Shown here piece after piece: positions 1 through 64,000 of a stretch of DNA of 64,000 nucleotides (the first letter of the stretch is position 1; every line of letters begins with the position of its first letter). Below the pieces are notes generated by a model, which had not been told where the DNA came from, searched no databases, and worked only from the letters and a program-made list of their open reading frames with translations. Position numbers and translations under genes: made by a program. The stretch comes from Orbicella franksi (lineage: Eukaryota), in contig OZ116700.1 in assembly GCA_964199315.1 (NCBI GenBank), positions 4,898,001-4,962,000 of the forward strand, in the 5' to 3' direction.

Positions 1-2
1 TA

Positions 3-267
3 CGCGAAAATGTTTTACTGTGGAACACCACCAATGATGCTAAGACTGATTTCTTTCTCAAAGCCACGGATGCGTGCAATGCCTTTTCCACACTTAATAT
101 CTCGGTATCCTTGCTTCACTGTCAGTGTCAAAATAATGGACGGTGTGTGCCTCATCCAAATAAACCCAGAGGGTCTGGGTACTATGAGTGCCACTGTCTA
201 CCTGGATTTACTGGAGACCATTGTGAGACTAACATCGACGAGTGCCTGTCTTATCCGTGCTATCGAG
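3..267 (+). CDS. EGF exon, VWDE-like ([49 protein letters not shown])
   Basis: Open frame from position 3; EGF cysteine spacing and cbEGF start NIDEC; donor G|gtaata after 267 (phase 1). The PRGSGYYEC motif resembles VWDE-family EGF regions (recalled, not searched). Confidence 0.9.
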
Positions 268-3200
268 GTAATAGTCCTGATGGTGGCTTTTACGATGCAT
301 TCTCGGAAATATGTGGCCATGTTTTGGATCTGTGATTATTGTCCGAAGAGTATAAGTCAGTATTTGTGTAATCCTGAGCAGCTGCCTGTTAATTAATCAC
401 GTAACTTTTATTTATAACAAAAATAAAGTAAATCTTGGTCTACACGGGACTTTTCTGAGGTTAAAATGTTTTAAAAAAGTGACTTTTTGGGCAGCTTTAC
501 TACCCGATTGCCGGCACTCAGCGGCCAATAAAAAATTGAATCCGCGGGGACAAAAGGACAACAAAGTCCGTCATATTGACCAAGAACTACGGTGCCTGAA
601 GAAGAGCGGTTAACTGCCCGAGACGTCGCGTTTTAAAAACATTTAAACCTAGAACAAGATTGACTTTTTTATCGTATATGTGAACATGAGAGGTTTTGAA
701 AGTTTCAGAAAAACTATTAGTAACTAATTTAGGTAAGTTGATCTGATTAACGTTTAACTTGCAATTTAAGATGCTGTCTCTGTAAGAACCGACCACTGAT
801 TTTACTTCGAAAATTCGATTTTTCTCATAAGCTGGGATTTCAAAGCCCTTACCTAGTCAATCACTAAAATGAGTTTTGTTTCATTAAAAATTCCAATTGA
901 AGTTTTCTAGGATTGATTGAAGTTCGGTCCGCTCGACACAAGTTTCATGTCCGCCGAAACTGGAAAAAATAGCACATATTGCCGGCGCTCTAAAAAAATA
1001 ATATTTGCTCAAAAGTCCCAGTTCTTTTTTTCAACTATAGATATATCATAGCAGTTTGTTTAGCCTTGTTGCAATTATAATTCAATGTTGTTCCTCCAAC
1101 GGTTAAAAGAAGATTTTCTACCCGTTAAATCGAGTTTTGAACCAAACGCGAAAATAGCTTTACTTTGAAAGCACGTTTTAAAAATGTGGCACCTGTTTGA
1201 AACTGCTGAACTACATGAATAGAAAGTATAAATGTGCCTTAATTTAAAACAATAATAAAATTTGTCTGCCCACTAGGTTTTCAAAACTAACGACCGCTTA
1301 AATTTAGGAAATTTTGAAAATATGCCAGTGAGTAACTAACACACTCCCCTTCGTAAAATGCTCCGATAAATTCCCGTAAATCTCTTACCTGGCTTCAAGA
1401 TTAAAGTTTTGGTCCTTTGTAGCGATCCCTGAAACCTAGGTAGCATTAAAACTGTCAGCTTTTCCTTCCAACTGTAAGTTTACATATAAAGTAGATTTAT
1501 ACGTTCATCTGTGTCGAGCGTGACCGTCACATACTTCGATGTTCTTTGTATTACTGACCATTGTTTTCCTCGAAGCCGGTTTAATCATGTAGACTCCTCT
1601 TGAAAGGTTTGTAGAAGCACTCTTTTGGACAACTCTCGGCACACATACAAATATGAGCAGTAAACGGTGATTCAGGAAGCCAAGGAAGGATTGATAAATG
1701 CCACGGCCATTTTCTGTTTACAACAAGTGATTTAGTTCCCAATCTTCCCGTACTCACGGGAAGATTGGGAACTAAATCACTTGTTGTTGTTCAAAATTTC
1801 CTGAACTTTAAGCGGTCGTTAGTTTTGAAAACCTAGTGGGCAGACAAATTTTATTATTGTTTTAAATTAAGGCACATTTATACTTTCTATTCATGTAGTT
1901 CAGCAGTTTCAAACAGGTGCCACATTTTTAAAACGTGCTTTCAAAGTAAAGCTATTTTCGCGTTTGGTTCAAAACTCGATTTAACGGGTAGAAAATCTTC
2001 TTTTAACCGTTGGAGGAACAACATTGAATTATAATTGCAACATGGCTAAACAAACTGCTATGATATATCTATAGTTGAAAAAAAGAATTGGGACTTTTGA
2101 GCAAACATTATTTTTTTTTTAGAGCGCCGGCAATATGTGCTATTTTTTCCAGTTTCGGCGGACATGAAACTTGTGTCGAGCGGACCGAACTTCAATCAAT
2201 CCTAGAAAACTTCAATTGGAATTTTTAATGAAACAAAACTCATTTTAGTGATTGACAAGGTAAGGGCTCTGAAATCCCAGCTTATGAGAAAAATCGAATT
2301 TTCGAAGTAAAATCAGTGGTCGGTTCTTACACAGACAGCCTCTTAATAAGCTCATATTAGTGAGAAATGGGGCTAATAAAATTGGCCAATAACAATTTCA
2401 AGTGGCTTCTGCTCATACGAAAACTGATTGCTGAAATGCTTTATACCAAGGTCGTTGCATCGATGGAGTTAACCACTTTACGTGCGTCTGCTATTCCGGA
2501 TACGTTGGGAGAAAGTGTGAAATAAATTATGACGACTGCAGTTCTTCTCCTTGCATTCACGGTTAGTGGTCCAAGCTCTAAAAGCACAAGTAACGGCCCG
2601 AGGCAAATATCATTTCTATAAAATGTCTTTTAAAAGTTCTATCATATTTCCTAAATGTTTAAATTGATGTAATAGTCTTGCTATAATGAAGAAAATATAC
2701 AAAATATATTGTATCCGAGTTGCAGTTCAAAGATTAAAACTTGAAAGACTACCGCGGTTATCTATACTGTACGCAAATTGGGCACTTGAAAAGTAAGGCC
2801 CGAGATCTAGCCCGCGTGAATCAAATTGCTGCCCAAGGAAACAGAGATCACCTTCTCGTTTACTCGTTTTCCATATTCCCAGTAAGGATAGATGTTCGAA
2901 TGATGGTTATTGCGGGCAGGTCCGTGGGAAGAGGTCACCTCTTCCTATACAAACATGAGTTAAGTTTATCACAAGCTGCGGAAATTACTATTACGGTTCT
3001 AGTTGTTAGCTGCTCTCGTATGGCCAGCATCTACCTGAGATGTCATCTGTTAATAAATAAACTGCCATTTTTAAAACTCATCGGACGTCTTGCAACGTGC
3101 TGCAAAATCACAGTTTATCAAACTGTGCAAGGGAGTCTGGGTGAGAGTTTGAACAAAAGGCATATATCCTGTTCAAGCTGGCAGATTATCACCTGATTTC

Positions 3201-6200
3201 AGGTTAAATATCAGGCGATATTTAGCTGGAATTGTTAATGCCTTTATTTTCTTGTTTCACTGCTAATTCCTTTTCCTTGTTATATTGTATAAACCTTGGC
3301 AGGTAATTGCACTGACTATGTAGGGGCATATGAGTGTAACTGTGAACCTGGATACACTGGACAACATTGTACCATTGGTATTGATGAATGTAAATCATCT
3401 CCTTGCCAAAATGGTGAGTGGATTACTAAATACAATTAATTTAACTCATGGCAATGCATGAGTCAAACTCCGAGCCAGGGTCGACTGCATTGGTCTCTTA
3501 CATGTACTACGGATTTGTACTGAGGGTCTGAAATGTAATGGTAGGAATCTCTTAAGTTTAATTGCTCGAAATAGTTGAGCCACAATCGGCGGAAAACAAT
3601 CATCAATTGTGCTTTTGTTATCATTTTTCTGAAACCTAGTTTATATTGTTTCTTAAAATCTGTACTCAAACGCCCTCGTATTAGCGACGACTCACTTGTA
3701 AATGATACCAACTGGTTTTTCCATTTTCTTTGTAACCTCCAATTTTTTAGTCTGAAGTCTTTGAAACAATAGCAAAACATGCGTGGTCATTCGACCATCG
3801 CATAGATTTTGATAATTCTAGTGTCATCGACAAAGGCTCTTTTCGCATTAGAAAATCTTTGGAGGCTTGTCACACCTCTGCTACCAAGCATGCTGACAAT
3901 AATTCTAAGCCGATTCCAAACCAGTAGAGTATTCTTTTTAAACAATAGTCACCTAATTTACACATTTTTACTCTGCTTTTATTCTTAAGTTTTTTTATCT
4001 CGCCTTTTCTTGCATATATTTTATCATTCTGCATTCCATTTTTATCCGTCGAAGGCTGTAGATTGACAGCCGAAAGCTCATGTTCTTTTTGAAATTTTTA
4101 GCCAGCGAACGTTAACGACTCTTTTTAACGAATAAAAGAGTGTAAACCTTTCGATAACGTTGGAAACTCCTCCAAAGTTTTCGGGCGATTCTTAGCAATC
4201 TTCGTAAGTCTTCGGGAGATAGATCAATGATCTTTGAAAGTGTTCAGCCAATATTCGAAAATCCTCAGAAGTGTTCGGATGGAAACTTACCTATCTTCGA
4301 CTTTTTAACAAGTAACTAACAAGTTCTATGCGGAACTTGTGTGGAACAGTGTGGAAGTTACGCTAACAAGTTCTATGCGGTCACATACGGGAAAGGAAAG
4401 ACTGAAAAATAAACTTTATCTTCGACTTTTTAATTCTGGTCAAAATCGACCTCGGAAGACCGTCGGCAGCCTTCGAGCTTCATCCTACTACGGAAATATC
4501 CATTGTAACTGCACTTGTATTAAAACTTTGCTCTCGTGTCTGACAACTGCGAAACCAAGTTCATCTTGGAGCCCAAAAATATATATCGGACTGAAAGTAA
4601 GCTATCATTTTTTCAGATTTTGTTTCACTATAGGCTGATGTATGTGTAAATATACCCAGACTCCATAGGCTTCAATATCTCCGGTAACTTGTAGTAGCAA
4701 GTGCAAATGGCCTAAAAGAAAACTAAAAATATGGCTTATATTAAGGACAAATTGACAGGAAATTTTTAATCCGTAGAACCATAGTTAATTGACAGAGGGA
4801 AATGGTTTGGAAACTTGGCAAAGTTCTTTGTTGTATGTTTTTGTTTGCTATTTTAGGGGTCGACCCTGCACAAAACTCGGCAAAATACAAAAGGTATTAC
4901 GCCCATAGTTTGTCTATAGGACCGTTCCGCACAGACAAATTCGACAGTAAGCAGCAAATCAGAAACGTGCGTAGACATTGCACTGTAGAAACGTTCGCTT
5001 GAAGAAAAAATTACTCCAATTTTTTTCATGGAAAACAACAGCTTTCTATTTTATGGGCGATAGTTTGCCTACACATTAAAAATACAAAAGGCGACGTCGA
5101 AATTTTCAAAAAAAAAAAAGGTGATTACTGGACGTGCTTGACACTAGACACGACACGACACGACACGACACTTGACACGTGTTGCAAAGTCGCTAAAAAC
5201 AGAGAGTTAATCATTCAAAGCTCGAACAAAATGACTTTAAAGAACCATATGCGGTGCTGCACCGCTACTAGTGTAAAATGGTGTTGTTGTTGTTGTTTTT
5301 GTTTTAGTTTAGTTTAACTCATGTTATTTCTCTCCATGTGGCTCTTAAAAGTGAAACATTACCTTTTATATCATCAGGAATTTGCATTGATCATGTCAAT
5401 AACTACACGTGCAACTGCCACGTTGGTTTTACTGGACCTCATTGCGACGTTAAAATCAAGAATTGTGCCAGTGATTCCTGTTACCCAAATGTGAAATGCT
5501 TTAAAAACAGCAACACGATTTCATGTGGTCCGTGTCCATTTGGTTTCAGTGGCGATGGAAAGAATTGTGAAGGTAAGTGTGCGTGAATAAAATTATAATA
5601 CGTTTAAAGGCAACAAGGACGTTTTCAGTCCCGGCCCCACCCCGATATCCCACTCCAACCCCCCTTATCCACCCCTGCCGAATTCAGGCTGTGCTGGGTT
5701 AACAGTCGGCTGTGATATAACAGGTGGGAAAAGCTTTAATCAGCTGTTATTAAGACAAGCTTCACGACTTGGCGTTAACGAATCGAGTCATTTAACATCT
5801 TTTTAACATCTTCCGCTAGATATCGTAAATTGTCGTTATTTGTTGCTCCATTTCTAAGGATTTATGTTCTGGCAGCCTCCAGAGCAACTACAGAGCTCAG
5901 TGCATGGTAGGTTGGCCTTGACACATTTGCAACGACTACTTTTCAACCTTTCTTGCATCCTCTCTTCAGCAATTCACTGCACGCTTTAGAGGCTTCTGGA
6001 AGAACAGTCCAGCGGGGTCTTCATCTGTCGTTCTCCGTTTTCCATCCAAAATCAGACGGGGATGGATTGCTCATCAAGGGACGTCCAGATGCGTGCTTGG
6101 TAAAGAACTCTGTTAGAATGATTCAACAGGGCATCCTAACAACGGAAATTGTATATAAATGGACTTAACACACGTATAACTTTAAACAAACACGCACCGC

Positions 6201-9200
6201 TTATTTCCATGTACTATATAAATTAAGCTCTGATATAGCCCAAGTAGAATAACTAGAGCATAGCTTTATGGTAGGCTTTGGTTAGCTAAAAGAAATTGAT
6301 AAGTGGATTCAATACCAGAAAAGGCTGCGTTAGTTGAAATGTTTCTCGTCTTTTCGCTAAACTGGTTAATTCTTTTCGCGTTGTCCTAACAGGTGTTAAC
6401 CAATCATATTCAAATTTAGCAAAAACGAAAAACAACTAAAATTTGTGTGTGATAGGTTCTTACCTCTGTTGGGGGAATGTTTTCTAGCGCCCGATTCTTT
6501 TTTGTGAAGAGTTCTCGTCGAGCAGTGTTCACATCAGTAGCAAGGCTGGTCCTGTCATAAAGAATCACCACAAAGCGCTGCAGGACATCAAACACAGGAG
6601 TGTTGATCTCAAGTGGAAGAAAGGGGCTATCATTCACGAAAAGGAAAGCTTCTGTGGCTTCAGGGTACGCTTTCTAGGCCTCCCACGCAGATTTCTTTCC
6701 TTTCTCCAGGAATGCTGACGTAGTGTCAGAACCAATGAACGCGTGAAAAAATGGAGGCGCACGGCATTTCTGCTCGTCCAAATACTCACAAATGGTGTTA
6801 ACGGAAAGCCGCTGGAAATTCTTTCCCATCCCAAAAGCGACCCAAAAGCTCAATCCAGGCCGAGTTGAAGACAACGTGTGGAACTGCGCAATTAGAATAA
6901 CAATAACAACTGTGCGAACTAAGACACTTCTTCCCCTCCCCCTCCCCCCCCCCCCCCCCTTATCCAAAGCATTTTTAAGGTGTACGGGAATCCGCGTGTC
7001 TCCTTCTTCATGGTGCAGCTACGCATTTGGTTCCTGGGGCAGCTTGAGATGACGTTTTCACCTAAGATTTAAGATGATACAGTCAGTATTAGCGTTCTTC
7101 AAGACTTGATGGACATAAAAAGTTTGAACGGTGTCTATATAAAAGATCTACTCAAAAATTGGTTAGCATCTTAGCCGAAGTTATGTAGACAACTTTGTCA
7201 GCTGGAAAGGAAGCTGTTTCAACTTTGCCAAACTCTGACAAAGAAGGTGGATACGGCTAATTTTCATGCTTGAAGAACTCTTCACGATCTCTGTCGCGGT
7301 GTTGGCTGGCAATATATAAACGACTGTAGAGGTAACGGTCACTTGTTACCGCTGTCAACTTTAAGGACGCTTTGGAGATTTGCTTTGGCTGCTGGCGCTT
7401 GAACAATGGCAAGGTATTCTTTGAAATCGTATCGTGAACCGACACAGTCCTTTCATCGATGACGTCTTTTACGAATTTCTTGTACTGGTGTAATCCAGTT
7501 TCCTGGACTTTATGCACAGTATCCGCGACAGAAGCATCTGCGCAATTGCGCGTGTCAAGGGCAAGTAATTCAGGGCAATCATCCTCAAAAGGGTTTCCCA
7601 TTTCTGAAATTGTACTTTAAAGATTCTGGACACGACTTTGAAAGGTTTTCTGTGTAGAAAGTCCTTGTTCGTGGTGTTTGTTCTTTTCATCAACATTTGT
7701 TTCACCTTTTAACTGACTTTCGAACTCTTGCAACACACGAGCGGTTTCTGGTCCGGCCACCATCCATCTCCTAAATAAAATTTTGCCATTCCATAACTTT
7801 TCGTTTCAATCAAATCATAACCTACTTAAGGTGATTCCCCACATTTGCGTTGCGCATCCTTACTGCGCATAATTTATGGCATCACTAGGCGCGCTCGTGC
7901 ACGCGCACATTGAAAACATGGCGGATTTGCCTTAATATTGAGTTCTGTCAGTTGAAAAATGGCTATAGCTCACTAACGAGCACGGCGGGCACCCCATTTT
8001 TTTCCAGTCGTTTTAATCAACTAATCATTGGCTTTGCGTGAGAAAAGACTGATTCGATTTCTATTGGTGAAAATTGAAGAAATAAGGAAAATAGCAGCTG
8101 CACTGTAGTCTTCTCTATTTGCAGTTTGATAGCCGTGGCAAGCAATTTGGTTGCAATATTTTAACAAGGATTCAGCTGTCTGTCAAAATCAAACTTAAAA
8201 CGTTTACGTGAGTCCGACACAAATATTGACTGTAGTTTGAGGCGTGTTTTCATGAGTCTGGGCTCTCAAAGATTGTACAATAACTTGGAATGCGTTCTTC
8301 CAATAAGCATTGAATAATGCTAAAATGGGACATTTTCAATGCCTCACTGCTCCTTAACGAGCATGGGCACCCCCACCCCCCTTTTTATTTTATAATTAAA
8401 GTTCTCGTATGATAAATATTCTGTGGACAAAGTTTGGACAAAAATCTATTGACAGTTTTATTTCAAGGGGAATTATCTTAAAACATTTTGTTCTTAAACC
8501 ATTTTATATAACATCTGGTGATTTCTCACAGTTTTTCATTTATCCCAAGTTATAACGCTTATTCAGAGTAACGTTTATTGAAAACCAGCTCACACATACG
8601 GATAAAAATAAAAATCACCGAACTCTACGTTTCTAAAAAACAAATTGACCTTGTTTCACATCATAGCGAGATGAATTTTACGTCATTGAAGGATGAAGTA
8701 TACAATATGAGGAGTTGTTATCCAACTGCAGCGAATACCGTCCAAATAGCAGTACGAATATACAGCGATGTTGTACAGTAGAAAACCTGTTTGCCGCACA
8801 GGTCGGCGCACGCATGCAAAACTGTCATACTCTCCCTCTTTCATTGATAAATTTATTTAGTACAACAATTGGATAATAAATCTTGTATTAGATGTTTTGG
8901 TGTGTAGTATCGCTGTATATTTTTACTCGTTGTAAAACTCGTAAAAAACTCGTAAAAATATACAGCGATACTGCACACCAAAACATGTAATTAGATATAT
9001 ATACTTACAGTTTACATATAGTGAAATTCCGTGTAAAACAAGGAGGAACTTCACTCTCAACCACTCCGCTGTCAACCCGGTCACCGGGAGGTAAAGCGCA
9101 TGTGGTATGGAAACACCGCTGGCTTTTTGTTACCATTTATCGTTTAAAGAAGGGCCGTACATATTTTTTATTAAGTTACAAATAATTTAAATAAAAGGAA

Positions 9201-12200
9201 TTTAGTCAATGTCTTCTCGCTAAGACATTTATGTCATAAATGAGGTGAAATTCATATCGAATTAAGCTTTGTAATGAATACGCATATATGTCGTCTTTTT
9301 TCGTCTTTTTTTTTACTACAAAAAGGCATTAAATTTTTACATTTGAGCACAGCTTTATTAAATTTTCATTATTTGTCTTTATTTTACCTATACCAACACT
9401 TAATCCACACTGTAATCAACAGAATGAATTATTTCATGGCTGATAATGGCACGCGGCTTTTGACACACCACAACTGAGACTCATTTACAAAAAAATCCCC
9501 TCCCCATCGCCCCTGGGGTATTTTTTGGTGGCACCCCTTCTAAAATGATTAGTTATACCGTAAATTATATTTGTGCCAAATTTGGTCCTTTTACGCGTCT
9601 TTTCACGATTTTCGTAATTTTCCCACCTAAGAGACCGGACTATTATTAAGAATAGGCAGAACACATGCTTCTGGAATAGGTTTAACCTTTTTTTCCAATC
9701 TAATTCATCTTTGGTTTTTTTTTCTTTTTTATTTTCAGCACCGGACATGACTACTACAGATGGTAAGTATGGCATCAGTATTATTATTACTGCTGTCCAT
9801 TTTTTGTATCTAATTCATGTTTCGTGTTTTGTCCCTTTTAGCACCAGAGATACCTACTACAGATGGTAAGTTAGCATCGACGTCACTTAGAATTGCTTTC
9901 TTCTGTACTGTGTTTCATTGCTATTATCTTGAAGTTGTTTTTCTTGCATCTTCAGTTGCAGCACGAGTCACAGGCGTTAAAACAACCACAGATCGTAAGT
10001 GTTTTAAAAGTATCATTTAATTTTTTTCAGAATTTTGTATTACAATCAAGTTTAATAACAATATCATTTTTACAATGTCCTTTGTTTCTTTCCGTTGTTA
10101 GAACCAGAGACTAGTACTACAGGTAATAAGCCTTTTAATATAGATTTATATTACATTTTTTCTTGTTGTAAGGTATGATTGTATTTCGTTCTGATTTCAT
10201 CTCTTAACAACTGTTTTCAAGTCATATTTCAAAACATTATTTTCCAGCATCGGAGATGAAAACTACAAATAAAGGTATGTTTATCTCGAATATAACTGGA
10301 AATTGCTAAGTATGACAATTTGTGACTAAATTGATAAACATTTTGTTATTTATAATTTGCATTAATTTTTTACTTTAGTTATATCTATATCCCATTCATT
10401 TAGAGCCTGAGTAATTATTGAAAGCATTTTTATAGTTCACGCTCGATATATCAAAATTCAAAAATAGCACCGAGGTTTTCCGCCAAACTTTTATATTTGG
10501 TAATGGTTTCTTTGTATTAAGTCTCTTGTGGAAATTAACGGGGAACTTTGTAATTTTGGGCAGAAAGCCTCGGAGCCAGGTTATAATTTGATATATTAAA
10601 CACAGGCATTTTCGCTATCCTTTATTACAAGGGCTTGTTTATTTTCAGCGCCAGAGATACCTATTACAGATAGCAGACCTTTTAGAAAAAATATAACTTT
10701 CGGATAGATATTCCTTAGAGTTTCAATTGCTTTAAGCTTCTATACAGTATAATTGTAATTTAATCATTATTGTATATGTTTATCTCATACTTATGTTGTT
10801 TCATTTCCAGAACCAGCGATAGCTACTTGTTTTATATTTATGTTATAATTTTTTCTCCTTTATAATAATTGTGCGTTTCACTCCAGCTCCAGAGACAACT
10901 ACTACGGAAGGTAAGATTAACACGTAGGGGCCAAACCACCCCCCTAATGTTTCATGAAGGCTATATTTGCTTGGTTTGTATATTTCTGAACCAAGTTTGG
11001 CAGATGAGCTTTCTTTGTTCTCCAGTTTATTTTAATTTAGACGTTGTGAATTGATGACGTCACCAAAACGTGCTATAATTTGTTGTAAAATCTGATGTAA
11101 AGATTATGTCTTTAGAAAGTCCTTTATTTGAGGAGTAAAATGCCGGAAACCATTTTTTGCTATGATGATTACTTTTTGAGATATGGTAAATTAAATATTT
11201 TTTTGCTCTCCCCCCAGAATTAGCTTAGCCATACTGTCCTTCTTAAGTCAGTCTTCTCTGGTTTATTTTTTTCAGTTTTTTTCTAGGAAGGCTAATAATC
11301 TAGAAAAATAGAAAGCTTGATGTTGTCAAAAATCGTATGGTTTTAAAAATTTGATTTTCGGCTTTTTTAGGATGGTATTAACAGTAAAAAATGGGTGACG
11401 TCACAGGTTATGACGTAAGAAAACTAATTTTAACGCAATAACACTAGAGGGATAATTTTTATTCCGATTTTCTTCTTTATTTTTGCTTTAGTCGTCTGGC
11501 ACATCACATGTGCAACATAGATGCATTTGCTAGAACAAAATTACGGCTCCAATTTGGGGATTTTTCTCAAAAGGGGGACCCCATATTTTGCAGAGTTATT
11601 TTTCATATTTAAAAATGCCATATTTAATTTAATTTTTGTGATATGGACAAAATTTTTTCAGGTTTCAACTCCCCTTGATGTGCTCTTTCGAAAACATTGT
11701 AAAAAAAAATATGCATATTAAAAATTTCAAAAGTGGCGAAAAACACGACGTCATCACTATGACGTCACAACTTTGACATTTACTGACATTTTTCACGTAG
11801 ATATAATTGGCAATAGGTCTCCTGCTCATCTACCAAGTTTGGTGCAGAAAGAGTCAACACTTTTTAAGTAATGCGAAATAATGTGAAATACCCAAGAACT
11901 TACGAAACAGTTGGGGGGTGGTTTGGCCCCTACGTGAATGTTAACATTACTTGAAATTGCAGTACTTTGTTTTATTTTTGTGTTGTATTTCTTTCTCATT
12001 TATAATAATTGTGTGTTTCATTTCAGCTCCAGAGAAAACTACTACAGAAGGTAATATTAATGTTAACCGTATTTAAAAATTGCAGTTCTTTGTTTGATTT
12101 TTATGTTATCATTTTTTTCTCTTTTATAATAATTGTGCGTTTCATACCAGCTCCAGAGACAACTACTACGGAAGGCAAGATTAATGTTAACAATCCTTGA

Positions 12201-15200
12201 AATTGCAGTACTTTGTTTTATTTTTGTGTTGTATTTTCTTCTCATTTATAATAATTGTGTGTTTCATTTCAGCTCCAGAGAAAACTACTACAGAAGGTAA
12301 TATTAATGTTAACAGTATTTAAAACTTGCAGTTCTTTGTTTGATTTTTATGTTATCATTTTTTCTCCTTTATAATAATTGTGCGTTTCATTCCAGCTCCA
12401 GAGACAACTACTACGGAAGGTAAGATTAATGTTAACGTTCCTTGAAATTCCAGTACTTTGTTTTATTTTTTAAGTTGTATTTCTTTCTCATTTATAATAA
12501 TTGTGTGTTTCATTTCAGCTCCAGAGAAAACTACTACAGAAGGTAATATTAATGTTAACAGTATTTAAAAATTGCAGTTTTTTGTTTGATTTTTATGTTA
12601 TCATTTTTCTCCTTTATAATAATTGTGCGTTTCATTCCAGCTCCAGGGACAACTACTACGGAAGGTAAGATTAATGTTAACATTCCTTGAAATTGCAGTA
12701 CTTTGTTTTATTTATGGTATATTTCTTTCTTATTTATAATAATTGTGTGTTTCATTTCAGCTCCAGAGAAAACTACTACAGAAGGTAATATTAATGTTAA
12801 CAGTATTTAAAAATTGCAGTTGTTTGCTTGATTTTTATGTTATAATTTTCTCTCCTTTATAATAATTGTGCGTTTTGTTCCAGCTCCCGAGAGAACTACT
12901 ATAAAAGGTACGATTAATGTTAACAGTTTTTAAAATTGCATTACTTAGTTTTGTTTTCCTGATAAAATCTTTTTTTTATCTGTAATAGTTGTGCTTTTTA
13001 CATCAGCTCCAGAGATAAATACTACAGAAAGTGATTGTTAACAGTTTTATAAATTGTTGTGTTTTGCTTTGTTTTGTTTTCTTAACATTTTATTACCTTT
13101 TTCGCGTACTTTTAATAATCTTTTCTTTTTATCTCCAGTTCCAGCGATAACTGCTGTAATAGATATATTTCCGTTCAAAACTTTTTTTGCCATTATTTTA
13201 AGGCTACTTGTGATGCCTTTATTTTTAGCACGGAAGATATTCAGTAAAGATATTAAGCGCTTTTCGTTCAACGTTTTGTTCTTATTTTGATTCTATCTTT
13301 CGTTCCTTTTGATTTCTAGAAACAGAGATAACTACTACAGACGGTAAGATTAACGTTGAAATTATTTGAAACTGAAGTACTTTGTTTCTTTCTTCATGTT
13401 ATAATTTTTGGTTATTTGTAATAATTGTGCGTTTCATTCCAGCTCCAGGTACAACTACTACAGAAGGTAAGATGAATGTTAAGAATATTTGAAACTGCAG
13501 TACTTTGTTTTATTTTTGTGTTATAATTTTTTTCTCATTGATAATAATTGTGCGTTTCATTGCAGCTCCAGAGATAACTACTACAGAAGGTAAGATTAAT
13601 GTTACAGCATTTGAAATTGCAGTACTTTGTTCTATTTTTATGTTATAACCTTATCTTATTTATAACAATGGTGCGTTTCATTCCAGCTCAAGAGATGACT
13701 ACTACAGAAGGTAAGGTTAATGTTAACAGTATTTGAAATTGCAGTTCTTAGTTTTGTTTTGATATTTTTTGGTTGTTGCTTGCTTTTTTGTACTTATAAT
13801 ATTTATGCCTTTTTGTCGCCAGCTCCAGAGATAACTACTACAGAAGGTAAGCCTAGCGATAATATTATTTGAAATTTGCTAATTTCCTCGCTCTGAATTT
13901 GTTGCTGTTATTTTAATTTATGACGTTAGCAGTACTCAAGATTGTTTAACCTTTAAATTCTAAGTTCACTGATCATTTATTTTAATATTTTATTACCTGC
14001 CTCTTTATTTCCACCAGCAGCAGAGGAAACGACTACCAAAGGCATGTTTAAAGACGTTATGGTTCCTTACAATTTTATTCTCTTTTTGATTTTGTTTCGT
14101 TGTTTTTATACATATAACGTCGTTAAAGTTTCTTTTCTCTCATATAATTTCGTTTCCAGCAGGAAAGACAACTTCTATCAATTATTTAAGTTTATTGATT
14201 GTTATTTCAATATTTATTATTTGCCTCTTCATTTTCAGGAGCAGCAGAAGAAGCGACGACAGAAGGCATGTTAAACAACACTCTGCTCTCTTATAAATGT
14301 CTTTTTTATGTTGTTGTTTTTAATTTTGCCCTGGTAGTCTTTTTTTATTTCTCATTTTCCCTTCAATTTCATATCGAGCAGCAGTGATAACTACTACAGC
14401 GGGTAAGTTTGACATTGATATTACTTGAAATTTATCTATATTTTCGTTTTGGTTTATTTCTATAATGCTAATCTTATCTTGCTTACCTTTTCATTTGTAG
14501 CACCAAAGATAATTACTACAGAAGGTCAGTTGAGCGTTCATGTTACTTGAAATGTATTTATTTTTTCGTTTTTATTTTTTCATTGTTATTTTAATCTTAC
14601 CTTTCTTGACGTTTAATTTCTAGCACCAAAGATAACTACCAAAGATAACTACTTTACAGTTTCTTAAAATTGTCTTTTGTTTCCGTTGTAAATTTTTGTA
14701 CACCACTGTAATATTCTATTATTTACCTCTTCATTTCCCGTAGCAGCTGAGGCAACGACTACAGAAGGTGTGTCTAACGACGTTATGATTCCTTTCAATT
14801 AATTTGTGTTTCAGTGTTTTGGTTTCATTTTTGATCTCAGCACAGCTAAATTTCTCTTATGTCTCGTATTATTTTGCTTTTAGCATCAGAGATGACTACT
14901 ACAGATGGTATGTCGATAACATTACTTCTACTCAAATTTCTTAATTTTCTAGTTCGTCTTAATTTTTATTGGCTAACATTTTATCACTTGCCTCTTCATT
15001 TCCAGTTGCTGCAGAGGTAACTACTACTGCAAGTATGTTTAACAATGTTATAGCTCCTAACAATTGTGTTTGTTTGCTTCAGTTTTGTGTTGGAATTTGA
15101 CCACTATTAACTTTATGTTACTTTTCTATTCTGTTTGGTTTCCAGCAGTAGAGACAACCACTACAGAAGGTGAGCGTATTGTTAATTGTATCTGAATTTG

Positions 15201-18200
15201 TTTTATATCACTGTTTTTGTGTTAATTGCATCACCATAGTCTTTTTTTTTTATTTGTAATATTCATAATATTTTCTTTCCAGCTCCGGAGACAATAGATA
15301 GTATGTTTGAAATTGAAGCTGCTCGCACGCCCTTTTTCACGTTTGGTAATTTGACAAATTGACGTCAGTTTTCATGCATCTGTCCTGTTATTGACATTGA
15401 ATTCCGTCATAACATTGTCAAAGTAGTCTCCACAGCTACTTTGACCTCGCTCCCGATGTGTGGCTTCATAGCGCAGTTGGTAGAGCATCACACCGGTATC
15501 GCGGAGATCACGGGTTCGAATCCCGTTGAAGCCCTGACTTTTTCCAGGCTTCTTCTTTCCATTTGCTTAAATTGGAAAATTTACAGCGATGATCATTCTT
15601 CACTTTCCTACATTGACAATGTTATGACGAAATTTATGATCATCAACAGGACAGACGCAGAAGGCAGAAGGGACAAAATTAAAAATTCATGTGTCTGTCT
15701 GTTTATTGACATTGAAAATTAGCCAATGAGCGAGCGAGAATTTCTCCAGACATTGTAAAATATTTTATTGCCACTATTTTAGTCCTATACTTGCTTTTTA
15801 ATTTCCAGTAGCAGAGGTAACAACTACAGAAGGTACGTGCAATGACGATTTAGTAGCGTACAACTGTATTACTTTTTCCGTTTTTGTTGCTGTTTTTAAT
15901 CATGATATCACCGTGACTAACTTGATGTTATCTCTCATTCTTTTCCGTTTCCAGCAGCAGAAATAACTACTACAAAAGGTTAGCCTAACGTTAACTTGAC
16001 TTGAAAGGTCTTTATGTTGTCGTTGTAATTTTGTTGTTGTTGTTCTAATCTCACCTTTAACTTTTGACTTTTAATTTCTAGAACCAGAGACTACTACTAC
16101 AGAAGGTATGTCTGATGTTACCATTTCTCAAAACCGTTTCATGTTTTCGTTTTAATTTCACTGACACCATTTCAATATTTTATGACTTGTGTCATTATTT
16201 CCTGCAGCAGCAGAGACAACCACCACAGAAGGTATTTCTAACGACGTTACGGTCCTTTACAATTGTGTGCCAAAGGCTTCTTTGTGAATTTACTTGTATC
16301 GGTATTATTGTTTCCTTATTTTTCATTTTGATTACCAAAGATAACTACTACAGAAGGTAACTGTATTGTTGACGGTGTTTGAAATCATTTTGTTCCTTTT
16401 TTAATGTTTTCGCTGTTACATTTATCTCTTTCATATAATTTATTCTTTTTCGTTGCAGCTCCAGCGATAACTACTAAAGAAGGTACATCTGCGGTTTTAG
16501 TTACTAACATTGTCTTATTTCTCCATCCAAATCTTATGCTGTTATTCTAATCTTATCTTTGCTGCTTTTTAATTTCCAGTAACAGAGGTTACTACTACCA
16601 ATGGTATGTCAGACTCTAACCACGGTTACGTTACCATTATTTTATCTTTGTTCTGATTGTTCTGTAAGTTTAACGTTGCTTTTTCTTCTGCTTGTAATAG
16701 TACGTAATAGGCCAATTCCGATACATTAAAATTCTAACTTGGCTCCGAGGCCTAGGGGAATAAAATAAAAGAAATTCATTATTCATCCTTCATCCTCGAT
16801 GCGATTTCTTTTGTTTTATTCCCCTAAGCCTCGGAGCCAAGTTAGAATTTTAATATATTGTAATTAGCCCATTTCATTGCTGTTATTCCATCTTATCTTT
16901 CGTTCCTTTTAACCTACTGGTATGACTGGCGTGGATATCGCTTAAAATTTTCTTGTAATTCAGTTTATTGACACTATTCAATCATTTCAATTTATTTCCA
17001 GCAGCAGTGGTAACTACTACAGAGGGTATGTTCACAATTTTATGGTTCCTCATGATCGCTTATATTTTTTACTTTTAATTTGACCAGCTTGGAATGAGGC
17101 GCCTAATATCTTATCTGTCACTATTTTATTTCCAGCACCAGACGTAACCACTACACAACTGGGCAAGTCTAAATTCAATTCCTCAAATTTTTACACCTTT
17201 GATGGCTTGTTGTGGTTTTAAAATGTGATATTGTCATCTTAACATCCTATATATTTTGTTTTATTTTCAGCATCAAAGATAACTACTACAGGAGGTAAGT
17301 CCATCATTAATGTTATTTTAAAATTGTTTTAGCCTGTTGTTTCATATCAATTTTGTCGCCTTTTCATTTCCAGCACTAATGAAAAGGCAAAGATTGGCAA
17401 TTATCTCAAAAACTATTTTGAAACTGAATTGAACTGAACTTATAAAAACTAAATTTTTGGAAACCTCCTAGTGCCTTCAACAGAGTTTGAAAAGTTAGTT
17501 CTTTGCGTCTTTTTTTTTATTTTTTTTATTTTCAAACTCTGACCAAGGCAACAGAAGGTTGCCTCAAATTCAGCCTTAAATAAAGTTTTTACAAGTACAA
17601 TTTTATTCTTTTAAATCAGTTTTCAACATTATTTTTCACATGTTCAACGCTGATCGCGTAAAATTCATTTTTAAAATTCATATTTTTTAATTATTCAATT
17701 TGAAATATTGCTAGAAATTTTTCACCTTGTTTTCGTCACTCTGATCATATCATTGATATCTCAAACTTATTTTCTCTTGCAGAACTAGAGGAATTCGCAG
17801 AGGGTATATTTGACATTGATTTTATTTGAAATATTTGCTACTGTTCGAAACTTTATTTGAGACAATCGGATTAACTAGTATTTGAACATTCTGTTTGTTC
17901 GTTTGTCTTTATATAGAGATTTTTCCACCCGATTTTGCTTTTCCATATCTTCGAAAGTTATGGATTTTCTGCAGTTGTGAAGATTACGTTTATTGTATGG
18001 CTAGCTCCGTGAGCGGGCAAGACGAACTGAATCCTGCGCTGTGATTGGCTACCCGTGGGGGAAAGAGGGCGCTATCTTGCTAGCTCGGGATTACCCGTCG
18101 TGTCCCGGAAGAAAATAGTTCCTTTTCTATATAATAAATCCTTTATTGACCAAGCGTGGGATCAAGATGGCTGGATATTGGCCTTGTTCTTTTTTTTTTT

Positions 18201-18815
18201 TGCGTGTTTATGGACCGAGAGATGGAGCCGAGGTCCATAAGCAAGTAAAAAAAGAACGAGGCCAGCCATCTTGATTCCACGCTTGGTCAATAACCCATAT
18301 TTACAAACGAGTCTAAATTTCCGTATGAACTTGTCAAAATTGATTGATGTTCGTTTCCTTTTTTATTGATAGTTATTAACCAATCCCGAGGGATGCAAAT
18401 GATCATTGTTATGGGCCTGGCGGCCATGTTTGATGATACAAACAAAAGAAGCCAGAATTATTTTTGTTAACGCCGTCCAATATGGCGGCGATGACGTCAC
18501 GTGAATACCAAGAATGGACCTTTTCGGCGACATGGCGGCCATTTGGAAATCTATTATTTCAAATAGCTATGATGAGATGCTTAGGGGGCAAAAACATACT
18601 TTTTAATGCAATTTTATTTACAGGACGAACACTTACAGTACTAATATTTTTATACTTGCATTTACACTTACACTGTACTTGCTACTTACACTACTAATCA
18701 TAAAAATTACAATTTCCTCGATTGTGATTGGTTTAACAAAACTCCTATTTTCTACTAATTCACTTGCCAAGTTGTTATCGGACAGTTTGTTATCGGACAG
18801 TTCAATAAGCCAATC

Positions 18816-18848
<33 letters not shown>

Positions 18849-20160
18849 CATTCAAAGTTGTAGTTACGTGCGTGTGTGCGCGCGCTTGCTTTTGTGTTTT
18901 TGGCGCCTAATTGCCCATAGGAGGCGCGGTGGCCTTAGAATATTTACATCTCCTTTGTAGGTATTTTAATGCAAATTTTCCCTTTCTTTCATAACTTGGC
19001 TATTCTTCTTTTCTCGGAAATTGTAATTGCGGGCCCAAGAAGAGCCCGCAACCTATTTTGCACGCCATATCTCGATTTTGGAGCAAATTTGTTCTGCCAA
19101 AATCGATCGATAAATCCTCGTAAACCAATCAGAATCCATTTCTACTCGAACAAGAATATTTTAAAAGATGGCCGCCGGGTCGGCCAGTGTGCTAGATCTT
19201 CAAAGCCAAAGTTTTGCATCACTGAAGTGTTAATGTAATTTAAAAGATTGAAAATGGAAAGAAACAGTTTTAAAGAAGAGTCAGTTCTCGCTATGATGTC
19301 AAAAGAAGAGCAGCAACCGATGAAAACTTGTATAGTTTGGCCCTGGCTCGATTTTTGCTTCGTTCGGGTGGACTTCCACTAAGATTGTATGGAATGCAAA
19401 GAACGCGATTTTATCACGCGCGTCACGCGTATTTGGAACTTGGATCACGTGAAACTCAAGCATAGCAGCGCCGTCCAATCCAAATCGAGCGTGTCAACTT
19501 GGGACGTTTCCTGTTCACCGTTCATGTCGCGTTTGAAGTCTGCCTCGAGCGAGTTGTTATCTGTTCTCGTTCTTGGAGTCGAGCGAGTTGTGATCTGCTC
19601 TCGACCTTGGAGTTGTAAAGTTAAGTATAGCGTGACATGCCCGACAAACAATTTTAGAATAAGCTTTGATTACATAATTACAGCCGGAAAGATGATCTAT
19701 GTATAAGCCTTTATGACAGAAAAAACACAATTACAGCGTTTTAGTAAAACTAAACAAAAACAAAACGACAAAACAAGTGTATCATGGAATTTTATAGTGT
19801 AGGTGACTGTTTCATAGGTTTAGTGAAATTGCTCTATGCAACACCTCCACGAACACTTTTGAGCACATAAATTGGCAAAAAGGAAAAGGGGGTGCTGCTG
19901 AACTTTCAAGCTACCCTTATGGGCAAATATTTTAGCCCCGCGAAGCGATGCATTTTACTTCAGGCCCCAAAATATGTCATGACCCCAAGAACCATGTATA
20001 ACACACCTATTGAAAATTAATCTCAATGCGCCACTGATTACAACTTAGAACAACTCTGATACATTTTTAGTAACCCAAAACACTAAGTATCGTCCTCGCC
20101 CGCGTTTCCTAACCTTTGGTTATTACTAGTTTTTATGATTAATTGATAATAAGACTTCGT

Positions 20161-20191
<31 letters not shown>

Positions 20192-23100
20192 GATAAACAA
20201 ATCGGACTCCCGCTGTGCGGTCGTCCGATTTTGTTGTCACTCTTATGATAACCGACCGAATTGGACTCCACTCATTCCTATTGCCATTATTTATACTTAA
20301 ACTATTTATGCACTAGTTACAATACATATATTACAATACAATCACACTAATTAAATTACAATTGGCTTACTTACAATACTCTTTTTATTATAGATAAACT
20401 CCATGAACATATAAGTTACACACACGCTACATTTTATTTTTCTACAATGCACTTAATTATGCTAGACTGCTTCCTTACTTTCAATTACTACCAACGGAAA
20501 AACGCTAAAAATTACTTACAATACTGCTGATTAAACTTACGCACTTACATAATAATAAAAAAAGGAGAAACAAACAAACAAAAAGAGAGAAAGTTTAAAT
20601 AAAGCGGAGAAAGCCCTGCCGGTTTTCTTCCGCTTTTCTTTTAATACAGGAAGAGGCAACATCATAGATGTTCTTGGAACAAAAGTTGTTGGTTGATCGG
20701 CCTTTATGACCAGATTAGAATTATTTAAAACAAATTATTTTTGAACAAAGCAAGACCATTTCTTAAGGAAGGAACTGTATTTGTTGGCTGAGATCGCGAT
20801 ATATTTTTCAAGCTCTAATTTTTCCTGCGCAAGGGTGGTGAAATCCACAAATTGGTATCTCCTACTATTAAGGAAACAAATGTAGAGAAACTATTTGCCA
20901 ATGAAAATAAGGTGGTTTAGGGTTAAACAAAATGAATTTAAAACACCATACATTATTTCATGTTTGGAGAGGATGGGTCGCATACTAATTTGCCCCCTAA
21001 ACATCCCATAATAGCTATTTGAAATAATAGAATTCAAGATTGCAGCCGTATCGCCGAAAAGGTCCATTGATGGACTATGTCGACTTAATTTTGAAATAAT
21101 GAATAAATGGCTAAAACAACTTGAATAATTTAATTCAAATGGAAGAAAAGCTTACTGCATGACGTTTAAGCGATGACGAGCTGTGTTGATAACACCCGCT
21201 AATGATAAAAATAATGCATAAAAATACTATATTGATTATCATTATTATTATTATTATTATTTTATTTTAGAACCAAATGGCCCTGTCACAGGTAAGCCAA
21301 ACAATAAAAGTAACTGTATGATATTTGCGTCGGACTAGGTAAATTCCATGTAAAAAGCCTCAGTTTCAATTTACAAGGCTGTGAATTTTCCCATTAGGAC
21401 ACTTGCAAGAAGACAATTAAAAAGAAACTACCAAAATAAAAGAAAAAGACACTAACAACAACAACAACAACAAAAGATGAAGGGAGTGATTCCCAGAAGG
21501 AAACTAGAGAAGCTGCCAAGTTTTGTAAACGAGACTTAGGTCAAGTGTTGTCATAGCAACAGACCTGGCTCCACTCCGAGTCAGTGTGATCGAGGTAGCT
21601 GTGATATTTGGGAACACTGTGCCAGTCATTGAATGTGGCCAGTTATCAGACAACATACAAAATTAATTGGACACGATGTGATTTATTAGATTAAGAAATT
21701 TAAGCTTATGCCGAAATTTAAGCGAGGTTTAAGATCAGCTACAGCTTTGTGAGCAATCGATCATTTTACAGTTGTCTGCTTGAGGACCTGGCCTTTAAAT
21801 GGCGGCGAGGCTGGAGGTGACCTTGCTTTGATACAGACTTCTCTGCTTTTGTCATGTTAATGCACAGCTAGAATTAGAACAACTTGATTTACACAACAAA
21901 AACAGAGAGGTCTGTATCAAAAAAAGGTCACCTCAAGCCACGCTGCCATTCAAAGGCCAGATCACTGAGCAGACAACTGTAAAATGGTCTATTCTTTTGT
22001 TTTATTTCATGTAGGTAGGATTGCTCCAGAAATTGTAGACCCCACCACCGAGGCACCAACAGGTACGAAATAAATGGAATATGAAATTGCTCTTTTAAAT
22101 TTTGTGACCTTACCTTCAATCAATCCATTAATCAAACTTAATTTAAAGAGGGTAACCAATGAAGTTGTGGCCCTCTGAGAATCTTGCAAAAAATATGAAT
22201 AATATCTTTCTTTGTCAGTCCACTTTGTTTTTGTTAGCGGTTTTCCCATGTAGATAAGTTGAACCATAAACAACTCAGATGATCTGAACTCCTTGTTAGT
22301 GTAGAGCGTTTTGTTTTGGCCCGGGCGAAAGCGCAATCAATTTTTGATATGAAATCAATCCTTTTATCAAACCACCTAATTTATGCCACCTACTATGTAG
22401 AGGAATCAATGAAAAATGGTTTTTGAAATATAAGAACTAAATAACGCTAAACATTTTGCAGGTTTTGAAAGTCAGTTTGTCTTTGAATATTTCATCCAGT
22501 GAGACAAAGGACTAAGTCTTAAAAGCTCTCTACATGTTTGGAGTCAATTCGCCTCCGACATGATACCCATGCGCTCTGCGCAAAGTCGTATGTCAAATGA
22601 CGAGAAATGTTAACAATGACGTCAGCAAAGATCGCTCTATGTCATGTGACGTCCATTCGATTCACTTGCATAGAAACATTTTTAATCAAACTTGGTTCTA
22701 TTTAAGAAACTCCATGTGACGAAAACGCCCTCGGCGCTGCAAAAGGAGGAAAATTGTCAAGCGTGAATTTCACAGCCTCCTCGTTTTACGGTGATTTGGA
22801 ACCCTCTAAAGGCCGATTGAATGGACCGCTGGCCTGGTGTTCCCTTGGAGATACTGCTGGCGAAGAATACCTACAAATTCATGTACCGGAAGCGGAATCA
22901 ATTTGTGCTATTGCCATCCAAGGGAATGGCTACAGCGAAGGTGACGAATATGTTACAGAGTTTCATGTGAAGCACTCTGAGGATGGCAGTCTGTGGAAAG
23001 AAATAGAGGACGGGCCTGGAAAAATAAAGGTATTTTGTGTTAAATGTTTGTTACTGGTGGTGGAGATTATAATGGTGACGATAATGATGATAACACCTTA

Positions 23101-24548
23101 CCGTAAAAAAGTGAAGCAACTTAATTTATGCATGGCATAGATAACAGAATTTCACCGCGATCTGTAATTTGCTTGGAATTTGTGAGGACTTTCTTGGTAT
23201 GTAAGGTTACTTGATCAGATGAATTGACACGTGTCGGAAACAAGGCCGACAAGCCATGTACTTTTTTCTCCAGAAAACTATGGCAGACCGTGGTAACTTG
23301 TAAAAAGAACCTACTGATTCAGTCCATGTTGCCGTGCTTCTGTTCAGTAATAGATCACAGATGACGTCAGAATGAGGTAAGAGCAAAAACGTGGCACACG
23401 AACCGTTAGGAGAAAGTGTCACTGAACAGTATTCTTACCACATTTTGACGTCTTCATTGATCTATTACTAAAAAGACGCACGGTAACATGGAGTCTATAG
23501 TCTACTTGTTTTATATACTAAAAAACAAATAAAAAATTGTTAATGAGGCTAACTAAGCGTCCTACAATTGATTACTAGAAAGAAGCAATCAAACTGATGA
23601 CAGAGTAATTCGATATATTTATAATAGAGAGCTGTTAATATTGTTGTAAAGTAGTTCGCATTAGCGCTATCAATACAACATATATAGCATCGTGTTGTAT
23701 TTTTATTTTTTTTCCAAACCATTTATCAGGTGTTCGAGGGCAACAAGGACTCTAAGTCAATTTCCAAGCAAGTATTACCAGTTCCTGTAGAAGCTACATA
23801 CGTTCGTATCTTCCCATTGCAATATGAGGGATGGATGTGTATGAGAGTTGAATTGTATGGAAGAGGTACGCATTCTGCAACGAGGTTATGTCGTGTATTT
23901 GACATATATAACTAGCTAGTCAGTTACGCCGCAAATCAGAACTACTTGTAGTATCCAAAACACTATCAATACTGTACCTTCAGTTTAAGAATGAAGTTTA
24001 CGATATTAATTATTGTCATTATCTTTTCAGCTTTGCTTTTGTTTACTCAGTAGTTTACTTTTTTAACGTGTGTGCATAGAATTCACCACTATGAGTTTAG
24101 TTCGCGTTCGTGCCACTGTAGTGTTTCGCTCCGTTGGTTTTCAAGGTAACACTTGCCGAGGAACTTGACATCTTATTAAGTTTGAAAAACGACAAGGAAT
24201 TAACGAAAATAAGCCAAAATGTCATAATTGCGTCTTAATGATATATTTGAAATGTTTCGTTCTTTTCTTGCAGAAAAAACTCCCCGAGCGCCATTCCCAG
24301 CAGGTATAAGAAATAATGTTAACAAACTTATCTCAGTGCAAATTGATGAACAATTGATGCTATTTACGAACTGCGGATAGAGTCTAAAAACTGAATTGAA
24401 GAAATCAGTAATTCGACGGAGTTATTTCAATATATATATTGATCTGAATTGCAAAGAAGCCTGAAAAAATTGAAAAGCAATTCAAATATATATGAAAGAA
24501 AAAATTTTAACTGGTGGCAAAGAGACAGGCGGGTATGCATCTAGCTAG

Positions 24549-24642
<94 letters not shown>

Positions 24643-25951
24643 TATACTGGATTTTGCAAAAAGAACTAACTAAATGTTTTGTGTTTTAAAGTCGCAGAAG
24701 CTGAAAGTTCCATTGTGACTACACCCCTACCTACAACAGAAGTCAAAAGAAAAGGCATGGACGTAGGAATTTTGATTGACAGTTCCTCTGGTGTAACCGC
24801 TGACGAGTTCGAGCGCCTGAAATCTTTTATCTCACGGTTGGTCATCTCGATCAACAAGCAATTCAGCAACGTTCATTTTGGAATCATCGTCTACAGCGAC
24901 AAACCTGATCTTGTCATGTCCCTGCAGAATGTAGATCGAATCAAAGTAAAATCGATTATCGAGGGCGTGAAATATACCCCTGGGGGACACCGTACCGATC
25001 TAGCCATGTTGTACGCCTCGCAGAAGCTGTTCTGTCCCAAGGGATGCGTGGATCGCCCGGAGGTGGAGAATGTGTTGATAGTTTTCACATCAGAGAAAAC
25101 TGATGCCGAATCTCTTCCGTACAGTTTGGTATCTCCTATAATGAAGGTAAGTGAGTCAACATGTCTCACTAACAATACGATTCAAAATGGTTCTGACACT
25201 CTTTAGAATGTAAGGCAGATGCCAAGTGGCCAATCAGGCCGGCGCATGTCTCCAGTTTCTGCAGCAAGAATCGACTAGGAGTATTTCTCCTTCCCATGGA
25301 TGGGATGCTAGTCCATCGCATGCTACCCTCAGCATTAAATGGCCTTAAATTCACCGGTACTCATTTATACACCTGGGTAGAGAGAGGTACTGTGAAAGCA
25401 AAGTGTCTTGCCCAAGAACACAGTACAATGTCTCCCGGCCAGGGCTCGAACCAGGACCCCTCGATCCGGAGACAAGCGCACTAACCATTAGGCCAGCGCG
25501 CCTCTTACTCTTCAGAATAGCCAACAGAAATCCTGAAATGATATATCTTCCACGAAACAGGCAAAAAATTGTAAACGCCTTCTATTATTCATTTTTTGTT
25601 TCCTAAAACTTCGACAAAATTCCGGTATAAAATTTCTTTTAGTGTTGTAGGGCGGGGGGGGGTGGGGGGGGGAGGGAGGGCAGGGCGGGTAAGCTGTTAC
25701 TCACCACTGAATTCACTTTGTAATTTTCCTTCTTTTTACAGAATTGCACGTCAAATATAGTCGCAGTGGGAATAAAGCCTGACGTTAGCAAGTCAGAGCT
25801 GATCAAAATAGCGTTAGGATCACCAGACCGCACGCTCAAAGTCGAGTCACCGGATCACCTTAACTCTGGAGTCATCTCTAAGATCAAAGGAGTTCTAAAA
25901 CAACCTCTTTCCATGGACGATTTGGATGCCTGGCTGTCAGAGCAAATGTGA
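3..25951 (+). CDS. 5'-partial spliced gene: secreted VWDE-like EGF-repeat protein with micro-exon-encoded mucin-like stalk, F5/8-type C domain and C-terminal vWA domain
   Basis: Continuous frame through AG/GT(GC) junctions: EGF exons (..267, 3303-3413, 5378-5572), about 40 phase-1 micro-exons (9739-22062), FA58C exons (22707-23029, 23730-23865), linker (24274-24303), vWA exons (24698-25146, 25742-25951, TGA). No TM segment at the C-terminus. Linking all exons into one transcript is inferred from phase compatibility. Confidence 0.8.
766..2347. repeat. Large imperfect inverted repeat (about 550-bp arms 766-1318 and 1790-2347) with an internal perfect 32-bp hairpin (1720-1751 / 1756-1787)
   Basis: Direct reverse-complement comparison, e.g. 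tttgtctgcccactaggttttcaaaactaacgaccgc vs gcggtcgttagttttgaaaacctagtgggcagacaaa; scattered mismatches between the arms. Confidence 0.95.
3303..3413 (+). CDS. EGF exon ([37 protein letters not shown])
   Basis: cag| acceptor, G|gtgag donor, 111 nt, phase 1-1, EGF cysteine pattern. Confidence 0.92.
3769..4140 (+). mobile_element. Penelope-like element 3' remnant (GIY-YIG endonuclease C-terminus plus 3' region)
   Basis: 3769-3948 translates [51 protein letters not shown], the typical PLE endonuclease tail; followed by a hammerhead-like motif. Confidence 0.8.
4046..4080 (+). ncRNA. Degenerate minimal hammerhead ribozyme motif
   Basis: CCGTCGAA (consensus CTGANGA, 2 changes), stem II GGCTGT/ACAGCC, GAAA, GCTC; located in the PLE 3' region. 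Confidence 0.5.
5378..5572 (+). CDS. Double EGF exon ([23 protein letters not shown]...[16 protein letters not shown])
   Basis: cag| acceptor, G|gtaag donor, 195 nt, phase 1-1. Confidence 0.92.
5850..7760 (-). mobile_element. Decayed AcademX-type DNA transposon ORF (XPG-like nuclease plus Cys8)
   Basis: [82 protein letters not shown], ..[21 protein letters not shown]; many stops and frameshifts. Confidence 0.78.
7830..8477. mobile_element. TTAA-flanked MITE (Kolobok-like RR..YY ends)
   Basis: TTAA|GGTGATTCCCC ... GGGGAATTATC|TTAA; 11-bp TIR with 2 mismatches. Confidence 0.7.
8892..8986. repeat. 35-bp-arm hairpin
   Basis: atgttttggtgtgtagtatcgctgtatatttttac / gtaaaaatatacagcgatactgcacaccaaaacat, 1 mismatch. 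Confidence 0.85.
9739..17803 (+). CDS. Tandem array of about 39 micro-exons (18-33 nt, mostly 24 nt) encoding (A/E/V)(P/A)E(T/K/I)TTTE mucin-like units
   Basis: Intact AG..GT/GC copies start at 9739, 9842, 9962, 10102, 10248, 10887, 12027, 12151, 12273, 12396, 12519, 12641, 12761, 12884, 13007, 13320, 13443, 13566, 13687, 13823, 14018, 14239, 14379, 14501, 14744, 14884, 15006, 15146, 15283, 15809, 15955, 16082, 16208, 16459, 16580, 17002, 17136, 17271, 17783. All lengths are multiples of 3 and phase 1-1. Confidence 0.85.
10921..11936. mobile_element. 1016-bp non-autonomous CAC..GTG element (CMC/EnSpm-like) with perfect 24-bp TIRs and 2-bp TSD (AA)
   Basis: TIR CACGTAGGGGCCAAACCACCCCCC at both ends; neighbouring repeat units show the empty site gtaagattAAtgttaac. 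Confidence 0.88.
15319..15770. mobile_element. MITE interrupted by a tRNA-headed element
   Basis: Inverted segments ccgtcataacattgtcaa / ttgacaatgttatgacg flank the insertion at 15446-15607. Confidence 0.55.
15446..15607 (+). mobile_element. tRNA-derived SINE-like element with 10-bp TSD-like flanks
   Basis: tRNA-like head 15462-15533 (A box TAGCGCAGTTGG, B box GGTTCGAATCC) plus a non-tRNA tail; flanks ctactttgac / ctacattgac. Confidence 0.8.
16706..16873. mobile_element. Hairpin MITE
   Basis: attaaaattctaacttggctccgaggcctaggggaataaaa / ttttattcccctaagcctcggagccaagttagaattttaat; a related decayed copy lies near 10440-10600. Confidence 0.8.
17996..18300 (+). mobile_element. Dispersed repeat, copy 1 of the family also at 61207-61516
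   Basis: Same start tatggctagctccgtgagcgggcaaga and same end gtcaataacccatat in both copies. Confidence 0.85.
18513..21068. mobile_element. MITE with about 80-bp TIRs (AT|GG..CC|AT, PIF/ISL2EU-like) split by nested insertions
   Basis: aatggaccttttcggcga..ttagggggcaaa / tttgccccctaa..tcgccgaaaaggtccatt. Confidence 0.75.
18601..20980 (-). mobile_element. 5'-truncated L1/Tx1-like retrotransposon (ORF2 C-terminus 20980-20735) with further nested repeats
   Basis: [45 protein letters not shown]; CATACT duplicated at 18595-18600 and 20981-20986; T-rich left end. Confidence 0.7.
21271..21291 (+). CDS. Micro-exon (EPNGPVT)
   Basis: ttttag|AACCAAATGGCCCTGTCACAG|gtaag, 21 nt, phase 1-1. Confidence 0.7.
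21755..21993. mobile_element. Hairpin MITE
   Basis: cattttacagttgtctgct / agcagacaactgtaaaatg TIRs plus internal inverted segments. Confidence 0.8.
22015..22062 (+). CDS. Short exon ([16 protein letters not shown]) ending the stalk
   Basis: gtag| acceptor, ACAG|gtacg donor, 48 nt, phase 1-1; the alternative acceptor 4 nt downstream gives a stop. Confidence 0.7.
22707..23865 (+). CDS. F5/8-type C (discoidin) domain, two exons 22707-23029 and 23730-23865
   Basis: [46 protein letters not shown]; [21 protein letters not shown]: textbook FA58C motifs. Confidence 0.93.
24554..24637. repeat. (AG)42 microsatellite
   Basis: Perfect dinucleotide run about 60 bp upstream of the vWA exon acceptor. Confidence 0.95.
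24698..25951 (+). CDS. C-terminal vWA domain, exons 24698-25146 and 25742-25951 (stop)
   Basis: [47 protein letters not shown]: Rossmann-fold vWA pattern; ATTAAA about 20 nt after the stop. Confidence 0.9.
25210..25504 (-). mobile_element. tRNA-derived SINE (same family as 41271-41522)
   Basis: Reverse tRNA-like head (..ggttcgagccctggcc..) and shared core cacccaggtgtataaatg.gtacc. Confidence 0.8.
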
Positions 25952-26760
25952 CGCCGTAAAGTTTTCTTTCAATTAAAATCAAGTCCCTGAAAATTAAAGC
26001 CAGAAGACAAAATATCGGGTAATGCCTTAAGGGCCAGTAAAAATGTTTTAGTATGAATGATAGTTTCAAGGGGTATAAGACGCTAAAATAGTTAGGCAAG
26101 TGCTAGTGGTGGTATTTTCACTTCGACAAAATTGAAAATTAAATTGTGGGTTTGTTGAATGCTAGCTATGGTCAGGTGTAGGACTCGAAAGTAGGTTGAA
26201 ATCATTATAATTTTAAAGTAGAAGAATTTCAAGCCATAACCATTTGTAAATCCAGTAAATTTGCAAAATAAAAGCTCATTATTTACTTGCGTTTCTCGAG
26301 ATATTTCATGATATTGCTTGATTTTTTTGTCCAACAGATGCAGTTAGTGATATAATGTATCTATCTCTCGTTTTCAGGTGTTCGTGAGTTCATTTTGATG
26401 CTAAAGTGCAAACACTGCTTTCCAATTGGCTCGATTTCCGCCGATTTCTAGGGTCCGGTCGCTTTCCTCCCCTTCGGGGCGGGGCAGGGAGGGTGTAGCG
26501 TGGGCTCCCTCCCTCCCTCCCTCCCCTCCCCTTGAGCAGTGGCTGATATTTGAGCTTCGTTCTCTAAATTTGTCATATGGGCCTAGTCTTAGGAATTTGA
26601 AAGGAACCTTTTTACCGATACTATGTAATATCGAGAATTTTCGTGTGTCTCATACGGAAACAGCAGACCACACCTATAGGTCAATTATCATTCCGGAATT
26701 TATTAATATGCGAACTTTCATAAGAATCCGTTACCAACTCGTAAACATATGAGGTCCCAA

Positions 26761-26847
26761 ACTTACCAATTTTTACAAAGAAGTGTATTCCAGGCGGGGC
26801 GACAAGACTTGCCCCTGACATACATTTCTTTGTAAAATCAGGCAAGT
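26761..26847. repeat. Hairpin / MITE core
   Basis: ttttacaaagaagtgtat / atacatttctttgtaaaa. Confidence 0.65.
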
Positions 26848-27074
26848 TAGCGTCCTATATTTTCATGAGTTTGCAGTGGATTCTAATCATAGTTAGTGTA
26901 GGGGAACTATGTTTTCGGCAATGAAACTTCGTATATTTAAGAAATTCGGCATGAGGATCGAGCGGAGGGGCTTATTTTTTTGTTTAAATGAATCAGTCGT
27001 AAAGCGTGGCAAAGGAAAAAAGGTCTAATCCCTCCGCACATTTAAAATAAAATTTTCTCCAGCTCAGCTAACAA

Positions 27075-27160
27075 CTAAGCCTAAGCCTAAGCCTAAGCCT
27101 AAGCCTAAGCCTAAGCCTAAGCCTAACCCTAACCCTAACCTTGACTATAACCCTAACCCC
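27075..27160. repeat. Telomere-like hexamer tract (CTAAGC)8(CTAACC)3
   Basis: Direct reading; flanked by the short inverted pair gcggagggg / ccctccgc and by imperfect inverted arms. Confidence 0.9.
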
Positions 27161-27218
27161 AACTGATAATCTCAACTGAGAACAGAATTTTTAAAATGTC
27201 AGCCGACAACTAAAAATA

Positions 27219-27337
27219 TAGCCTGCGTAGCAAGCGTATAAAAGGGACGGGGTGGGGGAGAAGCAAGAGAATTTTTCCCCGAATTCTGTTCCTCCTCCCC
27301 CACCCCCTACCCTTTTATACGCCTGCTACGCAGGCTA
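27219..27337. mobile_element. Short TAG..CTA MITE (Academ-like termini)
   Basis: tagcctgcgtagcaagcgtataaaaggg / cccttttatacgcctgctacgcaggcta. Confidence 0.75.
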
Positions 27338-28332
27338 CTGAAAATAAAAACAACTTGTTGCTGTGTAGCGCTGTGTGCCACTTTGAATTGCATTCGTCGA
27401 TAAAGTTAACTTACGGAAAGTGCTTATGTTTCGTTTTTGACAGGGACATTTCGGGAAAACCTCTTCATCTCTTTGCTATCCATGATCACACCCGTGTTAT
27501 GGCGCAGATGCACTTGGAAATGCTACGCGCGCGCGTGCGATTGTTTATTCAAAGAGAAGAATTCAATTGAACTGACGACAACTAACCGGCCAATCGTCTT
27601 GGCATAAAAGCAGTTATTAAACCATTTCAAACTAAATTTCTCGCTCTTCAATCTCGACATAGTTCACGGTTCAATCCTTTTCCAGAAAGAATTGCAGTAC
27701 TTCAATCAATAAAAATGACTGAACAAAACAATGCAAAGGCCTTTTTACGGATAAACAAAGAAATTCTTTCGATCTTTCCATTTGTTTATGCCACGTATCC
27801 CTGTTGTTTACTCAGCTGGAAAACCAAAACCCCGTAAAGGCTTCTTCAAAGACAAAACAATCAATTTTTGTGCTATAGCTTCCGCTTGTTTTTAGCGGGA
27901 TGTAACAATTTCGACAATAATTTCGACAATTACTTTAAAAAAGACTTAAAACGGACAAGGCTGATTATCGGAAGATCTCTTTTTCGGTTACATACTATAT
28001 TTCTTTAATTACGCCTCCAAAAGAAAACAAATATTTGAGGAATCGAAGAAATACAAGATAACGTGGAAGGAAGTCTGCTAAGTGTGGCAGGATGTCACGA
28101 ATTCGAAATTTTCATTTTTGTGAAATTTCAAATTTATTTTTCTTTTCACTGCGTACTTCTTTGGTGGTTTCTTTAAAAAAAGAACGCCTGAGCACAGGTT
28201 ATTCTACTGCGAGAAAATAAAGCAAGTTAGTGATACAATCAAGCCCGGCTTACTTTTAAGGGCTTGTAAAACACGATATGCTTATCAGCCCACGATATTT
28301 CACAGAGAGCGTCTAGAAGTTCCTTGTTGCTA

Positions 28333-28358
28333 TGACGTCATTCGGTTATTCACGTGAC
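28333..28358 (+). promoter_or_regulatory. CRE (TGACGTCA) and E-box/CLEAR-like (TCACGTGAC) pair upstream of MYO6
   Basis: Two perfect palindromic motifs 10 bp apart, about 130-150 bp before the ATG; function not shown. Confidence 0.45.
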
Positions 28359-28484
28359 CACAAACGCGACCCGGCAAAAAATAAAGTCGCTTGGTTGGCG
28401 TTAAGCTACTTTCGCCGACGCATTAGAATACTTCCTATTTAATAAATTGGTATGTTCGTCGGTATTTCAAGGTTTTAAGACACC

Positions 28485-31400
28485 ATGGATGGTGGAAAAA
28501 AAGTTTGGGTCCCTGACAACGAACATGGCTTTCGTCTGGGCGAAATCGTCGATCTTGGATCTGATACGATCACTGTTGAAGTGGATGGTGCTAAAGGGAA
28601 GGTTTGTGGAAAAGCTCTAGGAAACCTCATTGTTTTCCACAGTTCATAGGGAAAGTGTTATTTCGTTTTAAATCATCAAGGTGAAGGCTATTTGTGCACT
28701 CTTCCGTTAGGTCGTTACGGCTGCTTACGATCGAGTATTCCCGTCGGAGAAGGATAATACAAGAGACTTGGAAGACAACTGTGAGTTATATTTTTAAGTT
28801 TGTTAAGCCTCTGGGCAAATATTAAGCTTAATTTTATTTGAATTCGATCGAATCATAGACAATGAATCGCACGAAATACTAAAGCTTAAAACTGTAGATT
28901 ATATGCGCCTAATTTCGTTAAGTGTAGATTTTTATCGTTACAAAGTTTCTTTATGCGAGGTAAGCTTAAATTGTTTGTGAATATTAAAGTTCGGTTTGTT
29001 ATCGCATTTTTCACTTTAATTTGAAGATCGTGGCAGATGTTTTGACGATATTCGCTCAAAATCAATGCTTCAGTAGCAAATGAATTTTTCCCTAATCTTT
29101 ACTCATCGCACTGTCTCTTGCATTCACTAAAGATAACCGTGTATTCTCCTGTGCATATGAGATCATCTACTTCTCTGACACGGGCCGCTACAGTCCCTAA
29201 TGACATGTTTTAGGAACATGTAAATTGAGTGAATTTATAGTTTGGAATATTTTTGTAAAAAATTGATAAGATTTGGACCGCTGGTTGGACAATTTATTTA
29301 AGAAATAAAGAAGCCAAACTTGCTAAACCAAAACTAAAAAAAAAAGTAAAACAAAATTCAAAAAATATCAACAATGGATATTTATCTTTACAGTCTAATT
29401 TTTCCCTTGACATGGTGGACCCCTCAGAAATGAATTCATTCAGAAATGTACACATGCATGGACGTGTACTTGTAATAAGATTACAAGATGTCAATGGTTC
29501 AAGCCTCTAATTTTTATAGATATACATTTCCCTTTCAAAAAGTCTTGACAATTGGAAGGTAATGATGGGGTGGGGGGGGGGGGGGGAAGGGAGAAGGAGG
29601 GGTAGGGGGTTAGAGAGTGGTTGTCAAGGAGAATAACCCTAAATGTGTAGCTGCCAGTATGATTCATAGCTTTGCAGTTTATTTTGCTTTCTTTTGTAGA
29701 CGGGGATGTTTATCTGAAATTTGAGAAAAATTCGTCAAAGTACGTCCCTGGCTGTGGTTTTTCAAAGGGTGAATAACACTGTTCACTGGACAACACACTA
29801 TCTAGTAGATAGTGTAGTTTGTTTTGTCGACACTTATCCATTGTATAAAGATTTGTCAAGTGGATAATGTTATCCACCCTTTGAAGAACTGGGTCCTGTA
29901 GGAGAGCAATCAATTTTGGGGGCATGACCGCAAGAGATACAAACATGGGCTCTTTTGGTCCTGAGTGATATGTGACAGTGCTTTCTGAGAGGCCACATCC
30001 AGTAAAAACAAAAGAGATGATTGCTAAATACTGGTTAATTTTTTTACAGGTTCTTTGATGTTCCTCAATGAAGCCACATTACTGCACAACTTGAAAATTA
30101 GATACCAAAAAGACAAGATATATGTAAGTTTGAACTTTCTTTATACCACATAGTACATGTACATGACTGCAGTAGTTTTGATAGCATCTAAACTGAGGGA
30201 TGTATCGAATTGTGCGTGGGAAAGTGCCATCCAAAGCCAGACCTGGTAGCCTAGTGCATGTGACCAGATGTGTAAAATTAACATATACACATAACTATTT
30301 ATAAGTTTGATCATGATTTTTGTGTTTATTTTACAGACCTATGTTGCTAACATCTTGCTCGCCGTCAACCCATATCATGAGGTAAAAGAACTTTACTCAA
30401 AGGAGAAAATTAAACAGTATCATGGAAAGTCGCTGGGTGTGTTACCGCCACATGTGTTTGCCATTGGTGAGGATTTCATACTTCTTATAAATAAGTTTAT
30501 AATAACATGTACCAGTTGAAAGTAAAAGCCGTGGACGTAATGCACAGTGTTCAGCTTTCAATGCAACAAGGTTTGAGAAATGTAAAAATTTATACAGAAA
30601 GCATTATATGTACTACTACTTTTGGCATTCTGAAATAACTGGCTTATGGTAGTGTTACGCAGAGTTTTGCTTCATATGTGTAGTACAGGCATCCTAGCTT
30701 GCCCAGAAAGAGCTCAAACTCTCAATTTTAGGATCTTGAGTATCAGTGTGACACTCAGAACACTGTTTGTTTCTGCCTGATTATATTTTGGGAGGCAAAA
30801 ATGTTGTTCTTTAGCAGGGGTGGATTTTTAAGAACTTGGGGGACCATATGCTTGCCTTAGTTCACTCCTTTAAAATCTGCCAATAAATGAAATAAACTCA
30901 TGTTCCTGTATGCTGCAGGGCAGGTGTAGAATTTATTCAGGTAGGCTACATTGTACATTCTACAATCATGCTGCATCTTCTCTGCTTCAAGTCGTTCAAA
31001 TGCTTTACAGCATCCTGGCGTGTTGTTGCACAGTTGGAAGTGGCACTACAAAAATTATAATTCTTTATTTTTTTCTCAGGTGACAAGGCTTACAGAGACA
31101 TGAGAGCATACAAGCAGAGTCAGTCTTTGATTGTCAGTGGTAGGTGGTCTTGTTTTGTTGTTGCAAGTTGTGTCCCTGACTGTGCAATCTTCAGGAATTA
31201 GGTGTCATGCTGGCTTTATTAGCACAATTATTTCTATAACTGATGTTCAGTAATCTTTCTGTCCAGTGTTTCTATGTGTACAGTAGTTCTTCATTATTTG
31301 CTCAATCATGATATATGTACCAGGTTCACTTGCATGTACATAATTGTACACATTCTGTCTGTTTAAATAAATTTGCCAAACCCTGTTGATAATTATTGTT

Positions 31401-34400
31401 TTTCTTTTTTGTTCACTGACAGGTGAAAGTGGTGCTGGAAAAACAGAATCAACTAAGTATATTCTTAGGTGTGTGAATCAGAAGCATGTTTTAGAGAACT
31501 TGTAACCAGTTGACAGCTTGTAATAATAATACTCCTACAAGTACAATACATGTACCATGAAATTTATATCAGGGTTGTCAATAAGGGCTGTAACACCTGC
31601 TACAGCTGAATATGTTTGATGGGGCCTTGATGTTACGGGTGAACTGGACTAAAGTCAATACAATTTACCTAAAAGGTAACAAGTTTATTACAAATTTGAA
31701 GATTAAGGCTACAGTTGACTCAAAACTTAATGGCAACCCTGTATAAAGTTATTCTTGAACATCACATACACTGTACCTGCGCATGTATGATATTATTACA
31801 GGTATCTGACAGAATCCTGGGGATCAGGTGATCAAGGTCGCATTGAACAGAGGATTATTGAAGGTGCAGTTTGTGTCGCTAATAAACATAAAATAGAGAG
31901 TGCGCGTTAATATTAAAGGTTTCGGAATTCTTTACTTTTTCTGGGGAGTATGTACTGCAGTTAGTGTTAAATAAATAAAATGTTCTAGTCTGAACAGTTA
32001 ATGAATAATCAGATCAGTTAAAAGCATGGAGATTGAGTAAATTAGTGAAGATGCCAGTTTTGGTCAAAGGTGATGATGTCAGAAGTGAAAAAAAGGCCAA
32101 TGCTTGTCATGACCAATTACAGCCAGCACAGGAACTAATGGGTTATTCATAAAGTGACTGCCTCCAGTCCAAAAACTCCCTTTTTAGTGGTGATCTTTAT
32201 TTACTGGGCTAGAATTGGCCTAAGTTTCATCTTTTCTCAACAGCTAATCCCTTGCTCGAATCTTTTGGAAATGCCAAGACACTACGTAACATTAACAGCA
32301 GTAGGTTTGGGAAGTATGTGGAAGTTCACTTTAATGAAAAGGTATGATAAAAAGATAATAATATCTAATATTAATAAAGGGGGCTGGTAACAGTTTCCAG
32401 CACTTTTCTAACAGCTGTGCTTTGAAGGATGAATACTATCTCTGTTTAACAGGTGATGATACGTACAATTATTATTTAATCGTTAACTATGGTATCACAC
32501 AAATGCCCAATCATAAGTTAACAGGTTGCGGTCATCCTTTTTATATAATAGGTTACCATAGCAACAATGCAACTTGTTGAAAACACCCTTAATTTTAGCT
32601 TCAAGTGCTTATAACTCAAAAACAAGCTCTGTGACCAAATTTTTAGTATTGAATTGTGATAAGCATGATAAGACGCAGCTTTTTACAGAGTTTAAAAAAA
32701 TTCTGTTAAGGGGGTTCAGAGCCACCTTAAATTTTCAAAAATTTAATAAGCTTATCATCGTTGTAGATGATGAGTACAAAACCTTTTTATTTTTAAAATC
32801 TTTCTCTTTTCCTAATAATTAACAGGTCACAGTTGTTGGTGGGTTCATTTCACACTATCTTCTGGAGAAGTCTCGGATCTGCAAGCAAAGTAAAGGAGAG
32901 AGAAATTATCATGTGTTTTACAGACTCTGTGCAGGAGCACCTCAACAATTGAAGTCCAAACTTGGAATAACAAAAGCAGAAGATTTTCTGGTAAGTTGAA
33001 AGCACAATATTTATTACGGAGCATTTTTCACAGGGCCAGCAACCATGCAAATATATTGGAACACAAGAAAGTGTAACTTGTATGTAACCATATGAAAAGA
33101 GTGATGCTGTGATGCTGTATTATATCTCTGTCTACAAAACTCGTGATTATACTGTTGGGTCTGAGTGTCAGGTTCAAAGCTACTACATGTATCTCTGATT
33201 ACATGTAGGTTATAGCAGCTAGTAGAGTCATGTAGATTCACAAGTCTCATGTATGCATGGAGTCCAGTTTCCTATTACTTGCATGTTGTATTTTTGATTG
33301 AAAAGTATATACATTCAGGAAAATCTGAAATACTGTAGTAAAAAAAGCATAGCTTGCTTGTGTAGGATGATGGCAAAGACATTGTATCAACTTTTTCACC
33401 AAGCCCTTCGTGTGAATATTTTTCTTTTTTTCCCGTCTCATAGTACTTGAAACAAGGATCCATCAAAGACCCAAATCTTGATGACAAATCTGATTATCGC
33501 AGAATGGAGGAGTCCATGAACAAAGTGGGATTTTCAGAGGAGGAGAAAGCAAATATTTTCAAAGTGGTTGCTGCTGTGCTTCATGTTGGAAATATTGCCT
33601 TTGAGGACAGTGGAGACACTGAAGGTGTGCAGTGGCAAGTTTAGAACCTGTGTGATTCAAACTGGTGGTGAAAATGAACAAAATTAACAGATGGGGCCTG
33701 TTAACTTGAGAACTACAAGAAACAAATTTAATCGCAATCATATTTTACACAAATTAACTGTTCTGTAGTATGTTTGTAACTACCTGCACTTTTCTCGTCA
33801 ATTTGTTTCAATCTGACAGGTGAAACATTTACATGTAGCATTACATGGCTCAGTGTATAATGTAACACTGTGTTTACTAGGCTATTAACTTCTAGTTGCA
33901 AACTGATAAATATATTCTATTAAAAAGTGAGCTTCGCAGATTTTGTAGTAATTTTATTACATGTGATACAAATAACATGAATTTTCACAAAAAAAAAAAA
34001 TTAAAAAAAATAACATGAATTTTATAAGTCAAATTTTCTTTAATGTATACCCTCCCATAATTTGAGCTAATGAAATACAGTACAGGCCAAATGTAAGTTG
34101 ACAGTCTCCACTCAAAACTCGATCCTTGATACTCGATCCTTTCGAGAATTGAGAATCGAGTTTCGAGGCTCGAGTTTCAAGTTTCGAGTATCGAGTTTTG
34201 AGACACTCTGTTGTTACTCTGAAATGAACGACAATTAACTCCACATCGAAAGAAGTTCAACCAAGGGACAAAACAATCGATTTAAATAAGCCAACTGATT
34301 TACAAATGTAGAGTCGCTTACCGCCTCTAGAGTCGTGACTCGAGTGACTGTCAACTTACATTTGACCGGTACCTTATATGTACTTGTATTAATTTTATTT

Positions 34401-35421
34401 ATTAAAATCTAATGTTTTCATTTTTTTTCTTATTTAATATTTTTTCAGGTGGCTCGGTGGTGTCACCTAAAAGTACAAACTCTTTGAGTATCGCTGCACA
34501 GCTGTTGGATGTGTCACCTGAAGAGTTAAAGATGTCATTAACCACAAGAATGATGTCAGCTGGAGGGTCTCACATGAGGTCTGCTCAACATCAACACCAA
34601 ATATTGTCTGTATCATTTTAATTTGCTTTTAACCATTGACCACTAATCAAAATTAACACCGTAATCCATTAATCCATAATACAATATTAAACACATTTTA
34701 GAATGCTAGGTACCAGTTATTACCTCAGCACTATTGATGTTTACAATTTTCAAATCTACATGTAATAAATTGTACATACAGTAAATGTAAGTTTTGCTTG
34801 CCTAACATTGTAAGTAATGCTTTAGCCATCAAAATAATTCACCTAGCTAGAAGCTATCGTTTCATCCTTTCACTACATACTACAATATTGTAACATAAAC
34901 CCTCGTGGGTTTCAGCAGTAATCAATGTAAATAATATTGTGCTTGTTTATTAATTCTGTCACTGATGAGAATTAATACATTAATCTTAATTCAAATTGAA
35001 ATAGTTTAATGTACATTTAACTCACACAATTTCTAGTTATTTAAGGCTTACTCTAACAGGTTTTTGCTGTTGTTTGTTTTTTGCAGAGTGCCGCTGAAAC
35101 CAGAACAGGCTTGTGCTGCCCGAGATGCTTTGGCAAAAGCTCTTTACACCAAGCTGTTTGACCATATTGTCAGCCAGATTAACCAGTGCTTTCCTTTTAA
35201 GAATTCTTTCACTTTCATTGGTGTGTTGGACATTGCTGGCTTTGGTGAGTTTATTTAGTGATGTTGTCATCCCTTAATTTTTAGCCTTCTTAAATGATGT
35301 GATTGACTGAAAGCTATGTACAGTTTACTTTTAATTGTAATTTTAGCTTTTTGGCCTTTTTATTCCGTTTTTAATGTTGTCATGCGCATTTGAACATTTT
35401 ATGAAATTTGCACATTATAAA

Positions 35422-35466
<45 letters not shown>

Positions 35467-38400
35467 AGCCCCAAAATAATGCACACGCAAGAACTTCTTT
35501 TTTGCATCTCCAAGGCGGCAACTTCTTGTGGCTACTTGCAAGTCATCTGCGCAAAAATTTAGCAGGCGCACGAACCTCATCATACTGCAGGGGAATGTCT
35601 GCCCCTCTGGTCTGATTCAGCTCAGTCCACAAGCATATTAATAAAGCTCAATTTTGTTTACCTAGTCTGAGTTGCAGGAAATGTACATTTGTGAATGTTC
35701 TGAAAGTGCAGATGTTAAGTGAAACATTGATGTCTGTGGGCTAGCCCGTCCAGTTCTTCAAATATCATCAGCTAGCAGCAGTGTACTACTGCATAGGACT
35801 GTGGAGCAGTGCTAATGATTGTTTTCCTTTTGTACAGAATATTATGAATTCAACAGCTTTGAACAGTTTTGCATCAATTACTGCAATGAGAAACTCCAAC
35901 AGCTTTTTAATGATAGGATTCTTAAACAAGTAAGTTTAGATATAAACAAGATATTGCAAGGTCATGAATTATTAGATGCCAGGTGGTACCTTGACCAGTC
36001 TACATGTGTTCGCACACAGCATCGTCATTGTCATTATCATCGTTAGTATCGTCATCATCAAAGTAACCTTCGTCATTTTCATCATCGTCATCCCCATTTC
36101 TTTTTCGATACATTGCTGTTTTATTTGAAGTTTTGTTTGCCTGGAAGTGTAATGCAGTTTTTTCTCTCTTGTGCTAATAACAGGAGCAAGAGCTCTATGA
36201 CAAGGAAGGTCTGGGAGTCAAAACTGTTACATATGTTGACAATCAAGACTGCATTGGTGAGTTTACGCTCCAACAAGTACAACACTCTCACTTTCCCACT
36301 TGCACCCAGCTCATTGTTTTACCCACACCCACTTCTATCCAGGTCATTGTTACCCACCCTTACCCAGTTTCACCCAGGTCATTGTGTTACCCACCACCCA
36401 CCCCCCCCCCCCCACCACCACCCCACTTCCACCCAAGTCATTGTGTTACTCTCCACTTCCTCCCCGGTAATTGTGTTACTCTTCACTTCCACCTAGGTCA
36501 TTGTTTTACCCACAACTACTTCCATCCAAGTCATTGTGTTACTCTCCACTTCCTCCACGGTCATTGTGTTACTGTCCACTTCCACCTAGGTCATTGTTTT
36601 ACCCACACCCACTTCCATCCAAGTCATTGTGTTACTCTCCACTTCCTCCACGGTCATTGTGTTACTGTCCACTTCCACCTAGGTCATTGTTTTACCCACA
36701 ACTACTTCCATCCAAGTCATTGTTACCCACCCTCCCCCACTTCCACCCAGGTCATTGTGTTACCCACCTACTTCTGCCCAGATCATTGTGCTACACTGTG
36801 TTGTGTTCTTAAGGAAGACAGTTTTAATTACTCTTGCACTATCATAGTGCCTCTCTGTAAGGTTAACCAACAAAAGGAATCTAGAATGGACTACATGTAG
36901 CAACCCATGCAAGGGGATTGCACTGTACACAGAACTTTTAATTGCCACTTACTGTGATATGGAAGGTCTGGGTCACTTCCATAGATGAAAATAAATACTG
37001 TGGGATACCAATTAAACTAGATAAATTAAACTAAGTACTCTGAAGAAGGCAGCAACGGCAAAAACTTTCTATATTTAGTATCAGGGTCAACGAATACTAT
37101 TTCAGGCCTTCAGTTAGTAGGGGAGCAGCACATGGAAAACAGAATTTGTAGAAGTAGGAAATTCCTTGGGATTTTTTTTTAGTGTTTCTTCTTTCACTGT
37201 TCTCCCTGCTTATCCTGTTTCTCATGCTGCTCTCCACCTAACTGAATGGTTACTTTGCCTGTTCTCCCTGCTTATCCTGTTTCTCATGCTGCTCTCCACC
37301 TAACTGAATGGTTACTTTGCACCAAGTGTCTTTTGCTGTCAGATCTAGAGAGTCCGTTGTGTGGTCCATCCGAATTACACTTCTATTGTTTTACAAAATA
37401 AATAAGGATTACAATGTCCGTCAACTGCACCAATGCATTGCAGATCTGATTGAAGCCAAAAAGACAGGAATCATAGACATTCTGGATGAAGAGAGCAAAC
37501 TCCCTAAACCAACAGCAGAACACTTCACTCGGGAACTTCATCAGAAACACAAAAACCACTTCAGATTGGCGGTAAGTATTTGCTTCTGCGACTCCATACA
37601 TGAGAATGTGTGATTTGTTGGGAGAATCTATTAGTGGACAATTTTCTGTATTGTTATCACCTTATTGTGTAACAATATTGTTAAATATTGTCAGGACAAA
37701 TTGGATGTTGAAGCCCTAACTACATCTTCTGCCCGGTAATATTTCATAAAAGAACAAAGCCTTCACTTAAAACATAGATGAATTCTCAGTAGATGAATGA
37801 GTTGTGTTTATGAACAAACCTAGAAAGGTTGTAAATCAAACTATTCATAACTTTGTTTTAATACCAGATGGCCATTTTCTTGTCTCTCATTTCAGCTCCC
37901 GAGAAAGTCTCATTTAATCTACCACAAGAAAATGAGAGATGATGAGGGATTTCTTATTAGACATTTCGCCGGAGCCGTCTGCTATCAGACAGTAAGTTGA
38001 CCATTCTACAGTTTCTGGTTCTGATCTCAAAGTCCTTCGCTTACTGCTCCCAGTTAAAATTTTACCGCAGTAAATGTTAAATACAAAATTATATACAACT
38101 GGAAAATTGTTAGCTGTCAAGAATCTCCACTAGGATTTACAAGCACTCCGGTATCCGGTTTGTAAGCAGTATGACTTACATGTACGGTGTTGTGCTATAG
38201 TAATGCAAGCAACACTCGACGAATTGTGTTTTTTGTCCCTGCGATTTTTCAGCGTAATTTCTTGAAATTTCACAACGGAAAGGTGACGCTTTTTGGGTGG
38301 AACGTAACAAAAAAGTAACGATTTTTTCGCTGACAGTAACGAAAATTCGATCACTTGAAAATTCCGACAGACGAAAAAGCGGACTACTTTAGCGAAAATT

Positions 38401-41400
38401 TGATTTAATTGAAATCTCCTGCAAACGAAACAAAACGTACAAAATCTCAGACAGTACTTCCCTGCTCTCTCTCCCCGTGAGCGGGCTTTGTAACACTTAG
38501 CAGCTGTTTCTGGGAAGCAGAGACTCAGTGGGATTCTGCTGTTGCACTGTTTTTACTTACTCCCGACATTCTATGATGGTTGTTTCACAGGCGGAGTTTA
38601 TAGAGAAAGACAATGATGCTTTACACAAAGATCTTGAAGAACTGATACAGGACAGCAAGGATGCTTTCCTAAAGAGCCTGTTCCCGGGCGTGGCAACCAA
38701 AAAGAATGACATCGGTTCAATGTCATTTGGAAATGCCATCAACAGGGTCGGCAGCAAGAAACTGGGATTTATCAGCGTTGGAAACAAGTTCAGGGTAATC
38801 TTGTTTATACCACAGTTTGAATTGTTTTCTTGTGTTTGAGACGTGCAGGACACTGGGTACAAGAAGAAGAAATTGGGGGGCCTTGACCTTCGGGCAAGCT
38901 CTAACTACAGAATGTGTGATGTACTAGCCCGAAAATTATTCTTACCAGACCCCCAAAGCTCGTCTCTTACAGTACTCTTGTAATTTGAATTTCCTCCAAA
39001 AGTTTGCCAAGAAACTTCACTTGCCCATTGGGAAGTGACGGACAAAATCCACCAGCCCGACTGGAACATTTACCGTAGCCCGGGTTATTGAACAGGACTT
39101 TCTTTGCATACTGCGGAGATGTTACATTGTACTAAACTCGGAAATGGGATAAGAGTAATGGTGTTAGGGTTAAGATTAAGAAAAAGGTATTGGTAGGGTA
39201 GGGGGTGAGGGTTACGGTTTAAGTCTTTTCCTTTCCCAAACCTACTCTTACATGTACCCTTAAGCCTTAAGCCTAATCTTACCTTACCTTACCTTATTCC
39301 CTGTCTCAGCAACATCTGATCTGCACATTTTACATGTGCGGCCAATTGAGTTAACTTATATTTTCTGTCAACAGACACAGCTGAATCAACTGATGGAAAA
39401 ACTCGGCAACACTGTACGTGAAAACCTTTTAAAAGTTTTAAATGTTTAAAATGTTGCGTTAGTTTTAAATCAGGCGTCATTTAATATATCTGGGGGATCT
39501 TTGGCCAATTGACTGGTTACGACGTTGGTGTTGTAATCCGCAGTTCCGAGCCGGATTTGTTCTTGGTAGTCTCCAGATCAACTCTTGATCGTCGCTTTTT
39601 AAATACCCAACTGTCGGCCCTCCGTCAATAAGAATGCTTCAAATGTCACATTCGAAGTTCAACATACTTGTGTTTTTTTTGTGTGTGTGTGACTGCGTGG
39701 CATTCTCTGGCCGTAGTTTTGAGGTAGTTGTGACTGCTATAATCAAGCATAATTTTCATGAACATCTTAAACGAGAAACACCGGGAACGAAATTTTGAGA
39801 TTTACATGTAGTCAGGAACAAGACGCTTACCAAAGGAATTTAATGTGGTAAAAGATAGCGCCTTATATCTAACTCTTGTTGTTTACCAGGGTGCAAGTTT
39901 CATTCGATGCATCAAACCGAACGGAAAAATGTGTGCTCGGGATTTTGAAGGCGGCTCCATCTTGAGTCAGTTGGAATGCGCGGGCATGGTGTCTGTTTTG
40001 AATTTGATGCAGGATGGCTGGCCATCCAGGGCGCCCTTCAAAGATCTCTATCAAATGTGAGTGGAAAGCTGTGCAAGTAAAACAAAGAACTGAAGTGATT
40101 TGTTGAGTTGTGTTGTGTCGTGTAGAGTACAGGTAGCAGACGCTGGTTTCATGGTTACTCGAGAAAGGGAGTAAAAGAAACCTCTTCTACATGGTATTAA
40201 GGTTCTTTTTCGGTTGGCATAGATGATTTTACCTTTCAGCTTTGCGAAAGCAGTAGAAATGTGTCTCTGTAGCATTAATTGTGTTAATTACTTAGTTGGT
40301 GAAAATTTGCAAGTGAAGTGGCGAGAACTTGAAGATAGATAGTCCGTGACTCAGGTTCCTCTCAAAATATCCAAACCGTGTAGAAAATCCAGCATAACGT
40401 AAATTTACAGGAAGAAGCCTGCATTGTAAGTTTGTTCACCAGGGGAGCAATGAGTTGAAATTGCTTACGAGCCTTAAAGGAGCTCAGTCGCAATATTTAG
40501 AGTTGTTTTGGCCACGTACAAAATTACCTTTAAATTGAAGGAAACCTGAAAATAATAGTTTACTAAGACAGAAAAACACGAAGGAGATAATAATAAACTA
40601 TAAAGGAACAAGGATGTTTAGGGATGGAGAAGATTGACACGGATTACAAACAACTAATTTGAACAATTTTATGCTAAACTTTTCAAAATGTACAAACCGT
40701 GACGTAAAATTATAGGCTTTGCCATTGGACATTGGAGAGAACTTGACGCCACTAGTTTTGTCTTCAGCGCTGGCGCTAGAATGGACTGTTATAATCTGAT
40801 GCTGTCATGCTTTTGTTTTGGTTTCAGGTACAAAGACTATTTACCTCCTCGACTTGCACGACTCGATCCAAGAATGTTTTGCAAGGTCATCATTGAAGTT
40901 CCTGTTGTTTTGGCTTTTTGTTCCTTGGCTAGTTCTTTAACTTTAATAATTACTTTGTTGTTGTTGTTGTTTTTTTTTAGGCGCTGTTTCACGCCCTTGG
41001 TATGGATGACAAAGATTACAAGTTTGGTCTTTCCAAGATCTTTTTCCGGCCTGGCAAGGTTAGTGTAGAAAAAAAACACTGTTACGACGGGAATTACGTT
41101 TCTCTGAGCTCTTCTTGCATGCATGTTAGTGCAACGTTAAACATTGCCTGCAGTGGACTCTCGACACCTTTGTTGAAACAAGCTTTGAAGGTTTGACTTA
41201 TGTGAATTAAGGCGAGTGAAAAGCAGGACGGAGGGAGATGGGGCGAAAAGAGGAGTAACATACTCTTTTCAGGGAGTGCGCGGGACTCCGGATCGAGTGG
41301 TCCGGGTTCGAGCGCTGGCTAGGGATATTGTGTTGTGTTCTCAGGCAAGATACTTTACTCTCACAGTGCCTCTCTTCACCCAGGTGTATAAATGGGTACC

Positions 41401-44400
41401 GGGGAATTTTGGGGGCGACCTGACAGAATGCAGTGGAGTAACTTGCGATGGATTAACATCCCATTAGGGGGAAGTAGTAATACTCCTAGCCGCTTCATGC
41501 TACAGAAACCGGAGTTAAGTGCCAAGGGTTAAGGACCAGTTGGGTTTAAGAGACGTTGCTTTTTTTACTATGGAGAAGAGGGCAGGTTACATGCTGGGCG
41601 ACAGATGGCAATTGTGGTACTTAATATGTCTCTTTTTTTCATCGAAAGTTTGCAGAGTTTGATGAGATCATGCATTCTGACCCTGAGAGCCTGAAAAACA
41701 TCATTTCGAAAGTTCTTACCTGGTTGATCAGAACACGGTGGAGACGAGCCATCTGGGGAACACTGTCCGTCATTAAATGTAAGAGTGGATCACTACAAGT
41801 TCTTATTTAGGCCTTTAGTTCATAACCTACGGAACACTGAAGAATCATTGTCAGTAAAATTTCTGGAGCCAGTAGTTCAGTTTGGAAACCGCTTGCTGCG
41901 TTTTTTCGTAGAAGAGTAAGAATCGCAAAGTCATCGATGCATCTGAAAATGTCCCTTGTTTCTGTTGCCGTAAGTGGAAAAACAACAAAACAATAACAAC
42001 AAGCGCGGGGAGGAAACGACGTTTCAGTGCCATCCTTGGACCATTTTCAAGTTGAATGTAACACAATAAAAAATTGAATTTATGCTGAAGTTGAGGTCAT
42101 AAAAGAAAATGTTTCGAGACTAAAATAATTGTTCATTGCTAATCTATTTGTTTAGTGGTTTGCACGCATGTACAGTAATTATCATTATGCTTCAGAATAT
42201 CGCACCTTTATGAACACTAAACAATTATTTTAGTCTTATATATTCTATTTTGTACTCTCAATATCAGTTAAAAATGTCGCCAGGATAACACAGAAATGTC
42301 GCTCCCTGTTTCTGCCTGCGAGCTGGCTCTTCTCGCAGGCTAAAGATATTGTAGAACAAGAGGGAATGCTTTTTCAGTCTGAGCAAGGAATTTCCTCTAG
42401 TTGTTGTTAAGTGTTTTTAACTGTGTTCATTTTTTCATTTCAGTGATGAAGAAGATTGAATTCCGGGCAACAGCAATTATTCGTATTCAGAAAACTGTTA
42501 AAATGTTTTTGGCGATCTGTCGCCACAAACCTCGGTAGGTATCTTCAAAAGTGATAGGAGAGAGATAAAGCACCACAACCGTGGTCAACGACGCAAATAA
42601 TTTTGCTGTTGATTATGTTTGTCTTTTCATAAAGTAGCAAATTCATATGTCAGAAAAAAACAAAAGCTAAAAACCGCCACGTTCACAACATGTGCGAAGC
42701 CATTCCTCGTTTCGTGGCGACATATACCAGCTGTTAGACATGTGATTTTGCCTTTCTCAGAAAAAAACAAACAAACAAACAAAACGCGCTGCTTGCAATT
42801 TGTCTTGCACCGAAACAAAAAGCATTCCATCTCGGATTTAGTGTCTTTGCTACTTTTGTTGATAGCCATTTAGTCACATCTAATTTATGATATCTATTTT
42901 TTTCCCTAACAGTTCATGCTTGTAACTCGTTTCAATTTTTTAAACTCTTTTTATATAACTATTTCAACTACTAGACATTAGTTTTTTTTAACTCTATTTT
43001 TATAACTATTTTAAACTATTAGACATTTTATATTTTTAGAAATTGTATTTAGCAGGGCCCCTCTGGATACCAGCCACTGTGCTGAATGGGCCACCCTGCA
43101 TAAATAAAGTTTTACCTACCTACCTACCTACCTACCACATTTCCCTTTATGTCGTTCAAGTTGGGTGTTTTTGGGAATTTGACGTCGCTCTTTCACTTGG
43201 TTATAGTTATCAAGGCGTCATCAAAATCCGAAGACTACAGGTTCAACTTGATACCTTGGGAAAGTTGGGTAAGATGCAATTATTCGCTAGTTATCTAATC
43301 ATAGTTTTTGCCGATGGTTTTCAAACTAAGCATAGGTATAGGTTACTGTGTTATCGATTACAAACTGTAATAATATACCCTCAGTAGCAATCAGTCCGCG
43401 GTTTCGGCCAGTTGCATGTTTCCTCGCACTTATCACTGCACGCTAAACATTTTCCCGCACTCGCCACAGGGACTGTGGGAACACACTTTCAAACCCTTGC
43501 CAGTGGTTACATGTTTTCTTGCCCTTGCACTGGTTACACAGTTTCCCGCGCTTGCCGCCTGTTATATAATATCCCGCGCTTGCTACGCCACCGGTTACAC
43601 AATTTCCGGTGCTCACCATCGGTAAGCGTTTTCCCGCGCTTTTAGCAAGTGGCATATTTTGCTTTTAAGTATTGACTGGTTGATTATTACAGGGATCTCT
43701 TTTTTGTAACCGTTTTTCGCAGCCATGTGTATTAAAATGCCCTCAGGCTTGTACATTCTCTGATAGATCCTACTTACACATTTTCTTCTCCTGTTAGTGG
43801 GATCGCTGAAGAAAGACCAAAACGTGCTGGCTAAAAATGTAGAAGGACTAAAAAGAGCCATCGACGATGCTGTTATTAAAGTCAAGGTACAACACCAGCA
43901 AAGTGGGCCATTTGGCAAACTTTAATAAGATAGCTTTGTGTCTGCTTAATGGCTACCTTTCCATTGATACATATGGCACTGTCACTAATGCATGGCAATG
44001 AGCACTCTCTAAAACAGTAATTGTTTCTTCTCTACTGCAGAACACTCTGATGAAGCGAGACGCTATCGATGCAATGTACTTCGATCTTGTCGGGAAATTG
44101 AACAAACAATTGAAGGAAGTGGAACAGCGAGTAGAACAGCAGAAGATCGAAGAAGAACAAGAAAGGCTACGAAAAATACAAGAACAAATGGAACTGGAGA
44201 GAAAGAGAAGAGAAGAAGAGGAACGGAAGAGAAAGCAAGAAGAAGAGGAGAGAAAATTGTAAGTAAATGGCGGTTACTATGCACTTTCAACCGGCCTCGG
44301 CCATTTTCGTTTGGCTCGTCACGCAATCACTACAACACAAACGAATGGCAGGAGATAGAAGAGGGATTGTTCGTGACTAAACCAAAGGATAAACGGAACT

Positions 44401-47400
44401 TTACAGGTTACACAGCACGTTTTTAGGAGAAAGATACTTGTACATGCATGTGCAAGTTAACATCATTTTTGTATTTTGTAACTCATAGCAAAGGTGGAAA
44501 TAATTTTGTAGGGTGTTAAAGTGACTAGTGTCACAGATGTTTACTGATTGTGACCCACTAATTATGGACTTCTTACTTTTTTGGTACACAGGAGAATGGA
44601 AATGGAGGCGAGACGGAAACTGGAAGAGGAAGAACAGCTCAAACGGGAAGAAGAAGAAAGAAAGAGAAGAGAACGAGAAGAGGCTGACAGACAGGTCCAG
44701 GTGGGCAGACAGATAGAAAGTCGCCAGTGGGCAGGCAGGCAGGCAGGCAGGCAGACAGAGAGACAGACAGAGAGACAGACATGACTGCAGGCAGCCAGGA
44801 AGTGAAGGAAGGCATGAAAACAGCGAGTCAATAAAACACTTCGTAAATTATTAACTCGGAATTGAGAAAGGTAAATTTTGATAGTGGATTTGGGAAACCT
44901 GACGCTTTGAGAGTTAGCCCTTCTTTGGAGCAAAAATCTGTAAGACAGTCAGTGAGTACAGTCAGTGAGTCAGTCAGACTAAGAGACAGACAGACAACCC
45001 CAGGGACAACCAGACAGAAGGACTGGCAGACAGACAGACGGACAGACATATCGGCCGACAGACTGGCAGACAGAGTCAGTGGCAGACAGACGGAACGACA
45101 GATAAATGGGTCGGTGACCAGTCAGTCAGGCGGATAGACTAAACAAGACTAGCTTGCCACTCTCCTCCTCCCATTCACATGTTTGCCCAAGTTTGAAATC
45201 CTAGTTGTTTCTCAAGATCGGACAGCTCGCCTACAACATGTCAATGGATACGTTTCTATCGATCCATTTTAGGCTTTAAAGGCTAAAGAAGAGCAAGCTG
45301 CGAGAGAAGAGGAACAGCGAAGGTGAGTCTCGATTTTGATCACGTCATAACTACGATAAGAACAAAACTTGGCACACGGAATATTTACCAGTACAGCAGT
45401 GCACCTTGTAGAGTGATCATTGCTGACCTCATTATTTACATTTTTTCCTCACTTACATACGACTTTGCACAGAGAAGGCATCGTGCTATGTACGAATTGA
45501 CTCCAAACATTTGAAGAGCTTGTGAAACTTAGTTGCTGAAGTTTTTAGCTCTTTGAGTGAGTGTAATATTCAGGGAGAAATTGGCTTTCAAAAACTGCAA
45601 AATGTCTGGATGCCCAAAGCACTAATTAATAAGCTCAAACACTGTTTGTAAAATGTTGAGGTTTTTAACCCGGGTCATACAAAAAGTGTTCAATACACTG
45701 GGCTCAAAAATGTTGCAACAGTATGCCCTTTCAACATTCAGAACTGATGTTTCTCTAGTTTGATGAGAAATTGAATCACCGTTATGCTACTGCGGCAAAT
45801 ATTGTAAACAAAGAGTCCCTAATAAGTAGTCTGCAAAGCAATTGCGTCAAAGGCCAGTGAAAACAGGCACCACGAGTATAAATAGGAAAAGTCAAAACTG
45901 ATAAGATATATTTACATCGGTTGAAAGCTAAAACAATGGTTTGTATTCAAACAGTACAATAATTATTAATCGATCACCGATCACTGCTGAGTTCAAATAC
46001 TTGTATTCGTTCCCAGACTAGCCATGACTGAACAGGAGCGCAGGGACCGGGAACTAGCCTTAAGACTTGCACAGGACCCTGATGCTGTGGACACAGAAGC
46101 GGCGCAACAGGTCCCCCAGTCACCAATTCAGAGGTAAGCTGACAACTTTATCTGTATCAATAGACCCTTTTAAGGGTTTTTTTTTTCGCCACGTTCCAGT
46201 GTAGTATTCATGCCTTATAAGGGCTCCAACATTGACATTTCAAGACCCGAATGCAAGCTTGAGGAGTAGTATATGAGGGAATGCGATTGCACTGTTACAG
46301 GAATTGCACGAAGCCGGATGGCTTCCTAGCTCCGACAGACAAAGTCTGTTGAAACCAAAACACTTCGCTTAGAGGAACAAACTTAGTGGTTGTAGGAGGA
46401 TAACGGAATGTCAATTAGCTTCTTCAGAATTAACAGTTTTGTAAAGTGCAAAATATGATTTGTAGACCTCATATACAAAACTGGCATGATTCTCGGTCAG
46501 GTCGAGGTCGCTCCGCCGCTCTTACTTCGTCCTCTCCCAAGGAAAAGGATCTTACTGATCTAATTTAGCGGAACATAGCTGTGTGGGAAGCGTGTTGTCG
46601 ATTTTCGAAGTTTTTAATATTTATTTTTGAAAACATTCCTCGCAAAATTCAGCAAGGTTGTTCAAAAAAATGTATGCGTTATCGCTGCAGGGTCTATAAG
46701 CCTCAAAAGAGACAACTTTGCCTCAACACTGAATATCTATCTTCTTGCCAAATCCTGTCGATGCCTGTTTGCACCAGAATCTACGTTTTGCGCTAAAATT
46801 AGAATCCTCCATTTTTGTGCAGAGCGACACCAAACCGAGAGAAAAAGAAGCACGACTTAACGTCGTGGAAATACGCGGAGTTACGTGACACTATTAACAC
46901 TTCATGCGGTGAGTTTTATAATCCCCTGTCTTCCCCTCTGAGTATGTAGGAAATTCTGTTTAAGTAGGCTAAGTACTCCGTCAGTTCCATGGCTGTTACT
47001 GAGTACCCCATTTTTTTGAGGACAAGAATGCTGTTACCCTCGAAGGACCCTGTTTCGGGAAGAGTTGTAAAGTCGACTAAATTAAGGCTTTAAGACACAC
47101 TACTTAGGCCGGTTCCGATTAAAATTAACTATCGAAATATAAATGAAATAGTCAAAAATATATATATCATGTGGTTAAGGAGTGCTCACGGTCAAAATGA
47201 GCCGAAAAAGAGTAGAAAAATAACTTTGTATGAGTACGTAGTTCAGATGTTCTTTTGTATCTGTTCATTCACTCTGCCACTGCCCCAGTGCAAGAGCTCC
47301 CATAAATCTCGTGATCTAACCTCGTTAGCTGGCTTTTTTTCCCCCAGATATTGAGCTTTTGGAAGCTTGCCGACAGGAATTCCATCGCCGACTCAAGGTA

Positions 47401-48676
47401 TACCACCAGTGGAAGAAACAGAACAAGGGCCGAGTGACAGACCCTCAGGGAGCCCCTCAAAGGGCCCCTCAAGACATCGTGCAAGCAGGTAAGTTCTTTT
47501 GCACTTGAAAAAGGACCCGGAAGGCCATTTAGACAATCTAGGACCAATATCATTTACGGGACAAGAACAAAAGTCCTCCAACTGAAGCGTTGACTTATAG
47601 ACTCTCTTTTATTTCTGTTATATCTTGCAGCGGAAAACGCCCCACCCCTTCCACCCCGACCCAGTCGCCAGGAACAGACTGCCACCCCATCCCTGCCCCC
47701 ACGCAGGCCTCAGAGGTATTTCCGTGTGCCGTTCATGCGCCGTTCAAATCAGTATCGAGACACCGACTTCAAGAAGCAGGGCTTGTGGTAAGTGTCAACA
47801 CCATCTATTGGTATCTTATTTTTTACAGAAATAAACTTTGACAGCTTTTACCGTAAAGAAAGTGGGTTTTTTAAAATTTCCTTTTTGCTTTAAAAGCGAC
47901 GGCCACTAGTCACTCTTGGGTTCGGTCACATCTGGGGAGGCAGCGTGGCCCAATGGCTAGGGAGCCGGACTTGAAATCTGGAGATCGCGTTTTCAAGTCC
48001 CACTCTGACCACTAAGCTTGAGTTGTTTCTCGGTGGTCCCGAGTTTAACTCCTCGGTCATGTTTGTAAATAGCCAACTGGTCTGCCTCCTGCCAGTTGGG
48101 ATTTTTAAGCCTGTTGTTTTTAGTTGATATATTTGGTTCTTTCAGTATAATAAGTTGCAGGCTTGTGAGCTAGCTACGTAGGTGTAGCTACGCGCATTGA
48201 CCACCATTAACAACAACATCTGAGCCATTAAATTTGGTGGGGGGGAGGTCATTTTCGGAGAGGAGCTTTTGATCTTCTTTGTTAACGGTACTTTCGACGC
48301 GCAAAGTTTCTCCCTACTTGAGAAAAGCGATGTGTGACATGGGTCGCCGTGACATTGGTTACGCAAAGTAGACGATACAAGCGAGTAACGTCACATGTCA
48401 CGCCACGTGCGGTGTATCTGTTGCAGGTATGCACACTTTGATGGACAATGGATCGCGCGCCAAATGGAGCTGCACCCAGGACAGCCTGCCCTGCTGTTGG
48501 TGGCTGGCGAGGACGACCTGGACATGTGCGAGCTGAGTCTTGACGAGACAAGACTGAGCATGCGTCAGGGAGCTGAAATCACTCTCAGAGATTTTGAAAT
48601 AGAGTGGCAGAGAAATGGAGGAGCTCCCAGACAGTACCAAGCCAAAATGTACCAGCAACAGTTTTCAAATCAATGA
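28485..48676 (+). CDS. MYO6: Unconventional myosin VI, 33 coding exons, 3720 nt including stop (1239 aa)
   Basis: Exons: 28485-28601, 28711-28780, 30050-30123, 30337-30466, 31080-31139, 31423-31468, 31802-31863, 32244-32341, 32826-32990, 33444-33624, 34449-34578, 35087-35244, 35838-35929, 36184-36256, 37444-37571, 37896-37991, 38591-38794, 39375-39413, 39890-40056, 40828-40885, 40981-41058, 41649-41778, 42444-42534, 43207-43268, 43798-43886, 44041-44258, 44592-44694, 45273-45322, 46017-46133, 46823-46908, 47348-47488, 47631-47787, 48427-48676. P-loop [21 protein letters not shown], insert-2 ([11 protein letters not shown]), IQ motif, ER/K SAH, MIU ([13 protein letters not shown]), [16 protein letters not shown] motif, [17 protein letters not shown]. 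Confidence 0.97.
29748..29898. mobile_element. Decayed hairpin MITE
   Basis: ttcaaagggtgaataac / gttatccaccctttgaa. Confidence 0.65.
34081..34371. mobile_element. TA-flanked MITE with TCGAG subrepeats
   Basis: tacaggccaaatgtaagttgacagtc / gactgtcaacttacatttgaccggta. Confidence 0.8.
35422..35465. repeat. (TAT)n microsatellite
   Basis: Direct reading. Confidence 0.95.
36340..36795. repeat. About 31-bp minisatellite with a 93-bp higher-order period, in a MYO6 intron
   Basis: ggtcattgttttacccac recurs at 36496, 36589 and 36682; basic unit gtcattgtgttac..ccacttcc. Confidence 0.9.
37197..37320. repeat. Perfect 62-bp tandem duplication
   Basis: ctgttctccctgcttatcc..ggttactttgc present twice. Confidence 0.95.
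41271..41522 (+). mobile_element. tRNA-derived SINE (5'-truncated)
   Basis: ccgggttcgagcgctggc B-box region; core shared with 25210-25504. Confidence 0.8.
43410..43660. repeat. Degenerate about 30-bp tandem repeat (tttcccgcgctt..ggttac)
   Basis: Motif recurs about 6 times. Confidence 0.7.
44695..45140. repeat. Compound (GGCA)/(GACA)/(GTCA) tetranucleotide tracts
   Basis: Direct reading; begins at the donor of the MYO6 SAH exon. Confidence 0.85.
47936..48125 (+). mobile_element. tRNA-derived SINE, second family
   Basis: ggaggcagcgtggcccaatggctaggg..ttcaagtccc tRNA-like head plus tail aaatagccaactggtctgcctcc. Confidence 0.75.
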
Positions 48677-51324
48677 GAAGAACAATGCCGGCCAAATGTA
48701 TGGAGTAAAGAAGGGTTAGGGAAGGAAACATGACATCATTTAGCTGCTAAAGAATTCGTTAGTCTTTTAATCTCATATGAATTGTTCGTACCACGATGTT
48801 TATACCTCCATTACAGAGTCACCTCTTGCCTGTAATTCAAGCAATGCCTGGTGTTTAACCTCGATTGAGTTCGATCTGCATGAAAATAACGATACATTAA
48901 AATTCCTTTTGGTTTGAGAGGTTTTTCACTAGACTTTGTTTTAAGACAAAGGCGACCGCGGAATGGTCAGTTGCGTTTGTTGTAGTCATAGGATGCTCAT
49001 TAAATCAATCATTTGTGCAATACTTTTGTTTTAAAGTACACGGTTCGGATAAATCAGGTGGGGCCATGTTGCTTGGATAAAACTATAGTAACGTTGAAAA
49101 TGACAGTTAAGATAATTTTTAAAATGTACTGTGTTGTAATATAATTCAGCTCGGTGAAAGTCGACTTTAGCCAGTTGTTGGTGAAGCGGGCGGAACAAAA
49201 AGCGGAAAATAAAACATAAAGAAAATAAACGCGTCAAGTAACCCAAGAGGGAGTTTAATGCCTGGTGCAGTCCTTCTTTTCTCTGGTTCATAGTCTAGAG
49301 CCTGGAACTGGCTAACTCGAATGTAGTGTTAGTATTAGTTTTCTAATTTAGTCAGAGACGCATAAATTGACGGGCAAGGTAGGGCAGTTCACTGGAAGAT
49401 TTGAACGAAAATGTCATTTGACCGCACCGCCAGAATTCCTTTTGGTTTCTTCTTTCAATTAGATTTCCAAAACCCACTGATTCAAATGTAAAAGTATTAG
49501 CATAATAAAAGTCATCCTTTAAAAAGGATACTGGTCATTTTGGTCAAACAATACAGCCGTGCCTACCACGCACTGGGATTTAATGCATCGGTTTTTTCGT
49601 ATTTGTTTGGACAAATAATGTAAAGGAAAATCAAACATCCGAAACACTAGACTTGTGAAATGGAATAAACCAACGGGTTAATTATCATCTCCTGTCAAAC
49701 AGGCTCTAAGCGTGTTTCAGTCTTACGAGGTAAGGTCCAAATCATGCTCTTTGAGGTGACTCAGTCACGCTCAGTCACGCCAATTTAAGTGATTCTGTCA
49801 CGCTGGGTCATGCTTTACCGTTCTAGGTCACGAAATTTTTCATTCACACTATTTCACTTCAATTTATCATGACGCCATGTCACACTAGTTCATTAATAGG
49901 TCACGCTATTTCAGGTAACTTCGCCACTACAAATCACGCTATTTGAGGTGGTTCTTTGGCATGTAAACTAATTTCCAAATTCCATCGAGCGGACTAAAAT
50001 TGGACAAATCACTTTCGAGTCATCCAAAGGGCCATCATTTCATTAACGAAATTATCTTGGACATTTGATGACTAATTGAATTTTCTCCTTTACAATTAGA
50101 GATAGGCGTGACACTAAAAATGTGAATTGCTACCATTGAATTTAGGGAAATGTTTCAATGCTTAAGTTTTATTACAGCAGTTAGTTACGGTTAGTTAAAT
50201 TAATTTATCAATAATTACATTTCTTTGAAGGGAAACTCTTAGATTGAGTTGACTGAAAACTGATTTCAAGAATTTGAAGTGGTGAAAACTGCAGACCCAA
50301 ATTATGGAACGAAATTGTTTGTAGTGTTTAACAGAAATTGTAGGGAAGTGGGGAAGATATTCAAAGTTGTTGAAATTCATTTCAATTTTCACGCAAATAT
50401 TTGTTTTGAAGCGACCGTCAAAGCTACTAGGATATGAGAGTTTTTGAGAGTTCTTTTTCTTTTGCTTTTTATATCTATGCCTTTTTTTATTCGTGAGGTC
50501 GAGAAAAGTTTGCAAAATTGGAAAGTTTGACAACTTTTCTCGGTACAAGGTGAGCTATGCAAGTACTACGCACAAAGAAATGCATTATTGAAAGGAAATA
50601 TAAAATGTTTTCTAGTTTAGAATCGATGCACAAGTAATACAGTTCTATGGGTTGATTATTTAATATCTGAATTTATTTATTAACTGATTAAGTTAAGTTC
50701 ATTGTTGGCACATTTTCGTAGAGGCACTCAGAGTTTCCAGGTCTTTCTATTGAATCAAAAGATAGCATTCGCAAGTGGACTGACAAGAGACGACAGGAAG
50801 TTAGTTCACGCTGCTTAGCAACGACTCTATGTTGGAACTTAAGATTGGGCGAGCTTGCGACTTCTGAGTGTTTCAACGAAGATTGACAAAATGGCATGTT
50901 TTTTCATTCTGTTTTAGCGTTTGTATGAGTTTCAAATGGACCTCATTACTAGTAATTATTAATTTATTATCAGTAATTTAATACGCTCTGTTAAAGTCCA
51001 CGCTTTGTGAGCAAGATACAAGGGAGTGGAACTAGGCGTGAATCTTATAATTACTTTAGCTTTTGCTGGATTGTCGTTTGCTTATCTTGTTTGGAGACAG
51101 AATAGTTCAGTTAACAATTCTCAGTGTTTCTTTGAAGAAAAATAGATTAGAATTCGTAACAGAATCTATTTATGTTGAGAATAGAAAACTTTTGTGCGTG
51201 TTTGTGAACTCTTACGGATATTTGTGGGGCATCTTTCAATTTGCCTCTCGTCTGAACGAAGAAATAGTTTTCATTTTGCCTCAGGGCAGACACCTGCTGG
51301 TCTACTGTTAGGTATATATTTCAG

Positions 51325-51510
51325 TACCGTAAACATGTAGTGCTTGGTAACACCAGGAAAACTCGTTCCCAGTGACCGTCCATGTCATACATCTCGAGAT
51401 CAGAGTGAGCCCTGGGATTGAAGTTGAAAGTCCAGCTTAGTTTTTCATAATGCGTTTTGTATTTTTTAAAGAAATTTATAATGTGTCTGTGTTTCTACAT
51501 GTTTACGGTA
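51325..51510. mobile_element. Tc1/mariner-type MITE
   Basis: Perfect 16-bp inverted ends TACCGTAAACATGTAG including the TA. Confidence 0.8.
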
Positions 51511-52143
51511 ACTGCTACTTAGGTTTCTTTTGAATAAGTGGAATAAAGATTTCTTTAAGACTTTCATCTGTGTAGGATGCCTTCTTCTTTCACGCGTACA
51601 CGCGTGAGTGCTTTGTTTTTGAGCCGCGATTTTATACCAAGGCAGTGGAATTCATTCGTGATCTCAGAGCCTTCGTTCCAACTGCTCAACGACTGCAAAT
51701 TAAGAATGGGAAGGAGTGGGGCAAAAACGAATGTTTGTCATTCGGCGACACTGAATAAATTTCGCGGCAAATGACTCCAAGTCAGGGTGTCCCATTAAAA
51801 CCAGCCATTTTCCTTTAATTTACAAACTGTACAAATATATACATGATTATAAAATGTTGCAAGGTTAGGAAACATGCTTACAATCGTTTCTTTCAGTCCA
51901 AAATTCACGGTAATATAAATGTACTAATATTCCAGTGGATTTCTGTTAAAAACGAAAACTTTGTCGCGGGCGATAAGTCACACTTCAAATATTAGTTTTC
52001 TGATTAACAAAACGAATAAGTGAAACGTATTTTCACAACCAAGTTGTGCAAGTATTTCGTTCTCGTCTCACGATCGATTCGTCGAATACCCGCGAAAATA
52101 TAAATATTCATAGGTTTTATACAGAGTGTACAACCTTTGGATA

Positions 52144-52198
52144 TACAGTGGAACCCGGCCTTACGGCCACCCCGTTAACATGGCCACCTTCTGGCCCG

Positions 52199-52231
<33 letters not shown>

Positions 52232-52355
52232 AGCTTAGTCAATCATTTTCTTATTTAAAGAACTCCTAACCCTAACCCCCTTTATACAGCCACCACGTTA
52301 ATACGGCCAGATTTTTGTGCCTTGTTGGTGACCGGATTAACGGAGTTCCACTGTA
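52144..52355. mobile_element. pogo/Tigger-like MITE
   Basis: TA|CAGTGGAAC ... GTTCCACTG|TA. Confidence 0.85.
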
Positions 52356-52662
52356 TTTATATTTTGTAATAAGGAACGTTTTAATAAAGAGCGACGATTA
52401 TCAAAAATTCTACCTAAAAAACTGTGCTTTCAGTTCAGTTTGGTTGCCAGGTAACAAATCAAGCTGAAGCCAGAAATTCCAGAATGTGCTTGTACCCAGC
52501 CTTCCTCCACCCGGTCCCGTCTCCCTCCGCCACCAGCACACACTCTACACTCCTTTTACCATGAACCGAGTGCAAAGCAGGCTTGAAGAGAGTCCATATG
52601 TTTCTCTAGTTTTCTGCTGTCTCCTGCGAGCAGAAACCGGATCCTGTGGTTTTTCTTCAGTT

Positions 52663-53461
52663 TTATAGTACATAGTTAAACCCGGTCTCTCTGTCATGTG
52701 ACTTCACCACTTGGTCGATACCCCGGATCATGTTGAAAGCACCCAGAATTCCAAGCAACTAAACAGAAAGAAGCATATGAAATGCAATTTTGAACATCAG
52801 AATCACCTGTTTGTTACATTATATAGCCAGAAACCTTTATCTGACACGTGGCATGTTTGTTTAGCTCCAACAACAATATGCCATTTTCCGACGGAGTTTC
52901 CTTTTGCCTCTTCGTTAGTCTTTGTGCAAACATTTTCAGATGAACATGTGACTGATATACACAAAAATAACCGGGAACGTTAAAAACATCTTCACTGAAA
53001 TGGTTTTGTACGAAGACTCGTTTGGACTCATGAGGCAAAAGGCAACTTTGGAAATGGCCTTATCAATCAGCCTCGTTTTTATACGCTCAGGGGAGTCTGG
53101 ACGCTATTTTGAGACAGGTTTTTCTCCCTCCTCCTCCCCCTCTCCATCCCAGGCTTTGCGCAGTCATGGAATAAGAAAGAATCTCCACGTACATGTACCT
53201 GAATAACAGCAAAGCCAAACGCGAGGCCACCAACGATGTGAAGATTGTCGTTAATCCAGTTTGTCAAGCTTTCAATACAACCTGTGGTGTATATCAACGA
53301 TGAAGCTTCTGTTTCCTGAGGCACAAACAGGGCTTGTATTATTTGGTGTGGGATATTAAAGACTGTGAAGTATATATGAAATAATTCATATTTGAACTGC
53401 GGTTGTAGATGAAAGTGAAGAGTGATCATCGCGGTAAATTTTTTTTTTTTTTTTTTTTGGA

Positions 53462-53492
<31 letters not shown>

Positions 53493-56400
53493 ATATTAAA
53501 GACTAAAGCCCTACCATTCCCGAGCAGATCAGTACCAGGTTAAAATTTCAAGCGAGTTGGGCATCTGGCTGCAATTTAAAATGGTTCATAAAACCTTCAA
53601 AATTGAAAGTTGAGCAAACATAATTGCGAAAGCTCACTGATTTTTATAACACACATGGTCGTGAAATCCCATTGATTGTTTGCATCATATCCTGAGGAAT
53701 ATTAGATTTTTCCAGGCGTTCAGTATTCGGAAGAGCGTGACGTTGTGTTACATGTACCTTATTTAGAAATGAGTGACAGGGATCAAATGTCAAGTACTTT
53801 TATGTAGTTCCACGCGGTTTTTGATAGTGCAAGTCGAATGTTCGCCATGGAGGTTTTTCCTAGTCAAAATAAAGTCAAACGTTGAGTTCAACCGCGGATT
53901 TATTGCGTCGTTCTCAACATTCCGTTAGTTGGGCGCAGTGTCAAAAACCGGCGGAGGCGGGCTTGGTGCGAACGTTTTCTCGCCTTACCGCGCCGCGCCT
54001 CTCCCCTATTTTTTCGTGCGCCATTTTTCGCTCCAACTATTAAAGTGAATTCCTGAAAAAGGCTTGAGGAATAAGTGAGGGGTGTCATTTTACAACTTCA
54101 CCACTTCATTACATTACAAGCGAAGTAACACTTCCTATTTTGGTATTTTGTAACTTGCCTTCAGGTCGAGAGCGGAACGAGAAAAGTGGCTGCAACACGC
54201 CAAAACCCGCGAAACCGTGCGCCATTTTTCGCGCAGCGCCCCAACTATTGAAATGAATTCCTAGAAAAGGCGTGATGAATATGTGAAGGGTGTCATTTTA
54301 CAACTTTGCCACTTCATTACATTGCAAGCGAAGTAACACTTCCTATTTTTGCATTTTGTAACCTGTCTTCAGGTCGAGAGCGGAACGAGAAAAGTGGCTG
54401 CAACACGCCAAAACCCGCGAAACTGTGCAAAAAGTGCGAGATTGAGGAGAGACCGCTTACAACTAACCGCAAAGAACTTTCACAAAGTCCAATTGTCAGC
54501 CACTTTCGGGACACTTGCGCGCTTTTCAGCGCCTTGAAGGAGTTCAACTGACAAAAAAAAACATTTTCGGTAAACGGCGTTTTTACCGTAATAGAAAGAC
54601 ATATCGCCCATTGACAAACAAGTACCAGTGAAGTTCCTGCAAAGATCCGAAAGGCTAGAGAATGACCAGTTGGGCAATTAAATTTAGCGTGGCCAGGTAA
54701 AATATGTTGGTGAAAGACGGAGCGACCTACCAGTTTCTCTTTTCTCACTGAAAATCCACAGTGCGTGTTAATTAGATCCTGCACAACAAAATAAAAAAAA
54801 ATAGAATAATTGCTTAAGTATAAGAATAGCATTTAATAGGGCTGTACAGTGTAATCAGATGGCACTGTTGAAAGCAACACTGCAACGGAAGGCAGAGATA
54901 ATCGTATCTATAACAGAATTTTCGATTTTTTCATTCATTGGATTTGTAATTATAGTAATTGGAGCGAAAGGAGTATAATTCAGGAAGCAGTCAGGCGTAT
55001 AATTTCAAAATCGGACGATATAAAACTTACGAACGCGATTAATCTCTGAATTGTACGACTCGAGGTCCAATTAGGAATAAAAATATCATGCCGTCATTAA
55101 GAAGTCTTTAGGAACTTTTGAGCGAAAACGTCAGTAGTAGCTTGTAGTACTTTTCAAAAGTTTTACAAACAGTAGAAAAACATGACGATGAAAGTTAGAG
55201 CGCAAAGTAATTGACATGCTAATGGCGTAGGTGTCCAGTTACGGGTGCCAAATTGCGGTTTTATCCACTAACAAAACGTTGTACCTAGTTGACACCTGTA
55301 AGTGGTCACCCACGTGATCGGAGCTTAAGTGAAACTCGAGCCACAGGCCCACACCGATGTTAATCCATTGCCCATTATTCCCCGGCATTCTGTGAAGTTT
55401 TCCAGCTAACAGACTGCTGGTAGTACCCATTCATACTCGTTTCTGGGGAAAGGCACTGCAGTAAGAGTTAATCGCCCAAGGACACAACACAAATCCAGAC
55501 CAACCAAAGCAGAGTCCATTGTGAATGTAGTAAAAATTTTACTAGTTGGACAAATTGTTCTCTGGGAAAATTCTCTAGCTTACCTCTCGACAGCAAGAGA
55601 AAGGCACACCACACGCTTGCACAGTGTTAGCAGAACAGTTAAAATGATCATTCAGCTCCCAGTCATGATATGAGAAGCCTCCACAACACTTCAAACCTTT
55701 CTGTATTCCATCTATGGCATTCTGGAGGTCAGGGTCATCTCGGTATCGCATGATCACATTGTGTGTTGCCTCTTTGATTTTGCTACGTGTCTGAGGATGC
55801 AAGATGAATATTTATGGCTTGATTTTTGATAGGTTTAGTTAATGCCGATCTTTATTATGTACACCATCTCTTTTAACGTTCCAATCCCAGATGCTAATAC
55901 TGATTCTATTTAGTGCCTCGCTTCCACTTTGATTAAGGTTATCATATACCAGGTGATGCAGTGCATCCAGTTTAAACTGTACAGACACATGTACCTTAAA
56001 CTGGAATTTTGAAATAAAATTAATTCTCGAATTTTTCACTTCCTCTAAATGCGAATGTCTGATTATAACCTTTTCAAAGCTACACGTACAAGTCAAAGGG
56101 AATTTGTTTGTTTACCCTAATATTTGGACAGTAGCTAGTTTAACATCAAAAAAACAGTAACAGTCTGTGAATTTTTTGTTTCAAAATAATTTTTTTCCAA
56201 AAACAATTTTTGTACATTCATTCCACATTGTTTAGTCTTGTTTCAAAAATATTCTGTAATTTTTCACTGAAATTGAAAATGGCAAATGTGACGCATTTTT
56301 TTAGCACTTTGGGTACAGAAACTGAAGAACAATTTAAATAAACAAGACTAAAATTCGACTTGCAGCTTTCTAATTAAGGGTGACTTGGATGCTCGCATTT

Positions 56401-59055
56401 AGAGGTCGTGAAAAACTTGACCATTCATTTTATTTCAAACTTCTTGGTACAGTTTGATAACCAGTTTTTATAAGCTTTATTAATTTTATATTGGAGTTTA
56501 GGTATCTACAGTTTAAACCGGATGCACTACATTGCTTTGATGCGAGACACCTCTAAAGGTACAGTATATGGTAACCTTAAGTGACTCCCTTTTCTTATTA
56601 GTGTCCTATGTCAATATTAAGTCACTTCTCCCAGTCTGTTCCAATTTCAAATAAGCACCTCTATTCTGTTTTACCTGCGGCACCATCAGGGTACATTGCA
56701 CTCAATTAACTGAGGTTCACATTCCCTCTAAATTGCTCAGTCACTTAATTCTCACACAAGAAAAATGGCCATTCAATTACCTTGTCAACAAAAAAGAAAG
56801 CGATGAAGCCTGTGATCAGTTCCAGAACAAAGATAATGGTCAAAGATCCCATGAACTGGAAACAAATCAAACAAATAACATTAAATTAATTATATTAAAA
56901 AGAAAATTATAAACAAACATTTTAAAGAGATCCCCACAAATCAATTCATTATCAAGAGGCATCATTTACTGAGCCTGGCAAAGAAATTTTATATGTTATC
57001 AAGTATTCACTTTTGCAGAGAATGAGGCAACTTCTAGCCAATTGTACTGGCTGAAAGAGAACTTAAATCTCAGGCCACAATTTTATAAAGCAAAGGCTTG
57101 GGTAAACTTTTGAGCTGCCAAGACCAGAAAATCAGCTGAGCTTGTTGATTGAGCCGGTTTAGTGTTTTGATAGCTACATCCCTGTCTTTGGCACAATGTT
57201 GAATTGATCCGATGTCATTCAAGTTTGGCACTTTTTTAAAGAAAATGAAGTTCCACTGTAAAAATGTATTTCACTCACTATGTAAAGTAAGATCTTGTTT
57301 TCTCTCAGAGCTCCAATACAGCCACAAAATGTAACCACAAACATCAAACAACCAACAATGATAAGAAGAATGGAAGGGTCAAAGGCCAAACTGTCAAGGT
57401 CACTATATTCATTCTTTTCATCATGTGCCCAGGCTCCCACTCCAATGAGTATTATGCTGATGATCTGCATGTCGATGGTATAATGGGTGAGACATTAGTA
57501 AAGAAATTCAGCAACTAAAAGTTTACAACATTTGCATCTTATGTACAGGTCAATTAAACATCTTCTCTCTCTCCAGGCAACCAAAGCCTGCTTTCAGCAT
57601 CCACTGTGACAATACAGTCGAACCTGTACATAACGGCCACCCTCGGGACTTAAGGAACTGGCCGCTTAATACAGGCGGCCGCTTAATACAGGATCACTAA
57701 AACTACTCACTGGGCATGGTCTAATGTCAACTTTAATGGTATATCTACAAAAATACTTCACGCAAGGAAACAATAGGACAATCAAGACTCTTTCAAGCAA
57801 TCAATCAATCAAAGTTCTGTGCCAGCTTGTAACTTATGGTATTAATAATGTACATAACATTGTGTAAATGTACTGTGCAATACATGTAAATTGTCCTCTA
57901 CTCTTCTACGGTATACAGTGCTGTATTTCTATGGCTTACAGTCGACAACAAAAATATCTCACTCCATCATTTCATAGTTAATATGTTCAATTTCACAGTT
58001 GCTACGTTCAGGGTGGCCCCTTATACAGATAAGAATAACGAATAAAGACAAATATAGGACTGCTACAGGGTGGCTGCGGCCGCTGAATAGAGGTGGCTGC
58101 CTAATACAGGTAACAAATACAGCGTTTGTATTGGCGAAAAATCAAGACTTTGAAAACTGGCCGCTTAATAGAGGGTGGCTGTTTAATACAGGGCTGTTAC
58201 ATACAGGTCCAACCATATAAATAAGAGGAGATTATTTTTACCTTCAAACACTGTGCAGCCCTAGCTTTTGCAAGACCAGTTGGGGAGTTTAAGAAAACCA
58301 CAATGGCAACGACAATGGGAACGTCGCTAAACAAAAGATTTAATGAGGAGAACAATGGCTGTGCACATGTGTTATAACTCTTGATACATTTCTTTACCGT
58401 CCTAAACAAAGCAACAACATGAAATGACCAAATTCTGTGTTGTCTGGAGAACGAGAACCACAACGGCTAATTTTTTACATTTTTATTTCAAGTTTATCGC
58501 TATGTCTCAGATTCAGTTTCGTGGTAGTTTTGATAGTGATAAACAAAGTAAATAACTTAAAAGTATCGCGAGATTCGTAGATAAAATATAAAGTCATTAT
58601 TTAATCGAAGTTGGTCTCAACGTCGCCGTCGTGGTTATTTAAACTCCCTATTTTAACCCTTACCCCTCCCATGTTATGTCAATATCAATTAATGATGTCA
58701 CATAAACCCCCGGATATGCCAGGGGGGTGCTGATGTCTCTAATCGATGCGTTACTGAGAACATGACAATTAGTTTCAACGTCATGAATAGAACAACCAAA
58801 TATTTTTTTCGCAGAACGAATATTACAAGAAATGCTCGTTGTAGAAGTGATCTTGTACAAAGAATTGCTGGGTTTCCCAAGTTATGGACACTTACGTTTG
58901 CAGATTGCTTCAGTCTGTATGTTCAGCTGTTAAACATATTTGCTACAAGCTACAAGATCTCAGATACTTACCCACAAAATGGTATTAGTAGCAAAAAGGA
59001 AATACTTCACAACACAATGAAAGCTTAACTTCTCCCTCAGTGAATTTTCCTCCAT
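52663..59055 (-). CDS. Tetraspanin, TspanC8 subfamily (TSPAN5/14/15/17/33-like), 7 exons, 270 aa
   Basis: Exons 59055-58972 (MEENSLREKLSFHCVVKYFLFATNTILW), 57464-57279, 56855-56781, 55790-55584, 54778-54731, 53315-53199, 52758-52663 (LLGILGAFNMIRGIDQVVKS..*). All introns phase 0; four TM segments; GCIGALREN; large loop CCG..FNC..CGVPFSCC..NTHCG..GC has 8 Cys. Confidence 0.93.
53365..53492. mobile_element. Tail-to-tail fragment of the 15446 element family with a 12-bp TSD
   Basis: ATATTAAAGACT at 53353-53364 and 53493-53504; inverted arms atgaaagtgaagagtgatcatcgcggtaaattt / aaatttactgcgatgatcattcttcactttcat around poly-T. Confidence 0.8.
54016..54428. repeat. About 200-bp diverged tandem duplication
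   Basis: Units start gtgcgccatttttcgc at 54016 and 54217; shared ttcaggtcgagagcggaacgagaaaagtggctgcaacacgccaaaacccgcgaaac. Confidence 0.9.
57613..58210. mobile_element. pogo/Tigger-like non-autonomous element (decayed)
   Basis: tacagtcgaacctgtacataac left end; ggccgcttaata subrepeats at both ends. Confidence 0.6.
58281..58650. mobile_element. MITE with GGGAGTTTAA TIRs
   Basis: ggggagtttaagaaaaccac / gtggttatttaaactcccta. Confidence 0.75.
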
Positions 59056-59197
59056 GAAATTTTCTGTCCTGAAACTTTCTGAGGAAAACAAAACTTTGAC
59101 AACTCTCGATCAATGATTCTTCGATCACCCAGGAACCAGGCCTCCCCGGGAAAGTATGCCGCACGGTATTATGGGTCATTTCCTTGTCAAAACAAAG
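59056..59197. promoter_or_regulatory. Candidate bidirectional promoter (tetraspanin / ankyrin gene)
   Basis: Divergent start codons 142 bp apart; AAGATGGCAGC (YY1-like) at the ankyrin ATG. Confidence 0.65.
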
Positions 59198-61252
59198 ATG
59201 GCAGCAGCAGTGCCTTTCAACGTTGTTTTTGGAATCAACGAAACTCCCTTAACTCACGCTCTGGAGACAAGACGTTTTGATGAAGCATTAGAATATATCA
59301 ACAGTCGGTACGGAATGTGCTTGGATGAGGGATTTTACCAAAGAATTCCACTCTATATCGTTCTTTCCGGGGAAAATTCTGCAGTTGACGGGGAAGCCAT
59401 GCCCATTCACTTAAAAATCGCACGACGATTGATAGAGAGAGGTGAGATTTCTCAATATGATTAAATTTATTTGTCAATGTGTCGATTAGCTCTACAGGTA
59501 GAGAGCCATAAATCAGCAACCTTGTACATGTGATTTATAAATTCATGATTCCAACTGGGGTGTACTTCAGAAATCAATGCCATAAGGGATAGACTTACAA
59601 TGTAAGACCTCAATTTCATGAAGGTCTACATCTTCCTTACCAAGTCTACATGTATGTAATTCGGCATGGTCCCTCTACATTTTAATTTTTTTTATGTTTT
59701 ATGTTTTGTTTTTATCTTTCGTTAATGAACTTCAACGTACCAGTAATTTANNNNNNNNNNNNNNNNNNNNNNNNNNNNNNNNNNNNNNNNNNNNNNNNNN
59801 NNNNNNNNNNNNNNNNNNNNNNNNNNNNNNNNNNNNNNNNNNNNNNNNNNNNNNNNNNNNNNNNNNNNNNNNNNNNNNNNNNNNNGAGAATTCCAGAGGT
59901 GAGTATGATTTCTGTTCTAAAGAATCAAACCTGAATGAAATTGTTGAGAACGACGAGTCTTGCTGATATTTCTTAGAGTGTAAACATTTTTGTGGTTGCC
60001 ATACCAACAAGAAATGTCTACAGAAAAACCAAATACTATAGTATTAAGCATGTCTTGGAGTTTAACAAGGTCACTTTATGTCAGTTAATTATTCACTCAC
60101 TGGTGAGTAAATAATTATTGTTAAACACATCTTAGAGCATTGCATCGTGGTCTTGGTTGGTTATTCGAGGACTACAGTAGCTTTTATTGTATCTGGTGCT
60201 TTTTAGTATAGGATAGTGACATACTAAAAAGACCTCATTCTCTTTGATGGTTTTCATAAACTCAGTAAATAACAATGAAAATCTAGACAAATGCAACCAC
60301 GAAATTTTTTTTTTTTTGCCAACTTAACATCATCCTGCCTTTTGTTTGTCACTCCGTAGACTTGTGGTGCTGAGTACATTGGACCTGGCACATCTCCACT
60401 ACAATGTGTCGTCAACTTCTACAACCTGGTTACAAGCAAAGACACCGTACTCACACGAGATGCATTATCCACACATGAGGCATTATCCCTTAATGGGAAG
60501 AGTATAAAAGACACTGCAGACTTGATTGAAGAACTGATAAATGTGGTGTGGTTGCTATTGGGTCACGGAGCTGAAGTTAATGTTAGAGACACTGAATCAA
60601 AGACACCTCTGCACACCACATTGTTGAGGTCACAGGACTTGCGTATGGCACAGACCTTATGTGACAATGGGGCTGATCTTATGGCGACTGATTGTCATGG
60701 CAACACACCACTTATGTCTCTTTGTAGTCCACTGCCCTGGCGTGATGGCATAGAGCAAGGACCATGTCTTGATAGCGACATAAGTGAAGCTGTGCGCTTT
60801 CTGTTATCTTTTGAAAATGTAAAGGTATGTTTAGTCTTTGATTATTGTTGAATTGGAACGGTTTTCCATAGCAACTAAATACAAAGTATTTATGTCTTAC
60901 CTTCTCAGTTCATGCAATCCCTGTCTTTGCTTGCATCGCTTGACAAATTCTTAATTAAAGAGACTTGATGGGACATTTTGTGATAAACTCTGTAACAATG
61001 ACGATATGGGAGCACTGCTTTTTGAAATGCAAACTTGAATGGTAAAAGAAAATTGGATTTAATAGATTATTTTCAAATGGTGTAAGAGAATAAAACTACC
61101 AAAAATGAATATTGCTATGTTAGCAGTGTTAATATTAATCATCGAGGTCATCGCATTGGTCATGGTAAAGGCCATGATCATACTGGCCATTAACTTTGTA
61201 TTATTATATGGCTAGCTCCGTGAGCGGGCAAGATGAATCAAATCCTGCGCTG

Positions 61253-61283
<31 letters not shown>

Positions 61284-61370
61284 TATCTTGCCCGCTCGGG
61301 ACTACCCGCCGTGTCCCGCAAGAAAAATTTCCCCGAAAGCCATATAATAAATCCTTTATTGACCAAGCTT

Positions 61371-61405
<35 letters not shown>

Positions 61406-63124
61406 TTTTTTGCGAGTTTATGGGCCTCGACTCCGTCTTGGTCCATAAACTCGCGAAAAAAAGAACTTGGCCAATATCCAGCCATCTTGACCTCACACTT
61501 AGTCAATAACCCATATGTATTTAGTACACAGTAGCAAATCACTGAAATGAACAGGTTAATCATAGTATTACTGACATTGTGAAGGTGAATTAATCAACAT
61601 GACACGAGCGTGGGACAAAGAAAAATTCTGAGTCCCTAAAAGGAATCGAACCCATGACCTCCCGAACACCGGGCGGGCGCTCTATCCACTGAGCTACGAG
61701 AACTCATGGAGAGCAAGGTCATTTAACTGAGTTCATATATGATAGGTGTCCTGCATACTGCTAGGATCAACGCTATCGAATTCATCGTGAGTAGTGATAA
61801 GTTAATAAAGATGGTGAATTTTAAGCTCGGTAATGAAATGTGAAGGTGAATTAATCAACATGACACGAGCGTGGGACAAAGAAAAATTCGATTCCTTTCG
61901 GGGACTCAGAATTTTTTCTTGGTCCCATGCTCGTGTCATGTTGATTAATTCACCTTCACATTTCATTACCGAGCTTAAAATTCACCATCTTTATTAACTT
62001 ATCATTACTGACATTGTTAACAGCACTTGGCATAACAAGTTTTGTTTTCATTCAAGATTGATCACTGTGGAATTCACAGTAGAACAGCTCTGTTCTATGC
62101 CATGCAGTCAGCTAACTTTAAAGTTGCAACGATTCTTCTTGATCGTGGAGCTGATCCCAGTCTGCGTGGCTTGGGCCCTGATGGAAGGTAAATATGTTAT
62201 TTCGTTTTTTATTAGTTGAGGCTGATGAATGCACCTCTATAGCTTCTATTTAAATGTACATCTCCTTTGAGAGCACACCAACTATGCATGGTGTTTTACC
62301 CTCCTAGAGACGACCTTCACCCTTAAGTACAAATGGTTACTCATCTGTCCAGCTATTCAGAGACATTACCTGACAAGACATGCTGGGTGGTAGGGTGGGC
62401 AGTGGGCGGCAGCAGGAGCATCACCCTTACAAATGAATGTAACTGCCTCATGCTTAAGAAACCAAAGTTACACGTGAGTGCCAGCTCTTGGACTTGGGCC
62501 TCTATACCCACAGAAAGCTATCCAGTTTATAGAATGATTGTAGAAGTACATGTAATTTTATCCCAGACATTTATTTTTTTAGATAAGAATTAAATTTCTT
62601 TTAATATTTCTTCACATCTCAGATACATTTCTCCCTTGCTAGCCGCCATTATTCCATGGTCATCCATTGGACGAAAGGATACATCTGCAGTTTGCCGAGA
62701 GCTTTCCCCTCTAGTGGATAAAGGCTATTTTTCTACTGAGGAAATTCTATTGGAACTCCTTGATTACACCTCTTGGGGAAACCCAAGTGATGTGTCTTTA
62801 CTAAACCTGAAACAATTTGGAATTAGCTTGATTCCCATGTTGTTCGGACAAAGCATGTGTAAGTTGCGCCAACTAGCATCAAGGATGTTTATTGACGGCA
62901 TGTATGCTGGTGAGGCATTTGGACTGTTGAGTTCAAGCGAAGTGGCATGTTTGGTAAGAAGACACAGTCTTCCAGCTGAACTCATCACAGATTTTCAGAT
63001 TGTCTTGCTGAGGCATAAGATCTTGAATGCCTTAGCAGAAACAGACTGGGACTTGTGGGATGTTGAGGAGTTCACGCTGGATGAAAGCAGTGAATATGAT
63101 GAATCAGACGATGAGTATTGGTAG
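59198..63124 (+). CDS. Ankyrin-repeat protein with putative C-terminal SOCS-box-like motif (ASB-like); exon 2 mostly lost in N gap
   Basis: Exons 59198-59441, (gap)-59898, 60360-60824, 62057-62187, 62623-63124. Ankyrin motifs ETPLTHAL, LLLGHGAEVNVRD..KTPLH, GADL..D..GNTPL, RTALFYA..ILLDRGAD; KLRQLASRMFI resembles a BC/SOCS box; acidic tail. Confidence 0.8.
59751..59885. other. Assembly gap (N run)
   Basis: Run of n characters; the exon end AGAATTCCAGAG|gtgag emerges immediately after it. Confidence 1.
61207..61516 (+). mobile_element. Dispersed repeat, copy 2 (family of 17996-18300)
   Basis: Direct similarity between the two copies. Confidence 0.85.
61581..62003 (-). mobile_element. tRNA-headed element with a direct repeat, a ~97-bp inverted repeat and a 14-bp TSD
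   Basis: ATTACTGACATTGT at 61567-61580 and 62004-62017; identical 51-mer at 61578-61628 and 61839-61889; arms 61793-61889 / ~61909-62006; reverse tRNA-like head near 61630-61705. Confidence 0.85.
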
Positions 63125-64000
63125 CTTTCCTTGAAATATTTGCATCATAAAAGTGACTGGCGGTTCAATGTTTCAAGGCAGCAAAACTGATCACTCTTAA
63201 TCTGTCTCCAACATATCCAGTTAGGGCTGGCAAATGATAAAATCTAAGACTTGCCAAGATGCCGAGACCCTTGTTTGAAAACTTAGGAACAAGACTTTTT
63301 AAATCAGTTTTGGAAAATCTGGGTCCCAGAACTTAATGATCAACCATCCTAAGTGCTCTTGGCTAAGCTAGAAACTGAATAGCATTTCCTATAACAACTG
63401 AGTATTGACTTGAATCAATAGCAGTCAGAGGTAATTGCAAGTGATTTGCCTGTAGCAATAACATTTTGACCTTTTCGCTATCGCAGTAGGTTCTGTTTGA
63501 GACCCCTGGGCCAAAAAACAAATCTAAGACCTCCAAGAAAGAAGGAACACAAAAAAGAGCCTTTGTTACTCATCATAACGGCTTCTGAGATTACAAGATC
63601 AGTTCAAGAAGGATCTGCTCAAGTATACAAGCCACAAGAGTTTCTTGGTACCATTTGCCACCCCTCCATTGTCCTCTTGGAAAGTACCAAGAAAGCTTTC
63701 TCATCAGCTCCCAATCAATTTTCTCTGGTGTCCATCTTCCATTCATGGTAAATCTCATACCCAGGTCATATTTCATCCTCAGTTATTTCTGTGTATTTGC
63801 ACAAGGAAGAGTGTACTGTTGATTGTCTTTGTTCCCTCCACTCCCCATTTTATTAATTTTCTTTTTAGAATCATTACAGAAATATTCGACCCGCACAATC
63901 TTATCTAGTATTAAAGGAGCTATGTCATGGTTTGCACGTCTTGAAAGTGTAGCCTAAATTTTTCAAGTTCTTCATTTTTTTTATCTGTATTAATCTTCTT

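Follow-up and report, generated by a model that had tools for sequence, protein, structure and literature searches.

The window, a 64,000-nt stretch of the Orbicella franksi genome, holds a complete myosin VI gene whose features are collected in Table 1. Exon ends are approximate outside positions 31000-36500, the region over which RNA was aligned. The gene starts with an SH3-like exon recognized by Myosin_N and ends with a last coding exon on which Myosin-VI_CBD (PF16521) scored 104.6 bits (E 2.9e-30). Downstream of the P-loop exon, RNA supports a chain of eight exons, from 31802-31863 to 36184-36256. AG precedes all eight and GT follows seven of them, the last end (36256) being a loose end of the RNA. 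When joined, the eight exons form a single open frame that runs across switch I, the junction of the two exons referred to as A and B herein, and switch II. The catalytic motifs are intact, with the P-loop GESGAGKT in the upstream exon and both switch I (NSSRFGK) and switch II (DIAGFE) in the RNA-supported frame.

Table 1 Features of the myosin VI gene in window coordinates, and the A-B introns of five further loci
Feature	Position or length	Strand	Basis or remark
Whole myosin VI gene, SH3-like N-terminal exon to cargo-binding-domain exon	~28482..48667	+	tblastn with bilaterian myosin VI proteins; Pfam
First exon (Myosin_N)	28482-28580	+	Pfam
P-loop exon end (GESGAGKT)	31416..31468	+	tblastn; donor 31468 backed by RNA junction to 31802
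RNA-supported exon	31802-31863	+	RNA
Switch I exon (..NSSRFGKY..), immediately 5' of exon A	32244..32341	+	RNA junctions 31863>32244 and 32341>32826, GT..AG
Exon A, 165 nt, phase 0 at both ends, ends ..KAEDFL	32826..32990	+	~pig/human myosin VI residues 219-272
A-B intron, single GT..AG intron of 453 nt, site of the bilaterian 81-nt insert-1 exon	32991..33443	+	Three-frame translation, RNA depth
Exon B, 181 nt, starts YLxxG	33444..33624	+	Pig/human myosin VI residues 300-358
Codon AAT (Asn) at the mammalian Leu310 position	33474..33476	+	Alignment of DPNLDD with DPLLDD
Four exons 3' of exon B, switch II (LDIAGFE) inside	34449-34578, 35087-35244, 35838-35929, 36184-36256	+	RNA junctions and continuous frame
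Insert-2 exon (FAEFD...WLIRTRWRR...LSVIK)	41649..41778	+	Protein Data Bank matches, Pfam
IQ (calmodulin-binding) motif exon	42446..42535	+	tblastn; approximate coordinates
Last coding exon (Myosin-VI_CBD)	48428-48667	+	Pfam
spX (L009-L011), A-B intron	about 134 nt		No insert-like frame
spY (L012-L014), A-B intron	73 nt		No insert-like frame
spZ3 (L018), A-B intron	212 nt		No insert-like frame
spZ2 (L016, L017), A-B intron	249 nt		No insert-like frame
spZ1 (L015), A-B intron	about 670 nt		No insert-like frame

The window gene is an ordinary, expressed coral myosin VI orthologue, and the rest of the gene is that of a normal class VI myosin. The 19 best matches of exons A and B in the Protein Data Bank were all myosin VI (E about 1e-15 to 1e-19), whereas the next-best myosin class reached E of about 1e-12 with exon A and about 1e-8 with exon B. 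Pig/human MYO6 (PDB 2BKH, 2V26, and 8W41) was the best structural-database match for every coral exon tested. Coral and mammalian MYO6 share the P-loop, switch I, switch II, insert-2, the IQ motif, and the cargo-binding domain with its motif, and an E/R/K-rich stretch of the coral tail occupies the place of the charged helix of mammalian myosin VI. The two differ at the Ser267 phosphorylation site of vertebrates, which is replaced in the coral (LGITKAEDF against LHLSSPDNF). On the tree described below, the coral falls between choanoflagellate class VI and bilaterian MYO6.

As predicted from the sequence at the outset, insert-2, the reverse gear of class VI myosins, is intact. Its exon aligned end to end (41649-41777) with pig residues 763-805, and 12 out of 12 Protein Data Bank matches were myosin VI, a full-length match to chains of this class only. 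The Pfam model MYO6_lever scored 25.6 bits on the 43 residues of the exon by itself, below the curated cut-off of 27.3, which applies to a whole protein. Conservation of insert-2, taken by itself, suggests that the coral motor would still be minus-end directed.

A second, incomplete copy that covers the 5' half of the gene (G000:C3:4803061-4811090) lies on the same contig of the coral assembly, 123 kb upstream of the window gene. It corresponds to window positions 28300-36300 at 96-97% DNA identity; the 3' parts of myosin VI (41000-42600 and 47300-48700) are single copy. The proteins encoded by exons A and B of the duplicate are identical to those of the window gene, and its A-B intron of 539 nt contains no insert-like frame. 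RNA reads may derive from either myosin VI copy, the A-B junction of the two being identical.

The junction between exons A and B

PMC11306250 describes insert-1 as a 26-residue insert beside the nucleotide pocket. When exons A and B were searched against solved structures, exon A aligned with residues 219-271 and exon B with residues 300-358 of pig/human myosin VI, and residues 273-299, 27 in all, were left unmatched. Because exon A stops at about residue 272 and exon B resumes at residue 300, the insert-1 block has no coral counterpart. At the level of exons, the missing residues correspond to insert-1 as defined from structure (residues 278-303). Our translation of exons A and B, as well as of the short stretch 33034-33072 between them, was identical in coordinates and peptides to what had originally been proposed.

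The intron that separates the two exons has no N and is therefore gap-free. Three-frame translation of its 453 nt, with every in-frame AG..GT/GC candidate listed, yielded no insert-1-like reading frame. Four RNA runs were aligned to 31000-36500. The junction 32990>33444 (GT..AG) is carried by 18 raw polyA reads with 15 start positions in run X23, and a 763-nt contig from run X10 matches three exons free of mismatches (32824-32989, 33443-33622, and 34447-34576), so that junction support consists of one raw-read run and one contig. RNA depth was 0-0.5 inside the intron versus 4-13 on exons A and B; at the A-B junction, this depth resolves isoforms, including tissue-specific ones, only above roughly 10%. 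Among the junctions listed for the four runs over 31000-36500, none led into the 32991-33443 intron and none was an alternative to the A-B junction. The original prediction had proposed RNA-seq as the arbiter between a 32990-33444 and a 32990-33034 junction, and the reads join 32990 directly to 33444.

One micro-exon candidate within the intron, at 33034-33072 on the forward strand, was tried and rejected. No RNA junction leads into or out of it, it needs an upstream intron of 43 nt, and it is unlike the bilaterian insert consensus.

Taken together, the genome sequence, the RNA-seq junctions, and the second, partial gene copy support the claim made at the outset that coral myosin VI naturally lacks insert-1. 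The 27-residue block, used as a membership criterion for class VI, was found in neither the DNA nor the RNA of the coral.

Insert-1 inside and outside Bilateria

Homology searches were run with the Priapulus protein P0075 in full, with its residues 205-345, and with a profile of choanoflagellate, amphioxus, and coral exons. The matches listed gave 275 full-length class VI proteins, almost all of them bilaterian (vertebrates, amphioxus, molluscs, annelids, nemerteans, rotifers, arthropods, and nematodes) with a few choanoflagellate rows included. Among the matches listed, 120 per search and filled by bilaterians, there were no named cnidarian, sponge, placozoan, or ctenophore proteins. In 242 of the 275 proteins, exactly 27 residues separate exon A from exon B, and a few others have a block of 24, 25, or 30 residues. 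The bilaterian consensus is strongly conserved, with Y at 98%, L at 97%, G at 98%, C at 78%, T at 92%, Q at 79%, Y at 86%, and F at 100% in its first part and R at 71%, K at 82%, and S at 98% further on. The human MYO6 insert, as given in the original prediction, agrees with the block of the primate protein P0444, ending in ...RKSPE. Sequences with insert-1 in DataS1 of PMC3942036 include Capitella and one of crustacean type.

Twelve proteins of the set, all of them predicted sequences, lack the block by exact excision. Among them are isoform X9 of the pig, isoform X5 of the Pacific oyster, and isoform X2 of the apple snail, along with a Priapulus model and several models from fish and birds. 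Both states occur in the Pacific oyster, where isoform X2 carries the block and isoform X5 does not. The exact loss of 27 residues in the twelve predictions fits an 81-nt phase-0 cassette exon, and the pig, oyster, and snail isoforms are thus consistent with the insert-1 exon of that size and phase that had been given for human MYO6. We do not take Priapulus P0075 for a genuine bilaterian loss; it is a predicted model of 926 residues in which the exon was probably skipped.

Outside the animals, the choanoflagellate proteins P0322 and P0323 (both Helgoeca nana) and P0344 have the Pfam domains Myosin_head, MYO6_lever, and Myosin-VI_CBD, and all three show a clean 27-column gap at the insert-1 site of the alignment. 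The two Helgoeca nana proteins are full length and were traced by cluster look-up from an insert-less fragment. The class VI sequence of Capsaspora owczarzaki, as given in DataS1 of PMC3942036, reads ..PDKFRYLKSGTTTPLKGLDDKGDF.. without insert-1, and has insert-2 and the cargo-binding motif. Like the coral, Helgoeca nana and Capsaspora thus combine the lever with insert-2 and the cargo-binding domain with the lack of insert-1, and the Capsaspora junction (..F-R-Y-L-K-S-G..) is of the same kind as that of the coral. In the motor domain, their identity with the coral protein is only about 45-50%, and the tails of choanoflagellate class VI proteins carry an SH2 domain, whereas those of animals do not.

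Five further loci were found through contigs with exon B-like fragments, using exon B as the query, which mostly returned single-exon fragments. All five are metagenome or read-archive contigs. Each runs from exon A directly to exon B across one GT..AG intron (Table 1). A fragment of a Myosin-VI_CBD gene lies downstream on L015, the spZ1 contig. Contigs L001-L004, from a relative whose exon B is 82% identical, reach only about 500 nt upstream, short of exon A, and were left out.

We built a maximum-likelihood tree on about 250 motor residues and read the choanoflagellates as outgroup. The branching order was choanoflagellates, then spZ1+spZ3, then ((spZ2,(coral, spX, spY)), Bilateria). The placement of the five loci, with moderate support, provides moderate evidence that they would come from cnidarians and earlier-branching animals. 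Every insert-bearing sequence fell inside one clade, Bilateria (support 89/77), and a single change of insert-1 state was enough in 92% of bootstrap trees. All bilaterian genes compared belong to this one clade, and nearly all of the proteins have the block.

Origin of insert-1

We think it likely that the coral gene encodes an ordinary myosin VI in which the absence of insert-1 is ancestral, and that insert-1 was gained on the bilaterian stem. The absence would be ancestral because unicellular relatives of animals and non-bilaterian-like genomes share the direct A-B arrangement. The suggestion that the insert-less form is the pre-bilaterian state is upheld by the choanoflagellates, Capsaspora, and the five loci outside Bilateria, none of which has the block. 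On this account, the ancestral class VI motor would have had no insert-1, the coral motor domain would never have had it, and insert-2, the lever, and the cargo-binding domain would predate it.

The start of exon B lies at the same phase-0 position in all compared genomes, as does the end of exon A wherever a locus reaches that exon, and one choanoflagellate-like genomic fragment also begins at the phase-0 position of exon B. Since these boundaries are common across genomes, the A-B intron would be older than insert-1 and the new exon would have arisen within it. We propose that an 81-nt phase-0 exon encoding 27 residues was born, once and on the bilaterian stem, inside this ancient phase-0 intron, which separates exon A (..F-x) from exon B (YLxxG..). 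The exon may have begun as an optional cassette, given that exact skipping is predicted for some isoforms of pig, oyster, snail, fish, and bird.

That insert-1 is a duplicate of exon B, with the coral in the pre-duplication state, was part of the original prediction and now seems doubtful. The insert exon and exon B both start with Y-L-x-x-G, and this five-residue repeat flanks the block. The likeness ends there: over positions 6-27, the mean BLOSUM62 score was -20.0, against -18.7 ± 5.3 for shuffled sequences, 58% of which scored as high, and hhalign returned a probability of 1.8%. An equally good fit is a short duplication of the acceptor region, after which intron sequence was exonised, and the repeated pentapeptide is compatible with such an event at the acceptor site. 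With over 500 million years elapsed, the two models are indistinguishable.

It is quite improbable that the first class VI myosin or the first animals already had insert-1 and that the 81-nt exon was deleted in the coral lineage. The bilaterian exon is a clean phase-0 cassette that could be removed in frame, and some predicted bilaterian isoforms skip it exactly, but class VI myosins of choanoflagellates and Capsaspora also lack insert-1, as do the five loci outside Bilateria at two or more deep positions, and several independent losses would be needed versus one gain. Slighter still is the chance of a hidden or conditional insert-1-like exon, limited to a tissue or stage or simply missed (33034-33072, for instance): the A-B junction data come from few samples and the coral intron does contain small in-frame AG..GT candidates, but none resembles the insert consensus, whose Y, L, G, T, F, and K-S pair each show 82-100% conservation, neither an RNA junction nor coverage occurs inside the intron, the shortest introns of related loci (about 134 nt in spX and 73 nt in spY) are physically unable to hold an 81-nt exon, and the intron of the duplicate copy, 96% identical overall, differs by indels with no conserved coding island.

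The nucleotide pocket and predicted motor behaviour

Deletion of insert-1, according to PMC11306250, makes ATP binding faster, probably through a freed Leu310 at the mouth of the pocket. The coral has Asn in place of mammalian Leu310. Of 258 insert-bearing proteins, 225 have L, V, I, or M here and 19 have Q, annelids and nemerteans among the latter; cnidarian-like fragments have Asn or Ser. Because the position is not strictly hydrophobic in bilaterians, its co-variation with insert-1 is loose.

The coral junction is collinear within one residue with that of insert-1-deleted pig myosin VI (PDB 2VAS, 2VB6, 2X51, 4DBQ, and 4PJJ), the construct lacking 26 residues and the coral 27 by Protein Data Bank chain coordinates. 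The pig construct is engineered, whereas the coral protein is natural, expressed, and also without the Leu310 side chain. With neither insert-1 nor a Leu310 equivalent, the coral nucleotide pocket would be less obstructed than the mammalian one. By analogy with insert-1-deleted pig myosin VI, the coral motor would bind ATP and exchange nucleotide faster than mammalian myosin VI, and both its duty ratio and its head-to-head gating would be reduced.

Insert-1 is listed as class VI-defining in PMC11040104 (2024) and called MYO6-specific in PMC11306250 (2024). Choanoflagellates and Capsaspora have the class VI lever and cargo-binding domains but no insert-1, and we therefore take this criterion to mark a bilaterian subclade rather than the class. 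Among the open-access full texts searched, we found none that reports how insert-1 is distributed beyond Bilateria, and the large myosin surveys among them do not take up the matter. To our knowledge, insert-1 has been studied so far only by deletion from the pig protein. What may be new here is the recognition of insert-1 as specific to bilaterians, the gene itself being an ordinary orthologue. We lean towards a reading in which insert-1 is a bilaterian invention and not a hallmark of class VI, and in which corals, other non-bilaterian animals, and choanoflagellates carry natural "delta-insert-1" motors that bind ATP fast and are probably weakly gated or weakly processive.

For the annotation of non-bilaterian myosins, insert-1 would be unsuitable as a membership criterion. 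If our reading is true, myosin VI had the reverse gear of insert-2 long before the gate at the nucleotide pocket, and the series of insert-less class VI proteins would separate two adaptations in time, an old reversal of direction (insert-2) and a slower or gated nucleotide exchange in bilaterians (insert-1 with Leu310). The motors of insert-less organisms are ready comparison material, and with them it becomes testable whether a minus-end motor is processive without the gate or whether processive dimeric stepping belongs to bilaterians only.

A second, partial copy and the intronic repeats of the coral gene

Upstream of the window, on the same contig, the 5' half of the myosin VI gene has a partial tandem duplicate (see the table below). 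The DNA of the two copies is 96-97% identical, and the proteins encoded by exons A and B of the partial duplicate are identical to those of the window gene. The 3' half of myosin VI is present in only one copy in the coral assembly. The partial copy represents a truncated duplicate or else a haplotype copy that was kept in the assembly.

Introns of the gene contain short interspersed repeats at two places, each with >2000 candidate copies genome-wide at 80-87% identity. Separately, three intronic stretches showed very high RNA-contig depth, reaching a maximum of ~1100 summed word depth (RNA run X9). Many of the reads on these stretches run on into unlike sequence, and there is a backward joint at 35351/2>35322. 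Most likely, these stretches do not form part of the myosin VI gene but represent repeat elements that are transcribed from other loci.

Features at and near the coral myosin VI gene (window positions unless an assembly position is given)
Feature	Position	Remark
Partial tandem duplicate, 5' half	G000:C3:4803061-4811090	Loci L007 and L008; 123 kb upstream, outside the window
Counterpart of the duplicate	28300-36300	
Interspersed repeat, intronic	~41276-41524	
Interspersed repeat, intronic	~47937-48224	
High RNA depth, intronic	31920-32103	
High RNA depth, intronic	32712-32746	
High RNA depth, intronic	35322-35410	
Run of 135 N	59751-59885	Assembly gap or masked stretch

Domain content of choanoflagellate class VI myosins

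The choanoflagellate class VI myosins P0322, P0323, and P0344 each contain an SH2 domain (PF00017, ~50 bits), located after the lever and before the cargo-binding domain. Between P0322 and P0323, both from Helgoeca, the differences lie in the N-terminal portion of the motor domain, which takes in the region corresponding to exons A and B; from shortly past switch II onwards, the two proteins are identical. This pattern points to alternative exons or to chimeras in the transcript assemblies.

Fusion and possible skipping of the insert-1 exon in bilaterian and bilaterian-type sequences

In six bilaterian-type genomic fragments (P0087, P0111, P0128, P0131, P0132, and P0145), we found an acceptor site immediately 5' of the insert-1 YLxxG and no intron separating insert-1 from exon B, which implies that the insert-1 exon has fused with the next exon in some lineages.

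We also observed that exactly the 27-residue insert-1 exon is missing from predicted bilaterian MYO6 isoforms and models, while being retained in other isoforms of the same species. These include pig X9 (P0255), Pacific oyster X5 (P0181), and apple snail X2 (P0167), along with P0241, P0244, P0249, P0256, P0267-P0269, and P0308. If these predicted isoforms are real, exon skipping would give bilaterians natural motors without insert-1.
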